A DNA stretch of 64,000 nucleotides, taken from assembly GCA_963792925.1 (NCBI GenBank), contig CAWBYC010000005.1, forward strand, positions 15,353 through 79,352, given 5' to 3'. The notes beneath the pieces were generated by a model. That model did not search any database. It had not been told where the DNA came from and saw nothing but the letters and a program-made list of their open reading frames with translations. The translations under genes were made by a program, and so were the position numbers. Positions within the stretch are counted from its first letter, which is position 1, and each line of letters opens with the position of its first letter. This DNA comes from an uncultured Bacteroidales bacterium (GTDB lineage Bacteria > Bacteroidota > Bacteroidia > Bacteroidales > VadinHA17). Below, piece after piece: positions 1 through 64,000 of this stretch.

Positions 1-274
1 GATTGCAGTCGGCGCGCACGCGCACCTGGCCCCCTGGCTGGAAGTCGAGCGCGTAGCGTTCGGGCGCGTCGGGCACGATCCGGCGGCCGTCCGCCATCTG
101 CGTGCCCTGCCACGTCCACACGGTATTGGTGAGCAGCGCGTCGCCCGATGCGGCCATCGGCGGCGGCGGCGCGTTGATGCGGCCGGGAAGCATCGGGGTG
201 CCGGTATCGGTCGCCGCGCAGGCGGCCAGCGCCAGCGCGAGCGCAGCGGGCAGGACAACTCGACGGAAGCGCAT
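1..274 (-). CDS. lipoprotein with META/HslJ-like domain, N-terminal part only (gene continues past the left edge)
   Basis: Minus-strand ATG at 272-274 gives MRFRRVVLPAALALALAACAATDTG (signal peptide, lipobox LAAC). It continues LLTNTVWTWQGTQMADGRRIVPDAPERYALDFQPGGQVRVRADCN, which fits the W..L...F...G...CN pattern of META domains. The frame is open to the window edge, so it is absent from the ORF track. Confidence 0.5.
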   Translation of the reverse strand, partial: MRFRRVVLPAALALALAACAATDTGTPMLPGRINAPPPPMAASGDALLTNTVWTWQGTQMADGRRIVPDAPERYALDFQPGGQVRVRADCN

Positions 275-323
275 CGGGGTCTCCGGGGGCGTAGGGGATT
301 GCGGGGACGCGGCGCGGCGCCGT

Positions 324-1187
324 TCAGCGCCGCGGCGGATGGCCGCCGAGCGCGGCGGTGATGTCGGCGGCGATGTCGCGCACCAGGCAGCCCAGCTGCT
401 CGACGCGCTCCGGCGTGATCCGCGACGTCGGACCGGCGAGCGAGATCGCGGCCCAGGCCTCGCCGTTCTCGTCCCAGATCGGGGCCGCGACGCAGCGCAG
501 GCCGTCGGCGTGCTCCTCGTCGTCGATCGCGTAGCCGCGTTCGCGGGTGGCGGCGAGTTCCTGCGCCAGGCGCTCGCCGTCGGTGAACGTGCGCGCGGTG
601 TGGCGGCCGAGACCACGGCGCGCCAGCGCCGCGCGGGCCACCGCGTCCGGCATCGCCGCGAGCATCGCCTTGCCCACGCCGGATGCGTGCAGCGGCGCGC
701 GGGCGCCGAGCTTGGTCGACATCCGCATCAGTTCGCGGCACTGGACCTGCTCGACGAACACGGCCTCGCCGTCGTCGATGACGGCGAGGTTGGTCGTCTC
801 GCCGGCGCGCTCCATCAGGCGCTTGAGGTGCGGGTACGCCTGCACCACCAGGTTGCGGTGATCGAGGAACGCGCTGCCCACGCGGAACGCGCGCACGCCG
901 ACCAGCCATTCGCCGCCCGGGCCCTGCTGGACGTAGCCTGCCTGCTCCAGCGTGGCGAGCAGGCGGTGCGCGGTGGGGGTCGGCAGCGCGAGGCGCTCGG
1001 CGACGGCGGTGAGCGTCGCGCCGACCTCGGTGGCGGCGAGCGCCTCGAGCAGCGCGAGGCCGCGCGACAGCGCCTGGGTGTGGCCCGCCCCCGCGGGCAC
1101 GTCCCGGCCGCGGGCCGCCGGGCGCGCGGGGGCCGGCTTCGGCCGGTTGCGGCGGGCGGGGCGGGTGGCTTTGGGCTTGATCGGCAT
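324..1187 (-). CDS. IclR family transcriptional regulator
   Basis: ORF 324..1187 is intact. It has a winged HTH (TLTAVAERLALPTPTAHRLLATLEQAGYV) and IclR effector-domain stretches (NLAVIDDGEAVFVEQV, LHASGVGKAML, YAIDDEEHADGLRCVAAPI). Confidence 0.85.
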   Translation of the reverse strand: MPIKPKATRPARRNRPKPAPARPAARGRDVPAGAGHTQALSRGLALLEALAATEVGATLTAVAERLALPTPTAHRLLATLEQAGYVQQGPGGEWLVGVRAFRVGSAFLDHRNLVVQAYPHLKRLMERAGETTNLAVIDDGEAVFVEQVQCRELMRMSTKLGARAPLHASGVGKAMLAAMPDAVARAALARRGLGRHTARTFTDGERLAQELAATRERGYAIDDEEHADGLRCVAAPIWDENGEAWAAISLAGPTSRITPERVEQLGCLVRDIAADITAALGGHPPRR

Positions 1188-1297
1188 GGCGGTCGCCCCT
1201 GGATTCTAGCATCGGCGGCGTACGTGAAAGCCGCTTTCACATTCCGCTGCCGTGCCTGATGCTCGGCGCGCATCGGCACAAGGGGCGCCACACCGGG

Positions 1298-2883
1298 TTA
1301 CGAGGACCAGGCGGCGAGTGCGCGCCAGAACAGCCACGCGCCGGCCGCGAGCGTGAGCGCACTCCACGCCCACACGAGCGCGTCCGAGCGCCGGAACGGC
1401 GCCGGCAGCAGGTCGGGATCGCGCAGCGCGTCGGGAAACGGCCGCGGCGGCACCGGCGACGATCTGCGCTTCGGCCGGATCGGCGGGCACGAGGTGCGCG
1501 ATATTCCCAGGTGGTCACCGCCGGCGCGTTGCCGAACGCGCGGCTCGACGGGAACTGCGGAAAGCGCAGGAAGGCGATGGTGTCGACGTCGGTCGCGAGC
1601 ATCCGCGCGAGGCGGCCGCGGGTGCCGGCGCCGGTCGGTGCCGGCCGTCGCGTCGCCGGCAAGCGCGAGCAGGCCGGCGCCGGCCTCCTCGAACGCCGCG
1701 GCCGGCATCAGTCGCGTCTGGTCCTCGAGCAGGTAGTCGCAGGCGGTCTGCGCCTTGCCGAGCGAGCGCTGGGTGGCGAGGAAATACGGGAACGCGATGG
1801 CGGCGAGCAGCGCGGCTCGTCGCCCCGCGCGCCGGCAGGTTCCAGCCGAGCGCGCGCAGGACGTCGACGCTGATGCCGGTGCAGTTCATCGTCGCGTGCT
1901 GATAGACGAGCTGATGCCGGTAGAACTGGTTGTAGACGCGGTTGAGCGCGCCCTGCAGCAGCACCGCGGCGCGATCCGAGCGAGCACCGCGACCAGCAGG
2001 TACGAAGGCCGGTACCAGCCCTGGCCGCTGTTGAGGTCGGCGAGATAGTTGTCGAGCGGCAGGGGCGCGGCGAGGATGCCCTTTTCGCTTTCGACGTCGA
2101 GCGAGTAGAAGTTGTTGACGAGCCAGTCGCCGATGGCGCCGTCCGCCTCGGGTGCGGCCGGTGACGAGCGCGAAATGGCCGGCGTGCGCCTCGTCGTCGT
2201 CGCCCTGCGCGCCGTTGACCATGATGCCGATCGACCGCACGTCCCGGCGCGATCGCGGCATCCGGCGCCGCGTTGCCACAGCGTGCCCGCGGCGAAGGGG
2301 CTGCGCGCGCCGCCGTCGCGGCTCGGCGCGCAGCAGCGCGCGCAGCGCTTCGGCGCGCGGCGTCGCGGCCGCGAGCGCCAGCGCGCGGCGGCGACGCGAC
2401 CAGCCGGAAATCCTCGGGCCACAGCGTGCGCGCGACGAAGCGCCCGTCGGCCAGCGTCGCCGCGCAGCTTGAGCGTCGCGCGCGGCGAAGAAGCGCGCCG
2501 AGGAGCCGTCGAAGTACGAGCGGTTGAGCGCGATGCTTCGGCGCGAGCCGAAGGCAGCGGTCACGCCGCCGGCGCAATGAGCGTGCCGGCATCGGCGGCA
2601 GCCGCGCGCCGCGCGGCGACCTGCGGCGCGGCGACCCACACCAGCGGCGGATAGTCGAGCGGCGCCGACTCGGCGGCTGCGCCGCGGCCCACGCGCGCAC
2701 GTCGTCGGCGGCGCGCACGCCGGGCGCGAATCGCCGGCGACGGGTAGTCCGGCCGCGGCACCGCGATCGTCTCGCGCTCGAAATACCACGCGCCTGGCGG
2801 ATCGTCGCGCAGTCGCCGCAGCGGCCGTCGGTCAGCCGGAACGGCGCGGCGGGGTAAAGCCCGAATGCGCGGCCGGCGGCCAC
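1298..2883 (-). CDS. conserved hypothetical protein, family not recognised, reading frame broken several times
   Basis: Protein-like stretches are spread over minus-strand ORFs 1298..1708, 1515..2789, 1708..2883 and 1886..2422. Examples are GAIGDWLVNNFYSLDVESEKGILAAPLPLDNYLADLNSGQGWYRPSYLLVAVL, NRVYNQFYRHQLVYQHATMNCTGISVDVLRALGWNLPA and a C-terminal TM helix ALVWAWSALTLAAGAWLFW. Confidence 0.3.
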
Positions 2884-2940
2884 GGCCGAGTCCGCCGGCC
2901 GGCATTGCGGTCCGGCAGCCGGCGCGGTCGCGGTCGACGG

Positions 2941-4092
2941 TCAATGCGAGCGCGAACGACCCGCGCGCGATCGACGGGCCGCGCGCCGGATCGGCGCACG
3001 CGCGGCCGGCGCGCTCAACGCACCGTCACGCGCGGCGAGCCGGAGCGTGATCTCGCCGATCACCGCGGCGTCGCGCGAAGCCTTCGGCGCGGAACACCGC
3101 GAGCACCTCGTCGACGGCCTCCGGCGCGCAGGCGACCAGCAGTCCGCCGCAGGTCTGCGGGTCGGTGAGCAGCGCGCGCTCGGCGTCGGCGACCGGGCGC
3201 GCCGAGGTCGACGCTCGTCGCCGTAGCCGGCCCAGTTGCGCGCCGACGCGCCGGTGACGCAGCCGCGCGCGCGAGCTCGCAGCGCGCCGGGATGCAGCGG
3301 CACGCGCGCGAAGTCGACGCGCGCGCCGACGTCGCGACGCCGCGGCAGACCTCGAGCAGGTGGCCGAGCAGGCCGAAGCCGGTGACGTCGGTCAGCGCAT
3401 GCACCGCGGCCATGCGCGCCGAGCGCGATGCCGGGCGTGTTGAGCTGCGTCGTGCTCGCGATCATCGTCGCGATAGCCTGTCGCGGCGGCAGCTGCCCTT
3501 CTTCAGCGCCGCGCTGTAGATGCCCACGCCGAGCGGCTTGCCGAGCATCAGCTTGTCGCCCGGCGCGCGCGCCGGCGTTGCGCTTGACGTTGCTGCGGGT
3601 GCGACGAGGCCGATGGCGACCAGCCCGTAGATCGGCTCGACCGAATCGATCGTGTGGCCGCCGGCGATCGGGATGCCGGCCTGCGCGCAGACCGATTCGC
3701 CGCCCTCGAGGATCCGGCGGATCGTGTCGCAGCGGCAGCTTGTCGATCGGCATGCCGACCATCGCCAGCGCGAACAGCGGCGTGCCGCCCATCGCGTAGA
3801 CGTCGGAGATCGCGTTGGTCGCGGCGATGCGCGCCGAAGTCGAACGGATCGTCGACGATCGGCATGAAGAAGTCGGTGGTCGCGACGATCGCCTGCGTGT
3901 CGTTGATCTGGTACACGGCGGCATCGTCGGAGGTCTCGATGCCGACCAGCAGTCGCTGCGGCAGCAGCGCGGCGCCGGCCTTGCCAGGATCTGCTGCAGC
4001 ACGCCGGGCGCGATCTTGCAGCCGCAGCCGCCGCCGTGGCTGAACTGCGTCAGGCGCAACGGCGCGATCTCGGGAGCGTTCATCGCCTGCAT
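2941..4092 (-). CDS. selD: selenide, water dikinase (selenophosphate synthetase), Cys-type, frame-disrupted
   Basis: The N-terminus [24 protein letters not shown] is the SelD active-site loop. [27 protein letters not shown] lies in another frame (ORF 3548..3916). [33 protein letters not shown] returns to the first frame, and the tail AVIGEITL is also present. Confidence 0.8.
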
Positions 4093-4096
4093 CGCC

Positions 4097-5316
4097 TCAG
4101 AATTTGAAGAGGCCCTTCAGGCCCTTCACCGCCTCGTCGACCGGATTCGGCGGCTTGCTGTCCGGCGGCGAAGCGCCGGGGGGCGTTCCCCGCCGAACCC
4201 GGCGGCAGCGCGCCGCGCCGGGGCGCCTCGCCGTCCTCGCCCATGCCCAGCGGCACCATGCCGGTCGACTTGACGCGCACCCGCGCCGTCCAGACCTGTT
4301 CCCACGGCACTTTCGGATCGGCCGGGCGCGGCGGATGGACGAGGTCGAGTTCCTCGCCGTAGGCGATGGTCTGCACCATCGCACCCTCCACGCCGTCGAA
4401 GACGCCGGCCGGGATCGCGCAGCTCGTCGTCGTGGCCGGCAGCACGACCTTGTCCGCGATCATCCGGCGCAGGAAATTGTTGGGCAGGTACGTCATCAGG
4501 CCCCAGCCGGGGTCCTGCAGCTCGCTCGAACTCCAGATGATCAGCTCGCCGGTGCTCTCGCGGTGGCCCATCGCCTGCAGGAAGTATCCCTGCGCATTCG
4601 GGATCGGCTTCCAGGCGATGGCGAACGGGCCGGGGAACTCGCCCTGGGCGGCGGCTTCGAACGGCGCGAGGAAATCCTGTCGCGCGCCGATGGCGAACCG
4701 GATGTCCGGCGTCGCGCTGCCGTGAACGTACTGGTCGCCGACGATCGATGCGGCGGGCGGAACCGGCTGGGGGTCACGCGGGTTGGGCCAGCGCAGCTGC
4801 GCATTGCGCAGCGCGCCCGGCCCGGCGGGGGAGAGCGGCCGCGCAGCGCCTCGCCGAACTGCGCGAGCGACATCTGCTGCGTGTCGGCGACTTTCGGCTG
4901 CCCGGGACGGATCGCGTCGCCGCAACCCCAGTACACCAGCATCCGCGCTTTCGGCTTTTCCGGCGTGCGCTCGGGTCCGGCACGCCGCGCCCGCCGGTCG
5001 TCGGCGGCGGAGGGCAGCAGCGGCAGGGACTTGCCCATGGCCTGCCCGGCGGGATGTCGTGGTCGGCCGCCGGGGTCGCGCCCGGCTGCGTCGAGGACAG
5101 TCCGAGGAAGAGCTCCTTGGTCGGGCCGCCGCCCATCCCGCCCGGCATCATCATCCCGGCGAGGCCGCCGGCCGGCATGCCCGGGATCGACATGTTGCGC
5201 GTGCCGAGGTCGATCTCGTAACGCGCGACGGGCGGCTTGACGACCTGTTGCGCGGCCGCGGTCGCGGCAAGCAGCAGAATCGCGGCAAACGTCACTGCGG
5301 ACTCGGTGAGCTTCAT
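4097..5316 (-). CDS. secreted hypothetical protein, frame-disrupted
   Basis: ORF 4774..5316 starts with the signal peptide MKLTESAVTFAAILLLAATAAAQQ. The protein continues in ORF 4080..4925 (FAIAWKPIPNAQGYFLQAMGHRESTGELIIWSSSELQDPGWGLMTYLPNNFLRRMIADKVVLPATTTSCAIPAGVF). It ends in the ORF 4097..4384 frame (PPNPVDEAVKGLKGLFKF). The stop lies 5 nt before the selD start. Confidence 0.45.
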
Positions 5317-5651
5317 GATGGTCGGCGGAAGGGTGGGGGCCGGGATGCGGCGCCGGACGTGTCACGCGCGACGCGCGCAGCCGCAATGATACGCGCGCCG
5401 GCGCAAGAAACGGCACGCCTGCGCCCGCAGCGCGCGGCGCCGGCGCGAAACGAACGCTAACCGGAGCCCTTTCTCTCCAAAGGCTGACGCAGATCAAACC
5501 TCCCGGGGCTCCCGCGCTTTCAGTGGGCAATACGCCGGCGTAGCATCCACGCAACGTGTCCGCGATCCCCGATGTTTCCGACCAGCACTGTCGGACATCC
5601 CGCGTTGCCGGCCGCGCGGTTCGACCGCAAATCTCCAAGAGGACGCCAGGC

Positions 5652-6520
5652 ATGTCCAATTTCGAAATCGTGACGCGCGAGGACTTCTCCGACGTCACGT
5701 ACCTGCTGGAAATCAAGCATCCGCTGATGGCGCGCGCCGCGCGGGCGGGACAGTTCGTGATCGTCATGTCGCACGAGGAGGGCGAGCGCATCCCGCTCAC
5801 CATCGCCGATTACGACCGCGCCAAGGGCACCATCACCCTGGTGATCCAGGCGGTCGGCAAGACGACGCGCGAGATGCAGCAGACTGCAAGGTCGGCACGT
5901 CGCTCTACGGCGTCGTCGGCCCGATGGGCATCCCCAGCCCGATCGGCAAGGCCAAGAAGGTGATGTGCGTCGGCGGCGGGCTCGGCGTTGCGCCGATCTT
6001 CCCGCAGGCCCGCGCGCTTCAAGGAGGCCGGCGCCTACGTGATCGGCGTCTCGGCTTCCGCACCAAGGACCTGATCTTCTGGGAGGACAAGTTCCGCGCG
6101 GTCTGCGACGAGTTCAACCTGTGCACCGACGACGGCTCGGCCGGCATCAAGGGCATCATCACCGAGGGCGTGAAGCGCGCGATTGAGAAGCACGCCGACA
6201 TCGACGAGTGCGTCGCGATCGGCCCGCCGGTGATGATGAAGGGCGTCGCCGAGGCGACCCGGCCGCACAAGATCAAGACCATCGTCAGCCTCAATCCGCT
6301 GATGGTCGACGGCACCGGCATGTGCGGCGGCTGCCGCGTCAAGGTGGTGGCCAGGTGAAGTTCGCCTGCGTGGACGGACCGGACTTCGACGCGCACGAAG
6401 TGGACTTCGACGACTTGCTGACGCGGCTGCGCCGGTTCATCCCGGAGGAGAAGGAGGCGATGGAGCGCTGGCGGAGAACTGCCGCATCCGCGGGCAGGTG
6501 GACGCGATCAAGCCGCCCGC
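5652..6520 (+). CDS. sulfide/dihydroorotate dehydrogenase-like FAD/NAD-binding protein (PyrK/NfnA-type partner of GltD-like subunits), frame-disrupted, 3' end lost at block junction
   Basis: ATG at 5652 gives MSNFEIVTREDFSDVTYLLEIKHPLMARAARAGQFVIVM...ERIPLTIADYD...GTITLVIQAVGKTTREM. It continues GGGLGVAPIFPQARA and VAIGPPVMMKGV. The C-terminal Fe-S motif is MVDGTGMCGGCRV..KFACVDGPDFDAHEVDFD. The protein is spread over ORFs 5556..5963, 5924..6358 and 6208..6876. Confidence 0.7.
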
Positions 6521-6563
6521 CCCCAAGCAACCGACCTCGAGCGGTATTGAGCCATGGCCAAGT

Positions 6564-6662
6564 CAGGCGGGCAACGAGTCCAGCCAATGTGCCGCCCGAT
6601 TCGGCAAGCAGTTGCTCGCGAACGGCGTGCAATTCGTCAAGAATCGGTTGTCTCTTCGCCAT
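6564..6662 (-). CDS. small partner ORF of the PIN gene, truncated by the block A/B junction
   Basis: Minus-strand ATG at 6660-6662 gives MAKRQPILDELHAVREQLLAESGGTLAGLVARL. After that the sequence character changes. The ORF overlaps the PIN gene stop. Confidence 0.3.
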
Positions 6663-7143
6663 GGGAGTCACCACCCAGGAATTCGGCGGGCGTGCAGATC
6701 AGCAACTGCCCCAAACCCTCGTGATTCAGCACTTGGTAAATTCGAGGAAGTTCGTGGGCGTTCGCGATGTGTTTGCAGTTCAACGTCAACAGGTATTTTA
6801 CACCGCCCAGGGCAGCGGCGGCAACGTGCAAGGCATCGGCGGCCGCCTTCGCTGGCATCGTGTGAGCCGCCAGTAATCGTGAGGCAAGGGCTTCGGTATC
6901 GGCGTTGATCTCGACGAGGGGGAGCCCATCCAGCAGTTTCAGTCGATCCGCCGCCGCGCTGGCGTCACCAGCCGACGCTTCATCCAGAGTCAATTGTGAC
7001 GTGACAACCTCGAACTTCGGACGCTCCGTCGTCCACCAGTCGCGTGCTTGCTGCTGCAACGCAGCCGTTTCAAGATCGCGGCTCGGCCACGCGGACGCGA
7101 AGCTGACGATCGAGGTTTCAATGTAGACAGAATCAATATCCAT
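6637..7143 (-). CDS. PIN-domain protein (VapC-like toxin)
   Basis: ORF 6637..7143 has an N-terminal acidic start MDIDSVYIETSIV, a central LTLDEA and a C-terminal AADALHVAAAALGGVKYLLTLNCKHIAN. This layout is typical of PIN ribonuclease toxins. Confidence 0.7.
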   Translation of the reverse strand: MDIDSVYIETSIVSFASAWPSRDLETAALQQQARDWWTTERPKFEVVTSQLTLDEASAGDASAAADRLKLLDGLPLVEINADTEALASRLLAAHTMPAKAAADALHVAAAALGGVKYLLTLNCKHIANAHELPRIYQVLNHEGLGQLLICTPAEFLGGDSHGEETTDS

Positions 7144-8135
7144 CGGAGAATTGTTTCACGACAAATAATACAGCTCACCCTGCTGCGACGACTGCGGGCA
7201 GCAATGAGGGAAATTCTACCTGCCCGCCGAGTCAGGTGCAGCGCCTGGTTTTGCCAAGTTGCGCACGGGCCACGCTTCTCCCTGCGAAAGGTGCATAATA
7301 CGTCGTGGGGATGCCTGTTTGGGAAAAGCTCGAAATGGTAGTCCGGGTCGTCCCCGGCAGCACCGGACTCCAAAAACGTCGCGAAGTCTGCGAGAAATTC
7401 GCCCCAGCCGGAAGCAAGGACGCACTTGTGATCCTCATCCCGACCGAAATTGATCACCTGTCCGACCGTGCCTGCCGGGCCCGGTGCCAAATCCACTCCG
7501 AGGTAGTCGGACCCGGCGCTTTTCGCCAGCGGAATCCAGCCGGGATTGGCATAGTCGAGCGCGACCGCATTTGCTGGGAACGACTTCCTATGAGATCGGT
7601 AATCATCGTTCATATCCTCCAACCCCCTCCACCCTTCCCACTCGGTGATCACCGAACTTATTGAGAGAAGGTCGTCGCTGAGAAGAAAACCGCCTGAATC
7701 TCCGTCGTGGATCGCGAAGGATTCGCTGACGTCGGCGGGTAACGCTTGCCCGATTGCTTGCTCAAGGGCCTCAATTTCTTCAGGCGATGAGCCAGGGTTG
7801 AGTCCGCTGAATAACTCCGGGGAGTGCATTTCGAGCCATCGCTCCACTCGCGCCCAAGCACTCCGAGCAGAAACCGCCAGCCAATGCGCGAGCGGATGCC
7901 GCCCTACGGCTGTGCACCATTCCTCGGAAAGTCCTTCACGGGCGCTACAATATCGAGCGAAGAATTCGTGCCACTGCGGGAATCCGACGGGCTGGGCGCT
8001 CAGTTCGCACTCGGCGCGGATGAACTCCCATCCGCGCCGCCCGTTCTCCTTCAGCCAATCGGCGAAGAGAAGCCGGGTGGCGTAGTCTTCTGGGGCTGCG
8101 GCGATCGCTGCCAGGAACGCGGACTCGTTGCTCAT
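6990..8135 (-). CDS. TIGR02996-domain / SMI1-KNR4 (SUKH-1) fusion protein; 3' end uncertain (ORF runs into the PIN gene)
   Basis: The start ATG at 8133-8135 gives MSNESAFLAAIAAAPEDYATRLLFADWLKENGR, the planctomycete TIGR02996 N-terminal domain. A SUKH-like core follows: PEEIEALEQAIGQALPADVSESFAIHDG ... WIPLAKSAGSDYLGVDLAPGPAGTVGQVINFGRDEDHKCVLASGWGEFLADF. Confidence 0.65.
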   Translation of the reverse strand: MSNESAFLAAIAAAPEDYATRLLFADWLKENGRRGWEFIRAECELSAQPVGFPQWHEFFARYCSAREGLSEEWCTAVGRHPLAHWLAVSARSAWARVERWLEMHSPELFSGLNPGSSPEEIEALEQAIGQALPADVSESFAIHDGDSGGFLLSDDLLSISSVITEWEGWRGLEDMNDDYRSHRKSFPANAVALDYANPGWIPLAKSAGSDYLGVDLAPGPAGTVGQVINFGRDEDHKCVLASGWGEFLADFATFLESGAAGDDPDYHFELFPNRHPHDVLCTFRREKRGPCATWQNQALHLTRRAGRISLIAARSRRSRVSCIICRETILRWILILSTLKPRSSASRPRGRAAILKRLRCSSKHATGGRRSVRSSRLSRHN

Positions 8136-8290
8136 GCACACTCCCGCGGCCGAACTTGTGTATTTCCTGACCCATTCGGAATAACGTGCCCACGTTATCC
8201 GAAAACGAGAACTCATCGAAATCAGCCGGGCTCTTCACGTTCCGCCCGTCGTTGTTCAAGACGCGAATATACACCATCGGCGAATCCAAC

Positions 8291-9322
8291 TCAGACCCCC
8301 GACCGAATAAACACCTCATCCCCGTCCTTCACCACGTAATCCTTCCCCACGACGTGATTCAACCCCGCCGCTTTGAGGTCGCGTTCCGAACCCAGCCGCA
8401 GCAGGTCGTCGACGGGCCAGACTTCGGCTCGCACGAAACCGCGGGCCAGGTCGCTGTGGATTGTGTCGGCCGCTTCCAGCACCGTGGAACCCCGCTTCAG
8501 CAGCCAGGCGTGGACTTCCTTTTCGCCGGACGTGTAGAACGTGATCTGCTCGGTGACGGTGAAGATCTCCCGCAGCAGTTTGCCGCGGCACGGTTCGCCC
8601 AGCCCCATTTCGGCGGCGAATTCCGCCCGGTCGGCTTCCGGCAGCGACTGCACTTCCAGCTCCAGCCCGAACGGGGCCGCCAGCACGTGGAAGCCCTTCG
8701 CCTGCAACGCCGCCGCCTGTTCGTCGTGCGTGCCGGCTTCGGCCGTGTTCAACACGATCAGTTGCCGCTTGCGGCTGAGCAACGAAAACGACCGCGTCGC
8801 TTTGTCCTGCGCTTCGCTGAATTCGAGGTCGAGCAGCGGCTCGCCCGCGTCGAGTTTCTCCGCCAACGGCAGCAGCGCATCGAGTTCGGCCTGCAGCTCC
8901 GCCCGGTCAGGCCGCGGCTTCAGGACGTCTTTCTTCAGCTTGTCGATGCGGTTCGTCATCACCTGCAGGTCGGCCAGCAGGGCGTCGTCGTTGAACGCCT
9001 CGGCTTCGGCCAGCACGTCGCAGCCGGTGAAGGCGCCGATGACGTGCACCATCGCCGTCGCCTCGCGGATCACGCCGAGCCGTTGGCCGTTGCCTTCCTG
9101 CGTTTTGCGATTCAGGCCGGGGGTGTCCAGCAGTTCGATTTTCGCCGGCACGGTCTTCTTCGGCTTGTGATGGGCGACGAGCCGGTCGTAGCGGTCGTCC
9201 GGCACGACGGCGACGCCGAGCTGCCCGGACTGCACCTTGGCGACGTCCGGTTCCTGCCCGGTGAGCAACTGGAAGACGGTGCTCTTGCCGCTTCCCTGGT
9301 ATCCGACGAGTCCGATTTTCAT
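8291..9322 (-). CDS. ychF: redox-regulated ATPase YchF family GTP/ATP-binding protein
   Basis: MKIGLVGYQGSGKSTVF carries the P-loop. The C-terminal TGS/DUF933 part is ITFYTSGEKEVHAWLLKRGSTVLEAADTIHSDLARGFVRAEV...GKDYVVKDGDEVFI. The ORF is intact. Confidence 0.85.
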   Translation of the reverse strand: MKIGLVGYQGSGKSTVFQLLTGQEPDVAKVQSGQLGVAVVPDDRYDRLVAHHKPKKTVPAKIELLDTPGLNRKTQEGNGQRLGVIREATAMVHVIGAFTGCDVLAEAEAFNDDALLADLQVMTNRIDKLKKDVLKPRPDRAELQAELDALLPLAEKLDAGEPLLDLEFSEAQDKATRSFSLLSRKRQLIVLNTAEAGTHDEQAAALQAKGFHVLAAPFGLELEVQSLPEADRAEFAAEMGLGEPCRGKLLREIFTVTEQITFYTSGEKEVHAWLLKRGSTVLEAADTIHSDLARGFVRAEVWPVDDLLRLGSERDLKAAGLNHVVGKDYVVKDGDEVFIRSGV

Positions 9323-9455
9323 GCCGTTCTCTTTGGTCAACTGCGTGGCGAAGCCGTTGAAGCGAAGCATTCCCCGTCAACCGCGGATTGACGTGTCACT
9401 CCACTTTGCGAGGCCTCGGAGCCGCAGCTTGGCGGTGGTTCGATGATTCCCAATT

Positions 9456-10481
9456 TCAGAAGTCGTTTACGGTTTCGCCACCATTGCGGCTGCCGAGCGC
9501 ACGCCACACGCCGGCGTTGATACTGTCGCTGACGAACTGCACGTGCCCGTCGCAGTACAGGGCGTGTACGCCGCCGGCGTGCCGGCTGCGTGCGGCGACG
9601 TTCAGGGACAGTCGATCCCACCAGTAATTCGTGCGGTTGCTGTGCGGGAGTCCTCCGCGACAATCGACGTCCGGGTCGTTGGGGGGCCGCATGTGATTGT
9701 ACATCGAGTGTCCTGGGGCGCCGTAGAGCCATTTGCTCCCGCGCGTCTGCTGCAATTTCAACCCCGCCAGATGGCACTGCCCGGCGTAATCGGTGAGTTC
9801 GGGCCCGTTGGTTGCGTTGTCGTTGCCGGCGGTCAGGACGAAGCCGTTGGTCCGGCTCACGCCGTCCCAGGTCGTCGGTCCCCCTTCGGATTTGATCGTT
9901 TCGCTGATGCAGACGGTGCTGCTGGATCCATCGGTCACGTCGGCGAACCGCACGCTGGAGTTTTCGAAGAACACGCCGGTGACGGGAACGCCGCCGGGAT
10001 TGCGGGGAGAGAGCGGATACGTGGTGCCGGTACTCAGCGGATAATTGTGGACCGCACTATCGACGATGACGCCGTCCACGACCGTCGATTGCAAGATGCG
10101 GTAGGAATCGCTGGGGCAGAGAAAGAACGGTATCGTCTGGCTCAAGGCCAACCCGTTCGAAGCGGCGTCGTCGGGATCGGCGTTGAAATTCACCCGCGCA
10201 TACAGAGGGGTCGCGTCGAGGTAGGGGAGCAGGTGCGCATAAGCCGAAAAGCAACGTCCCTGCCCATCCACCATTCTTCTCATGCGGCCCGGGGGAAACC
10301 GGCCGTGCGCTTCGTGGTAGTTGTTCAACGCCAGGCCAATCTGCTTGAGGTGATTCCGGCATTGAAGTCGCCGGGCGGCTTCCCGGGCCGCTTGCACCGC
10401 GGGGAGCAAGAGCGCGACCAGGATACCGATGATGGCGATCACCACCAGCAGTTCGATCAGGGTGAACGCACGGTGCGCCAA
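9456..10481 (-). CDS. DUF1559 protein with prepilin-type N-terminal cleavage/methylation domain (H-X9-DG)
   Basis: AFTLIELLVVIAIIGILVALLLPAVQAAREAARRLQCRNHLKQIGLALNNYH is present, with C-terminal HAGGVHALYCDGHVQFVSDSI. The likely start is TTG at 10479-10481, preceded by AGGAG 7 nt upstream. The ORF track extends the frame to 10613. Confidence 0.85.
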   Translation of the reverse strand: MAHRAFTLIELLVVIAIIGILVALLLPAVQAAREAARRLQCRNHLKQIGLALNNYHEAHGRFPPGRMRRMVDGQGRCFSAYAHLLPYLDATPLYARVNFNADPDDAASNGLALSQTIPFFLCPSDSYRILQSTVVDGVIVDSAVHNYPLSTGTTYPLSPRNPGGVPVTGVFFENSSVRFADVTDGSSSTVCISETIKSEGGPTTWDGVSRTNGFVLTAGNDNATNGPELTDYAGQCHLAGLKLQQTRGSKWLYGAPGHSMYNHMRPPNDPDVDCRGGLPHSNRTNYWWDRLSLNVAARSRHAGGVHALYCDGHVQFVSDSINAGVWRALGSRNGGETVNDF

Positions 10482-10619
10482 TGGGGGACTCCTGTGGTGA
10501 ACTTCGGCGATGGCACTGTGAGGGACAGGTTCGGCGTCCACGCGACGTCGTGGGGAATTCCTTTCAACGGGACGCATCTCGTGCGAAAGGGCTGTCGCAC
10601 GACGATCTTTCACAAACTT

Positions 10620-11788
10620 TCATCGTTCCATCAATGCCAGAAACTCTCCAAACAAATACTGGCTGTCGTGCGGACCGGCGGAGGCTTCGGGATGATATTG
10701 CACGCCGAAGGCCGGCAATTCGCGGTGCCGGACGCCTTCGACCGTCTGATCGTTCAGATTGATGTGCGTGACTTCCGCGTCGCTCGGGCAGCGACTCCGC
10801 ATCCAAGCGAAGCCGTGGTTTTGCGTGGTGATCTCCACCTGGCCGGTGCTGCGATTCAGCACCGGTTGGTTGGCGCCGCGATGGCCGAACTTCAGCTTGT
10901 AGATTTCCCCCCCCAGCGCCAAGCCCAGCAACTGCTGGCCCAGACAGATGCCGAAGACGGGCTTCTTGCCCAGAGGCCGCGAATGGTGTTGACGGCATAG
11001 TCCAGCGGCCGGGGGTCGCCCGGGCCGTTGGAGAGGAACACGCCGTCGGGGTCCATGAGCGAGGACTTCCTCGGCGGTGGCCGTGCCCGGCACGACGGTC
11101 ACGCGGCAGCCCATCTCGCCCAGATGGCGGGGGATGTTCCACTTCATGCCGTAGTCGATGGCGACGACGTGCGGCGGAGCAACGCCCGGCGGAGAAACGC
11201 CGGAGTTCGGGAAACACCGGGTGTTTCTCCGCCGGCCAGGGGGATTCGCCCAGCTCCGACAATCCGTCGGTCCAGTCGAACGACTCGGCGGGAACGACTT
11301 CTCGCACCAGGTCGCGACCCACGAGTGCCGGGACTGCGACTGGGCCTTCGCGATCAGCGACGCGTCGTCGAGATCGGCCGTCGACAGCACGCCGGTCATC
11401 GCTCCGCGGACCCGCAATCGCCGCACGAGCGACCGCGTGTCGATGCCTTCCAGACCGACGACGCCGGCGTCAGCCAGGTAGTCGTTCAGCGAAGCCGTCG
11501 AGCGAAAGTTGCTCGGAAAGCGGCACAATTCCCGGACAGACGAAACCCACGCAGCGAGATGCCCTGGCTTTCCACGTCCTCGGGATTGACGCCGTAGTTT
11601 CCGATCAGCGGATACGTCATCGTGACGATTTGACCGCGGTAGGACGGATCGGTCAGGATTTCCTGATAGCCGGTCATGCCGGTGTTGAAGACGACTTCGC
11701 CGAAGACTTCGCCTTCGGCTCCGAAGGCCGTTCCGGGAGACAGGCTGCCGTCTTCGAGGGCGAGCTTCGCGGGTCGTGGTTGTGGCAT
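10620..11788 (-). CDS. carA: carbamoyl-phosphate synthase small subunit, frame-disrupted
   Basis: The N-terminal part is [60 protein letters not shown]. The GATase part is [33 protein letters not shown]...[14 protein letters not shown]. The protein is spread over ORFs 11486..12037, 10620..11528 and 10564..11322. Confidence 0.85.
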
Positions 11789-12083
11789 TAGTGTTGATCG
11801 CGGATCGGGCTCGTCCGCGCCGCCGGCGGGTTGGTGACGGGCCGCGAACGGTCGTCCTGGGATTTCAAGATTTCGTTCGACGGCGATGCTATCAGACGGT
11901 GCGCAAAAAACGAAGAGACCGGCGAGAGGCCGATCTCTTCGCGATGGCTTTTGAGGGAATCGGCTGAAACCGGTCACTCCGACCGTCTGGTTGGTAGGGC
12001 GGGGCGATGTCGTCTTCGTTAGTAGCGGAATTCGCAAGAATTCCGAAAGGAGTTGGTCTTCATCCCGACTGAGCGAAGTCGTG

Positions 12084-12485
12084 TCAGATGCCGTTATTAT
12101 CGTGAGTCAACACGAATTCGTCGAAGCGAACTTCGTCGCTGTTGGGGTCGCTGATGCTGTGGAAAAGTTCTTCCATCAGCCCGTGAAATCGTGTTTGACG
12201 CACGGAGTAATAGTTGTGCTTGCCATCGCGACGGGCTTCGATCAGTCCCGCCACGCGGAGCAATGCAAGATGATGGCTGACGGCCGGCTGACTCTGATCC
12301 AGTTTCTCGCACAACGCCGTCACGTGCAGTTCTCCTTCGCGGGCCAGATACATCAGCACGCGCAGGCGGGTCTCGTCGGAGAGCAGCTTGAAAACCTGAA
12401 CGAGATCCTTCTCCAATCGCCCCGGAATCTCGGGAAACCGGTATTGCTTCGGCCGGGCCATCGGTTCAGCAACATTCGTGGGCAT
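12084..12485 (-). CDS. ArsR/SmtB family transcriptional regulator
   Basis: [62 protein letters not shown] is a classical ArsR HTH. The start is taken at MPTNV; the ORF track starts at 12587. Confidence 0.75.
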
Positions 12486-13681
12486 GTTCGTCTTCTCTTT
12501 CGTGTTCGGAAGAGCGTTGGGCGAAACGGCGGGCTGGTTCGTTTCGCCATCGGCTGGTGGTGTCTGGAAATCGCCTGACGCATCCATCGAGGTCTACGGT
12601 CCTTTCCCTGGAGACGGCCGAGACAGACTCCCGCACGCAGTCGTGCGATCTGCCAACGAACGACGCCGTCAAGTCAATGACTCAACCTCGTTGTTTCATG
12701 CGATTTCTAATGTGTCGAGTTTGCGGGAACCCTAAACCCTGATTCCCGGCAAGTCTCGGCGGATTCGCCGAAGGTTTTGCCAGGATGATGTGAATTCGGA
12801 TCGACTCGTCAAAATGACGGGTTCCCTTGAAGACTGGCAGCGAACGTTCAAAACGGAGGCCTCCGGCTGGCCCAGAACCAGCGTGTCTCTCTGGAACGAA
12901 CACCACCGGCATTATGGTCTCGGGCGAGACGGTCGTCAACGACATTCGGCCCGATTTTTCATCGGGAATTACCCCAATTCCCAGGTCTCGCGGTCGCAGA
13001 ACCTCCCCGAAGGCAACGTGAAATTCCGCCCCGCAAGGCCTGCCCCACAAGGAGATACGACGAAGGGCACGCTCTTGAAATCGACACACCCCCGATGTCG
13101 CACGAATTATTGCGTCGGATCGGCCAACGTCAATTCGTCACAGACTCGACAACCTCGCGAAACTCATGGCTTGGATTCCCTTCTAACGATTCTGCCGCAA
13201 TACCGTCATCAAGTTGGAATCACCCGCGAATTGGAAGCATGCGAGTGTCGGCGGACTCGGCAGGCGTGCAACGTCGTCGCGCAGCGCCGTGTAGGGGGAA
13301 ATCTTTTCCCTTTCGAAATGCTGCGGGAAATCAGGCGGCCGAACCGCGACCGCTCGGTTCGGCCAGCGAATTGGCATCGTTTTTGCCATTCCATTTCGCC
13401 GCAGACGATTTTCCCGGAAATTCGGATGTCATTCATCCTGACTTGATGTTTCGAAACGAGAATCCCCCCGCCACACGCCGCCAGCATGCCTCAACTCGCG
13501 GCCCTCCCGCTTGAAAACCTTTCGGACCAACGTCACCGAATGGTGCCGCTGTTTCTCCGGCCGACGCAAGCTGACGGATCGTTCGCTGCGTTCCGAATCC
13601 CCCCGCGAACCACGGGTTTTCCTCATCAACCAACCTCCCAAAGCTCTCGCAACCAATTGGAATTCACGAAGGAATGGAATC

Positions 13682-14674
13682 ATGAGCACGCGACGAACTC
13701 TTTTCGCCGCAATGGCAATCTGTGGGATTCTGGCCGGCTGCCTGACGTCGGCGGCCCCCGGCGTCTCGGAAGACGATGCGACGACCGAATCCCACGGTTG
13801 CTGCAATGCCGTTTACGGGATGACGGTCTCCTACGGTGAAAAATGGCTGGCATACTATGGAACCGGCAAGTCGATCCACCTGCAGGAACTGCCGCACCGG
13901 AAACCGGCGGGAAAGCTCATCTATCACAACTGCGAGGTGAGTTGTGCCGTGTTTCACCCCAGTGAATCGACGCTGTTTGCGTGTTACGTCGACGGAAGCG
14001 TCGTTCGCTGGTCGCACGGCCGGGGAGCGTGGCGTCCGCAGCGGATCGGCCGGTTGAATAACGAACTTCTGGCCTGCGCCGTTTCAGCCACCGGCGACTT
14101 TCTCGCGGTCGGAAACTGCAACGGCGACGTCGCCGTCTGGTCGCTGAATGGCAAGCCGCAATCCCTCCGCCTCTTGAAACACGGCAACGCGATCTGGAAC
14201 CTCACTTTCACGCCCGATGGCGGCCAATTGGCCGCGGTCGGTGCGGACGGGATGTTCAAACTCTGGAACGTCGACTCCTGGACGGCGACGGACGTGGCGA
14301 GCGGACACCGCGGCGTGGTCTCGCAGCTCGCGTTCTCGGAAGACGGTGTGCTGCTCGCAACGGCCGGATACGACGGCATGTTGCGGATGATCGATCGCCA
14401 AAGTGGCCGGCTGTTGTGGAGCGTCAAAACATCGCCGCGCGGTATCCGATCCATCGGGTTTTCCGCAGACGGTGCCGTTGTGGCCATCGGATCGCTGTTT
14501 TCGGGCCAAGTGCAGTTGCGCGGCGTTCGTTCCGGCCAATCCCTCAGCGTCATCCCGGCTCACCGAACGACCGTTACTCACGTGCAGTTTCTTGCCGATG
14601 GCACGTTGCTCACGTCTTCGCACGATGGGACGATTGAAGCGTTCGTCAACGCGCTGGAACGAGATCCCGGCTGA
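13682..14674 (+). CDS. WD40-repeat lipoprotein
   Basis: ATG at 13682 gives MSTRRTLFAAMAICGILAGCLTS (signal peptide and lipobox). Repeated WD-like units follow (GDVAVWSL, MFKLWNV, DGMLRMID, DGTIEAFV). Confidence 0.75.
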   Translation: MSTRRTLFAAMAICGILAGCLTSAAPGVSEDDATTESHGCCNAVYGMTVSYGEKWLAYYGTGKSIHLQELPHRKPAGKLIYHNCEVSCAVFHPSESTLFACYVDGSVVRWSHGRGAWRPQRIGRLNNELLACAVSATGDFLAVGNCNGDVAVWSLNGKPQSLRLLKHGNAIWNLTFTPDGGQLAAVGADGMFKLWNVDSWTATDVASGHRGVVSQLAFSEDGVLLATAGYDGMLRMIDRQSGRLLWSVKTSPRGIRSIGFSADGAVVAIGSLFSGQVQLRGVRSGQSLSVIPAHRTTVTHVQFLADGTLLTSSHDGTIEAFVNALERDPG

Positions 14675-14708
14675 CGTCGGCAGTGAGTTCACAGTACTCG
14701 TCCAAAGC

Positions 14709-15866
14709 TCATTCCGTCACCCAACTGCGGCCGTACTCCGGGTCTTCGAATTCGAGCGCCTGCCGCGCGACGTGCAGGGGGCGGAAGGTGTCGATCATCA
14801 CGGCGAGTTCTTCGGTCCGCTTCTTGCCGATGGACGCCTCCGCCCGGCCGGGATGCGGGCCGTGGGGGATGCCGGCGGGGTGCACGGTCAGCGAGCCATA
14901 GGCGATGCCCTTGCGGCTCATGAATTCGTCGTTGGCGTAGAACAGCACTTCGTCGCTCATCACGTTCGCGTGGTTGTACGGTGCGGGGACGGCGTCCGGG
15001 TGGAAGTCGAACAGCCGCGGGACGAACGAGCACATCACGAAGCCGTCGGCCGCGAACGTCTGATGCACCGGCGGGGGCTGATGCAGCGACCCGGTGATCG
15101 GCTCGAAGTCGTGAATCGAAAGCGCGAACGGATAATAGCAGCCGTCCCAGCCGACGACGTCCAGCGGGTGATGGTCCAGCGTGACTTCGGTGAGCAGATT
15201 CCGCTGCTTGACGACGATGCGGAACTCGCCGCTTTCGTTGTAGGTCTCCAGTTCCGCCGGCCCGCGGATGTCCCGCTCGCAGTACGGGGCATGCTCCATC
15301 AACTGGCCTTCCTGCGTCAGGTAACGATTCGGGAACCGCACCCGCGACGGCGTTTCGAAGACCAGCAGACGGCAAGGTTCGTGCGAAACGACGAATCGAT
15401 GGAGGATGCCTCGCGGCACAACAACGTAATCCCCGGACCGATACGCCAGCATACCGAATTCCGATTCCAGCCGGCCGCTCCCTTCGCTGACGTAGACGAC
15501 TTCATCCCCCTGCCCGTTGCGGTAGAAATGCTCGTCGGTCTGCGTCGGGCGGACGAGCGAGACGACAACGTCGCTATTGAACAGCACCGGCGTGCGGTCC
15601 AGCGACGGGCTTTTGGATTCGGGAACCTCGCCCAGATGAAAGTGCCGCATCCGCAGCGTGGTATCGGGTTCTTCTTCGAGCGTTATGGCCCGCAGCGTCT
15701 TCGTGGCGAGCACCCGCGTCGGCGGATGCACGTGATACAGCAATGACGCCGGCCCGCTGAACCCGTCGCTTCCCATGAGTTGCTCGGCATACAGCTCCCC
15801 CGACGGCTGCCGGAAGACGGTGTGCCGCTTGGGGGGGACGTGGCCGAGGGTGCGGTAATGGGGCAT
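14709..15866 (-). CDS. hmgA: homogentisate 1,2-dioxygenase
   Basis: This is an intact 385-aa ORF with a cupin core NGQGDEVVYVSEGSGRLESEFGMLAYRSGDYVVVPRGILHRF and GSLTVHPAGIPHGPHPG. It lies close to hppD. Confidence 0.75.
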   Translation of the reverse strand: MPHYRTLGHVPPKRHTVFRQPSGELYAEQLMGSDGFSGPASLLYHVHPPTRVLATKTLRAITLEEEPDTTLRMRHFHLGEVPESKSPSLDRTPVLFNSDVVVSLVRPTQTDEHFYRNGQGDEVVYVSEGSGRLESEFGMLAYRSGDYVVVPRGILHRFVVSHEPCRLLVFETPSRVRFPNRYLTQEGQLMEHAPYCERDIRGPAELETYNESGEFRIVVKQRNLLTEVTLDHHPLDVVGWDGCYYPFALSIHDFEPITGSLHQPPPVHQTFAADGFVMCSFVPRLFDFHPDAVPAPYNHANVMSDEVLFYANDEFMSRKGIAYGSLTVHPAGIPHGPHPGRAEASIGKKRTEELAVMIDTFRPLHVARQALEFEDPEYGRSWVTE

Positions 15867-15897
15867 GGCAGCAAGGAATCGAATTCAACGTGGTACG

Positions 15898-16308
15898 TCA
15901 CGGAATGATGTCGAGAATCGTTCCGTCCCTGAGTCGATAGTTGCGGAAGTCTCCGTCGAGCGTGAAGATGCTGGTCATCGACAGACTTTCGGCGACGGCA
16001 ATCAATGATGCATCGGCCAGAGCCATCGGCGTGTCCTGGTATTTCTGCATCAGCGCTGCAATCCGTTCGATCTCAGCCGAAAGCAAGTCGTGAATGACCA
16101 GCCGTCCGGCTCTGTAGAACGCCCACAAGCCCGACTGGAAATGAAATCCACCCTGACGTCCCAGCAGATGAAACGCTTCTGTGAAACAGGGCCAGGTTGT
16201 CAACATTGGATCGGGGGGTAATTCCACGGCCGCTTCGAAACAACGGTTGTGATTGGCGTCGTTCTTGTCGACTAACGCCACCAGCGGTCCCGCGTCAGTC
16301 AGCGTCAT
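15898..16308 (-). CDS. vapC: PIN-domain toxin (VapC family)
   Basis: MTLTDAGPLVALVDKNDANH...ALADASLIAVAESLSMTSIFTLDGDFRNY matches the PIN pattern. The gene overlaps the upstream small gene by 4 nt. Confidence 0.8.
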   Translation of the reverse strand: MTLTDAGPLVALVDKNDANHNRCFEAAVELPPDPMLTTWPCFTEAFHLLGRQGGFHFQSGLWAFYRAGRLVIHDLLSAEIERIAALMQKYQDTPMALADASLIAVAESLSMTSIFTLDGDFRNYRLRDGTILDIIP

Positions 16309-16586
16309 AGCCGCCCCTTCTTGCGCTCTTCGACCAGCAAGTCAGTGAATTTCTCACTGCAGTTTTCCGAAAGATGCGATCCTCCTGGAGCGATGTCCGC
16401 GCTGGAGACGACGCCGATCAAACCATCAAGGAATTCTGCGAGATTGCGAGGTGCCTTTGACGGCGGCGCGGGACGAACGAACCTGGCGCACAACGCAGCC
16501 ACCGCCAGCTCTTCGGCAGATTTGCCCTGAGCGGTGGCCTCTGCGGCCAATGCCGTTTCCACGTCTGTCGGAACCGCGATATTCAT
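16305..16586 (-). CDS. putative antitoxin of the VapC module
   Basis: This 93-aa ORF lies directly upstream of the PIN gene with an ATGA-type 4-nt overlap. No family was recognised beyond its position. Confidence 0.55.
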   Translation of the reverse strand: MNIAVPTDVETALAAEATAQGKSAEELAVAALCARFVRPAPPSKAPRNLAEFLDGLIGVVSSADIAPGGSHLSENCSEKFTDLLVEERKKGRL

Positions 16587-16657
16587 CGTTCTGCCTTCGA
16601 ATGTGAGACATTGACATTCTATCGCACGGATGGGGGACGGACTACGGGTTGCTCCTC

Positions 16658-16745
16658 GTAGGTCAGGCTTTCCAGCCTGACCGGATGCTTCTTGACTGTT
16701 CGTTCCTCACCGACGGGACCGGTCAGGCTGGAAAGCCTGACCTAC
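16658..16745. repeat. pair of inverted palindromic units (gtaggtcaggctttccagcctgacc ... ggtcaggctggaaagcctgacctac)
   Basis: Each unit is itself a hairpin with a 9-bp stem (ggtcaggct/agcctgacc). The two units are reverse complements of each other. The right unit overlaps the hppD stop codon. Confidence 0.7.
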
Positions 16746-17827
16746 AAATTCCCCCGCGCCGCCTGTTCCTGCTCGATGGCCTCGAACAGCGAGCGGAAAT
16801 TCCCCTTGCCGAACGAATCCGAGCCGCGGCGTTGGATGATTTCATAAAACAGCGTCGGGCGGTCTTCCACCGGGCGGGTGAAGAGTTGTAGTAGGTAGCC
16901 CTTTTCGTCGCGGTCGATGAGGATGCCCAGGTCTTCGATCGTCTCTTTGTCTTCGCGGATTTCGCCCACGCGGTCCCAGACATTTCGTAGTATTTCTCCG
17001 GAATCCGCAGAAACTCGACGCCGGCGTCCCGCAGGACGGCGACGGTGTGGATGATGTCTTTCGTCGACAGCGCGAGATGCTGCACGCCGGGGCCGCGGTT
17101 GAACTCGAGGTATTCCTGAATCTGGCTCTTCCGCCGGCCCAGCGCGGGTTCGTTGATCGGGAACTTGACGGCCGCCGTCGTGCTGGCCATCACCTTGCTC
17201 CGCAGGGCGGAGAATTCGGTCGAGATGTCTTTGTCGTCGAACGACAGGAACTGGTTGAACCCGAAGATGCGGTTGTAGTAGCTCGACCCACTCGTTCATC
17301 TTCCCGTCTTCGACGTTGCCTACGACGTGATCGATCGCCAGCAGCCCGGCACTTGGTTCGGGAATGCGGCGGAGCTTGTAGCCGGGGAGGAAGACGCCAC
17401 GGTAGTCGGTCAGCGAGATCAGCGAATGCAGCGTGTCGCCGTAGGCCCGCAGCTTCGCCCGGCGGATGCGGCCGTATTCGTCTTCGACGTCATACGGCTC
17501 CTTCGCGATCTGCCCGCCTCGATCGACGGCTTCCTGAAACGTTGCATCGACGTCGTCCACCAGAAACGCAATGTCCAGCACACCATCGCCATGAATGCGG
17601 TGATGCTCGGACATCGGATCTTCGGGGGTCAATGGCGTGCTCAACACGAGCAGAATCCGCCCCTGCTGCAGCACGTAAGACGCCTGATTCCGGACGCCGG
17701 TTTCCGGCCCGGCGTACGCGACCTGCGAAAAGCCGAACGCCTTGCGGTAATAGAACGCCGCCTGCTTGGCGTTGCCGACGAGGAGTTCGACGTGGTGGAT
17801 GGATTTGAGGGGGAGCGGGTTGGACAC
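16742..17827 (-). CDS. hppD: 4-hydroxyphenylpyruvate dioxygenase, two internal frame changes
   Basis: The N-terminus is IHHVELLVGNAKQAAFYYRKAFGF. The middle part lies in ORF 16723..17193 (FPINEPALGRRKSQIQEYLEFNRGPGVQHLALSTKDIIHTVAVLRDAGVEFL). The C-terminus is FYEIIQRRGSDSFGKGNFRSLFEAIEQEQ. Confidence 0.88.
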   Translation of the reverse strand: MSNPLPLKSIHHVELLVGNAKQAAFYYRKAFGFSQVAYAGPETGVRNQASYVLQQGRILLVLSTPLTPEDPMSEHHRIHGDGVLDIAFLVDDVDATFQEAVDRGGQIAKEPYDVEDEYGRIRRAKLRAYGDTLHSLISLTDYRGVFLPGYKLRRIPEPSAGLLAIDHVVGNVEDGKMNEWVELLQPHLRVQPVPVVRRQRHLDRILRPAEQGDGQHDGGRQVPDQRTRAGPAEEPDSGIPRVQPRPRRAASRAVDERHHPHRRRPAGRRRRVSADSGEILRNVWDRVGEIREDKETIEDLGILIDRDEKGYLLQLFTRPVEDRPTLFYEIIQRRGSDSFGKGNFRSLFEAIEQEQAARGNL

Positions 17828-17935
17828 GGGGGTCTCCTCGGAATAATGTCGCCTTTCGCTCCGCGAAAGGACGCTTTCTCCAGTTCGCTACCGTGTGCCT
17901 CACCCGACGCTCTTTCGCGGAGCGAAAGGCGACAA

Positions 17936-18943
17936 TTACGCGACGACCTTCTCGCCCGCGATCCGCGGGATCGCCTCCGGATCGAACGACGGCGGCTCGA
18001 ATGCCGTTTCCGGCCAGGTGTCGTCTTTCTCCGGCAGCGATTCCAGTTGCGAGACGTAATACGCCTGCACGCCGTCGGTCAGCATCGCTTCGGCCCCGGC
18101 AAGAAACTTCTCCGTGGCGAACCACGGTTCGGTGAAGCTCTCCAGCAATTCGTCCAGCGTGGCCTGCGAGTGGTGTTCTTCTTCGAGGTTGTGGTATTTC
18201 AGGTAGCCCAGCTCGACCTTCTGCGGCTGCGTCGCGTTCAGCTTCTCCATGCCGGCGATCCACGGTTTCCAGAGGTAGTTCGCCGCCCAGTTTTCGATGG
18301 CGAACGCGGCTCCCTCGGCGGTATTCGGATCGATGCCGGCGTAGTTGTTGAACGTGGCATCGACGAACGCCTCCGTCCCCGGCAGCGCGAGCCAGATTTT
18401 GCCGAGGTCTTCGAACTCGAGTCCCAGACCCTTCCCCATGTTCATCAGCCAGGAGAAATGCACCGACCCCAGCCGCCAATGGCCGGTGAGTTCCCCTTCG
18501 AAGCCGTCCTTGTAAGGGATGCCCTTTTCGTTGAGCAGCACGTGCAACCGCTCAAGGTAGGCGTCGTAGGTCGGTGCGTTCGAGACGAGTTTCGCCTGCG
18601 CGACGTCGAACTGCAGAGCGAAGATCGAGAACTGCTGGCACTCGTGCCGGGCCTGGGCGAACGTCACGCCGTCCGCGAAGCGTCGCAGATACCGATTACT
18701 CGCCACGATCGGATGCGACATCACCCGCGCGGCGATGTCGATCAGCAGTTGCTGGAACTCCGGCCCGCGATGCGATTCGACCTCGCCGTCGGCGATCATC
18801 CCGCGGAGTTTCTCCAGAATGGAATCCGCCTGTTCGACGAATAAGGCCATGTGGGACGGCACGTCCGAACCCGAAAGAATTCCCGTCTGCCGCAACATAT
18901 CCGCCGCGTTGGCGTCGAGTGAAATCCGCACGGTGCTGCTCAT
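17936..18943 (-). CDS. heme-oxygenase-like fold, iron-containing redox enzyme family protein (putative)
   Basis: This is an intact 335-aa ORF. HPIVASNRYLRRFADGVTFAQARHECQQFSIFALQF, LLNEKGIP...GHWRLGSVHFSWLMNMGKGLGL and YHNLEEEHH resemble PqqC/TenA/HDO-type helical bundles. The assignment rests on motif resemblance only. Confidence 0.35.
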   Translation of the reverse strand: MSSTVRISLDANAADMLRQTGILSGSDVPSHMALFVEQADSILEKLRGMIADGEVESHRGPEFQQLLIDIAARVMSHPIVASNRYLRRFADGVTFAQARHECQQFSIFALQFDVAQAKLVSNAPTYDAYLERLHVLLNEKGIPYKDGFEGELTGHWRLGSVHFSWLMNMGKGLGLEFEDLGKIWLALPGTEAFVDATFNNYAGIDPNTAEGAAFAIENWAANYLWKPWIAGMEKLNATQPQKVELGYLKYHNLEEEHHSQATLDELLESFTEPWFATEKFLAGAEAMLTDGVQAYYVSQLESLPEKDDTWPETAFEPPSFDPEAIPRIAGEKVVA

Positions 18944-19110
18944 CGTTCCCTCTCACAGGGCCTCAAGAACTGACCGTGGGAATTCTATGCACACCGCGAT
19001 GAAATGCACAGAGGATGGGCCGCGTCGGGTTGAAGTGCGATGGTTCTTCACCACTTTCCTTGTATCGCGGCGCTTCCAGCGAAAGCATTGAAGAATCAAC
19101 GCACTCCAGA

Positions 19111-20516
19111 TCAATCGCCAACAATTCCATTCCGTGTGACCGATTGCGGCGCGACAATCGCGTGCTGCGTGCCGGTCCCCACACGGCAGGCCGCGATCAG
19201 ATTGCCGGATTGCTTCGCCGTTTCCTTCCACAGGATCGCCGACCGCATCAGCTTCTTCTCCCGACGGTCGAGCACCGTGCAGCCGGTGAGGACGGTGTCG
19301 CTGCAATCTTCGAGGTAGACGCCGTGCGGCGCCCGTCGAACACCTGGCAGCCCGTGACGTTCACGCGACGGCAGCGGACGAGTTCCAGCAGGGCCTCGCG
19401 TTGTATCGGAACCGCCAACGGGACGGTGTGCCGGCCGGCGACGCAGTCTTCGATGAGCGTGCCGTGCAGGTTGATCTCGGTGGAATCGACGAACCGCACG
19501 CCGGTGCAGAGTTCGTTCTTGTGGTAGTCGGGATTGTGGCCGAAGCAGTTGGAGCCGACGACGATGTTCCGCGAGTTCTCCACCAGCAGGTTGCGGTGAT
19601 GGCCGCTGTAGATGTAGTTCCCGCTGAGGACGATGCCGCGTGCCGACGTCAGATGCACGTTGACGTGCTGGCTGCCGATGAGGTTGCCGGTGATCGTCCA
19701 CATGCCGACCTTGTGGTCCACATCGCGACCACGGCCGATAAAGCGGATGTTCGCGCCGCCGGGGCTGTAAGTGGCTTGAATCGTGTTGGAGGCGATCGTT
19801 CCTTCGCGCACGCTCCCCTCGCGGGCGTCGATGTAGATTTCGGCCGTCGGCTCGGAATCCGCGCCGGGCACTTTGTGGCTGCGGTTGTTGTTGTACTCGA
19901 TGTCGTTCCCGGTGATCTGCAGGTTGCGGATTTCGCTCTTTTCGATGCGGATGCCCCCCAGCCGACTGTAACTGATGTGCGAATCGGCGATGATCGTCTG
20001 GTGCAGGTTCACGCCGTCGAGATGCACGCCGACGCCCGTGTTGAAATAGAAATGGCAGCCGTCGATGAGCACGTTCCTCGCCCGTTCGCTGATATGCACC
20101 GCCGTCCGCACCTGCCGGATGAGGACGCCGGTGAGCGTGGGCTGCATCACGCCGACGATACGAATGCCGTCGGCTTCCTTGTGCCGACCTTCGATTTCAA
20201 TGTCGGCCACCGTCGGCATGCGTTCCTTCCGCCAGACCTGCGGTGTAAACCCCGCCGGATCGGCCGACTTTTTGTGCGACCCTTTGAGAAAGATCGCCGG
20301 TCCCGGCCCGTCCATCACGATCTTCGCCGTCCCGCCGGAGCCGTCGATCGCGATGCGGCCGCCTTTCGCGAGGTTGACTTCGAGCGTCTTCGTGATGCGG
20401 TAGTCCCCGCGCGGGAATTCGATCACACCATCGCCGGCCGTAAGGGCGTGCTGAATCGCCGCGGTGTCATCGGTGCGGCCGTCGCCTTTGGCGCCGAAGT
20501 TCTGGACGTTGGCCAT
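19111..20516 (-). CDS. right-handed parallel beta-helix / pectate-lyase-superfamily protein, one frame change near 19335
   Basis: MANVQNFGAKGDGRTDDTAAIQHALTAGDGVIEFPRGDYRITKTL is the typical N-terminus of this superfamily, followed by many beta-helix turns. The C-terminus continues in ORF 19111..19701 (GVYLEDCSDTVLTGCTVLD). Confidence 0.7.
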
Positions 20517-20559
20517 GCGGGATGCTTTCTGAAGTCCGATTCGTCAGGACTTCAACGGT

Positions 20560-21426
20560 TCATCTCGGAGCATCTTCGTGATACTTGATCTCAGCGTCAT
20601 CGGAATTAGAAGAGAACAGATTGCCAATACCAGTGCTCCCGGAAGAAGGACGAGAACGGGAAGGCGTGATCGAAGGTACTCCGCTGATATCGAACAACGT
20701 CATGGCGGTCCAGCCGTTTGCAACGACTGACAATATCAGGTACAGGGCGATGAACCGCATGAGGCGTTTTCGGCGCTGAAATCTGGCCAAGGCGAATAGG
20801 AACATGCAGAACAGCACCCCCCTCCAAGTGAAAACAACGTGCCGAGATTCTGATATCGTTTGATTTCCACTTCTTTCCAGATTTGTTTGTCGCAATTCGC
20901 GGCGTCGGGAATCGATTTCTTCCTCGGGAATTTCAATTCCACCAAATTCAAGCTCCTGTTGCCAACGAGCCGCGAGCATCTGGTTGTGCCCCTTCATGTA
21001 AGTCGTCGTCACAATCATCGCAACTGTGACGACAAGCGTCGCGATGCCGGACCAAATCCAAACACGGCAACCAGTCTTGCCGGGGACCACGGTGCAAAGA
21101 ATCGTACCGATAACTGCCATTGCGATCGCGAGTTCTTTTCCGAGCCTCGCAATGGCCGAAACTGCGATCCAGTCCGCCGTCGCCAGAGCCGGATCGGTCT
21201 GTTCCGAAGCCCCTTCCGCAATGAGTGAAACAAATAATTGCGCCAATCCAAACACGAACAGCCCAAGGCCGGTTCGCACCGTTCCCCATGCGAGGCGGTC
21301 TTGGAGCGAAATGGACGGACCGGCCGGTACCGGCGGCTCGACGATCCCGCTCGCACACGTCGGGCACGTTCCCGCCTTCCATTCGGCTTCCGTCAAAGCC
21401 ACGTCACAAATCGGACACTTCGCCAT
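20560..21426 (-). CDS. zinc-ribbon multi-pass membrane protein
   Basis: The start MAKCPICDVALTEAEWKAGTCPTCASG has two CxxC pairs. Several TM helices follow, with the motif VVPGKTGCRVWIW. It is a paralogue of the adjacent gene. Confidence 0.5.
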   Translation of the reverse strand: MAKCPICDVALTEAEWKAGTCPTCASGIVEPPVPAGPSISLQDRLAWGTVRTGLGLFVFGLAQLFVSLIAEGASEQTDPALATADWIAVSAIARLGKELAIAMAVIGTILCTVVPGKTGCRVWIWSGIATLVVTVAMIVTTTYMKGHNQMLAARWQQELEFGGIEIPEEEIDSRRRELRQTNLERSGNQTISESRHVVFTWRGVLFCMFLFALARFQRRKRLMRFIALYLILSVVANGWTAMTLFDISGVPSITPSRSRPSSGSTGIGNLFSSNSDDAEIKYHEDAPR

Positions 21427-21556
21427 CGCGTGTCGCTCTTCAAGGTGAAGGCCGCAATCAAACCGAGTTATCGCGGGCAGACCTCCAGGCGGCGTGCGGT
21501 AAAGTAAATGAGTTCGCCGCCCGTTCGGTGCACTCGCGGCTGTTGTTGTTCCGGCC

Positions 21557-22408
21557 TCAGCCGGCGGCCACTCGCGGAGGCGTGAATCTCGTCGATCCGT
21601 CGGCGACGAAACGGGCAATCCCGCATCGGAGTTGGAACAGCAACGTTCCATACCAAGCGGTAATTCCAATTCCAATCGCGATCATCAACGATCCACCGAT
21701 GATCAGTTGCGACATGTCGAGCGTTCGGTTCGACGACACGACCTCTTCCAACACCCGGGTCGCGGCGGGAACGTACAGCACGCCGATCGGAAGCCACAGG
21801 ATCGTGAACAGCAGGATGGAACGTGCCAGGCGTTGAAGATTGAACAGCGAAGCGACCGACCAGAGGAACACATTGACGAACACGGTGCTGGCCACCGCGC
21901 TCAGCAGCGAGACCGCCGACATCGCGAGGGCGACCGAGGGATTGCTCTTCTGAACGACGCCCGCGGTGACCGCGGCCGTGATCCAGACGCACAGGCACAG
22001 CACCGCAATCACCGCCCAGTGCCTGCAGGCCGACCTGCCCGGCACCGCGACAAATAACACGATGGCCGTAATCCGGATCAGCAGCGCGATACCGACTACC
22101 GATCCCAGGGCGATCGCGGCCAGGATGTTGACCTCCAGCCGCAGCGTCACGATCAGCACGCCGCTGACGGCCACCAGAAATGCCAGCACCAGGCCCGATA
22201 GCTCCAGCAATAGCCCGATGCGAACGGGCTGCCATTCGCCACGCGTCATCGGCGCAATCGCCGGCTCGGCCGCGGGGTCATTGCCCCGGACGCTGGTATT
22301 CGTGACGGCCATCGGCGACAGCGCCAGCGGCGCCGCACAGAACGGGCATTTCCGCTCGTGTTGCTCACGATCCCTCAGTGGGATGCCGCATTGTGGACAG
22401 ACTCGCAT
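21557..22408 (-). CDS. zinc-ribbon multi-pass membrane protein (paralogue)
   Basis: MRVCPQCGIPLRDREQHERKCPFCAAP is followed by TM helices and the motif AVPGRSACRHWAV. The architecture matches 20560..21426. Confidence 0.5.
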   Translation of the reverse strand: MRVCPQCGIPLRDREQHERKCPFCAAPLALSPMAVTNTSVRGNDPAAEPAIAPMTRGEWQPVRIGLLLELSGLVLAFLVAVSGVLIVTLRLEVNILAAIALGSVVGIALLIRITAIVLFVAVPGRSACRHWAVIAVLCLCVWITAAVTAGVVQKSNPSVALAMSAVSLLSAVASTVFVNVFLWSVASLFNLQRLARSILLFTILWLPIGVLYVPAATRVLEEVVSSNRTLDMSQLIIGGSLMIAIGIGITAWYGTLLFQLRCGIARFVADGSTRFTPPRVAAG

Positions 22409-22543
22409 GGGAATGGACTCTCGACGGCTGACGTTTCGGCGGCCACGTTCCCTTTACGCTTCCGGGACGATCTCGTTACGTTGTGACGGCGGCGACCGCG
22501 ATGGCGTTTCGGGAACCGGGATTGTATCACGGGAGTGGAGTGG

Positions 22544-23798
22544 ATGCATTCATCACTTTTTTGTTCCGCGTGCGAGGTGGAGCATGCCGTCGACGAACTC
22601 CAGAATCTCTGCCGCGACTGCGGCAAACCGCTGCTCGTGGGGTACGATTTGCCGGCGATCAAGGGGACGTTCCGGCCCGACGTCGTGCGGCAGCGGACGG
22701 AACGGTCGATGTGGCGGTTCCACGAGGTCATGCCGATTGCTGAGGTAGCGGAGATCGTTTCGCTCGGCGAAGGAGGTACGCCGCTGCTGCGGGCCGAGCG
22801 TCGCGGTCCGTTCGAGCCGTTCGAGAATCTGTTCATCAAGGACGAGGCGTTCAACCCGACGGGCAGCTTCAAGGCCCGAGGCATGTCGGCGGCCATCACG
22901 CGGGCCGTGGCGCTGGGGGCGAAGGTCGTCGCGCTGCCATCGGCCGGCAATGCCGGCGGGGGCGGCGACGTATTATGCCGCCAAGGCCGGGCATGAAATG
23001 TTTCGTTTTCATGCCGGAAGACACGCCGCCGGCCAACATCGATCGAATCGGTCGTCGGCGGGGCGCAACGTGTTCCTCGTCAACGGCCTGATCAGCGATT
23101 GCGGAAAACTCGTCAGGCAGGGCTGCGACAGATTCGGCTGGTTCGATCTGTCGACGCTCAAGGAGCCGTTCCGCATCGAAGGCAAAAAGACAATGGGCTA
23201 CGAGCTGGCCTTCGACATGGCAGCGGCGGCCGGCGTCGAACGGCTGCAACTTCCCGACGTGATCATCTATCCCACCGGCGGCGGCACCGGGTTGATCGGC
23301 ATGTGGAAGGCCTTCGACGAGATGCAGCAACTGGGATGGATTGGCCCCGAGCGGCCGCGGATGGTCGTCGTGCAAGCCGAGAGCTGTGCGCCGATCGTGC
23401 AGGCATTCCAAGCGAGCGCCGATCATGCCGAGATGTTTCCCAACGCCGCCACGGTGGCCGCCGGGCTGCGCGTGCCGGCGGCGATCGGCGATTTTCTGAT
23501 GTTGAAGCGTTCTGCGCGAAAGCCACGGAACGGCGATCACCGTCACCGACGACGAACTGCTCGACGGCGTCCGCGAACTGGCTGCGCTTCAGGGAATTTA
23601 TGCCTGCCCGGAAGGAGGCGCCGTCTGGAAGGCCGCCAGAAACTGCTCGACAGCGGTTGGCTGAAATCGGCGGAGCGCATCGTCCTGTTCAACACCGGCA
23701 GCGGGTTGAAGTACAACCATTTGTTCCCGGTGGGGGATCTGCCCGTCTTGGATCATACGGATGCGAATTGCCTGGATGCCGTCAAGAGCCGAACGTGA
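22544..23798 (+). CDS. thrC: threonine synthase, frame-disrupted
   Basis: The zinc-ribbon N-terminus is CSACEVEH..CRDCGKPLLVGYDL and the PLP-lysine motif is FIKDEAFNPTGSFKARG. The protein continues in ORF 22950..23798 (EPFRIEGKKTMGYELA, IIYPTGGGTGLIGMWKAF, VVVQAESCAPIV). The tail is LFNTGSGLKY. Confidence 0.85.
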
Positions 23799-23829
23799 CC
23801 GCGAGTGCGGGACGGCGTTCGCCGAAGGC

Positions 23830-23936
23830 CCCGCGGCGCAGCCGCCGTGAACCCAAACCGACAACTTGTTGTCGCCGCGAATCTCCCCGATCGCGACAGC
23901 AAGCTGTCGGTTTGGGTTTTCTGGCCGCTGCGCGGC
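23830..23936. repeat. palindromic REP-like element, family P2 (arms cccaaaccgacaNcttgNtgtcgc / gcgacagcaagctgtcggtttggg)
   Basis: This is a long imperfect inverted repeat. A second copy lies at 25938-26051. Confidence 0.75.
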
Positions 23937-23939
23937 ATT

Positions 23940-24053
23940 ATGGCTCGGACCAAAAGTTCTGCATCGAAGCCTGACGCGCAAGCGAAGGAATTCAACGGGA
24001 CTCCTCGCTTGCGCGTCGGGCTTCGATGTCGCAAGAGTATTGGTCCGAGCCAT
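23940..24053. repeat. palindromic REP-like element, family P1 (atggctcggaccaa...cgaagcctgacgcgcaagcga / tcgcttgcgcgtcgggcttcg...ttggtccgagccat)
   Basis: This 114-bp near-perfect inverted repeat has a second copy in opposite orientation at 39486-39599. An expanded relative lies at 47578-47881. Confidence 0.8.
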
Positions 24054-24180
24054 ACGTGCGCAAATCGAGCCTCTCGAGCCGCGCACGCAGTAAGCGGTGG
24101 GACGGCACTGGCCGCTGACTCCGCTTCGCTTCGTGCGCGGCTCTTGAGACGTCGCAATTCTCATCGCGTGCGGTGTGGCA

Positions 24181-24221
24181 GAAAACAAGAACGGCGACCG
24201 CCCCGAGAGACGCCCGCCGTT
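24181..24221 (-). terminator. putative intrinsic terminator of the PEP-CTERM gene
   Basis: The hairpin aacggcg...cgccgtt is followed on the minus strand by cttgttttc. Confidence 0.35.
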
Positions 24222-24251
24222 GGTGTTCGCTCTTTTGGTTCTGTGCGGCTG

Positions 24252-24922
24252 TCAGGCCGCCATCTGCTTCACCGGCTGCCGGCGTTGTACCATGAAGTAA
24301 CCGCCGACGAGGGTGAGCGTAAGGAGGACCAGACGGCAATGGAGGCGGGTTCTGGGACGGCGGGTCCCTGAGCGGGATTCGCGGTTTCGGAAAACGTAAC
24401 CGGTCCCTGTCGCGTTGCCCCCATTTTGAATCACGTTGATCAGCGAAGTATTCCCATTTTGCAAAGTGAACACAAACGTTCCACCATTCGAGAATGGTGA
24501 TACGTCAAAGTTGGGATCGTCGGAGTTTTGAGTCAGAGTCTCCGAGCCAGTGATCACCAGGCTGTTGCTGGGCCCGCCCACTGCCGTTCCGCTCAGAAAC
24601 TCGAAAATTGCCGACATCGTTCCCGCATCGACGGTTTTTGGCCACCCAATGGGAGGTTTGTCGCTTGCAATGTATTGGAATCGAAGGTGAAGACCAACGG
24701 CGAAGCGAAATGAGTATTCAGTGGTCCAACGCCTGAACCATTCGCGACCGTCACCAATCCGTCCGTCCCTGTTCCGAATGTGAAGCTGACGTTTGCGGTG
24801 CTGCCGTTCGAATTGATCGTGTACATAAAAACCGATCCGTCAAAGCTTGTAATCGGATCTGCGTTCGCGGCCGAAGCACAGCTGAACGCAGCGATTGCAA
24901 CCGCAAGAACTGCACGAAACAT
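24252..24922 (-). CDS. PEP-CTERM sorting-domain protein, frame-disrupted
   Basis: The signal peptide is MFRAVLAVAIAAFSCASAANA. The C-terminus reads VPEPASIAVWSSL in one frame and LLTLTLVGGYFMVQRRQP in the next. Together these give the PEP motif, a TM helix and a basic tail. Confidence 0.65.
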
Positions 24923-25177
24923 TGCCGATTCCTTTGAGTTTGATCAATCGTCACAAAACACATGCGCGAATCTCAGGCTCAACCCCATCTGCCCGGCACA
25001 TTTCATTCCGCAATTTCAAATGACCGCCAGCGTAAAGTGTTCCAGCGCAATCCATTTATCCGGAATAATTTGCAGCAATTCGGCGTACGAGCGGATGGAA
25101 GCGTCGCCCACGAAATCCGATAACGAATGTTATCAAATTTCGGCTATTGGGTATCAATTCGTAATGAGTAGGTTTCT

Positions 25178-25645
25178 TTACTCCTCATCCCCAGCGCAAA
25201 CCCACCCCGCCAGCGTCGCCTCCCAATCGACCAGTTCCGCTGCTCTGAAATACAGCGGGATCTCCCGCGCCGCGGCTTCCGGGCTGTCGCTGCCGTGGAC
25301 GAGGTTCATTTGCCGGCTGAGGCCGTAGTCGCCACGGAGGGTTCCCGGGGCGGCTTCTCGCCCGTTGGTGGGGCCCATGAGCGTGCGGACGACGGAGATT
25401 GCCGACGGGCCTTCCGCCACGATTGCCGCCACCGGACCGGAAGTAATGAACTCTTCCAGGTGCGGGTAGAACGGCTTCTGGACGTGCTCGGCGTAGTGTT
25501 TCCGGGAGAGTTCCGGCGTGACTTGCAGCAGCTTCAGGCCGACGAGCTTCAGCCCCTTCTGCTCCAGCCGGCTGATAACAGTCCCCACCAGCCGGCGGTT
25601 GACGCCGTCCGGTTTGACGAGAATGAGCGTGCGTTCGGTGGGCAT
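25178..25645 (-). CDS. ndk: nucleoside-diphosphate kinase
   Basis: ERTLILVKPDGVNRRLVGTVISRLEQKGLKLVGLK...NLVHGSDSPEAAAREI is present. The ORF is intact. Confidence 0.95.
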   Translation of the reverse strand: MPTERTLILVKPDGVNRRLVGTVISRLEQKGLKLVGLKLLQVTPELSRKHYAEHVQKPFYPHLEEFITSGPVAAIVAEGPSAISVVRTLMGPTNGREAAPGTLRGDYGLSRQMNLVHGSDSPEAAAREIPLYFRAAELVDWEATLAGWVCAGDEE

Positions 25646-25937
25646 GGCGTGCGTTGCTTGCGGTGGGATGAGAAGGAAACGAAGAGGATTCTAGATGAAT
25701 CGCGGCAAGGGGTCACGCGACCGGCCGTCATCGCTGGAGTACGGAGTGTGTCTCACGAAATTCGGTGACGAATCCGAATGGCTCGTTCGGCAGGGGCGAT
25801 GCCTGGCCTGACGAAAATCACGTCAATATGCAGCGTTTGGGCCGCGTGCGATTGAATCTTTTTTTGGTTCGGTGGGTACGGTGGAAGTGAAGAACGCGGA
25901 CGGCGCATGCGGATCGGAAGGAGAACGAATCTATGAA

Positions 25938-26051
25938 CCGGAGCGCAGCGACGCCAAAACCCAAACCGACATCTCGATGTCGCCGTGCTGGCGAGACAAT
26001 TCCTGCGACAGCAAGCTGTCGGTTTGGGTTTTCTCGCCGCTTCGCGGCTGC
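25938..26051. repeat. palindromic REP-like element, family P2, second copy
   Basis: aaaacccaaaccgacatctcgatgtcgc ... gcgacagcaagctgtcggtttgggtttt has the same arms as 23830-23936. Confidence 0.75.
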
Positions 26052-26194
26052 TGGTTGAGGGGCCCGCAACTGATATCCCGCGGCCAATTTGCGGAATCAT
26101 TCTGCCGCTACTAATTCGAGTTTCATCAGACAAGGCCCCACGGACCTTTTGCCTGCTTTTGCGATAGACACACGGGAGAGTCGGTCGCGGGGCT

Positions 26195-27676
<1,482 letters not shown>

Positions 27677-27757
27677 GGGATTACTCCGTGGATTCGTCTG
27701 TCGGAATTCGGTGTTTCCAGAATTCGGAACTTCGACTGTGATGCGCAAGGGTCAAGA

Positions 27758-27991
27758 TCAGGATGGATCCGTTCGAACTGCGTAATAAACCGAGTAAGAG
27801 AACTGCTTGACCGAGCAGCGGTGGATATTGCCTTGCAGCCGTTCAAAACTTGACGGGTCAGTTCGAAACCGGCGGATGGCCTCTTGAACCCGGTTCCGCA
27901 ATTGACGTCCGAGGCCGCGCTGTCGTTTATTCAGGAAAGCGACTGCCTCGCGCAAATTGGCGGATGCTTCCTTCTCCCAGCGAACCTTCAC
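27758..27991 (-). CDS. RelE/ParE family toxin
   Basis: The 77-aa ORF MKVRWEKEASANLREAVAFLNKRQRGLGRQLRNRVQEAIRRFRTDPSSFERL has a ParE-like N-terminus. It overlaps the upstream antitoxin by 4 nt. Confidence 0.65.
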   Translation of the reverse strand: MKVRWEKEASANLREAVAFLNKRQRGLGRQLRNRVQEAIRRFRTDPSSFERLQGNIHRCSVKQFSYSVYYAVRTDPS

Positions 27992-28241
27992 GGAACACTT
28001 TCCGCCTCCATCGCCTCAAGGTCCTGGTCAACGAGTCGCATGACTTCATCGTGGTCGATTGTCGTCGATTCTCCACGTTCCACCGCCCGCAGGCGCTGTT
28101 TGGCGATTGCGAGCCACGAGGCGTCGATGTCGGCGCGTTCCTGCTCCAAGCTCTTAAGGATGTTTTCGGTCAATTTCTCGCGTTCTTCCAGCGGGAGCCG
28201 AAGCGACTTCCTGCTGGATTTGTTCGACGGTAATTTTTCAT
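27988..28241 (-). CDS. addiction-module antitoxin (TIGR02574-like), start region frame-disrupted
   Basis: LPLEEREKLTENILKSLEQERADIDASWLAIAKQRLRAVERGESTTIDHDEVM is present. ATG lies at 28239-28241. Removing one base from the A5 run and one G would give MKITVEQIQQEVASLPLEEREKL. Confidence 0.55.
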
Positions 28242-28339
28242 GACTGATCCTCGACTCGGGATTCCCAGTATTCCAGTTCGCGATAAACAATGGTGTGCGA
28301 TCGCGATTACCGTTCAAACTCAATGAAAAAAATGACGCC

Positions 28340-28572
28340 AATCGAGTGCGATCAATCTCCCGCACGACCTCGTCGTGCGGAATCGTCTTTTCGCTTCCGT
28401 TGCGAATCTCCTGCACCCGTCGCTCGACTTCGCTGATCCACTCCTCGGAAATGGACGGCGAGCCTTCCCAGTCCGGCGGCAGGCTATCGATCAATCGCTG
28501 CGCAATTTCCGCGCGGTCTTCGTGCGGCAGTTCCATCGCCGCGTCGATGAGTTCATTTCGTTTTGCGATCAT
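28340..28572 (-). CDS. second addiction-module antitoxin domain, no cognate toxin present; 3' end uncertain
   Basis: MIAKRNELIDAAMELPHEDRAEIAQRLIDSLPP...EEWISEVERRVQEIRNGSEKTIPHDEV is present. In the ORF track it is fused in frame to the next antitoxin as one 194-aa ORF. Confidence 0.45.
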
Positions 28573-28590
28573 GTCTCACTTTCCAATGAA

Positions 28591-29383
28591 TCAGCGCAGC
28601 CCTTTCGCCCGCAGCAGTTCATCGGCCCACGTTGCGTCGTCGGGCGACAGCGGCGGATTGGGATTGGCGGTGTAGTCGACGGTCATTTCATATTCGCCTC
28701 GCTCGTAAACCTGGTCGAACACTGCTTGCAGATCGAGTTTGGCCGATTCTTCGCGATTCCGAAGGGGAATGGGAACGCCCGGCAACTGTTGCCGCAGCGG
28801 GACGGCATAGACACCCACGCTTCGCGGACTGCCGCCCAGTCGCACGCAGACGCGATAATCGGTACGGTGCGATTTCGGGAGCACTGTATTGCTGATGGGA
28901 AAGATCGGACGGCCGGCGCACAGCAGATCGATTTCGACCAGCGAAACGCCGGCAGTCCGCATCTCGCGCTGTTTTTCGAGGAATTTTTTCCGGCCATCTC
29001 CCTCACGCTTGTTCGAAGGACTCAAAACTTCGACGACCGTCACGACGCAATGCCCGCTTTTCGAATTACGGATTTCAATGTAGGTTTCGTGAACTTCTTC
29101 GTCCGGCAGATGAATAATGACCCGGTCGGCCACGGCGACGTCGGATTCGACGGGTGCCGTCCGTCGGCGCCGATTCGGATGTTCAATGACGCGGACGCCG
29201 GGAACCATTGTTTCAAACCCATCCAGCGGCGACTCGATGAAGACCCGCTCTTCGACCCGTGCGTACAAGGTCGCCTGGCAGAAAAGGGCGCAGAAAATCG
29301 CTGGTATACAGGACGAGTCGCGCATGGACGTCGCCCCAGTGTTCTTCCAGATACGGGTCCATGCCGGGAAACGGGCTCGGCAT
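28591..29383 (-). CDS. DUF4058 family protein (Uma2/restriction-endonuclease-like fold), one frame change
   Basis: The reconstructed N-terminus from ATG 29381-29383 is MPSPFPGMDPYLEEHWGDVHARLV. The core is ETYIEIRNSKSGHCVVTVVEVLSPSNK...GVSLVEIDLL. Confidence 0.65.
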
Positions 29384-29539
29384 TTCTTGTTTCCTGCTTG
29401 AGAGCGACTCGAACTCCGATGCGACCGTTCGCGAAAGGCAATACCGCTGGTCTCCATCCTACCGGACCGCGATGGCCGGGTAAAATCCAGTTCTGTTTCG
29501 CGAAACAGACACGATTCCCGGCCGAACGATTAAGCGACA

Positions 29540-29913
29540 TCACCGCACGACGAAGCCCACGTCCGAAAGGTCCGTCTGGTCGCCGTTGTAGTTGATCGTG
29601 ATTTCTTCCCCCGCGGCGATATCCCGCAGGGCGCGAAACACTTTCGTTTGCGGCCCGGTCGAGGTATTCCGCGTTGGGATCGTACGAATGATTGTAGAGC
29701 ACCCCGTAGCCCAGCGGCAGTCCGACCGTGTCGCGACCCCAGAGAAAACAATGCCCGGCCAGTCCGGTCGCTTCCACGTCACCGGCGGGCAGAGTGAGCA
29801 CCGGGACCGTCTCGATGACCGTTCCCGCCGCGATCGCCCGCCGAGCAAACACGCCTCGGCCTTTGCCGCGGGATGCGCTTGACCTCGATCAGCGGGGAGT
29901 GGCTGAAACTCAT
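29540..29913 (-). CDS. SET domain-containing protein, frame-disrupted
   Basis: The sequence runs MSFSHSPLIEVKRIP.., then VFARRAIAAGTVIETVPVL, then GVLYNHSYDPNAEY, then FRALRDIAAGEEITINYNG. These are SET motifs spread over two frames. Confidence 0.65.
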
Positions 29914-29919
29914 GCGGCC

Positions 29920-30303
29920 TCATTCCAGATGGCTCGACATTGTGACGGTCGTTTCCGGGTCGGGCTTCGGGGACGTCGGAAATCCGAACACGAACCAGAC
30001 CGCGGCGATCAGACATACGAAGGCGGCCAGATAGTTCCAGGTGAGTTTCTCGTTCATGTACCAGACGACGAACACGCTGAACACGGCCAGCGTGATGATC
30101 TCTTGCATGACTTTCAATTGGGCCGTCGTGAACCGCCCGTGTCCCAGCCGGTTCGCCGGAACCTGGAAACAATACTCCAGCAACGCGATCAGCCAGCTTG
30201 CGCCGATGGCGATCCATAACGGCGTCTGTTTGAATTTCAGATGTCCATACCAGGCAAACGTCATGAAGATGTTGGAGATGATTAACAGCACGATCGTGGG
30301 CAT
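29920..30303 (-). CDS. DMT family membrane protein (DUF486)
   Basis: This is an intact 127-aa ORF: MPTIVLLIISNIFMTFAWYGHLKFK...QLKVMQEIITLAVFSVFVVWYMNEKL. Confidence 0.75.
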   Translation of the reverse strand: MPTIVLLIISNIFMTFAWYGHLKFKQTPLWIAIGASWLIALLEYCFQVPANRLGHGRFTTAQLKVMQEIITLAVFSVFVVWYMNEKLTWNYLAAFVCLIAAVWFVFGFPTSPKPDPETTVTMSSHLE

Positions 30304-30596
30304 GCGCGGGTACTCCGGGAGTAAATCGTCGAACGCGGGATTCGCGTCGCCACGTTACTCGATCAGTCGGACGTCCTTCCAGACCAGACGATGAACGGCG
30401 CACCAGAAGTGTCCACAAAGAATTCCGACGGGTAACCGTGAAATGCGCCGCACCGCGCCGAATTTGCTCCAAATGGTGGCAACCGAATTGGGAATCGTGC
30501 ATAATGGAACCCTACCAACGACGTCCCGCCGGCATTTGTCTCACCCCCGCCGGCCCGTCGTTGCCGCTGACTTCCTTCCCGCATTGAGGCCGCTCG

Positions 30597-33585
30597 ATGA
30601 GATTCCTCGCCCTGGCCGTTGCCGTTCTTTCCCCCCTGTCCGCGATCTCCGCCGCCGACCAGCAACCCGGGAACAAAGCCGGCGTTGCGTTTTTCGAGTC
30701 GAAAATCCGCCCGGCGCTGGTGGCGCATTGTTATCAATGCCACTCGGCCCAGGCAGCCGCGAAGGGGATGTTGAAGGGGAAATTCCTGCTCGACACGCGG
30801 GCCGGAATTCGCAAAGGGGGCGAAAGCGGGCCGGCGGTCGTGCCGGGGAACGTCGGCAAAAGCCGGATCATCGCCGCGCTGAAGCATGAAACCTTCAAGA
30901 TGCCCCCCAAGGGAAAGCTGCCGGCGAACGTGATCGCCGACTTCGAGAAGTGGATCGAATCGGCGCCCCGACCCGCGAGGCGGATCGGCGGTGCATTCCG
31001 AAACGCAAGATCGACATCGAAGCCGGCTAGCAAGTTCTGGTCGTTTCAACCGCTGAATCGGTCGGCGATTCCGCGTGTGAATGACATGAAGTGGGGCCGG
31101 ACGCCGATCGACCGCTTTGTTCGCGCCGCCAGGAAGCCAGCGGCATCGTTCCCAACGCGACCGCCGACCCGCGGACGTTGATTCGCCGGGCGTACTTCGA
31201 CCTGATCGGCCTGCCGCCGACGCCGGAGGAAGTCGAGCGATTCGTCGCCGAGTGCGAGCGGACCCGAGCGGCCTACGAACGGCTGATCGACCGCTTGCTG
31301 GCCAGCGCGCATTACGGCGAACGCTGGGCGCGGCACTGGCTCGACCTGGCCCGTTTCGCCGAGAGCAACGGCTACGCGTTCGACAGGGACCGGCCCAACG
31401 CCTATCACTATCGCGATTTCGTCATCAAGGCGCTCAATGCCGACATGCCTTACGATCAGTTCGTGCGCTTGCAGATCGCCGGCGACCTGCTGACGGACGC
31501 CTGACGACCCGAACAGAGGCCGCGATGACATCGGCCACCGGCTTTCTCGTCGGCGGGCCCGTTCACGTACGCAACAAACGCAGAAGGAACGCGAACGCAG
31601 CCGCTACGAGCAGCTCGACGACATGGTCAGCACGATGGGCACGTCGCATGCTGGGGCTGACGCTCGGCTGCGCCCGCTGCCACGATCACAAGTTCGACCC
31701 GTTGCCGCAGCACGACTATTACCGCCTGGCCGCCGTGTTTGCCGAGGTGGGGTATTCCGAACGTCGGCATCGACCTGAAGCCGGAAATATATCGGCAGGC
31801 GAAAACGAAGTGGGACGCCGCAGCACGCACCGCTCGTCGCCGCGCGGACGAAGTATGAGCAGTCAGCAACTCCCCGGCCGGCTCGACCGCAATGGTTGAA
31901 GCGACCGCCCGACGACTCGCTGCCCGCTCCGACGATCCGCGCCGTGGCAGCACGTCGGCCCGTTCACGGCCGCCAACTTCGACGCGGCCTTCGATCAAGT
32001 CTTTCCGCCCGGAGAAGAAGGTCGATCTCGACAGCGACCTATGAAGACGGCAAACTCAGATGGACGCGGCAACCGAAGTGGAAGGACGGCGAGGCCCACA
32101 ACACGCTGACAGGGCGGACAACTCGGCGAACTATCTGTTCCGCGTCATCGATCGCCGGACGCCGCAGACGCTGTCGCTGTCGCTGGGCAGCGACGACGGC
32201 ATCAAACTGTGGGTCAACGGTCGCGAAGTGCTGTCGAAGAAAGTCGGCCGCAAGTCGCCGCCGCCGGTCAGGAAACGGTCGACATCCAGCTTGCAGCGGG
32301 TCGCAACGAACTGCTGATGAAGATCGTCAACGGCGGCGGAGCGAGCGGGCTTCTACTTCGCGGCCAGTCGACGCCCCGACGCCGGCAGACGTCGCCGGCG
32401 ATCCTGAATCGCCGCCGGACAGCGGAACGACTCAGCAGAAGCAGAAGCTGGTCGACTGGTACAAGGGCTTCGACCTCGACTGGCTGCAGCTGAATCAGAT
32501 CGTCGTCGCGCCACGAGACGCAGCGTCCCAAGCCCGAATCTGACGAAGGTCTTCGCCGCGAAGGTGCGCGGGACGACGTATCAATTCGGCGACGACACGT
32601 ACAAGGTCTATCACCTGCGTCGCGGCAACGCCGACAACAAACAGGACCGGCGACGCCCGGCTTCCTGCAGGTGCTGATGCGGACCGATGACCAGGAACAG
32701 CAGTGGCTTGCCGATCCGACCGGCGCAGAGACAGACCGCGACCGGGCCGGCTCGGATCTGCCGACTGGCTGACCGATGTCGAGATCAGGCGCCGGCCATC
32801 TGCTGGCGCGGGTCATCGTGAACCGGCTGTGGCATCATCACTTCGGCCGGGGCATCGTCGCGACGCCCAGCGACTTCGGCACCCGCGGCGAGCGGCCGTC
32901 GCATCCCGAATTGCTCGACTGGCTGGCCGGCGAACTGATCCGCAACGGCTGGAAGCTGAAGCCGATCCACAAGCTGATCATGACCAGCGCCGTCTACATG
33001 CAGGCCGGCGAAGTCACCGAAAGCGGCGGCGAAGCACGATCCCGAGAACCTGCTGCTCTGGCGGCGCAGTCCGCGGCGGCTGGAAGCGGAGATCATTCGC
33101 GATTCGCTGCTGGCGGTCAGCGGCACGCTGGATCGCACGATGTTCGGCAAGGGCACGCTGGACGAAAGCAGCCGCGCCGCAGCATCTACTTCACGGTCAA
33201 ACGCAGCCAGTTGATTCCGATTGCTGCAACTGTTCGACGCCCCCGACACGATGCAGGGCATCGGCGACCGCGAGGAAAGCACGGTTGCCCCGCAGGCGCT
33301 GGCGCTGCTGAATTCGCCGCTCGTGCGAGACCTGGCGGGCAAGTTCGCGCGCACGCGTGCGGCCCGAACGCGCAGACACTCCGATCGAGCGAGTCGATCG
33401 ACCGGGCCTATCCGGATCGCGCTTGTCGCGAGCCGGCCACGTGCGACGAACGAACGGACATGCGGCGTTTATCGCGAGACAGCAGACGGAATCGCGCGGC
33501 AGCAGACGCCAATGCGAACGGCTGGCCGTTGCGCGATTTCTGCCATCTGCTGCTGTGTATGAACGAATTTGTCTACATCGATTGA
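30597..33585 (+). CDS. PSCyt1/DUF1549/DUF1553 domain protein (planctomycete cytochrome-c-motif protein), frame-disrupted many times
   Basis: The protein has a signal peptide and the heme motif CYQCHS. The DUF1549 part is [23 protein letters not shown]...[22 protein letters not shown]. The DUF1553 part is [18 protein letters not shown] and [33 protein letters not shown]. The tail is [14 protein letters not shown]. Confidence 0.85.
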
Positions 33586-33648
33586 CGCTAACGCAGGCCG
33601 GATCGCTAATCCGACCTCCGCGATACAACGAAATCGGGACGCCATCTC

Positions 33649-35119
33649 ATGCAACATCACCTGATCGATCACCGACGACCGCCGGGAGTTTCTCGAACAC
33701 GCCGGCCTGGGCTGCGGTTCGCTGGCGCTTGACGAGCCTGCTGCATCAGGAGGGCGTCGTTGCCGCGGCAGCCGGCTGCGACTGCCAATCCGCCGGTCGC
33801 TGCAGCGCGCAGTCGCACTTCGCTCCCAAGGCGAAGTCGGTCATCTGGCTGTTCATGACCGGCAGCCCGTCGCAGGTCGACACGTTCGACTACAAGCCCG
33901 AACTGCAGAAACGCGACGGCCAGAACTCGCCGGGGCCGATCCGAAGACCGGCTTCTTCACCACCAGCGGCAAGTGCCTGAAGTCGCCGTTCAAATTCAGC
34001 AGCACGGCGAGTCCGGCGCCTGGGTCTCCGAGATCTTTCCGCACATGTCGCAAGCACGTCGACGACATGGCGTTCGTCTATTCGTGCTACTCGCAGTCGA
34101 ACAACCACACGCCGGCGATGCTGGAATTGAACTCGCGGCATGATCCGCCAGGGCTTCCCGAGCATGGGCTCCTGGCTGACGTATGGCCTGGGCAGCGAGA
34201 ACGCCAACCTGCCGGCTTACGTCGTCATGCACGGCACGAAGCCGCGCGGCGACGATCCGATCTGGTCGTCCGGCTTCCTGCCGACGGTGTATCAGGCCGA
34301 CGGCGCTCGATCGCGCCGGCGAACGAAGCCGATCGACAACCTGGCCCGGCCGACAGGCACTGACCGACGACCAGCAGCGGTCGCTGCTCGACGTGCTCAA
34401 GCAGCTGAACCAGCGAGCACGCCAGCAGCGCGTCCGCTCGAAGCGCGACCTGGCCGCCCGGCATCGAGTCGTTCGAACTGGCCTATCGCATGCAGACCGC
34501 CGCCCCGGAAGCGCTCGACTCGACGCAGGAACCGCAGCACACGCAGGAGCTGTACGGCCTGGACCGCGACGAGTCGACAGACTATCGGCCGGCAATGCCT
34601 GATCGCCCGGCGGCTGGTCGAACGCGGCGTGCGCTTCGTGCAGATCTTCGCCGCGTGCCCGAACACGCCGCGGCGGCGGCGGTGAGCGACGTGCCCTGGG
34701 ACGGCCACAACGACATCGACGGCAATCACCGCGCCTGCGCGGCGACCGTCGATCAGCCGACCGCCGCGCTGCTGGCCGACCTGAAAGCCGCGCGGCATGC
34801 TCGAACGACACGCTCGTGATCTGGGGCGGCGAGTTCGGCCGCACGTCCGACTCGCAAGGGTCGCGCGGGCCGCGACCACAACCCGAACGCCTTCACCACC
34901 TGGATGGCCGGCGGCGGCGTCAAGGGCGGCGTCCAGTACGGAGCCACCGACGAGTTCGGCTACAAGGCCGTCGAGAACCGAGTCAACGTCCACGACATCC
35001 ACGCCACGATCCTGCACCTGATGGGCCTCGACCACACGAAGCTGACCTACCGCTTCAACGGCCGCGACTTCCGCCTGACCGACGTCGCCGGGAATCTCCT
35101 CAAGCCGATTCTCGCATAA
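33649..35119 (+). CDS. DUF1501 domain-containing protein, frame-disrupted
   Basis: ATG lies at 33649. Matching stretches are [59 protein letters not shown] and WDGHNDI. The tail is [24 protein letters not shown]. It is the usual downstream partner of a DUF1549/1553 gene. Confidence 0.85.
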
Positions 35120-35283
35120 ATCCATTGCCCGTCGGCGGAAATCTCCCGGCGACTCGACCGGAATTTCGTCCGGCTCGAATTCGGAGTCGTTCCGATGCCG
35201 GCCGCGGCGCCCCGGTCGTATCATTCCCGAGTAGGAAACTCCTTCTTGGGGAGCGACTCGTTCGGATGCCAGGGAGCATTGCC

Positions 35284-35568
35284 ATGTCCGAAGCCAAAAC
35301 GACCACCGACCATAACGTCATTCGCCGCTGGACCGAAGAGCGGGGCGGCCATCCCGCAACCGTGAAAACCACTGCGAAGCGGGGCCGCCCGGGCATCCTG
35401 CGGATTGACTTCCCCGGCTACAGCGGGGAGGACACGCTGGAACCCATCGAATGGAATGAGTTCCTCGACAAATTCGATGAGGAAAAACTGGCGTTCCTCT
35501 ACCAGGACAAGACCGACGACGGCAAGACGAGCCGGTTCTGTAAGTTCGTGGATGGCACGTCGGCGTAA
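35284..35568 (+). CDS. small conserved hypothetical protein
   Basis: MSEAKTTTDHNVIRRWTEERGGHPATVKTTAKRGRPGILRIDFPGYSGEDTLEPIEWNEFLDKFDEEKLAFLYQD is an intact, protein-like sequence. I cannot name the family with certainty. Confidence 0.5.
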   Translation: MSEAKTTTDHNVIRRWTEERGGHPATVKTTAKRGRPGILRIDFPGYSGEDTLEPIEWNEFLDKFDEEKLAFLYQDKTDDGKTSRFCKFVDGTSA

Positions 35569-35597
35569 AGGACTGGCCCGCCGAAGACAACCGTCAT

Positions 35598-35662
35598 GTA
35601 GGGTGGGCTGTGCCCATCAACGAAGCGTCACCTGGCCTCATCGATGGGCACAGCCCAGCCGA
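35598..35662. repeat. palindromic REP-like element, family P3 (gggtgggctgtgccca / tgggcacagccca)
   Basis: This inverted repeat has a second copy at 43729-43818. Confidence 0.7.
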
Positions 35663-36240
35663 CATTGACTGTGGAATGCGCGGACCCAAGCAAGTCGCGA
35701 GCCGCCGGGTTTATCCCGGCGGGGATGAACCCCGCCGCTCGCGGGGTTTTGTCCGTGCGCGGCTCCTCGAGTCGACCCGATTCTTGCGAATTCCGCGACC
35801 CCAGCCACGAGAAATGTTAAGATCGGAAGCCCAGGCCGGGGTGGATGTCACCCGTGCGGCCGATTGCCTTTCACTTCCGTTCGAGCGCGGCTGATGTTTC
35901 GTCAGTTTCTGGATGACCTGCAACGCGGGACGGTGAATTTTCTGGGCGTCCTGTGCGTGCTGGCGTTTCTGTTGAATGCCGCGCTATTGGTCTGGCTGTT
36001 GGTGAAGAAGAGCGCCACGGCATGGCGCGCTGTCCCAAATGCGGGCGCACGATCGCCTGTCCGCATTGCCGCGACGATGACGACCAACCGTCGGAACTGA
36101 AGCCAGGGTAAGGAATCGGTTCAAAACAACTCCCCGATTTCGACTTGATGAAGGATGAAGGATATCGATCATCATCCGTCATCCCTCATCTGCACAAATC
36201 GGGAAGGTGATTCGGAAAAAATCCTAAACGCAGGCCGGTC

Positions 36241-36926
36241 TTCATTCGTGCGGTGCGAATTCTTCCGGTGGCGGACCCGCGTCTTTGTCGCGGACGAAGC
36301 TCTTGAACAGTGTGTCGTTCCGCAGCAGTTTTTGCAGTTTGCCCATGCTCGGGTCAACAACACGCGAACCGCGGCGTCGCTCTTTCCAAGCTGCAAGGCG
36401 ATCTCCTTCGACGGCAGCCCTTCGACGTACCTCAGCCGCAGCGCGGTGCGTGCGTCGTCGGGGAGTTCATCGACCGCGGCCAGCATTCGGAATTCCCGTT
36501 GGTCGCGGGAGAACGCCTGGCTGGGGCTGGTCAGGCTGGCGGCGAGCAGGTCGACAAAGCCGCCGCGTTCGTTGCCGCCGACCGGCGTGTCCAACCCGAT
36601 TTCTCTTCCGGCTGCCCGTTTTTTCGCCCCAAAAACCGGCGGTGGGCGTCGATAATCCTTCGCTCCGCGAGATGGCACAACCAACTGAACGGATCTCGTT
36701 CCGACAGGTCCATCTGGTCGAACGAACCGGCCGCACCGATGATCGCCTCCTGCACGATATCCTCCGGTTCCACTTTCCGCTTCAAGGAGTCGCTCAGCTT
36801 CCGTTTGACGAATGCCTGCAGAGGCCGCCGCTTCAGCTCGGCGTATTCCACGAACGCCTCCGCGTCGCCGTGACGAATCTGTTCGAGCAGGTCGGCTTCC
36901 CATTGGGACGGGTCGGCATCGCTCAT
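36241..36926 (-). CDS. ECF-type RNA polymerase sigma-70 family factor, frame-disrupted
   Basis: The region 2 part is MSDADPSQWEADLLEQIRHGDAEAFVEYAELKRRPLQAFVKRKL...EDIVQEAIIGA...FSWLCHLAERRIIDAHRR. The region 4 part is LPDDARTALRLRYVEGLPSKEIALQLGKSDAAVRVLLTRA. Confidence 0.8.
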
Positions 36927-37108
36927 TGGTCGGCTCCGGTCTCCGGAAAATTGTCGGAATGCCGATTGAGAATAGACGCTTCCAGAACGCGGGTCGAGGC
37001 CATCGCGACCGGCGCGATCCGAATCGATTTCCGGCAATTCCCAGGGAGTCGCCTGCTTGCCGTCGCAGGATGTCGTTTCGCGAGTTGCCTTCGGCTCTCC
37101 GCTTTCCC

Positions 37109-37962
37109 TTACGAGTGCCGCAACACCGCGGGCACGGGGGCGGGGCGACGCAGCCGTTTGGTGATGTCGGCCAGCCTGACGAGCTGTTGCACGACCAGCG
37201 GGACGTTCGTCAGGCTGCCGACGAACAGCACGGCGTAGCGAATGACCGCAACGAGGTCGCCGGCGGACATGCCGGCCAGTGTGTCCCATCGCAACATCAG
37301 AACGCCCAGGAACAGGACCAGGCTGAAATCGGTGACGGCGAAGCTGACGGCATGCCAGTCGGAGAGCTTGACCTGCAACTGCCGCAGGCTCCAGAAGTGC
37401 TGCCGGACTTCCTGCGGATCGTTGCGTTCGACCACGTCCACTTCCTGTTCCTGCCGGTCGTGCGTTTCCTGGTTGAGCTGCGAACTCCGTCGGGCCAAGA
37501 GTTTGGAAAACAGTCCGTAGAACAGTAGCAGTCCGCCACAGATCAACCCCCAGATTACGTCGTACCACGCCAGGATCGCCAGCGCCGCCGACCAGCGAAA
37601 ACAGCGTGTAAATAATCACCGGCAAATCCCGCTCGAAAAACGAGACAAGTTGCCGCGACAACGACGACCGCGCCGCCACGCGGGACGTTTCCACATTCTG
37701 GCCCCGGTGAAGCAGGACCATATCCCCCGCCAGGTCGGCGGCGACCGTGCCGAACGTCCGCGTGTCGTACAGATGCCGGGCCGTGGTGATGACCATCTGC
37801 AACAGGCATTGCCCCAGAAACACGAACATCCCCCGCGGGGACGATTCCAGCAGGTCCGCCACCGCCCAGCCCATCGCGAGCGGTTGGGCCAACCGGGATG
37901 ACGTTTTCCAGCACGAACAAGCCGTAGGTCAGCAGGATCGAGCTGCGATACCGGGAGAACAT
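37109..37962 (-). CDS. stand-alone ABC-transporter-type six-TM domain protein (no ATPase domain), frame-disrupted
   Basis: The fragments are MFSRYRSSILLTYGLFVLENV, then LYDTRTFGTVAADLAGDMVLLHRGQNVETSRVAARSSLSRQLVSFFERDLPVIIYTLFSLVG, then LSDWHAVSFAVTDFSLVLFLGVLML...VAVIRYAVLFVGSLTNVP. These resemble an ABC exporter membrane domain. Confidence 0.45.
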
Positions 37963-38411
37963 CCCCCAAGCGTGGCGGCTTCGTGGTCCGCTTCCAGGGA
38001 TTTCCCAAAATTCGAAACATCGTATCCCAATTCGGCGGCGTTCAGAGACAGAGAAACCGTCGATGTCTCGGAACATACGGACGTTGGGGGCAGGCTGTTC
38101 ATGGTTCGGCTTTCGGGAGATCGCGGATTTCAGAAAGGCGAGCGGATTCGAAGAAGACCGCTCACAATTCCCATACCCGCGACGGAACATTCTGTGACGC
38201 AAGGCGAGCGGCGGGATTGATCCCCGCCGTAAGCGTCCCTTCCCGCCGGGGGTGAACCCGGCCGCTCGCACGCTGGCGAAGAAATCTTTCGGCCGCGCTG
38301 TCACGCCGGGAATCCCGGCAGTTATGGGCGGTGTCAGACGCGATGCGACCAGCGAACGCCGGCAGCGGCGACGTCAACCGTTGGGCGTTTCCGGAGCATC
38401 CGTCACCCCTT

Positions 38412-38416
38412 GAGGA
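38412..38416 (+). promoter_or_regulatory. Shine-Dalgarno (GAGGA) of the lasso precursor gene
   Basis: GAGGA lies 8 nt upstream of ATG 38425. Confidence 0.5.
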
Positions 38417-38424
38417 ATTTTGCC

Positions 38425-38595
38425 ATGATCCCGAACAACGTCGTCCCCGTGGTAATCGAAGCCAAAAATGAAACGAAGTCGTCCTACAGCGCTCCCGAAA
38501 TGTTCGTCGTCGGCGAGACGGTTGAACTGATCCAGGGCGCCCAATGGCGCGGCCCGTACGATCATCCCAGTAGCTGGCCGATTTGGCCCCTGTAA
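38425..38595 (+). CDS. lasso peptide precursor (A)
   Basis: The 56-aa peptide is MIPNNVVPVVIEAKNETKSSYSAPEMFVVGETVELIQGAQWRGPYDHPSSWPIWPL. The leader fits the lasso motif YxxPxLx3Gx5Txx at Y-17, P-14, M-12 and G-8, with I-2 instead of T. The predicted core GAQWRGPYDHPSSWPIWPL has Gly1 and Asp9. The gene lies directly upstream of the B and C genes. Confidence 0.65.
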   Translation: MIPNNVVPVVIEAKNETKSSYSAPEMFVVGETVELIQGAQWRGPYDHPSSWPIWPL

Positions 38596-38608
38596 GCCGA
38601 TGACTTCT

Positions 38609-38655
38609 CGCTGCGGTCACTCCCCGAAATCGGAAGTGGCCGCGGCGTTTTTTTT
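38609..38655 (+). terminator. intrinsic terminator/attenuator hairpin after the precursor gene
   Basis: A 13-bp stem (cgctgcggtcact / agtggccgcggcg, two G-U pairs) is followed by T8 at 38648-38655. Confidence 0.6.
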
Positions 38656-38670
38656 GAAAGAGAGTCTCCC

Positions 38671-39547
38671 ATGTCGACGACTGCCCCCATTGCGACCGCA
38701 CTGAAACAGACAATGCCGGCAGCCGGCGCCGAAGCCTCGTGGAACAATACAATGAATCCGTCGCTGCCGTATCGCCTGGCGGTCGATGTGCTGCTGGTTC
38801 CGGTGCCGGACGGCAGCGCGACTCATCGACCTCCACGGGCAGTTCTTCGCGCTGTCGGAATCGGCTGCGCGGATGCTGCAAGACACGCTCGAAATGGGAC
38901 CCGAAGAGGCTGCCGAGGCCGTTGCCCGCCGCTGGAGCATCAGCCGCGAACAGGCCGCCGCGGACCTTGCCTCATTCGTCGGACGGTTGCTCGAACAGGG
39001 ATTGCTGGTGTCGGTCGATCATCAGCAACGTCGGCCCCGGCTTCGGCAACGGCTGGCAGTCATCGTCGTTTTCATTCTGATTCGCCTGACGTGTTGCTTT
39101 CGCCGCTCGCTGAAGGGGAAAATCTCCGGATTGCTGACCGCAGCCCGGTTTTCGTGCCGTTGGCTCGGTTGGGCCAACACGGTCAGCCTGTGGCAACGGC
39201 TGTTTGTGCGCCGAAAACAATGCCTGGTCGGCGGCTCCACGGAAACGGTGCTGAAGGAACTTGACGATGCGGTGCGGCGGGCAGTCGGAGAGTCGGCATT
39301 CGCCCACGCTTGCAAAGAACGCGGCCTGTCCGCCTGGGCTTTGGGCCGCCGCTTGGGATTGGACGTGCGACTTATCATCGGGCTGAGCGTCTGCCCGGTC
39401 CACGGCCACTGCTGGGCCAAATGCGGTGAGATTATCCTCGGCGACGACGAGGACCAGTGCGGACAATACGAACCGATGCAGAGCTATGGCTCGGACCAAT
39501 ACTCTTGCGACATCGAAGCCCGACGCGCAAGCGAGGAGTCCCGTTGA
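38671..39547 (+). CDS. lasso peptide biosynthesis B protein: fused PqqD-like RRE (B1) and transglutaminase-like Cys protease (B2); one frame change near 38815
   Basis: The B1 part is PYRLAVDVLLVPVPDGSA / RLIDLHGQFFALSESAARMLQDTLEMGPEEAAEAVARRWSISREQAAADLASFVGRLLEQGLLV. The B2 part is ACKERGLSAWALGRRLGLDVRLIIGLSVCPVHGHCWAKCGEIILGDD. Its Cys-to-His spacing is 32 and its His-to-Asp spacing is 12. The 3' end runs into a P1 repeat. Confidence 0.7.
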
Positions 39548-39599
39548 ATTCCTTCGCTTGCGCGTCAGGCTTCGATGCAGAACTTTTGGTCCGAGCCAT
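39486..39599. repeat. palindromic REP-like element, family P1, inverted copy
   Basis: It has the same two arms as 23940-24053 in the opposite order. It overlaps the last codons of the lasso B gene. Confidence 0.8.
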
Positions 39600-39638
39600 A
39601 TGCCTGATAACGACAGTGCCATGTCGCCTGCGTTCGCA

Positions 39639-39750
39639 GCGGAATTCGTGAGAATTCCGAAGGAAACTGCTCTTTATCACGTCGGAATTCTTGCGAATTC
39701 CGCTACAGAGCGCTGTCGGAATTCTTACGAATTCCGCTACAGGGCGCTGT
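39639..39750. repeat. EcoRI-site palindromic repeats, family P5 (gcggaattcNtNNgaattccg), three copies incl. a 34-bp tandem duplication
   Basis: The first copy is gcggaattcgtgagaattccga at 39639-39660. The tandem pair is cggaattcttgcgaattccgctacagagcgctgt at 39683-39716 and cggaattcttacgaattccgctacagggcgctgt at 39717-39750. A further copy lies at 12025-12046. Confidence 0.75.
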
Positions 39751-39836
39751 CGTACTACGTCTCGTGGATCGCTTCCCTGGCAACCGGGGATGGAGTATGA
39801 ACGTCGGCGACATGCGGAAGGCAACGGGAGCAACCC

Positions 39837-41717
39837 ATGAACTTCGGTTTCCTCGCACGGTACGACGAACGCGGAGTCTCGTTTCAGCAGGTCGGGGAAC
39901 CGGCTGAAGCGCTACGCCGTTACTGTCGCACGCCGGCGATCAGAACGCCCGCGTCGTCTTTCTGGGCCGGCTGTATTATCGCGACGATCTCCGCCGCCGG
40001 TTTTCAGAACTGCGGCGGCCCGAACCGGCCGAGTCCGCCGCGGCGCACGTTTTGGCGGCCTATCGGCAGGCGGGCGCCGACGGATTGACGTGGATTGAAG
40101 GCGACTACGCCTTCGTGCTCTGGGATGCCCGCGAGCAGCGGATGTTTGCGGTCCGCGATCCTCAGGGGGGATTCCCGCTGTATTGGATACACGACGGTGA
40201 CGCCATTGCCGTCAGCAATGCGATGCGGCCGCTGGTCGACGTGTTACCGCACCGCAGGCTGGACCGCGATTACGTCGCCGAATACCTGATGCTTCCGGGC
40301 ACGGGAGTGCAAGAAGTCAACGACGAACACTGCGCCTATGAGGGAGTCCATCGCGTCCTGGCGGGCACGCGGCTCGAAGTTCGGCCCGGCGGACAGGCCA
40401 AACTGGTGCGTTGGTGGGACTGGCTCGATCAGATTGAAGAACCCGGTAGCCTGCAGCATGAGGCCATCGCCGCGAGGTTCGGTGAACTCTTCGCGGACGC
40501 CGTGCGGCAACGGCAGGTCGGCCGGACGGCGGCCCACCTTTCCGGCGGAATGGACTCGACGGCCGTCGCCCTCTTGCTGGCCCGGAATGCGCGAGAAGCG
40601 GGGGACGAACCCATCCACGGTCTCTCGCTGGTCTACGAACGTTTCAGTTTTCTGGCCCGCGAACGGCCCTTCGTGGAATGCGCGCTCGGAGAATCGGGGT
40701 TGAAATCGCATTTGTTGTCCGGCGACGAGCATCTCGGCTTCGAAGGCTACCGTGACGATGTGAATTCCGACGAGCCGGCACTGGTGCTGTATCAATCGAC
40801 GTCGAATCAGGCGATGCTGCGACACGCCGCCGACCTGGGCGCGCACACGCTCATGACCGGTTTGGGCGCCGACGAACTCATCGGCCAGCCGGCGTTCCAT
40901 CTGCACGAACTGCTCCGCCGGGGCCGCTGGCTGGCCGCCTGGCGGCGAGTCGGCCCGCTGGGCCAAAGAGGCCAACAGCAACCGCTGGAGCTTTCTCGGC
41001 ATGTTCGGGTTGAGGCCGCTGTTCCCTGCCCGATTGCGGGGCGGGCTGCGTTGCTGGTGGCGCGGCGGGCAGGTTCCGTGGGAAGAGCAGTGCGAGTTTA
41101 CGGTCGGTCCCTGGGTCCGTTCGGAATTCGCCCGCCGCTACGGACTGTGGAATCGGGCCGTCGCGCGACTCCGTCGAGTGACCCGCCGTTGCCGGCCTTT
41201 GGCCCGGTCGCTGACATTGGAATTTCTGGACTTAAACGTCGGGGACGCCTTGCGTTGGTCGATGGGCGTTCCGCGCGGCATCTTGACGGTTCATCCTTTT
41301 CGCGACCCGCGGCTGGTACGATTCTGCCTGGGGTTTCAAGGCCGCATCTGGGGGGACCCGACGCGGCAGAAGCCGATTCTGGCCGACGCCATTCCGGGCT
41401 TGCTCCCACCGGCGATCTGCGAGCGCCGTCGCAAAGGCCATTTCAACGAGATTTTCTTTGCCGGCCTTTCGCGGAATCTCCCGGTGCTGGAGGCCTTGGT
41501 TCGCAACTCCGCCGTGGACGATGACCTGTTCGACAAGCAGGAACTGCTGCGTTGTCTGCACAAAGGCGCGCTGGGCATCGCCGAGCATTCGCAAGGCGTG
41601 GACCGTTTGAACCTGACGTTGGGGCTGCTGAAGTGGCTCGCGGTCCAGAAGACGGCCCTGCAGAACGCTGGCCCGCCGTTGCAACCGCTGGATGCGATCC
41701 CATCGGCGACTGCCTGA
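39837..41717 (+). CDS. lasso peptide isopeptide bond-forming cyclase (asparagine synthetase B-like, C), frame-disrupted near 39950 and 40990
   Basis: The start is MNFGFLARYDERG. The N-terminal domain is LAAYRQAGADGLTWIEGDYAFVLWDAREQRMFAVRDPQGGFPLYW. The PP-loop is AAHLSGGMDSTAVALLLA. The C-terminal part lies in ORF 41001..41717 (HPFRDPRLVRFCLG...KPILADAIPGLLPPAICERRRKGHFN). Confidence 0.8.
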
Positions 41718-41939
41718 ACATCGCCATTCTCGCGGCGAATGCGGTTCGCGCTGCCGGTCCATTCCGACGCAATGCCGTCAGGACGCAAGACTTCGCATTC
41801 ACAGCGACCTCAACCGTCTCCGAACCGGCGCCATTGTGTGGGCCGTTGGGCGGCGGCCGATAGATGTTTTTTCCTTGGCGGCCTATGATGCGGTTGTCCG
41901 ATTTCGTCCCTCACGAATGAACTCGATGTCGCCGCCGTC

Positions 41940-43723
41940 ATGGAAACTCCGACTTCGCACTACACCGTTCTTGCCCGTCGCTTCCGCCCGCAGACATTTG
42001 ACGAAGTCATCGGGCAGCAGCACGTCGCGCAGGCGTTGAAGAACGCAATCTCCGGCGGCCGCGTGGCCCATGCCTACCTGTTCACGGGAGCTCGCGGCGT
42101 CGGAAAAACGTCGATGGCCCGCATTTTCGCGAAGGCGTTGAACTGTCCGAACGCCGTCGACGGCATCCCCTGCAACAACTGCGAAGTTTGCAACGGCGTC
42201 TCTGCCGGCAACGACGTGGACGTGATGGAAATCGACGGTGCGTCGAACAACGGGGTGGACAACATTCGCGACATCCGGTCGAACGTGGGCGTGAAGTCGA
42301 TGCGGTCCCGGCACAAAGTCTACATCATCGACGAAATCCACATGCTGTCCAAGCCGGCGTTCAACGCGCTGCTGAAGACGCTGGAAGAACCGCCGCCGAG
42401 CGTGCTGTTCGTATTCTGCACGACGGAGCCGCAGAAGATCCTCGACACAATCCTCTCCCGCTGCCAGCGGTTCGACTTCGCGTCGATTGAAACGCAGAAC
42501 ATCATTCAACGGCTGAAGGAAATCGCGGACGCGGAAGGCTACCAGGTTGAGCCGGACGCGCTGGAACTCGTCGCGCGGCGGGCCGGGGGGTCGATGCGGG
42601 ACAGCCAGTCGCTGTTCGATCAGTTGCTGGCATTCGGCAGCGAAACCATCACGGCGCAGGACGTGCACCGGCTGCTGGGGACGGCCGACGACGAACGGCT
42701 GCTGACTATCGCGCTGGCTCTCACCCGCCGCGACCGGGATGCGGCACTGCGGGAACTGGATGCCGCGTTAGCCGATGGCGTGCAGCTCGGCGAGTTGACC
42801 GACCAGTTGATCCATTTCTTCCGGGACCTGATGATCGTGGCGTCGAACGCGGAGAAGGTCGCGTTGCAGAGCGTCGCGGAAATTCGCCGGCCGGAGCTGG
42901 CCCCGCAGGCGGAATCGTGGGGACTGGCGACAATCGTCGCGGCGTTGCAGATTCTGGTGGAAGCGAAGGTCCGCATGTTCCGGCGCCGTATGCCCGCGCG
43001 ATGGCCGAACTGGCGCTGGTGCGGATCACGCTACTGGAGAACCTGGAAAGCCTGGCGGGGCTGATTCGCGGCCTGACGTCGGGGGATGGATCGCAAGGCC
43101 GAACGCCGCAGCCTTCGCAGACTCCCGCCTCATCACGTTCCGCCCCCGCACGTTCCCCACTCCCCGAACGCCCCGCGACCGGCAACCGCGCCTTGCATGG
43201 GGCGGCGGCTCCGTCAATGGCCAGCAGCCTCCGTGCCGAAGATTCCTCAAAATCACTATCCGCAGTCCAAGTTTCCACCGCGCAAGTGCAGTCCCCACCC
43301 CACATTGCGATCGCGGTGCGGCCCGGCAACGAAGATCGCGTCTTGTCGCAACTCGCTGAAAACACAGATGATGCGTCACGGGCTCACCTGAAATCCGTGT
43401 CAATAGCAATTTCCGGGCCAAATCAGGTGGATTTATTGTTCGCGCCAAGCTATCATTTCTCGAAATCGTACTGTGACCGATCGGAAATCCGCGGCCGCTT
43501 CGAGTCGATCCTCACCGAAGCGGCCGGGAAACCGGTCAAAGTCAACATTCGGATCGACCCCACCGAACCAACCGCGGAAAGCCCAAAACGAGACAACACC
43601 CAACCCGACCCGCCGGCCCGCACGAGAACTGTCGAACTGTCTCAAGCCGACGCCGACCCGTTCGTGCAGCAAGCCGTTTCGATCTTCGGCGGGACGATCA
43701 AGCAAGTCGATCGGATCGGATGA
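41940..43723 (+). CDS. dnaX: DNA polymerase III subunits gamma/tau, one frame change near 42980
   Basis: [57 protein letters not shown] and the Zn module CNNCEVC are present, with SRCQRFDF. The C-terminal half lies in ORF 42917..43723. Confidence 0.9.
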
Positions 43724-43728
43724 CAGAA

Positions 43729-43818
43729 GTCGGGTGGGCTGTGCCCACCATCCTCGACCCAATGAGCGAAGAAAAACCGCGGAACTCAAGTATTGGCGGT
43801 GGGCACAGCCCACCCGAC
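43729..43818. repeat. palindromic REP-like element, family P3, second copy
   Basis: gtcgggtgggctgtgcccacc ... ggtgggcacagcccacccgac lies between dnaX and ybaB. Confidence 0.75.
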
Positions 43819-43847
43819 ACGGCTGAAATGAAAGGAACCCGACGCTG

Positions 43848-44211
43848 ATGTTCAAGAAAATCGGAAACATCTTCTCGCTGATGAAGCAGGCCCAGGAAAT
43901 GCAGGGCCGCATGAGTGAGATGCAGGAGAAGTTGAAGCACGTCCGCGTCGAAGGAACGGCCGGCGGAGGCATGGTGACCGTCGAAGCCAACGGACAGCAG
44001 AAGGTCTTGAACGTGCGGATCGAAGATTCGCTGTTGAAAGACGGCGACAAGGAAATGCTTGAAGACCTGCTCGTGGGAGCCGTCAATTCGGCGCCTCGAC
44101 AAAGCCCGCGAAGCAGCCGCCGAGGAGATGGCCAAAATCACCGGCGACCTGAACCTGCCGGGGCTTGATGAAGCGATGGGAAAAGTGCGTTCGGACGGAG
44201 AGCAAGGATGA
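43848..44211 (+). CDS. ybaB: YbaB/EbfC family nucleoid-associated protein, frame change near 44090
   Basis: MFKKIGNIFSLMKQAQEMQGRMSEMQEKLKHVRVEGTAGGGMVTVEANGQQKVLNVRIEDSLL..DKEMLEDLLVGAVNSA is followed in the next frame by [24 protein letters not shown]. Confidence 0.85.
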
Positions 44212-44764
44212 AGTGCGACGACGTTCGGTCGCCTTGCAGAATTACTCGTACCACCAGAGATTCCGGTTCACAGTGAGGGTGATTGGGATCCCGGTAGAAA
44301 GTGCTTTGGGGCTCAGGCTACCACTGGACTATAAGTGCTATATCGAAGTCTTCGGTCAAGGCACGATTCGCGGCCGCGAGAATCGTGCCGGTCTCTATAT
44401 TGCCAGCTATCTGGCACCGAACCCTGCATTGCACGCGAGAGGATTTGCACAGTATTTCCAATCGATCGAGCCAATTCAATATGACGTTTACCCAACGACT
44501 CCGGGAGTACTCGGCTTCGGCTCATATGCAGATGAGGATTCACTCGCTTGGTACACAGTAGGGAAACCTGACAACTGGCCAATCATCTATCACGATGTTG
44601 AAACAGGGTTTCATGAAATTCGGGAAATGTCTCTGGTTCAATTGATTCTTTCGATTCTCGAAGGTTGTAGTCCCCTACAGGATGAAATCATTCGAAAGGA
44701 TGAACTGCTGAAGCCACACAAGTTTCATTCGAAAAACCTGAACATCGAATCGGTATTGATTTGA
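44165..44764 (+). CDS. SMI1/KNR4 (SUKH)-like protein, start uncertain
   Basis: [23 protein letters not shown]...[52 protein letters not shown] has the SUKH-1 pattern. The gene is visibly more AT-rich than its neighbours. Confidence 0.55.
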
Positions 44765-44765
44765 A

Positions 44766-45394
44766 ATGTCTAGGAATGGTGAGTTCTCTCAACCGCACCC
44801 CTACGGGCCGTCGGTCGCGAATCTGATCGATCAGTTCGCCCGGCTGCCCGGCATCGGCCGAAGACGGCCGAGCGGTTGACGTACCACATTCTGGCCGCCC
44901 CGGAAGACGGAAGCCGCCAATCTGGCCGGACGCTTTGCGGACGGTGAAGACCGCGGTGCGTCCCTGCCGGCAGTGCTTCAACCTGACCGAAGGCGAAATG
45001 TGCGACATCTGTTCGGACGCCCGCCGGCAGACCGACGTGGTCTGCGTAGTCGAGCAGCCGCGGGACGTCACCGCACTGGAAGCGTCCGGCGTCTTCCAGG
45101 GGCTGTACCACGTGCTGCAGGGGAAGCTCTCCCCGCTGGACGGCATCGGACCGGAGAAACTGACCATCGACGCCCTCGTCAGGCGGGTCAACCGGGACGG
45201 CGTCACGGAACTCATCATGGCCACCAACCCGACACTGGAAGGCGACGGCACCGCCCTGTTCATCTCCAACATCCTCGCGAAGACTGCCGGTACGGATCAC
45301 CCGCCTGGCCCGCGGCATCGCCACCGGCAGCGTGCTGGAATTCGCCAACAAGGAAATGCTGGCGGACGCACTCCGCGGCCGGCAGGAGTTTTGA
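44766..45394 (+). CDS. recR: recombination protein RecR, frame-disrupted
   Basis: The start is [12 protein letters not shown]. The C4 finger is [18 protein letters not shown]. The Toprim part is [39 protein letters not shown]...[19 protein letters not shown]. The tail is [16 protein letters not shown]. Confidence 0.85.
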
Positions 45395-45557
45395 GAGTGA
45401 GCGATGATGGAAGTGAGCGGAATCGCCATGACAACGGACAATCGACGAGCGGAGTTCAATGATGCTGAGCAACGAGGCAGACCCCGATCACTCAATGCCG
45501 ACGACCCATGCCGGGCTCGTGCGCATCTCAGAGACGGATCACTGAGACGACCGAACG

Positions 45558-47041
<1,484 letters not shown>

Positions 47042-47140
47042 GCCGCCCGGTTTCCGGTGTTCGACAGTTCAACGGCGATTGGGAATGGCGATCGCCGCGG
47101 ATCGGCTTCACGGGGACCGGGAAATCGTCCCTCTTGGATT

Positions 47141-47505
47141 GGAGATACTACCGAATCGCGTCCCCGCGGTAGGCCGCGAAAATGACGCCCGGCTCGTCGG
47201 AATTGCCGAGCGAATAACTGCCGAGAACCCGCGACCGCGCGAACGTCCGCGGCGACGTCCCCGCGGATCTCCTTCAGAAGCGCCGGACGCAATCGCGGGT
47301 CGGGATAACGGCGGCGAATCACCTCCACCAGCAGGTCCTCGATTGTCGAAAACTCCCCGGCCTTGCCGCCGTCGGCAACCGGCCGCCGCGCTTCGACCGC
47401 CGGCCGTTCCTCCGCGACAGCCGCTTCGCAAACGGAGCCGGCGATCGCGGCAGTCGCCAGAGCGCGGCGGCTGAATTCACGGCGGGTCAGTTCTCCTGTC
47501 GACAT
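47141..47505 (-). CDS. small Tat-signal hypothetical protein, frame-disrupted
   Basis: [28 protein letters not shown] is a twin-arginine signal. The tail was reconstructed in another frame ([24 protein letters not shown]). Confidence 0.35.
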
Positions 47506-47577
47506 CAAGGCATCTCCGATTTCGGGTCTCGAACCGTCATCCCGCATCATAATCGGATGAAGCGAAAGCAACATAGG

Positions 47578-47881
47578 GGTCGGACCCAAAGTTGTGAATC
47601 GAAGCCTGACGCGGAAGCTTTAAAGTTGCGCCCTTCCGTCCCGAAGGGACGCCACGAAAATAGCCGAGCGATTCATCGCTCGATCGAGTACGGGAAAGCC
47701 GCGCAGTCCCGAAGGGATGACTGAACGCTTCAGCCGTCCCTTCGGGACTGTGGTTCCCGGGCGCGTCAAACCCGGCGATGAATCGCCGGGCTTCTGTCGA
47801 ACCGTCCCTCCGGGACGAAGAATTGCGCAACTTCAAAACTTGCGGGTCAGGCTTCGATATCGCAAAAGAAATGGTCCGAGC
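47578..47881. repeat. composite palindromic element: P1-like outer arms enclosing gtcccgaagggac-type sub-hairpins
   Basis: The outer arms are ggtcggacccaaagttgtgaatcgaagcctgacgcg and cgcgggtcaggcttcgatatcgcaaaagaaatggtccgagc. Inside are four copies of gtcccgaaggga / tcccttcgggac-type units and a ccggcgatgaatcgccgg hairpin. Confidence 0.7.
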
Positions 47882-47914
47882 AATCGCACGCTGCCTGTCG
47901 CGCACCGACGCTGA

Positions 47915-48337
47915 CTACGGCGACTCATCCAGCGGTTTCAGCACCGACACGCGCGATTCGCGGCCACGGTAAAACCGGGGCGTGCCGACCGCGACCAGTT
48001 TCCTCCCCCGAACTTCCGCTAACGAGGTCTGCTGGCCGACGGACATCCATTCGACGAATAACACGTCCTGTCGCACGTCGGTCCGCGCCAGGACGGTTCC
48101 GACTTCCGCGGTGACGTTGCGAACTCCGACGATCCGCCATTTGGCATTGGGGTTGCCCGAACGGAGCATGTATTCGAGTCTTGCAGGAGGGACGGCATCG
48201 GTAATCAGCAGGATCTGCGAGACATTGTCGCCGGTCTGCAGCTTCGCCCGCAGGGTCATCAACCGGGAATCGTCGGGGGGGGCCGAGGCCAGGCTCATCA
48301 CGCAGCCGATGATGGCCGCCGCCAACTGCCCCGTCAT
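47915..48337 (-). CDS. hypothetical exported protein
   Basis: MTGQLAAAIIGCVMSLASAPP is signal-like, and the ORF is intact. Its start overlaps the stop of the upstream gene (ATGA). Confidence 0.4.
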   Translation of the reverse strand: MTGQLAAAIIGCVMSLASAPPDDSRLMTLRAKLQTGDNVSQILLITDAVPPARLEYMLRSGNPNAKWRIVGVRNVTAEVGTVLARTDVRQDVLFVEWMSVGQQTSLAEVRGRKLVAVGTPRFYRGRESRVSVLKPLDESP

Positions 48338-49815
48338 CAGCGCCCCGACGCGATCTGCTTGCGAACTTCCTGATCGCCAACCCACCTCCGCAACCGCCAG
48401 CCGATCAACAGGGACACGCCAGCAATGCCGTGGCGACCGCCAGAATCGGCTCGGTCAAGGGAGAAGTGCCCAGTTCCCAACTGGGAAGCGCCGGCAGCAC
48501 CGCGAACATGGCAACCGTCAACAGAAACACTTCCCAGACGCTCGTTTGACGTTGCAGAATTGCGTCCACCGCGAAGGCAGCCAGGCCGACGCTGGGAACC
48601 AGCAGAAAGACATCCGGCAGCGTGCGGCCCGTTCCATGGCCGGCCGCCCAGCCCGGTGCGACCAGATGATAGCCGACCGCGACAATCAGCCAGGAAATCA
48701 GCAACGCCGGCGAACCCGCCGGCTGTTGCGCCGGACTTTGCGGAATCCCGGCCGCCGGCAAACGTCGCCGACCGATCGACGGGAGCCGTCCGACCCATCA
48801 ACAAGAGAAAAACGCCGAATATGCACAACGGCAGGATCGGGCCGATCACCACGCACAAGCGCACCGCACGCGACACGACCGGCGGAAAATCATAGGCCCG
48901 TGCGGGAACACCGCCGACGGCCGCCAGCGTGGGCGCTTCGTATCCCTGGAACCATTCGAACCAGACTTCGGCATCGGCCGCGGTCGCCCGCATCAACCAC
49001 CAGCCGCCGACCGCGAACGCCGTCAGAATCGCGACGCCGAGCGCGACGGACAGCCGCGGCGGTTTCCTCCCCGGACGTGCGAATTTGCCGTGCGCCGGCT
49101 GAGGGACGGGAAACGCGCGCTCCAGCGCGGGTTTTAACAGCAGCACCGCCAACACGGCAAAGGCAACCGGCCCTCCCGATAACAGGCAGAGTCCCAAAGC
49201 CGAGCCGGCGATCAGCAGCCAGATGCTGATGTCTCCCCGGCGCTGTCGAAAATGCCGCAGCCAGGCATCGAAGACCACCAGAACCAGGAACAACGTCAGC
49301 GCCGCGGGAGCGGTATTTGTCGCCACCAGCAACAGACTGCCGTTGGTCGATACGAGCACCGCCGCCCAGAATCCCTTCCGCGGACCGGCGACTTCGCGAA
49401 TCAGACGGAATGTCCACCATACGCAGCCGGCCGTCGCCAACAAGGGGACGATCAACGGAACGTGCATGATCGTCGGACCGAAGATCGCCATGATCGCCGC
49501 CGTCAGCCAGGTGGCCAGCGGCGGTTGCGACGACAAAACCGCGGTCCGCCCCGATTCCCCCGGATCAATGAAATCGACAAGGCTTCCCGATTGAAAGCAC
49601 GACAAGGCACGCAACGCCCACACCGAACTGAAATCGTCCATCCCGTGCCGTTCCAGCGCGATAAACCCCGGCAGTACCGCCAGCACGACGATTAACGGTC
49701 GCAGGCCCCGCGATTGTTCCAGCACCGGCAAGAGCGGCTCGGCGACGTCGGCCGACAGCGCGATGATGTCGTTGTCGTCCAGCAGAGAAGGGTTCTTTTC
49801 GGCAATTCCCGACAT
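48337..49815 (-). CDS. ArnT/PMT-like (GT39-type) integral membrane glycosyltransferase (putative), frame change near 48800
   Basis: The protein has many TM helices with a lipid-carrier glycosyltransferase-like layout. Examples are PLIVVLAVLPGFIALERHGMDDFSSVWALRAL, LATWLTAAIMAIFG and LLLVATNTAPAALTLFLVLVVF. The call rests on resemblance only. Confidence 0.45.
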   Translation of the reverse strand: MSGIAEKNPSLLDDNDIIALSADVAEPLLPVLEQSRGLRPLIVVLAVLPGFIALERHGMDDFSSVWALRALSCFQSGSLVDFIDPGESGRTAVLSSQPPLATWLTAAIMAIFGPTIMHVPLIVPLLATAGCVWWTFRLIREVAGPRKGFWAAVLVSTNGSLLLVATNTAPAALTLFLVLVVFDAWLRHFRQRRGDISIWLLIAGSALGLCLLSGGPVAFAVLAVLLLKPALERAFPVPQPAHGKFARPGRKPPRLSVALGVAILTAFAVGGWWLMRATAADAEVWFEWFQGYEAPTLAAVGGVPARAYDFPPVVSRAVRLCVVIGPILPLCIFGVFLLLMGRTAPVDRSATFAGGRDSAKSGATAGGFAGVADFLADCRGRLSSGRTGLGGRPWNGPHAAGCLSAGSQRRPGCLRGGRNSATSNERLGSVSVDGCHVRGAAGASQLGTGHFSLDRADSGGRHGIAGVSLLIGWRLRRWVGDQEVRKQIASGR

Positions 49816-49998
49816 GATTCGTCACGTTCGTATCGGGTTGAGAATCATTCTCGCGCCGGCCTGGTTCCCATTCCGGGATTCGCGTCCATGCGCAACCGGC
49901 ACCGGCGAGGCGGCGTGCGGTGGTTCAACGGCGATTCGGTTTCTCACCGGGGATGTCCCGATCGCGGAAACAGGTTCCACAAAGCACATGTTAAGTGA

Positions 49999-51855
49999 TC
50001 GCCCGGTGGTCGAATCAGCGCTATTAATCCTATAAATGCCTGCGGAAGTGTTCCGATCACTATTGACGGAAATCCGACAGGAGGTTCAGGCACCTGGTCA
50101 TCACATGTGTGGACCGGAGATGTTGGTCCTCTGAGCAATTATTTTGTCCAGGCTCCGGCTTTCAACTCACAGATAGCCGGAACATATGCACTGAACTACA
50201 GGGTGACCGATAACAATGGTTGCTATGGGACAGGCGATGTAACAGTTAATGTAGATGCTCCCGATGCGACCTTCACACTGGATAAGACAAACGGATGTAC
50301 ACCGGCTACTGTCACCTTCACGAAAGACATGACAGGCGTTGTTAAATTCTGGTGGAACTTCGGTGATGGCTCACCAAAAGACTCACTGAATGCAAATCCT
50401 GTCCATACGTTCTCAAATGTCAGTCCTTCATCGATTGTATACAATGATGTAACGCTGACAGTGAAGTCTCCGGGCGGTTGCCTTGATTCCTATACAGCTT
50501 CAGTGACTGTCTATCCGTCAATTGATGCAACGTTTACCGCAAGTCCGGCAATAGTCTGCAGCGGCAACCAGGTTGTATTCACAACATTGCCGGGTGCCAG
50601 CAAATATTTCTGGGACTTTGGTGACGGAGTGAGCGGATATTTCACAAATTCGACAAACCATCTGTTTACCAACCTCACGCTGGTACCGGTCGTACGCACT
50701 GTCACGCTTACAACGACATCGTTCTACAACTGCGTTGATATGCAGACCCTGCAGGTTACTGTCATGCCGGTTCCACTGCCTCAGTTTACCGGTTTCCCGG
50801 TCTCGCAGGCATACAATCCTTTGGGCAACCCGGTTACATTTACGAACACTACCAATCCGGGTACCTGGACATGGCTATGGAATTTCGGTGACGGAACGAC
50901 ATCAACTGACATGAATCCTGCTCATACCTATACCGTGTTAGGAACATTCGACGTGGTATTGAAAGTGACAAATGCAAACTGTGCCGACAGTGTCAAACAT
51001 ACTGTAACTGTTACGCCTCTGCCGCCTGTGGCTTCATTCGATCTGATACCATCGGGTTGCTCGCCATGGACGATTAATCTGAATAATACTTCACTCAATA
51101 CCGACACTCCGGGTACAACATATATGTGGGACTTCGGTGACGGAACCAGTTCAACGGCGAAGAATCCGAGTTACACCTACTTTACGCCGGGTCAATACAG
51201 GGTTGAGCTGGTGGTAACTGGTCCGGGCGGCACTTCCAACCTCTCTCAGGTTGTTAACGCCTATCCTTCACCGCTGGCTAATTTCCAGGTTTCCCCGACT
51301 GTTGTCTTTGCCAATGATGAACAGATAAGATGTTTCAACCTCACACAGGGAGCCGATTCATATCTCTGGGAGTTTGGAGACGGTGATACTTCGAAGGTTG
51401 CGGATCCTTACCATAAATATATGGAAGAAGGCACCTATGATATTACACTCTGGGCATATCTGCATAACGTGATCAATAATGAAACCGTCGTGTGCAGTGA
51501 CAAGTTTGTCTTATCGCCGGGAGTTATCGTTGAGCCTGCAGGAACCATAAGATTTTCAACAGTATTCACACCGAATTTATCGGGCGAAGTTGACATGGAT
51601 CATCTGCCAACGGGAGGTACCGAGATAGACCAGTTCTTCTTCCCGCCAATAAGGGAAAAGGTTATTGATTATAAGCTTCAGATCTTCAACAGGCTGGGTG
51701 TGCTGATATTCGAAAGTCACGATATCAACAGGCCATGGAATGGATACTACCATAACAAGCTTTGCACGCAGGGTGTTTATGTTTGGTATGTTGAAGGGAA
51801 GTATGCCAATGGTCAGCCATTCAAGAAGGTGGGGGATATAACGTTGTTGCATTAA
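49999..51855 (+). CDS. PKD-repeat protein with T9SS type B (gliding-motility CHU_C) C-terminal sorting domain, 5'-truncated at the block B/C junction
   Basis: The frame is open from 49999, and the ORF track starts at an internal GTG at 50107. Six W(N/D/E)FGDG PKD signatures are present. The C-terminus is FTPNLSGEVD...LQIFNRLGVLIFES...WNGYYHNKLCTQGVYVWYVEGKYANGQPFKKVGDITLLH. Confidence 0.8.
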   Translation, partial: SPGGRISAINPINACGSVPITIDGNPTGGSGTWSSHVWTGDVGPLSNYFVQAPAFNSQIAGTYALNYRVTDNNGCYGTGDVTVNVDAPDATFTLDKTNGCTPATVTFTKDMTGVVKFWWNFGDGSPKDSLNANPVHTFSNVSPSSIVYNDVTLTVKSPGGCLDSYTASVTVYPSIDATFTASPAIVCSGNQVVFTTLPGASKYFWDFGDGVSGYFTNSTNHLFTNLTLVPVVRTVTLTTTSFYNCVDMQTLQVTVMPVPLPQFTGFPVSQAYNPLGNPVTFTNTTNPGTWTWLWNFGDGTTSTDMNPAHTYTVLGTFDVVLKVTNANCADSVKHTVTVTPLPPVASFDLIPSGCSPWTINLNNTSLNTDTPGTTYMWDFGDGTSSTAKNPSYTYFTPGQYRVELVVTGPGGTSNLSQVVNAYPSPLANFQVSPTVVFANDEQIRCFNLTQGADSYLWEFGDGDTSKVADPYHKYMEEGTYDITLWAYLHNVINNETVVCSDKFVLSPGVIVEPAGTIRFSTVFTPNLSGEVDMDHLPTGGTEIDQFFFPPIREKVIDYKLQIFNRLGVLIFESHDINRPWNGYYHNKLCTQGVYVWYVEGKYANGQPFKKVGDITLLH

Positions 51856-51956
51856 AAAGGCGGCCCCCCTGCCCCCCTAAAGGGGGGTGGCTTTGGAGAC
51901 AGAACTGCCCCCCTGCCCCCCTGAAGGGGGGTGGCTTTAGAGATAAATTTAAATTT

Positions 51957-51982
51957 AAGCCCGTTGAGAGACGGGCTTTTTT
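51957..51982 (+). terminator. intrinsic terminator between convergent genes
   Basis: The hairpin aagcccgt tgagag acgggctt is followed by ttttt. Confidence 0.6.
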
Positions 51983-52242
51983 GATAGCTGTAACAGAAGG
52001 TTAACTTTCCCCTCCTTTTTCAATAGTTTTTATACACATCACTGGATGTATCTCATTCCTTGTCATTTACCCCCTGCCCCCTAAAGGGGGTTCAAGAACC
52101 TGCAGTATCTGCTTACACCTTTTTAAAAAATTTTACTCGCTTAGCTCTGAACAGATTTTCGAGAGGATCGAGCCCCCTTTAGGGGGTTGGGGGTTAAAAA
52201 AGTGAGCAATTAGGGTGAGTTTCTCAGCACCCGAACTCAATA

Positions 52243-54144
52243 CTAACCTCCGTACCTTTTCCGGGAGCAGGAAGCTATTTCCAGATTTCCGTTGAGGGCT
52301 GTGACCCTTTGCCGGATATTTTTCAGTCCGTTTCCTCCTCCGGATTCGGCGATTGCAGGGTCAAAGCCCTTGCCGTTATCCTCTACAGTGATATGCAGCC
52401 TCGATTCATCAATGATCAGCTGCACACTGATATCGCTGGCTTCCGAATGACGCAGGGCATTATTCACAATCTCATTTACAATACGGTATGCAGCAATTTC
52501 CGTTTTTTCATCCGGACGCCTGTCTTCCCCGAAAAAGTGATATTTTACTTTTTCAGTGCTGAAACAAAAATCTGACAGCGCGGTATTCAGTCCATATTTC
52601 ATCAGCGACTCAGGCATAAGGTTATGGGCAACCCGTCGCAGCTCTTTTATGGAGGTGTCGAGAAGATCGATTGCAGAATTATAGGCTGCCACATTCTCTT
52701 CCGTAATTGTCATATTTCCTCTCATGCTTGTCATTTTCAGTTTTGCCACCGACAGCAGGCCGCCTAATCCGTCATGAAGATCTCTTGAAAGCCGGGCTCT
52801 TTCTGAGGTCTCCCCTTCAAGCAATGACTGTGTGGCAGTGATCTGTTTTTCCTGTTCAAGCTCCTTTATTCTTTGACTTGCTAAAAGCTGGCGCTGTTTC
52901 TGGTTTTTATAAATGAAATAGCCTGCCCCTGCACCGGCAGAGAGTATCGCAAGAAGAGACAGAATAAGAATATTATTTGTTTTCTTTTGGGCTTTCAGGA
53001 CCGTGATCTCAAGTTCTTTTTTTTCGGTGTTGTATTTTGCATCGGTTTCGGCGATCTTTCCTGCCCACTCCTGGTTCAGATCGGCCTCTTTCATGTCTAT
53101 CTGTTTCTGGGAATAGAGCAGAGCCTCCTCAGGAAGGTTAAGCCATATAGCCGATCTCTTTAGCATATCGTAAAGCAAACGCATATCGAGCCTGTTCGAT
53201 GTGTCAGCTACCTGCAAGGCCTCCTTCCCCAGGGCCATGGCCTCGGAATACCGCTTTGATTCAATCAGGTAGTCGCCTTCCTGGCGATAAGCCTCCATCA
53301 TCCCCCTCGCATTTTTGTTATCCTTGTATATATTGATAGCTGTATGGGTATATTCTATGGCTTTATCCTTATTTCCTGTCATATAATAGCAGTATCCAAC
53401 CCTTATGAGAGCCGCGGCATAGTAGTTTTTATCAATCTCCTTCAGAAGGTTCAGGGCTTCATCACCGAATTTTATTCCCTCTTCATAATCGCCATTGTTA
53501 AGGGCAAATACTGAAAGGTTAACCAGTGAGACAGCAGTTCCTCTTTTATCTTTTGTCTTTCTTTGTATTTCAAGGGAATGAAGCGTGTATTCCTTCGCTT
53601 TTTCCTGATTACCCGCCGTATAATAGAGAGAGCCGATATTTCCCAGCAGTTTTCCCTGTTTCTCAATATCATTTACCGACTCGTAATATTTCAGAAGGTT
53701 GGTGTAAATTACCATGGCAGTATCATATTTTGCCGTTACACGGAAAATATTCGCGACATTGTTCAGGATCTCAACCTCTTTCTTTTTATCAGGATGATCC
53801 TTCAGAACCGCTAATGCTTTATTGAAAAAGAAAAGCGAACTGTCATTTTTCCCCTGATTATAATATATATATCCCATCCAGGATTCTGCCTCCCCTTTTC
53901 CGTTAATATCGTTATTCCGCTCAGCCAGAACGGATTGCCGCTTTGCTACCGACAAGGCTGCAGGAAGGTTGTCGACAAGATATAAATCATACAGCTCATG
54001 AAGGATTCGCGATTGCTCCGGATAATTATCCGGTTTTATCAGGGTAAATGCCTTTTGCAGGGAGTCGGTCTTTAAGGATTGATTCTGCCCGGTTAAAGGA
54101 AGAAAAAGAAGGGATAAAAACGGAATAATCAAAAAACGTCTCAT
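52243..54144 (-). CDS. TPR-repeat sensor histidine kinase (HisKA_3 + HATPase_c)
   Basis: The protein has a signal/TM start, about 8 TPR-like units and a TM helix. The H-box is RARLSRDLHDGLGGLLSVAKLKM and the ATPase part is NNALRHSEASDISVQL...VEDNGKGF. The last ~8 codons look frame-shifted; the alternative tail PGKGTEVSIEFGC would end at 52224. Confidence 0.85.
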   Translation of the reverse strand: MRRFLIIPFLSLLFLPLTGQNQSLKTDSLQKAFTLIKPDNYPEQSRILHELYDLYLVDNLPAALSVAKRQSVLAERNNDINGKGEAESWMGYIYYNQGKNDSSLFFFNKALAVLKDHPDKKKEVEILNNVANIFRVTAKYDTAMVIYTNLLKYYESVNDIEKQGKLLGNIGSLYYTAGNQEKAKEYTLHSLEIQRKTKDKRGTAVSLVNLSVFALNNGDYEEGIKFGDEALNLLKEIDKNYYAAALIRVGYCYYMTGNKDKAIEYTHTAINIYKDNKNARGMMEAYRQEGDYLIESKRYSEAMALGKEALQVADTSNRLDMRLLYDMLKRSAIWLNLPEEALLYSQKQIDMKEADLNQEWAGKIAETDAKYNTEKKELEITVLKAQKKTNNILILSLLAILSAGAGAGYFIYKNQKQRQLLASQRIKELEQEKQITATQSLLEGETSERARLSRDLHDGLGGLLSVAKLKMTSMRGNMTITEENVAAYNSAIDLLDTSIKELRRVAHNLMPESLMKYGLNTALSDFCFSTEKVKYHFFGEDRRPDEKTEIAAYRIVNEIVNNALRHSEASDISVQLIIDESRLHITVEDNGKGFDPAIAESGGGNGLKNIRQRVTALNGNLEIASCSRKRYGG

Positions 54145-54256
54145 AGAAAACAGGTGTTTGGATCACAATAGGTTTAATTCCTGAAAATACCCATTTAAAT
54201 GTATTCAGGCATAAATTGACAGAAATATTTTTCAGACATTCAAAGGTGTTTGATTG

Positions 54257-55366
54257 CACCCCTAAATCCCGCGAGAGGGACTTACCCCTAAATCCCCCAG
54301 GGGGGACTTTGGCTTTTTAGTAAACCGTAGCTCAGTTTCAACACTGAGGTTTACCCCTAAATCCCCCAGGGGGGACTTTGGCTTTTCAGTAAACCGTAGT
54401 TCAGTTTCAACACTGAGGTTTACCCCTAAATCCCCCAGGGGGGACTTTGGCTTTTGAGTAAACCGTAGTTCAGTTTCAACCCTGAGGTTTACCCCTAAAT
54501 CCCCCAGGGGGGACTTTGGCTTTTTAGTAAACCGTAGTTCAGTTTCAACACTGAGGTTTACCCCTAAATCCCCCAGGGGGGACTTTGGCTTTTCAGTAAA
54601 CCGTAGTTCAATTTACCCTAAATCCCGTGAGGGTTTACCCCTAAATCCCCCAGGGGGGACTTTGGCTTTTCAGTAAACCGTAGTTCAGTTTCAACACTGA
54701 GTTTTACCCCTAAATCCCCCAGGGGGGACTTTGGCATCTTCTTAAACCTTGTGTCACTGATTCAGTAGAGGGATTGAAGCCCCCCTTGGGGGGTTTGGGG
54801 TAAAAGCCCAGCAATGGGAATTACCGCTAAATCCCGCAAGAGGGACTTACCCCTAAATCCCCCAGGGGGGACTTTGGCTTTTCAGTAAACCGTAGTTCAG
54901 TTTCAACACTGAGGTTTACCCCTAAATCCCCCAGGGGGGCTTTGGCAGTAAACCTAGTCAGTTCAACCTGAGGTTTACCCCTAAATCCCCCAGGGGGGAC
55001 TTTGGCATCTTCTTAAACCTTGTGTCACTGATTCAGTAGAGGGATTGAAGCCCCCCTTGGGGGGTTTGGGGGTAAAAGCCCAGCAATGGGAATTACCGCT
55101 AAATCCCGCAAGAGGGACTTACCCCTAAATCCCCCAGGGGGGACTTTGGCTTTTTAATAAACCGTAGCTCAATTTCAACCCTTAGTTTTACCCCTAAATC
55201 CCCCAGGGGGGACTTTGGCATCTTCTTAAACCTTGTGTCACTGATTCAGTAGAGGGATTGAAGCCCCCCTTGGGGGGTTTGGGGGTAAAAGCCCAGCAAT
55301 GGGAATTACCGCTAAATCCCGCAAGAGGGACTTACCCCTAAATCCCCCAGGGGGACTTTGGCTTTT
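54257..55366. repeat. tandem repeat array: 13 near-identical 31-nt cores (tacccctaaatcccccaggggggactttggc) in 69-bp A units and 144-bp B units
   Basis: Cores start at 54283, 54352, 54421, 54490, 54559, 54636, 54705, 54848, 54917, 54976, 55120, 55189 and 55333. A-unit linkers are nearly identical to each other (ttttcagtaaaccgtagttcagtttcaacactgaggtt). B units (54705, 54976, 55189) are nearly identical to each other. Degenerate cores lie at 54257 and 54614. Confidence 0.9.
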
Positions 55367-55383
55367 CTACAACCGACAACTTT

Positions 55384-55809
55384 CTATATATCCCAGGTTG
55401 GGTTTTTGAGACGTTTATTAACTGCCTCTATTATTTCAGATACAACTTTATCTATATCGGTTTCCACCTGAGTATTTTTAAACCTTATCACTTTGATACC
55501 ATATTTTTCCATCTCGGCTGATCTGCCATCATCATATTCAGTTTGTTGTGAATGAATTTCGCCGTCTAATTCTATTACTAGCCTTGCTTTATGGCAATAA
55601 AAGTCAGCAATATAGAATTCAATTGGATGTTGTCTTCTGAAACGGAGACCGCATATTTGCTTGCCACTGAGTTTTTCCCATAGAATTTTCTCTGCAAAGG
55701 TCATGTTTTCCCTTAGCATTTTAGCGGTATTCAGGGTAGTAGGCGTAGTCCTGAAATACATTGTTTTATAAAGCTCTCTCTTCATAATTACAGAAGTTGT
55801 TAAATTCAA
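55384..55809 (-). CDS. DUF559 endonuclease-domain protein (Vsr/restriction-endonuclease-like fold)
   Basis: AKMLRENMTFAEKILWEKLSGKQICGLRFRRQHPIEFYIADFYCHKARLVIELDGEIHSQQTEYDDGRSAEMEKYGIKVIRFKN is the classical DUF559 core. The start may be an internal Met. Confidence 0.8.
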   Translation of the reverse strand: MNLTTSVIMKRELYKTMYFRTTPTTLNTAKMLRENMTFAEKILWEKLSGKQICGLRFRRQHPIEFYIADFYCHKARLVIELDGEIHSQQTEYDDGRSAEMEKYGIKVIRFKNTQVETDIDKVVSEIIEAVNKRLKNPTWDI

Positions 55810-55898
55810 CAGAGGTCAATGGGTAAAATTTAAGAAATACCAGGGCCATAAATTCTTAAATTCAAGACAAAAAAAATACCAAGGCCATAGACATTCTT

Positions 55899-56098
55899 AA
55901 AGTCCCCCTCTGGGGGATTTAGGGGTAAGTCCCCTTTGGGTAGGGGTAACCCTACGGAAATGAAAGAATATCAAGGCCATAGACAATCTTAAAGTCCCCC
56001 CTGGGGGATTTAGGGGTAAGTCCACTCAAAGGGGATTTAGGGGTAAGTCCACCCAAAGGGGATTTAGGGGTAAGTCCCCCCTGGGGGATTTAGGGGTG
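55899..56098. repeat. inverted-orientation copies of the 54257-55366 core (aaagtcccccctgggggatttaggggta)
   Basis: Good copies lie at 55899-55927, 55991-56018 and 56073-56098. Degenerate copies lie at 55928, 56019 and 56046. Three ataccaRggccataNANattcttaaa linkers lie at about 55838, 55875 and 55966. Confidence 0.8.
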
Positions 56099-56183
56099 GA
56101 AACCCAGGGAAGAAGTTGCCGTTGAAAATATTTCCTCGCAAATTCCAACTATCTTCAATTCTTTGAGTCTTTACGTTGAGAAT

Positions 56184-56732
56184 ATGAGCATGGACGATAT
56201 AAATATAAACAGAGAGCTCCTGGCACGATGCAGGGACGGGGAGGTGAAGGCGCAGTTTATGCTCTATAAACAATACTCAAAAGCCATGTACAACATTGCG
56301 ATAAGGTTTCTTAACAACAGGATGGATGCAGAGGATATCCTTCAGGAATCTTTTGTCACGGCATTTGAAAAGCTGGGTGAGCTTTCGAGTGACAACGCAT
56401 TTTCGAGCTGGCTGAAAAGGATCGTTATCAATAATTGTATCACTCACCTGCGGAAACGGATTATTCTGGATGATATCGGCGATCATATCACAATAGCAGA
56501 TGATGATAACGGTGAAGAAGAATTGAATATTGATCCGGCGATTGTACATGACGCCATCAAAGATCTTCCTGCAGGGGGAAGGACGATCCTCGTCCTCCAT
56601 GCGATGGAAGGATATAAGCACAGGGAAATAGCCGTGATGCTCGGGATCTCCGAATCGACGAGCAAGACTCAGTACAGACGGGCCCTGGATTTACTTTTTC
56701 TCAATCTGAAACAAAAAATATATGTCAGTTAA
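56184..56732 (+). CDS. ECF-type sigma-70 family RNA polymerase sigma factor
   Basis: The region 2 part is DAEDILQESFVTAFEKLGEL..FSSWLKRIVINNCI. The region 4 part is LPAGGRTILVLHAMEGYKHREIAVMLGISESTSKTQYRRALDLL. Confidence 0.85.
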   Translation: MSMDDININRELLARCRDGEVKAQFMLYKQYSKAMYNIAIRFLNNRMDAEDILQESFVTAFEKLGELSSDNAFSSWLKRIVINNCITHLRKRIILDDIGDHITIADDDNGEEELNIDPAIVHDAIKDLPAGGRTILVLHAMEGYKHREIAVMLGISESTSKTQYRRALDLLFLNLKQKIYVS

Positions 56733-57285
56733 ACTGGAAAAATATCTTTTACGCCAAAGGAGGAACATGGATGTTGAGACTCCTGATGATGATCTGATCT
56801 GGAAAGGGATTCAGAGCAGGCTCGATGGTGTAAATCCTGAGGTCAGGCGTCTGACAAATAAGATCAGACTCCTGAAGATCAGGAATTTTGCTGCCACGGC
56901 AATAATACTTTTTACGCTCGGGTATATTGCCAATGATATTGTCAACAGGAAATCGCAGGACAAATCAGTTACATTATCGTCCATCAATACGGAACTCGGC
57001 AGGAGGGAGACAGAATATAGAACGATGGTCAGTTTTAAGACACAGGAGGTGAGATCGTTTGCCGCGACTGACGATAAGGTGATCAGTGAATTGTTCGATG
57101 AGATAAACGAACTTGATGCAGTGTATGATCAGGCTATGGCTGATCTGAAAGAACTTGGTCCGAATGACAGGGTGATTAATACCATCTTCAGTACCTATGA
57201 GCAGAAGATCCGTCTTCTTGAATTAATAATACTTGAAACAAACAAAATAAACAGTCATGAAAACAATGAGAAAATTATTCTTTAG
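56722..57285 (+). CDS. putative anti-sigma factor (single TM helix)
   Basis: The gene overlaps the sigma gene by 11 nt. It has one TM helix (FAATAIILFTLGYIANDIV). The call is positional. Confidence 0.45.
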   Translation: MSVKLEKYLLRQRRNMDVETPDDDLIWKGIQSRLDGVNPEVRRLTNKIRLLKIRNFAATAIILFTLGYIANDIVNRKSQDKSVTLSSINTELGRRETEYRTMVSFKTQEVRSFAATDDKVISELFDEINELDAVYDQAMADLKELGPNDRVINTIFSTYEQKIRLLELIILETNKINSHENNEKIIL

Positions 57286-58579
57286 TGCCCTGGTTTTATT
57301 TCTGGCTACTGGTTTTATATCCTTTGCATCGGCAGCGGAGAAGGAGCTTCAGAAGACATACACCTGGAAATATAATGTCAACAAGGATGCAACTGTAGGA
57401 TTTGACAACTACGACTGCAATATCACGATCCACACCTGGGATAAGGCGGAAGCGGAGTATCATCTTACAGTAGACGCCACAACCAGGTCGGATGAAGATG
57501 CAACAGTGCTCGATCAGTATATACAGAATTACAGGTTTAGCAACAGCGCCACATCGGTAAAATTCAAAAGCACTTTCTGGGAATCGCGCAACACCATCAT
57601 GGGCAGGATGACGATGGTTCTTGAAGGAGGTAAAAAAGTCTATCTTTCAGATATGACCATGAAGGGTGAGCTCTGGATCCCATCGGGTTGCAGGTTTGAC
57701 CTCGATTCGAAATACTCCGAGATCAACATGGAAGATTTTGCGGGGCAGCTATTCCTGAATCTCTATAATGATAACCTGTATGCCGGCAATGTCAGCGGCA
57801 AGACAGAGATTGACGATAAATACAGCACGCTGGAGTTTAAGGATATGAAAGATATCACGGCGAGTCTTTACAACTCAAAGCTGGAAGCAGCGAGCATGGG
57901 GAATCTGAAGATTGACACGAAATATTCGAAAGTCACGACCACCACTGCCGGCAATCTTGAGATAGACAGTTATAATGATAAGTACAGCTTTACCCGGACA
58001 GGCGATTTAACTTTTAATGCCAAGTATTCGGATATTAAGACTGAATCATCTGCGCAGATCACCCTCGATTGTTATGAAGGGACTGTGAGTCTGAAGGAAG
58101 TGAAGGATGTAAGGCTGAACTCTAAATATGCTGACTTCCAGTTTGTGGTTGCGGGAAATATAACTGTTGTTTCATCATACAACGACAAGCTGCAGGCGGG
58201 GAAAGCCATTTCGCTGAAAATCAATGATTCGAAGTACTGTTCATTCGTGATAGATGAGCTGACGAGCTCTGTTACCGAGAATGATGGCTATGAAGATAAG
58301 TTCACGATAGGTAAGACCGGTAAGGATTTCAAGGAGTTCCGGATCAGCGGGAAGTATATTGAAGCATCCCTTGGCCTTCCTGGGACGACGGATTACAAGT
58401 TCAGGGCAAAGATTGATTATCCGAAGCTTGATATGGATGAGTCGCAGTTAAAGTCGAAGACAAAGATCATTGACGGGTCGAATCTGGAGTATGATGCAGT
58501 GAGGGGTGTCGAGAAAGAGGGGATGGCAGTGATAGAGGTTAACGGGTATGAGATGGCTTTGAAGATTGTGGATATTTAG
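57257..58579 (+). CDS. exported beta-rich repeat protein (DUF4097/putative-adhesin-like)
   Basis: The signal peptide is MKTMRKLFFSALVLFLATGFISFASA. Repetitive K/D-YS-x-hydrophobic strand units are present (DSKYSEINM, DDKYSTLEF, DTKYSKVTT, NDKYSFTRT, NAKYSDIKT, NSKYADFQF). It is the third gene of the sigma/anti-sigma operon. Confidence 0.45.
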   Translation: MKTMRKLFFSALVLFLATGFISFASAAEKELQKTYTWKYNVNKDATVGFDNYDCNITIHTWDKAEAEYHLTVDATTRSDEDATVLDQYIQNYRFSNSATSVKFKSTFWESRNTIMGRMTMVLEGGKKVYLSDMTMKGELWIPSGCRFDLDSKYSEINMEDFAGQLFLNLYNDNLYAGNVSGKTEIDDKYSTLEFKDMKDITASLYNSKLEAASMGNLKIDTKYSKVTTTTAGNLEIDSYNDKYSFTRTGDLTFNAKYSDIKTESSAQITLDCYEGTVSLKEVKDVRLNSKYADFQFVVAGNITVVSSYNDKLQAGKAISLKINDSKYCSFVIDELTSSVTENDGYEDKFTIGKTGKDFKEFRISGKYIEASLGLPGTTDYKFRAKIDYPKLDMDESQLKSKTKIIDGSNLEYDAVRGVEKEGMAVIEVNGYEMALKIVDI

Positions 58580-58795
58580 GTTTTGATTTTACATATGAAC
58601 AGAAAGCCTTCTCCGGTATCCGGGGAGGCTTTTGTTATTATAAAAGATGGTAAGAGTCGGAAGACGGAAGTGGTTTTACTTCTTCCCGGCTTCAATCATC
58701 TGATTTCCTCCTTCTTCAAAAAAATCACAAAATAATGGTATCTGATTGAAATATTTCATAAATTTGAGTTGCTGCGTTTTCTAAATAGGAACATA

Positions 58796-59032
58796 ATGTC
58801 TTTGATCAAGTACATCGAAAGAGTGCGACGTATGGATTCATTGATATCCAGGATGGCCACCGGGACTCCCGAAGAATTTGCCGAAAAGATGGGAATCAGG
58901 AGGAGCACGCTTTTTTTATCACTCCAGGAAATGCGTGAGATGGGAGTAGATATCAAGTATTCCGTGATAAGACAATCATATTATTATGCAGATAACCGGA
59001 GGATAAAGATTAAGCTGGAGTGTAATTCATAG
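58796..59032 (+). CDS. small putative HTH protein
   Basis: In MSLIKYIERVRRMDSLISRMATGTPEEFAEKMGIRRSTLFLSLQEMREMG, the segment TPEEFAEKMGIRRSTLF looks like a helix-turn-helix. Confidence 0.35.
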   Translation: MSLIKYIERVRRMDSLISRMATGTPEEFAEKMGIRRSTLFLSLQEMREMGVDIKYSVIRQSYYYADNRRIKIKLECNS

Positions 59033-59059
59033 GTAACCGCGGCTTTCAAGCCGTGGTTA
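59031..59059. repeat. REP hairpin (gtaaccgcgg ctttcaag ccgtggttaac)
   Basis: It belongs to the same hairpin family as 59210 and 59818. Confidence 0.7.
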
Positions 59060-59209
59060 ACGGAAAAACCTGGATCAAATATATAATAAGTATATACTGC
59101 CAGCACTAAGTCGATACAAGTTAAGAGATCTGGTTTTCGGCTGACAGGTTATGGCTTTCAGGCCCTGCTATTTAGATTTATATCATGTTACACATCCGAG
59201 TATTTTCTA

Positions 59210-59269
59210 CTAACCACGGCTTTCAAGCCGTGGTTAGCAGCCTGTGTATCTGATAGGGCTTTAGCCCGG
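59210..59269. repeat. REP unit upstream of the RAYT gene (ctaaccacggctttcaagccgtggttag + gggctttagccc)
   Basis: It has a perfect 10-bp stem with an 8-nt loop, then a second short hairpin. It is nearly identical to 59818-59878. Confidence 0.8.
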
Positions 59270-59359
59270 TACTTATTCAGCCGGGGTTTTACATCAGTCC
59301 ATCATCCTCGGACTGTCAGATTATAAATTCGTGGCAAGTAAATCACTAAACTTAAAAAA

Positions 59360-59794
59360 ATGCCACACGTTAAAAACTGGCTCCATTGCGTATGGAACAC
59401 AAAATCAAAAACTCCCTATCTCTCGGGAGATCTGAAATTCGAATTATTAAGTCATATTCGCTCTAATGCTAAAGTTAAGGGCATATATATTGATTTTATA
59501 AATGGAGGAATTGAACATCTTCACTGTTTGCTTCTATTAAATCCGGACCACTCGCTATCGTATGTTATGCAAATGATTAAAGGAGAGTCTTCTCACTGGA
59601 TTAATAAAAATTCATTAACGAAATTCAAATTCAGGTGGGCTGAGGAGTATTATGCTGTCTCAGTAAGTGAAAGTGATGTTCCGCGTGTTCGAAATTATAT
59701 AAGAAATCAGGAACAGCATCACAATCTGCAGAGTTGGCAGGAAGAGATTGATGAACTTGTTAAAGTCTTTGGGTTTGACAAGTTACCGGGCTAA
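59360..59794 (+). CDS. REP-associated tyrosine transposase (RAYT; IS200/Y1 transposase-like)
   Basis: The 144-aa ORF has the HUH motif EHLHCLLLL, IKGESSHWINK, the Tyr region WAEEYYAVSVSE and RNYIRNQEQHH. It is flanked by same-orientation REP hairpins. Confidence 0.8.
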   Translation: MPHVKNWLHCVWNTKSKTPYLSGDLKFELLSHIRSNAKVKGIYIDFINGGIEHLHCLLLLNPDHSLSYVMQMIKGESSHWINKNSLTKFKFRWAEEYYAVSVSESDVPRVRNYIRNQEQHHNLQSWQEEIDELVKVFGFDKLPG

Positions 59795-59817
59795 ATCCCG
59801 CATCTTGGTTATTTCGA

Positions 59818-59878
59818 CTAACCATGGCTTTCAAGCCGTGGTTAGCAGCCTTGTGTATCTGATCGGGCTTTAGCCCGG
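59818..59878. repeat. REP unit downstream of the RAYT gene
   Basis: The sequence is ctaaccatggctttcaagccgtggttagcagccttgtgtatctgatcgggctttagcccgg. Confidence 0.8.
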
Positions 59879-59951
59879 AACTTTTCTTCAGTAGTCCGGT
59901 ATTATCGGACTATCCTTTTTTAAATTCGTTCGGAAGTAAATTTCTCGTGCT

Positions 59952-60614
59952 ATGAAATTGCTTGTCAAGTATTACAACCTGAAAGGGCTGCATCTGTTTA
60001 TCGGTATCGTACTTGCTAATATTTTTCTTGTCTGGCTTTCAAAGACTTTGCTGATCAATGAGATTGTCTTTTATAACGCTTTCAGTGATCAATTGACTTA
60101 TGAAAGATCACTAAAATTATTTGAAGACCTGAAGAGATTTTCATGGATATCTTATGCTTTTACTCCGATAATGCTCTTTATAAAATTCTCAATAGTAAGC
60201 CTGGTCATATATTTTGGCGTTGTATTTTATAATGCTCAGAAAATGATTTCACTAAAGACCGTCTTCAAAATAGTAATAGCCAGTGAATTTGTTTTTCTGG
60301 TTGCAGGCATTTTTAAATTCATTTGGTTTTATTTTTTTGCAGGAAACTATGATTTTAATGATCTCGGTTTTTTTTATCCATTGTCACTTATCAATCTTTT
60401 CAAAATAGCTGAAGTAGGTAAGTTTTGGATATATCCTTTGCAAACTATAAATGCTTTTCACATTTTTTACATACTCGCCATCTCTTTTGCCTTAAACAGG
60501 CATTGCTCCCTCGAAAAGAGTGATTGTGAAAAAATAGTATTGGCATCATATGTACCCGCTCTGGTGCTCTGGATTGCATTAATAATGTTCCTTACAATTG
60601 ACTTAACTTTATGA
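59952..60614 (+). CDS. multi-pass membrane protein of unknown family, first gene of the bacteriocin-export operon
   Basis: The 220-aa ORF has about 5 hydrophobic helices. It overlaps the next gene by 4 nt. Confidence 0.5.
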   Translation: MKLLVKYYNLKGLHLFIGIVLANIFLVWLSKTLLINEIVFYNAFSDQLTYERSLKLFEDLKRFSWISYAFTPIMLFIKFSIVSLVIYFGVVFYNAQKMISLKTVFKIVIASEFVFLVAGIFKFIWFYFFAGNYDFNDLGFFYPLSLINLFKIAEVGKFWIYPLQTINAFHIFYILAISFALNRHCSLEKSDCEKIVLASYVPALVLWIALIMFLTIDLTL

Positions 60615-61132
60615 GAAAGATAGTTTCAGGTGTGGTTGTTATCGTTATTCTTTTATTTTCATCTTATTTAGGGGCCGGCATAATCAGGAAGGTGCATAAT
60701 CATAAGATTATAATAGAGAAAATAGCAAAGTTACCCTCATTTGCTTTTTTAACATTGTCAAATAGTAATTTCAATTCATCAGAAATAACAAAAGGTCCTG
60801 TTCTGGTTCTGTATTTTCACCCTGAATGTGAGCATTGCCAGTGGGAGATGTCTGAGATCTTTAAAAGTCAAATACCAGAGTCATTCCAAAAGGTTCTATT
60901 AATCTCTTCCGCGCAACCTGATTCAATAGTAAAATTCCTTCAACAATTCCATTATACTGACTATCCATCAGTTCTACCGCTTGTAGATTCTTCTTACAAC
61001 TTTGAACTATATTTTGGCAGTAGTCTTGTTCCTTCATCTTATGTATATGATAGTAAACTGAATCTAATAAAACATATTCGGGGTGAAGTAAAAACGGAGG
61101 CTATCCTTAATCTGATAACAAAGAATGAATGA
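60611..61132 (+). CDS. TlpA-like thioredoxin-fold thiol-disulfide oxidoreductase, membrane-anchored
   Basis: It has an N-terminal TM helix, and the redox motif in VLVLYFHPECEHCQWE is CxxC. It overlaps both neighbouring genes. Confidence 0.65.
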   Translation: MRKIVSGVVVIVILLFSSYLGAGIIRKVHNHKIIIEKIAKLPSFAFLTLSNSNFNSSEITKGPVLVLYFHPECEHCQWEMSEIFKSQIPESFQKVLLISSAQPDSIVKFLQQFHYTDYPSVLPLVDSSYNFELYFGSSLVPSSYVYDSKLNLIKHIRGEVKTEAILNLITKNE

Positions 61133-63293
61133 CAGGAATAAAATCAGGAAGTATTCTGTGCTGCAGCACGATATGTCAGATTGCGGCGCAGCTTGCCTGG
61201 TTTCTGTAATCAGGTATTTTGGCGGAAATTCATCGATTGAAAAAATCCGTAAGCTGAGCGGAACCAGTCAGTCCGGGACCACTATGCTCGGACTTTACGA
61301 GGCTGCTCAACAATGTGGACTGGATGCTGTCGGATATGAAGCCTCCATTAAGGATATTATTGAGTATAATAACGTGCTTATTCTGCACATCTCGCTGGAA
61401 GAGAGGCTTGAACATTATATAATTTGCTTTGGTTATGAAGGAGAAAAATTTTTAATATGGGACCCGGCTAAAGGATTTATTTACATGTCAGTTGCTGATC
61501 TGGGGAAGATCTGGTTGAGCAAGAAATGTCTGGGATTGAATCCTAATGATAAGTTTCAGATTGAAAGTGATATAATTAAAAATAAGAGAATATGGGTATT
61601 GAATGCTATTAGACCCGAAAAGGACCTTTTAATAATAAGTGTAATTACAGGTATTCTTATTTCTGTATTAGGTCTGGTAATGGCTATTTATACACAAAAA
61701 CTTATTGATAAAATATTGCCATCAGGTCAGACAAAGATTCTAATGATTTCGGCCATTTTAGTTCTTTTGCTCCTGTCTACCCGAATCATACTGTCTTCAG
61801 TACGCCAATATTTTCTGCTTTTGCAAGGTAAATCATTCAACATCCGGATTGTTGATGATTTTTATAAAGCATTGCTATTCCTTCCAAAGGCATTTTTTGA
61901 TACACGCAAGACAGGTGATTTTGTCGCCAGATTGAACGATACACTGAGGGTCCAGAGGGTTATTGCAGAAATTGTCGGAGTGTATATTATTGATATTCTC
62001 ATTCTAATCATTTCATTGGTAATGGTTTTCTATTATTCCAACATAGCCGGAATACTGTCTGTTGTCGCCATCCCGACATTTTATCTGATCGTTTACCGGT
62101 GGGATAAAAGAATAATATCAGCCCAGCGTGATGTAATGGCAGGTTATGCTTTAAGCGATAGTAATTTTATTAATTCCCTCAGAGGGATAAATGAAATAAA
62201 AAGCTTGAACTGGCACCATAATTTTGAAATAAAGAATAATTATATCTATTCAGAATTTCAGGACAGAATTTTCCATTTAGGTAAAATAAAAGTAAAACTT
62301 AATCTGTTAACCGGCCTGGCAGGTTCATGTTATCTTATTCTTATACTTGTTTTTACAGCCTCTCAGGTCATAAGTAAGAAGATGACTCAGGGAGAACTGA
62401 TGGCAATTCTGTCTTTATGTTCGACTCTGCTGCCATCGGTTCTTAATCTGGCGTTGATAGGCATTCCTCTCAATGAGGCAAAGGTTGCTTTAGACAGAAT
62501 GTTTGAGTTTTCATATATTGATCCTGAAGAAGTAAATAAAGATGCAGGAGCGGACAACTTTGAGATAAAAAAGATTAATCTACAAAAAATATCGTTCAGG
62601 TTTCCCGGACAAAAACTTTTGCTGGATAATATTTCTATAATTATTGAAAAAGGGAAAGTTATATCATTGGTAGGGGAGAGCGGTTGCGGCAAAAGTACTC
62701 TGGCAAACATTATCTTAAGATTTTATTCACCCGAAGAGGGTAATATAATTGTGAACAGCGAAATCGAATCTGTTAATGTGGAACTGAAAAATTGGAGAAC
62801 AAAAATTGGAATTATTCCACAGGAAATTCATATATTTAATGGTACAATTCTGCAAAACTTATTAACGGAACTGACTGAAAACAAAATTAGTGAGATGATC
62901 ACGACGATTTCAGATTTTGGGTTAAGAAGTTTCATTGAGAGTTTTCCTTCCGGGTTAATGACTTTGGTTGGAGAGGAAGGAATTAATCTTTCCGGTGGTC
63001 AAAAACAATTGATTGCTTTCATAAGGGTTCTTCTTAATAAACCAGACATACTGGTTATTGACGAAGGAACCTCGAACATGGATCGTGGGACTGAGAGTTT
63101 GATAATGAACCTTGTTACAAAACTGAAATCACAAATGGGGATTATATTGATCTCACACCGTATCAATATGATTAAAAAATTAAGTGACTATATATATGTG
63201 ATTGAGGGAAAAAGTATCACATCCAGGGGCACTCATGAGGACCTTATTAAGACGGATAATTTATATAAAAGATTTTGGGATGATTTTTATTAA
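61125..63293 (+). CDS. peptidase C39 domain-containing ABC transporter (bacteriocin cleavage/export)
   Basis: The C39 part has Cys in QHDMSDCGAACLVSVI, His in HYIICFG and Asp in WDPAKG. Six TM helices follow. Walker A is GESGCGKST, the signature is LSGGQKQ and Walker B is ILVIDE. Confidence 0.9.
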   Translation: MNDRNKIRKYSVLQHDMSDCGAACLVSVIRYFGGNSSIEKIRKLSGTSQSGTTMLGLYEAAQQCGLDAVGYEASIKDIIEYNNVLILHISLEERLEHYIICFGYEGEKFLIWDPAKGFIYMSVADLGKIWLSKKCLGLNPNDKFQIESDIIKNKRIWVLNAIRPEKDLLIISVITGILISVLGLVMAIYTQKLIDKILPSGQTKILMISAILVLLLLSTRIILSSVRQYFLLLQGKSFNIRIVDDFYKALLFLPKAFFDTRKTGDFVARLNDTLRVQRVIAEIVGVYIIDILILIISLVMVFYYSNIAGILSVVAIPTFYLIVYRWDKRIISAQRDVMAGYALSDSNFINSLRGINEIKSLNWHHNFEIKNNYIYSEFQDRIFHLGKIKVKLNLLTGLAGSCYLILILVFTASQVISKKMTQGELMAILSLCSTLLPSVLNLALIGIPLNEAKVALDRMFEFSYIDPEEVNKDAGADNFEIKKINLQKISFRFPGQKLLLDNISIIIEKGKVISLVGESGCGKSTLANIILRFYSPEEGNIIVNSEIESVNVELKNWRTKIGIIPQEIHIFNGTILQNLLTELTENKISEMITTISDFGLRSFIESFPSGLMTLVGEEGINLSGGQKQLIAFIRVLLNKPDILVIDEGTSNMDRGTESLIMNLVTKLKSQMGIILISHRINMIKKLSDYIYVIEGKSITSRGTHEDLIKTDNLYKRFWDDFY

Positions 63294-63430
63294 TTTTTTC
63301 ACCAGTCCAAAATTGTTAGACTCAGGTTGTTTTATTTTGATATGCAGTATGAACTTCGAAAGAATTTTTATTCTGTAGGCAGATGCCGAAAAGCCTGAAA
63401 AAGAGTAGGTAAAAGAAAAATTGTCTCGCT

Positions 63431-63595
63431 ATGAAAAAGTTAGATTTAGAACAAATGCGGAATCTGAGAGGGGGTTCTTGGAAGTCCATTTTATTATGTG
63501 CTGGTATTGGCGCTCTGTACTCACTCGCTAATCCAGTTGCTGGTATAATTGCAGGAATTACTTGTGCTGCTTTAGCAGAGAGATCGGGGAATTGA
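63431..63595 (+). CDS. double-glycine-leader bacteriocin precursor (54 aa, below ORF-track cut-off)
   Basis: The peptide is MKKLDLEQMRNLRGG / SWKSILLCAGIGALYSLANPVAGIIAGITCAALAERSGN. The 15-aa leader is a GG type. The core is Gly/Ala-rich and hydrophobic with two Cys. The gene lies 138 nt downstream of the C39 ABC exporter. Confidence 0.65.
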   Translation: MKKLDLEQMRNLRGGSWKSILLCAGIGALYSLANPVAGIIAGITCAALAERSGN

Positions 63596-63735
63596 AGTGT
63601 AAGTCTTTAAGAATTTTAAGAATATCCGATGCAACTAGTCACTTGCTAGTTGCATCATTCAACAAAAGAATTGCTTGCATTTGGATCCGCGATATGATTT
63701 TTTGATTTCAGAAAATGACTTAATATTTATTTAAC

Positions 63736-64000
63736 ATGCGACACATTTATCCACTTCTATCCTACCAAAGCAGATTTCTAGGAATTACATTTATGCTTCT
63801 AGGTTTATTGATGATTGGTTTAAGTGTTTTCTTCTTAAAAATTAATTTGGATATCTCAATAGGTTTGTTATGTTTCGGCTTGTTTTGCTACGGTTATAGA
63901 AGGGAAAAAGACGAAGACGAGGAAGAGAAAAAATACATTTTATATCGATACAACGCCTTCAGAGTATCATTTGCGTTGACAAATGTTATAATTCTAATTT
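63736..64000 (+). CDS. small membrane protein (possible immunity protein), runs off the right edge
   Basis: ATG at 63736 gives MRHIYPLLSYQSRFLGITFMLLGLLMIGLSVFFLKINLDISIGLLCFGLFCYGYRREKDEDEEEKKY. It has two TM helices and the frame is open to the window end. Confidence 0.35.
   Translation, partial: MRHIYPLLSYQSRFLGITFMLLGLLMIGLSVFFLKINLDISIGLLCFGLFCYGYRREKDEDEEEKKYILYRYNAFRVSFALTNVIILI

Follow-up and report, generated by a model that had tools for sequence, protein, structure and literature searches.

A lasso peptide biosynthetic cluster of a Planctomycetaceae bacterium

The window analyzed here, the whole stretch of 64,000 nucleotides, contains what we consider a real lasso peptide biosynthetic cluster of a Planctomycetaceae bacterium, most likely intact in the organism itself; we place the probability of this reading at about 0.8. 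The genes encoding the precursor (A), a fused leader-recognition and protease protein (B) and an asparagine synthetase-like cyclase (C) are consecutive and co-oriented on the + strand, at the positions given by a previous sequence-only reading of this DNA. That reading took A-B-C as the minimal machinery, and the three genes were indeed recovered, although the conserved unit is larger, as it takes in an ABC_membrane_3 protein and, in most cases, an ECF sigma factor. Its statement that no full ABC exporter, isopeptidase or tailoring enzyme lies next to the cluster holds across 35.2-41.9 kb, where an ATPase-less protein with an ABC-type membrane domain was detected just upstream of A. The combination of a RiPP recognition element (RRE), a Cys-His-Asp protease and an AsnB-like enzyme beside a short lasso-motif peptide with a Gly1...Asp8/9 core is diagnostic of lasso clusters. 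The cluster is another member of an already known class, uncharacterised; its family turns up in many environmental samples, so that it is a sound but fairly ordinary find of genome mining.

The precursor and its core peptide

Gene A (38425-38595, + strand) is an open reading frame of 56 aa, the size that had been read for the precursor, preceded by a GAGGA ribosome-binding site. Its 37-aa leader (38425-38535) ends in VELIQ and is followed by the predicted core GAQWRGPYDHPSSWPIWPL (38536-38592), with Gly1 and Asp9. When A was aligned with 11 precursors of related loci, residues Y21, A23, P24, G30, Q37 and G38 were invariant and D46 nearly invariant; in core numbering, Gly1 is invariant and Asp at position 8/9 nearly so among these 12 family precursors, that of locus L008 (L008_A) having Glu there. 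Of the leader motif YxxPxLx3Gx5Tx, Y21, P24 and G30 stand at the exact canonical spacing and are invariant, with M26 where Leu is usual; the spacing is exact in nearly all of the 12 precursors. Position -2 is Ile and not Thr, and either Ile or Leu is fixed there in 12/12 of the aligned precursors; Ile(-2) is a documented, experimentally validated rare variant of lasso leaders (PMC10368454).

Database searches yielded 34 relatives of the precursor, all of them with the ELIQ|G boundary. The core of a metagenomic precursor, P0166, is identical to that of A at 18/19 positions, and the cores of the closest relatives match it at 18/19, 16/19 and 15/19 positions while identity in B is only 57-59%, thus the core is more conserved than the enzyme. 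No occurrence of the core sequence was found in the literature. The predicted lasso product would have a monoisotopic mass of 2231.070 Da, with [M+2H]2+ at 1116.542.

Between A and B, on the + strand, there is a hairpin resembling an intrinsic terminator (38610-38655), with a 12-bp GC-rich stem followed by U8 and a fold energy of -33 kcal/mol (z = -2.8); it is likely an attenuator that balances transcripts of A against those of B/C. Hairpins are also found after A in related loci, but without the U-tract. A consensus terminator scan did not flag the element, a sigma-70 promoter scan returned nothing, and the sole Rfam match, a hairpin, was dismissed as chance.

The fused B protein

The frame-corrected product of gene B (38671-39547, + strand, one frameshift at ~38815) carries both the Pfam PqqD domain (E about 1.4e-7 to 2e-7, above the cut-off) and Transglut_core3 (E = 1e-9; 38.5 bits where the cut-off is 26) in one polypeptide, as expected for the proposed fusion of a PqqD-like RRE with a transglutaminase-like Cys protease. 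For both B and C, whose match to lasso-specific models had been proposed as a check, NCBIfam lasso models are the best matches, at scores below the curated cut-offs; in the case of B these are lasso_PqqD_Strm (3.5e-7) and lasso_biosyn_B2, which gives it 30.4, short of the cut-off of 33, and its homologue from L001 39.8.

The catalytic triad consists of Cys215, His247 and Asp259 (numbered from the ATG at 38671 after frameshift correction), invariant in 19 homologues. Its spacing of 32 and 12 residues, which had been put forward as that of McjB, equals it precisely: the McjB residues, read from the sequence of the E. coli plasmid NZ_CP147061.1, are C150, H182 and D194. We collected 22 homologues of about 258 aa with 47-59% identity, the closest B in a set of 5.8 billion proteins being 59% identical. 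An AF2 model of B (pLDDT 81.6) had 5V1V, 5V1U and 6JX3 as its top Foldseek matches, with target TM-scores of 0.81-0.86; only the RRE domain has a solved-structure match, and for the protease domain Foldseek gave no convincing one.

The cyclase

Gene C (39837-41717, + strand, frameshifts at ~39906 and ~40946) encodes, once corrected, an asparagine synthetase-like lasso cyclase of ~626 aa, spanned over its whole length by GATase_7 and Asn_synthase and carrying SGGMDS, in agreement with its initial assignment. The Asn_synthase match covers positions 3-353 of 354 (E 5.6e-23); the N-terminus, MNFGF, is devoid of the Cys2 nucleophile. The protein is 69% identical to its counterpart in L007 and 58-59% identical to those of L009 and L001, with no stops. 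Its PP-loop SGGMDS aligns with the SGGLDS of McjC, and pairwise BLAST between the two proteins is insignificant elsewhere, thus the McjC comparison is not usable alone as a test of membership. The solved relatives of C are distant amidotransferases (7YLZ, 1CT9).

Could A, B and C make something other than a threaded lasso, such as a branched-cyclic macrolactam, or could the Asn-synthetase homologue perform other chemistry? The best NCBIfam match of C is the model of the albusnodin/ikarugamycin macrolactam-cyclase subfamily (macrolact_Ik_Al, 1.5e-48), followed by lass_lactam_cya (7e-48), as against 6e-31 for asn_synth_AEB; its scores of ~165 in the cyclase models fall below curated lasso cut-offs of 300 and 525, BLAST to McjC gives nothing significant beyond the PP-loop, and threading is a property that sequence cannot reveal. 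Nevertheless, the RRE, the C-H-D protease, the AsnB-like enzyme and the lasso leader motif with its Gly1...Asp8/9 core are diagnostic of lasso biosynthesis when found together, and the bulky Trp14 and Trp17 of the tail are typical steric plugs; we regard a non-lasso product as very improbable, the least likely of the alternatives weighed in this work.

The upstream membrane protein and sigma factor

Divergent from A, on the - strand, lies a gene (37109-38076) for a protein of ~300 aa assigned by Pfam to ABC_membrane_3 (PF13748), with no ATPase domain. It contains 2 (possibly 3) frameshifts, at ~37887-37909, where placement varies with the homologue used, and at ~37583; positions 27-130 and 146-237 of the PF13748 profile fall in two different frames, and the start codon is ambiguous (38076 or 37962). 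Frameshift-aware alignment with homologues from L009, L006, L005 and L008 gave 32-40% identity and no stops. An ABC_membrane_3 gene is located after C in L004, L005, L006, L008 and L009. A McjD-type full exporter, with membrane domain and ATPase, is absent from the cluster, the ABC_membrane_3 protein being without an ABC_tran domain, and no ATPase partner is encoded nearby. The protein displays no similarity to McjD, PDB sequences or NCBIfam models, thus the PF13748 domain and the conserved gene position form the whole basis of its putative role.

Downstream of the membrane-protein gene, also on the - strand, is a gene for an ECF-type sigma factor (36172-36926, start Met at 36926) with at least one frameshift, the matches to Sigma70_r2 and Sigma70_ECF sharing a frame that differs from that of Sigma70_r4_2. 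In L005, L008 and L009, too, an ECF sigma factor lies beside the cluster; the subfamily of these factors differs from locus to locus, so that the association with the cluster is a loose one.

Frameshifts and the integrity of the genes

Frameshift-aware protein-to-DNA alignment placed the breaks at ~38815 in B (+1 nt) and at ~39906 (-1 nt) and ~40946 (+1 nt) in C, with no in-frame stops. At face value, three frameshifts in the 2.6 kb of B and C, two more in the membrane-protein gene and the insertion of a mobile element at the end of B could depict a decaying pseudogene remnant that makes no peptide, the more so as the locus is dispensable, a close relative (L010) lacking the cluster upstream of dnaX. 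However, the adjacent housekeeping genes dnaX, ybaB, recR and rpoN contain 17 frameshifts in 3.9 kb, of which 11 lie in the 1.48 kb of rpoN (4 in recR, 1 each in ybaB and dnaX), and rpoN, once corrected, is 89% identical to that of a close relative. Moreover, there are no nonsense codons in B, C or the membrane-protein gene, every catalytic residue is preserved and the core is 18/19 identical to its metagenomic orthologue, which leaves real decay a decidedly improbable explanation.

As these housekeeping neighbours are more densely broken than B and C, the frame breaks are almost certainly an assembly-wide indel artefact and not gene decay. Each indel involves one base, with both insertions and deletions among them, and the genes for the ECF sigma factor and for PSCyt2/PSD1/DUF1501 are split as well. 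The earlier contention that the frame changes of B and C must be errors is thus strongly supported, although neither accurate reads nor a near-identical sequence turned up that would establish this for the three of them base by base. For the break at ~42987 a programmed dnaX frameshift was considered and rejected, since the break is inside domain III and all the neighbouring genes are broken too. About 44 kb of the window come from a poorly polished assembly, and any apparent pseudogene there should be distrusted.

Repeat insertions at the end of B and in the B-C spacer

A palindromic MITE-like element of 116 bp (39485-39600), flanked by TA/TA, is inserted 4 nt before the original stop of B (TGA, 39605-39607). 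A 100% identical copy is present at 24054-23939, and degenerate half-copies are found near 47580-47618 and 47839-47881. The last 19 codons of B come from this repeat; removing the element and one TA gives an end '...EPMQSYA*', which matches the '...TYA/TYE*' ends of the homologues, and the C-terminus of B has really been altered by the insertion. The B-C spacer is also enlarged, to 290 nt, as compared with 16-66 nt in seven related loci, and includes three palindromic units of 34 nt, GGAATTC-n4-GAATTCC (39638-39748), with a further copy at 12007-12047; the region 39470-39840 folds at -195.5 kcal/mol (z = -13.7).

The expression of C or the activity of B could be lowered or abolished in this strain by the insertion and the structured spacer. 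In a second explanation, the genes are intact and the family is functional elsewhere, but the foreign 19-aa tail of B and a hyper-structured spacer that uncouples C from B cripple or re-tune the cluster of this strain, with little or no mature peptide made. The element with its TA duplication so close to the B stop, the strength of the spacer fold next to the short spacers of the related loci, and an AF2 pLDDT < 50 over residues 272-286 of the added tail all speak for it. On the other side, the tail need not disturb the fold, because conservation ends at Tyr273, before the tail, and the tail itself is predicted to be disordered, so that B may tolerate it; a GGGAG ribosome-binding site of its own lies 8 nt upstream of C; and REP-like intergenic hairpins commonly stabilise, and do not abolish, operon mRNAs. 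Altogether we judge a crippled cluster unlikely, though the most plausible of the alternatives to an intact and working one.

Proposed biosynthesis

Under the preferred reading of a cluster intact in the organism, a pathway can be proposed on the model of the homologous systems of microcin J25 and fusilassin, with the published lasso mechanism as a template (PMC4979651, PMC11420955). The 56-aa precursor would be made in excess, aided by the terminator-like hairpin and U8 between A and B. The RRE domain at the N-terminus of B would bind the leader via Y21-x-x-P24-x-M26-x3-G30, and the Cys215/His247/Asp259 protease would cut after Gln37, with Ile rather than the usual Thr at -2. Cyclase C would then adenylate the side chain of Asp9 and join it to the amine of Gly1, yielding a ring of 9 residues; the tail of 10 residues, HPSSWPIWPL, rich in Trp and Pro, would be threaded through this ring. 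The ATPase-less ABC_membrane_3 protein is a candidate component of export or immunity and the adjacent ECF sigma factor a candidate regulator.

Planctomycetota have very few known natural products, and the peptide, if expressed, would be their first lasso peptide to be characterised. The cluster also offers a test case for a fused B enzyme acting on an Ile(-2) leader, for whether an ATPase-less ABC membrane domain can act in export or immunity, and for the control of such a cluster by a dedicated ECF sigma factor.

Comparison with known lasso systems

Among the closest known systems is that of microcin J25 (mcjABCD, E. coli plasmids), which shares a single fused B of RRE plus protease with the same 32 + 12 Cys-His-Asp spacing, an AsnB-like cyclase with the SGG(L/M)DS loop, a precursor of similar size (58 aa there, 56 here) whose core has Gly1 and an acidic residue that closes the ring, and the presumed logic of cleavage, adenylation and cyclization (PMC4979651, PMC11420955). 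However, sequence similarity is marginal (E = 1e-5 over 41 residues for B, and for C only at the PP-loop), the ring is Gly1-Glu8 there and predicted as Gly1-Asp9 here, the leader has Thr at -2 there and Ile here, and C, at 626 aa here as compared with 513 aa there, retains a long GATase-like domain at its N-terminus. Moreover, a full ABC exporter of the McjD type is lacking here, the cluster having only the ABC_membrane_3 protein, ATPase-less and with no detectable McjD similarity.

In the case of the actinobacterial proteins TfuB1/FusE of fusilassin and TbiB1 from thermobifida (PDB 6JX3, 5V1U, 5V1V), a stretch of ~90 residues at the N-terminus of B is similar in sequence (E = 5e-5 and 1e-3), the predicted RRE fold superimposes at target TM-scores of 0.81-0.86 with an rmsd of 1.5-1.7 A, and the leader recognition motif YxxPxLx3G is shared but for M26 in the position of Leu; unlike B, which is fused as in proteobacterial clusters, those systems have separate B1 (RRE) and B2 (protease) proteins. 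The bsf cluster of Bradymonas sediminis likewise has Ile in place of the conserved Thr at the penultimate leader position, but it encodes split B1/B2 proteins and a precursor kinase and makes a phosphorylated lasso, whereas the family described here has a fused B and no kinase (PMC10368454).

The earlier statement that no lasso peptide from Planctomycetota is known to have been characterised stands, but as predictions such clusters are not new: antiSMASH had called lasso clusters in genomes of planctomycetes (bioRxiv 10.1101/723874; PMC5383146), and the phylum had been noted to contain cyclases of the triculamin-like type (PMC12070363), so that novelty at this level is limited to the absence of a characterised product. 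Those predictions share with ours the phylum, the prediction class and the lack of a characterised product, and differ in consisting of counts or cyclase phylogeny only (bioRxiv 10.1101/723874; PMC5383146; PMC12070363); the triculamin-like clusters are non-canonical, without a B protein, while that of the window is canonical (PMC12070363).

A more ambitious proposal, which we advance tentatively and with more doubt than conviction, is that of a distinct planctomycete lasso clade, in which a fused B and a leader with Ile/Leu(-2) would have evolved together, an ATPase-less ABC_membrane_3 protein would serve export or self-protection instead of a McjD-type exporter, and a dedicated ECF sigma factor would gate the cluster; its Trp/Pro-rich 19-mer, whose core is kept in metagenomes at up to 18/19 positions, would then provide a bioactive scaffold not seen before, and the first lasso peptide of the phylum.

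Distribution of the family

At E <= 1e-30, the B profile recruits 233 sequence clusters formed at 50% identity. A comparison with L010, made to delimit the island, gave synteny with the window only over dnaX-ybaB-recR-rpoN, no other gene of that relative having a homologue in the window. In L006, on an 11-kb Gemmataceae contig, leader-motif patterns revealed no precursor. MAGs of Planctomycetaceae and Gemmataceae, as well as JGI metagenomes, contain intact loci with A, B, C and the membrane protein; the intact orthologous clusters L005, L009 and L004, together with the near-identical cores P0166, P0173 and L007_A, are usable for synthesis instead of the error-ridden sequence of the window.

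Organization of the lasso peptide cluster

The three consecutive genes described by the sequence-only reading were recovered as reported, A, B and C being co-oriented on the + strand at 38425-41717. Gene A (38425-38595), with a GAGGA ribosome-binding site upstream, encodes MIPNNVVPVVIEAKNETKSSYSAPEMFVVGETVELIQGAQWRGPYDHPSSWPIWPL. The N-terminal part of B (...PYRLAVDVLLVPVPDGSA) shares its frame with the ATG at 38671 and the remainder lies in an ORF at 38786-39547, which matches Pfam PqqD (2e-7) and Transglut_core3 (1e-9). C occupies three frames, the first starting at 39837 (MNFGFLARYDE...), the second (frame of 40052) containing GATase_7, the first half of Asn_synthase and the SGGMDS motif, and the third (frame of 41001) matching positions 199-353 of 354 of the Asn_synthase profile. 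Once stitched, B (292 aa) and C (626 aa) gave contiguous, full-length domain matches. The cluster reaches beyond these three genes, to about 36172-41717.

Identity of B and C

The best NCBIfam matches of B were lasso_PqqD_Strm and lasso_biosyn_B2; for the latter the window protein scored 30.4 bits, below the cut-off of 33, and the intact homologue from the related locus L001 scored 39.8. A B-family profile of 19 members, compared with solved proteins, was significant only for TfuB1 (6JX3, 5e-5) and TbiB1 (5V1U, 1e-3), both lasso leader-binding proteins. The AlphaFold2 model of B (pLDDT 81.6) had 5V1V, 5V1U and 6JX3 as top Foldseek matches, with target TM-scores of 0.81-0.86, and no solved structure matched its protease half. 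Residues Cys215, His247 and Asp259 were invariant in all 19 sequences; their spacing of 32 and 12 residues, which had been given as that of McjB, is correct, since the McjB encoded by E. coli plasmid NZ_CP147061.1 has the triad C150/H182/D194, in which the His and Asp align with those of B.

For C, the two best NCBIfam matches were macrolactam and lasso cyclase models (~1e-48) versus 6e-31 for asparagine synthase proper, all of them under the curated cut-offs. The PP-loop is retained and aligns with SGGLDS of McjC, and the N-terminus MNFGF indicates that C does not have the Cys2 nucleophile of glutamine-hydrolysing AsnB. The family models, profile, fold, triad and leader-motif spacing (see below) support the interpretation as a lasso cluster.

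Precursor and predicted core peptide

In related loci, B and C are adjoined by between one and five small genes. Among 12 aligned precursors Y21, A23, P24, G30, Q37 and G38 were invariant and L35 and D46 nearly so, the leader spacing being exactly that of the canonical lasso motif YxxPxLx3Gx5Tx. Two positions depart from this motif, with Met/Ile at the Leu position and Ile/Leu at Thr(-2); Ile(-2) was experimentally validated, and called rare, in the Bradymonas bsf cluster (PMC10368454). Cleavage is predicted after Gln37, yielding a 19-mer core, GAQWRGPYDHPSSWPIWPL, with Gly1 and Asp9 and a predicted mature mass of 2231.070 Da.

A precursor profile search returned 34 relatives, none of them named. 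The core of P0166, a database relative, is identical at 18/19 positions (GAQWRGPLDHPSSWPIWPL), that of P0173 at 16/19 (GAQWRGPLDHSSSWPIWAL) and that of locus L007 at 15/19 (GAQWRGPLDHPNSWPVWSL), while the B protein of L007 is only 57-59% identical to that of the window; conservation is thus higher in the core than in the enzyme, an argument for the peptide being functional.

On the basis of homology to microcin J25 (PMC4979651, PMC11420955), the leader would be bound by the RRE domain of B and cut by the Cys protease after Gln37; C would then adenylate Asp9 and join it to Gly1, so that a 9-residue ring encloses the tail, with Trp14 and Trp17 as candidate plugs. Lasso clusters have been reported from planctomycete genomes by antiSMASH (bioRxiv 10.1101/723874; PMC5383146) and lasso-type cyclases have been noted in Planctomycetota (PMC12070363). 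Our literature search found no characterised lasso product from this phylum, in agreement with the earlier claim, nor any publication matching the core sequence. The locus is a canonical lasso cluster that varies modestly in having a fused B, Ile(-2) and a membrane partner lacking an ATPase; it is useful for natural-product discovery although it would not surprise a specialist.

Frameshifts in B and C

B and C were aligned with their closest intact homologues using our own frameshift-aware protein-to-DNA alignment, giving identities of 57% and 69%, respectively. B contains one frameshift (one extra nt at ~38815) and C two (one missing nt at ~39906 and one extra nt at ~40946), with no in-frame stops in either. 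The downstream housekeeping genes were treated likewise, taking as reference L010, a JGI metagenome contig of a close relative with the same dnaX-ybaB-recR-rpoN order. Within 41937-47038 we found 17 single-base frameshifts: one in dnaX (1481 nt aligned), one in ybaB (352 nt), four in recR (620 nt) and 11 in the 1.48 kb of rpoN (1481 nt), the last also having one stop-like codon at 46776; after correction, RpoN shares 89% identity with the L010 protein. These indels have both signs and lie in short G/C contexts. The ECF sigma factor and membrane-protein genes are split in the same way, as are the PSCyt2/PSD1/DUF1501 genes at 31-35 kb; this region upstream of the cluster (31117-35300) holds the typical planctomycete pair PSCyt2/PSD1 (DUF1549/DUF1553) plus DUF1501.

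Frameshift density was 1.1 per kb for B plus C versus 4.3 per kb for the four housekeeping genes, so the breaks stem from the assembly rather than from the lasso genes themselves. The closest B in a collection of 5.8 billion proteins is only 59% identical, too distant for a base-by-base comparison; judging from the neighbouring genes, the breaks in B and C are almost certainly sequencing or assembly errors. This settles in favour of error the caveat that the frame changes must be such for the cluster to work, and any apparent pseudogene in the planctomycete block (6-50 kb) should be regarded as an artefact of the assembly.

Intergenic hairpin and repeats

A terminator-like hairpin followed by U8 (38610-38655), overlooked previously, separates A from B. 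The B-C spacer, whose enlargement had likewise been overlooked, measures 290 nt versus 16-66 nt in relatives, and as a whole folds at -195.5 kcal/mol (z = -13.7). Four nt before the stop of B lies a TA/TA-bounded palindromic element of 116 bp (39485-39600), with a 100% identical copy at 24054-23939 and degenerate half-copies at ~47580-47618 and ~47839-47881. Excising it together with one TA yields ...EPMQSYA-TGA, as in the C-termini of homologues; this and its bounds identify it as a MITE-like insertion, which adds to B a foreign tail of 19 aa, predicted by the AlphaFold2 model to be disordered. Unlike the frameshifts the insertion is real, and it is the main reason for doubting full function in this particular strain. 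Downstream, still within the spacer, three copies of a palindrome of 34 nt (GGAATTC-n4-GAATTCC), which includes two EcoRI sites, occupy 39638-39748; one further copy lies at 12007-12047 in the window, where none is expected by chance, and the palindrome may represent an intergenic, REP-like repeat of the source genome.

Flanking genes

A protein of ~300 aa with ABC_membrane_3 (PF13748) and no ATPase domain is encoded after C in the related loci L004, L005, L006, L008 and L009, and is absent from L001; it is a conserved fourth gene of the cluster that had been overlooked. The window copy (~37109-38076, - strand) is divergent, upstream of A, and carries two frameshifts; for its product there was neither an NCBIfam name nor a relative of solved structure, and no similarity to McjD could be detected. 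Equally overlooked was an ECF sigma factor gene (36172-36926, - strand), also flanking the cluster in L005, L008 and L009, with subfamilies differing among loci. From conserved gene position, the membrane protein is a candidate for export or immunity and the sigma factor for regulation.

Distribution and composition

RpoN of the block falls with Planctomycetaceae, for example Caulifigura, Thalassoglobus and Gimesia. Among species-representative genomes the B family occurs in two Planctomycetaceae MAGs and one Gemmataceae MAG. The B profile retrieved 233 clusters at 50% identity (E <= 1e-30), nearly all of 240-270 aa; this subfamily, with its fused B, is common among environmental sequences. 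In L001 (8867-10243) five precursor genes in tandem, with differing cores, come after B-C, and there is no ABC_membrane_3 gene. In L008 (10173-12747) a second, divergent set directly follows the first A-B-C-membrane-protein cluster, with a 64-aa precursor (...NLLQ/GSGRHKIDD...) and B and C proteins of 326 and 630 aa, respectively.

The window comprises three blocks of different composition, with boundaries at ~5500-6600 and ~50000: the first ~5.5 kb (about 75% GC), the Planctomycetaceae block (6-50 kb, about 62% GC) and a last block (50-64 kb, 35-50% GC) of Bacteroidota-like look, encoding type IX secretion domains (PKD and CHU_C). ORFs are long and intact in the last block and riddled with frameshifts in the planctomycete one, which together with composition suggests that the contig is chimeric or the window composite. 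Transporters of the C39-peptidase ABC type export bacteriocins or double-glycine peptides; an intact one of 722 aa, with an N-terminal C39 domain, is encoded at 61125-63293 in the low-GC block; it has no relation to the planctomycete cluster but may mark another peptide locus.

Follow-up and report, generated by a model that had tools for sequence, protein, structure and literature searches.

Does an open reading frame that lacks the Thr expected at position -2 of lasso leaders encode a lasso peptide precursor, and is the Ile found there a peculiarity of one gene or a property shared with its relatives? The frame in question lies at 38425-38595 (+) of a 64,000-nucleotide stretch of DNA that was analysed as a whole (hereafter the window). 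We consider it very probably the structural (A) gene of a class II lasso cluster, in which gene D is divergent from the collinear genes A, B, and C. Its translation, MIPNNVVPVVIEAKNETKSSYSAPEMFVVGETVELIQGAQWRGPYDHPSSWPIWPL, runs to 56 residues before a TAA stop and has the form MIPNN...VELIQ/GAQWRGPYDHPSSWPIWPL, with the split between leader and core at Gln37/Gly38. The parts of the gene are as follows.

38412..38416 (+): Shine-Dalgarno-like GAGGA, 8 nt before the ATG, read from the sequence
38425..38535 (+): leader of 37 codons, MIPNNVVPVVIEAKNETKSSYSAPEMFVVGETVELIQ, with a variable N-terminal part and a conserved recognition segment in its C-terminal part
38536..38595 (+): core of 19 codons plus TAA, GAQWRGPYDHPSSWPIWPL, predicted class II with a Gly1-Asp9 macrolactam and a 10-residue tail

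With Gly38 counted as core residue 1, the leader carries Q-1, I-2, L-3, G-8, M-12, P-14, and Y-17, which matches the lasso leader pattern Y-17 xx P-14 x L-12 xxx G-8, with M at -12. The preliminary description had proposed this register (Y-17/P-14/M-12/G-8/Ile-2), and translation of 38425-38595 reproduces it exactly; together with F-11, T-6, and the three residues at the leader end, these positions form the conserved segment of the window precursor (Y-17, P-14, M-12, F-11, G-8, T-6, L-3, I-2, and Q-1). The only acidic residue among the 19 of the core is Asp9. It falls within the 7-9 interval expected of a lasso ring that starts at Gly1, and it leaves a 10-residue tail able to thread (HPSSWPIWPL) with two Trp (Trp14 and Trp17) and three Pro. 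Cys is absent from the core, as expected of class II, which has no disulfide. The calculated monoisotopic mass of the dehydrated (lasso) form of the core is 2231.070 Da.

The good GAGGA ribosome-binding site of the earlier account is present at 38412-38416, and homologous precursor genes have AAGGAG, AAGGA, or GAGG at similar spacing. As had also been remarked, the mechanical ORF list contains the gene only inside a longer, TTG-initiated frame of 61 amino acids (38410-38595); the ATG is the more credible start because the TTG of that frame overlaps the ribosome-binding site. A promoter scan found no sigma-70-like promoter. A precursor pattern (Y..P.[LIMV]...G.{7}[GASC].{5,7}[DE], then a short tail and a stop) has a single match in the six frames of the 64-kb window, at 38425-38595, compared with a mean of 0.08 in shuffled sequence. 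None of the Pfam and NCBIfam profiles recognises the precursor peptide itself, so its identification rests on context and homologues; antisense ORFs over the A gene gave no Pfam family match.

The context bears out the call of a lasso precursor, since a lasso B protein and a lasso C cyclase are encoded next to the ORF and orthologous clusters keep it. D lies on the minus strand, followed by A, B, and C on the plus strand, and B begins 76 nt downstream of A.

37109..38076 (-): D, membrane protein ABC_membrane_3 (PF13748), divergent from A; start uncertain, 38076 or 37962
38671..39547 (+): fused lasso B, with an N-terminal PqqD-type leader-binding domain and a C-terminal transglutaminase-like cysteine protease
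39837..41717 (+): lasso cyclase C, Asn-synthetase-like, with Pfam GATase_7 and Asn_synthase and the NCBIfam lasso lactam cyclase model

Gene B thus brings a protease and a leader-binding domain into direct neighbourhood with the precursor (Pfam PqqD, 31.6 bits; Transglut_core3, 38.6 bits; both above cut-offs), and it also matches the NCBIfam lasso_biosyn_B2 and lasso PqqD models. The repaired translation has 292 amino acids and a Cys215/His247/Asp259 triad that is invariant in an alignment with six homologues. By HMMER, the N-terminal domain matches TfuB1 (6JX3) and TbiB1 (5V1U), and a search with the family profile identifies these as the closest solved relatives of the leader-binding domain (TfuB1, 6JX3, E = 7e-5; TbiB1, 5V1U/5V1V, E = 0.02). 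An AlphaFold2 model of B (mean pLDDT 71.8, pTM 0.69) retrieved nothing from the PDB at E <= 0.001 with Foldseek, the only sensible match being TbiB1 at probability 0.60 over 58 columns. As modelled, the structure and the PDB search add nothing beyond the sequence evidence.

The Asn-synthetase-like macrolactam synthetase expected of a lasso cluster is present as gene C, with its frame broken twice in the assembly. Its translation contains the PP-loop motif LSGGMDS, and the NCBIfam lasso cyclase model reaches E = 2e-39 on the largest fragment, the NCBIfam scores lying below curated cut-offs partly because fragments were scored and also because the family is divergent. Compared by tblastn with the intact C proteins of the homologous loci L009, L004, and L026, the gene is full length in three frame segments, the two long ones with 52-60% identity.

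Gene D encodes no ATPase domain and is a putative export or self-protection component. It is kept in four or five loci: its orthologue follows C in L008 (3431-4270), L009 (8705-9633), and L026 (8074-9057), and in L004 its start overlaps the end of C. The close clade has this membrane-only PF13748 protein, whereas L025, a locus of the wider family, has a full ABC exporter (4254-6041). A literature search on PF13748 brought up two papers only, neither of them concerned with lasso peptides. No kinase or other tailoring gene is present in the window cluster, which is flanked by an ECF sigma factor gene and dnaX. The sigma factor was considered as a cluster regulator and set aside: genes for ECF sigma factors occur close to the cluster in the window as well as in L009 and L026, yet orthology is unsupported, and the ECF sigma protein of L026 finds no counterpart in the window or L009 by tblastn at 1e-4.

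To what extent the precursor is a family member rather than an isolated frame can be read from its homologues. A search with the peptide returned one relative, P0001, which is 67% identical, has a core differing by one residue, and lies on a contig with the start of a B gene after the precursor. Searches with B gave six close relatives in the protein collection, two Planctomycetaceae genome bins, and five close metagenome loci. Twelve distinct homologous precursors adjoin B homologues (47-61% identity) in metagenomes and in the two Planctomycetaceae bins, and a small ORF with the same leader end stands beside B/C wherever the contig reaches far enough. A different small ORF in the homologous clusters, which the preliminary description had named as evidence that would speak against its call, was looked for, and the same small ORF proved to be conserved instead. 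The precursor is thus a member of a small, mostly metagenomic, Planctomycetaceae-associated class II lasso family. The genome that carries the window cluster is itself probably planctomycete.

Several loci of this family depart from the arrangement in the window. L013 has two tandem precursor genes (42-215 and 437-610), L026 carries two lasso clusters side by side (4464-10747), the second with two precursors, and in L012 the order is B-C-A instead of A-B-C, with the precursor at about 4008-4184. An A-B-C-D set in which every gene is called as a single frame is found in L026.

These comparisons also bear on whether 38425-38595 could be a chance open frame in G+C-rich DNA that encodes no peptide. 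Many spurious ORFs do overlap on both strands here, and the failure of every Pfam and NCBIfam profile to recognise the peptide would suit such a frame. More than 10 loci, however, keep the peptide, in every case next to B/C; a ribosome-binding site precedes it, its substitutions include synonymous ones, and its motif has no second match in the window. Over the segment that starts at Y-17 and runs to the stop codon, the gene differs from its orthologues in L001 and L002 by 7-8 synonymous and 5-8 non-synonymous codons, a substitution pattern that, on these alignments, is of the coding type. A chance frame is effectively refuted by the homologue comparison, and we give it next to no weight.

The position of the cleavage site follows from where conservation ends. 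In an alignment of 11 peptides (the window precursor and 10 homologues), no variation is seen at Y-17, P-14, F-11, G-8, L-3, I-2, G+1, one Gly within the ring, or the ring Asp, and A-15, V-9, T-6, V-5, and Q-1 hardly vary; position -12 is M, I, or V across the family, and the N-terminal part of the leader varies freely. The end [DE]LI[QN]/G is common to 11 of the 12 homologous precursors. Beyond it the peptides fall into unrelated core types: GAQWRGP[YL]DHP[SN]SWP[IV]W[PS]L; G[FY]..YGWFD[AV]R.GY..., also given as G[FY]..YGWFD.RSGYHHN; and GAKTTGPLDWSSSWPQYDPYAK and GNDGPWHDADNRWCKEHK, in shorter form GAKTTGPLD.. and GNDGPWHD... Conservation that stops at Q/G in front of differing cores is the signature of a leader/core boundary. 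When the precursors of the homologous clusters are aligned, the boundary proposed in the preliminary description thus coincides with the end of family conservation, and the alignment fixes the predicted cleavage site at Gln-1/Gly1. Asp9, the ring acceptor proposed there, aligns with the invariant Asp of the family. This residue occupies position 8 or 9, which predicts a Gly1-Asp8 or Gly1-Asp9 ring throughout the 11 peptides.

Another register would have the peptide cut after Gly38, giving an Ala1-Asp8 ring, or after the upstream Thr-Val, making Thr the -2 residue. For the window peptide taken alone, the first of these is chemically possible, as Ala2...Asp9 spans 8 residues, and Ala1 occurs in some known lasso peptides, for example paeninodin; the second could appeal to the nearly invariant Thr at -6. 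There is also some uncertainty of register in the wider family, where the first acidic core residue of the precursors in L024 (3292-3516, SGSPPAKYPD...) and L025 (1215-1424, GIVYTKYYQD...) is at position 10 when read in the Y-17 register; in these two loci, either the cleavage register is shifted by one or 10-membered rings are formed. In the 11-peptide alignment, however, Gly+1 is invariant and the next residue varies (A, Y, F, N), and the shift would give Tyr1-Asp7 in L003. A cut after Thr-Val leaves E/D-L-I-Q-G... with no acidic residue at 7-9, and the Y-17/P-14/G-8 spacing is canonical only with Q/G. A different register is therefore very unlikely, and the boundary at Gln37/Gly38 is the one used below.

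The residue at -2 is then Ile, as had been described. The accompanying statement that Thr is normally invariant there does not hold, given that Thr occupies -2 in 94% of predicted lasso leaders (PMC11420955) and that Ile-2 has been validated in BsfA of Bradymonas sediminis, where it occurs naturally, where cleavage was shown in vitro, and where replacement of Ile by Thr or Ala (I-2T, I-2A) puts an end to it (Duan et al. 2023, PMC10368454). Predicted precursors with Ile, Val, or Ala at -2 have also been cited for Acidobacteriaceae, for Sphingomonadales, and from Kretsch et al. 2023, and all Ile/Val-2 clusters uncovered by Duan et al. contain a kinase or phosphotransferase (PMC10368454). The Ile-2 trait is thus already published; what differs in the window, to a real but modest extent, is its occurrence with a fused B in a kinase-free context.

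Within the close family, the aligned precursors show that Ile-2 is close to a rule, with one exception, a Leu-2 precursor in L026 (...STVELLQ/GIPFNEIRE). The leaders of the second cluster in L026 end in ...TRLVQ/S... and ...TNLLQ/G..., that of L024 in ...LNLIR/S, and that of L025 in ...TRLLR/G. Read in the Y-17 register, none of these further L024, L025, and L026 precursors has Thr at -2, and across the wider B family this position holds I, L, or V. Beside L017, a far more remote relative of B, lies a precursor that has the usual Thr (...VETQ/G). When 1.84 billion representative proteins were scanned with the B profile, at least 209 clusters (50% identity) were matched at E <= 1e-30, and among the 150 matches listed most are fused B proteins at full length, about 250-260 residues long. 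Judged from the precursors read, the aliphatic -2 residue seems to be a trait of the fused-B lineage and not a quirk of the window gene.

The leader-binding domain was considered as a source of this trait. The Tyr of TfuB1 GEYWQLN and of BsfB1 NEYFGLN aligns with Phe in the window B and with Phe or Thr in the family. From numbering offsets, we take the Tyr of GEYWQLN to be FusE Tyr33 and that of NEYFGLN to be BsfB1 Tyr37. FusE Tyr33 has been cited as a suspected contact of Thr-2 (Duan et al., PMC10368454), which made replacement of Tyr by Phe or Thr a candidate cause of Ile-2. In McjB, however, a Phe of the B1 domain (Phe23) lines the modelled Thr-2 pocket (PMC11420955). Phe or Thr at the contact site is not diagnostic, because McjB is also modelled with Phe and accepts Thr, and the candidate was rejected.

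Comparison with known systems places the cluster apart from the one validated Ile-2 case. Like bsf of B. sediminis FA350 (PMC10368454), it combines Tyr-17, Pro-14, an aliphatic -12, Ile-2, and Gly1. The leader ends are ...TLAAIIR/G in BsfA and ...TVELIQ/G in the window; BsfA is cut in vitro by a B1/B2 pair after the residue that follows Ile, and cleavage in the window is predicted at the same place. In contrast, bsf has separate B1 and B2 proteins, a kinase, a phosphorylated Ser3, and an Asp8 ring, whereas the window has a fused B, no kinase, and a predicted Asp9 ring. The window B shows no significant similarity to BsfB2 (BLASTP E = 0.12). The kinase and separate B1/B2 proteins that mark the Ile/Val-2 phosphorylated group are missing from the window cluster, and its family is an exception to the association with a kinase or phosphotransferase in the Ile/Val-2 clusters of Duan et al. 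With a fused B, no kinase, and no significant similarity to BsfB2, the cluster is therefore not filed with that group.

The Y-17 xx P-14 x L-12 xxx G-8 register and the B-then-C logic are shared with fusilassin/fuscanodin of Thermobifida fusca (TfuB1 = FusE, 6JX3) and with the TbiB1 system (5V1U/5V1V), but these have Thr-2 and split B1/B2 proteins, unlike the Ile-2 and fused B of the window. Microcin J25 (McjA/B/C/D) is alike in organisation, with a fused B in which the protease follows the leader-binding domain, a four-gene A-B-C-D logic with a membrane component, and a class II product. McjA has Thr-2, in contrast to Ile-2 of the window precursor. It is also without the YxxP motif, its product closes the ring between Gly1 and Glu8, and McjD is a complete ABC exporter, whereas D of the window is a PF13748 membrane protein with no ATPase domain.

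The space between A and B holds a further element, with counterparts in homologous loci.

38609-38647 (+): terminator-like hairpin between the A gene and B, followed by T8 at 38648-38655

Its stem has 13+3 bp and is followed by the eight T. A simple terminator scan missed it and folding revealed it: the 86-nt stretch that contains the hairpin has a folding energy of -32 kcal/mol (z = -3.5), which no shuffle out of 200 equalled. In six homologous loci the corresponding intergenic site also forms a strong hairpin, of unrelated sequence (z from -3.2 to -7.2). The post-A hairpin is probably an attenuator or an mRNA-stabilising element that gives excess precursor transcript. Hairpins that raise the precursor message are an arrangement reported for other RiPP operons.

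Is this copy of the cluster functional? The reading frame of B is broken near 38818-38821, where its invariant DGSAR motif is split in the alignment with six homologues, consistent with loss of two bases in gcgcga. C is broken near 39896-39911 and 40947-40972, and D near 37888-37895 and 37581-37600. A genuine precursor in a decaying cluster, with real frameshifts that together with repeat insertion leave no lasso peptide to be made, would account for the frameshifts, of which B has one and C and D have two each. The housekeeping genes, however, are broken likewise. The domains of rpoN (45558-47474) switch back and forth between two frames over at least four segments, recR (44935-45500) has its N-terminal domain and C-terminal end absent in frame, and dnaX (41940-43723) runs out of frame after domain III and is probably frameshifted. 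These genes lie in the same 60% G+C stretch as the cluster, with roughly one indel per kb. Assembly indel error is therefore the likelier cause of the frameshifts in B, C, and D. The related locus L009 also has a frame break in D, and the A gene is intact and collinear with its orthologues, which argues further against decay.

A DUF1501 gene (34140-35568) is another of the genes split over several frames. The window from about 6000 to 50000 resembles an unpolished long-read assembly, and gene calls there are unreliable.

Two kinds of repeat at the end of B and in the spacer between B and C also have to be weighed in this question.

39485..39600 (no strand): palindromic MITE-like element of 116 nt that interrupts the last codons of B, 100% identical to 24054-23939
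39638..39748 (no strand): three 34-nt units with the palindrome CGGAATTCNNNCGAATTCCG, in tandem in the B-C spacer

Both copies of the 116-nt element (39485-39600 and 23939-24054) are flanked by TA on both sides and have the terminal inverted repeats TATGGCTCGGACCAA...TTGGTCCGAGCCATA. The element changes the end of B from ...QSYA and a stop to ...QSYGSDQYSCDIEARRASEESR and a stop, 19 residues replacing a single Ala with a new 18-residue end. Removing the element and one TA restores ...QSYA, and homologous B proteins end in ...TYE or ...TYA, so that it is apparently an insertion with TA duplication. With the GGAATTC-palindrome repeats and the element, the B-C spacer measures 290 nt, compared with about 15-20 nt in homologues, and this may affect expression of C. 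Related pieces of the 116-nt element occur at 47580-47618 and 47839-47881, and a further copy of the CGGAATTCNNNCGAATTCCG repeat lies at about 12007-12047, 27 kb away. The insertion in the last codons of B is real, and with the additional repeats and the lengthened spacer it counts on the side of decay. In view of the equally broken housekeeping genes, we nevertheless regard a decaying cluster as unlikely, and prefer a cluster whose B, C, and D frames were disrupted in assembly. If the frameshifts were real, the window copy may be non-functional.

The remainder of the window is heterogeneous. G+C is 70-75% in positions 1-6000, 57-65% between, and 35-49% in 50000-64000, and the shifts, at about 6 kb and about 49.9 kb, are sharp. 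Long intact ORFs occur in the final 14 kb; one encodes a PKD protein whose CHU_C domain is a type IX secretion signal, and a TPR histidine kinase is also encoded there. We take the CHU_C domain to be associated with Bacteroidota. This part looks like DNA of another organism, brought in by a chimeric join, concatenation, or recent transfer. It includes an intact 722-aa PCAT at 61125-63293 (+) (Peptidase_C39, ABC_membrane, and ABC_tran), with ORFs at 59952-61132 directly upstream, of which 59952-60614 has no Pfam match. The PCAT gene may point to another RiPP or bacteriocin locus with no relation to the lasso cluster.

How the cluster would work can be outlined from the McjB/McjC and fusilassin reconstitutions and from the structures of B1/RRE domains with leader (5V1U/5V1V, 6JX3). 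As in established lasso biochemistry, Y-17, P-14, and M-12 of the leader would bind the PqqD-type domain of the fused B, and the Cys-His-Asp protease domain of B would cut at Gln37/Gly38, with the aliphatic Leu-3/Ile-2 pair standing where most systems have Thr-2. C would adenylate the side chain of Asp9 and join it to the amine of Gly1 around the pre-threaded tail (the biochemistry behind the B and C steps is drawn also from PMC10885120). The predicted product is a 19-residue [1]rotaxane of 2231.07 Da, as calculated, in which Trp14 and/or Trp17 would be the likely plugs; Trp and Pro in the tail are plausible as steric plugs. The hairpin after A would raise the ratio of precursor to enzyme transcripts, and the PF13748 membrane protein may export the peptide or protect the producer. 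Plugs, threading, and the role of D are what we infer, and do not observe, for the predicted lasso peptide.

For the biology of Ile-2 precursors, the window family provides a family-supported case that differs from the only validated example in having a fused peptidase and no kinase. The combination of a fused B and the lack of a kinase with Ile-2 indicates that the trait is not tied to phosphorylated lasso peptides. For genome mining, it means that tools in which Thr-2 carries a heavy weight would score this whole lineage too low. The literature on lasso peptides of Planctomycetes and Planctomycetota, viewed as titles and abstract openings, consists of survey papers, none of them titled as a characterised compound. 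With their Trp/Pro-rich tails and a phylum for which the titles and abstract openings searched point to no characterised lasso peptide, the family members are reasonable targets for heterologous expression.

A broader and more tentative possibility is that the fused-B relatives jointly represent a large uncharacterised lasso lineage, with an aliphatic switch at -2, a PF13748 swap, and some 10-membered rings. Such a lineage, seen here in the Planctomycetaceae bins and many metagenomes, may take in the at least 209 representative clusters at 50% identity that were matched at E <= 1e-30. Its peptidase may have given up Thr-2 for Leu-3/[Ile, Leu, Val]-2 in a switch of its own, unconnected with the kinase-linked Ile-2 group, the membrane-only PF13748 protein may replace the usual ABC exporter in the close clade, and rings of 10 members may arise in L024 and L025, provided that the Y-17 register applies there. 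If this reading is true, its products would be the first lasso peptides from Planctomycetota, as far as titles and abstract openings in the literature search show, and the lineage would offer an orthogonal leader/peptidase pair for engineering.
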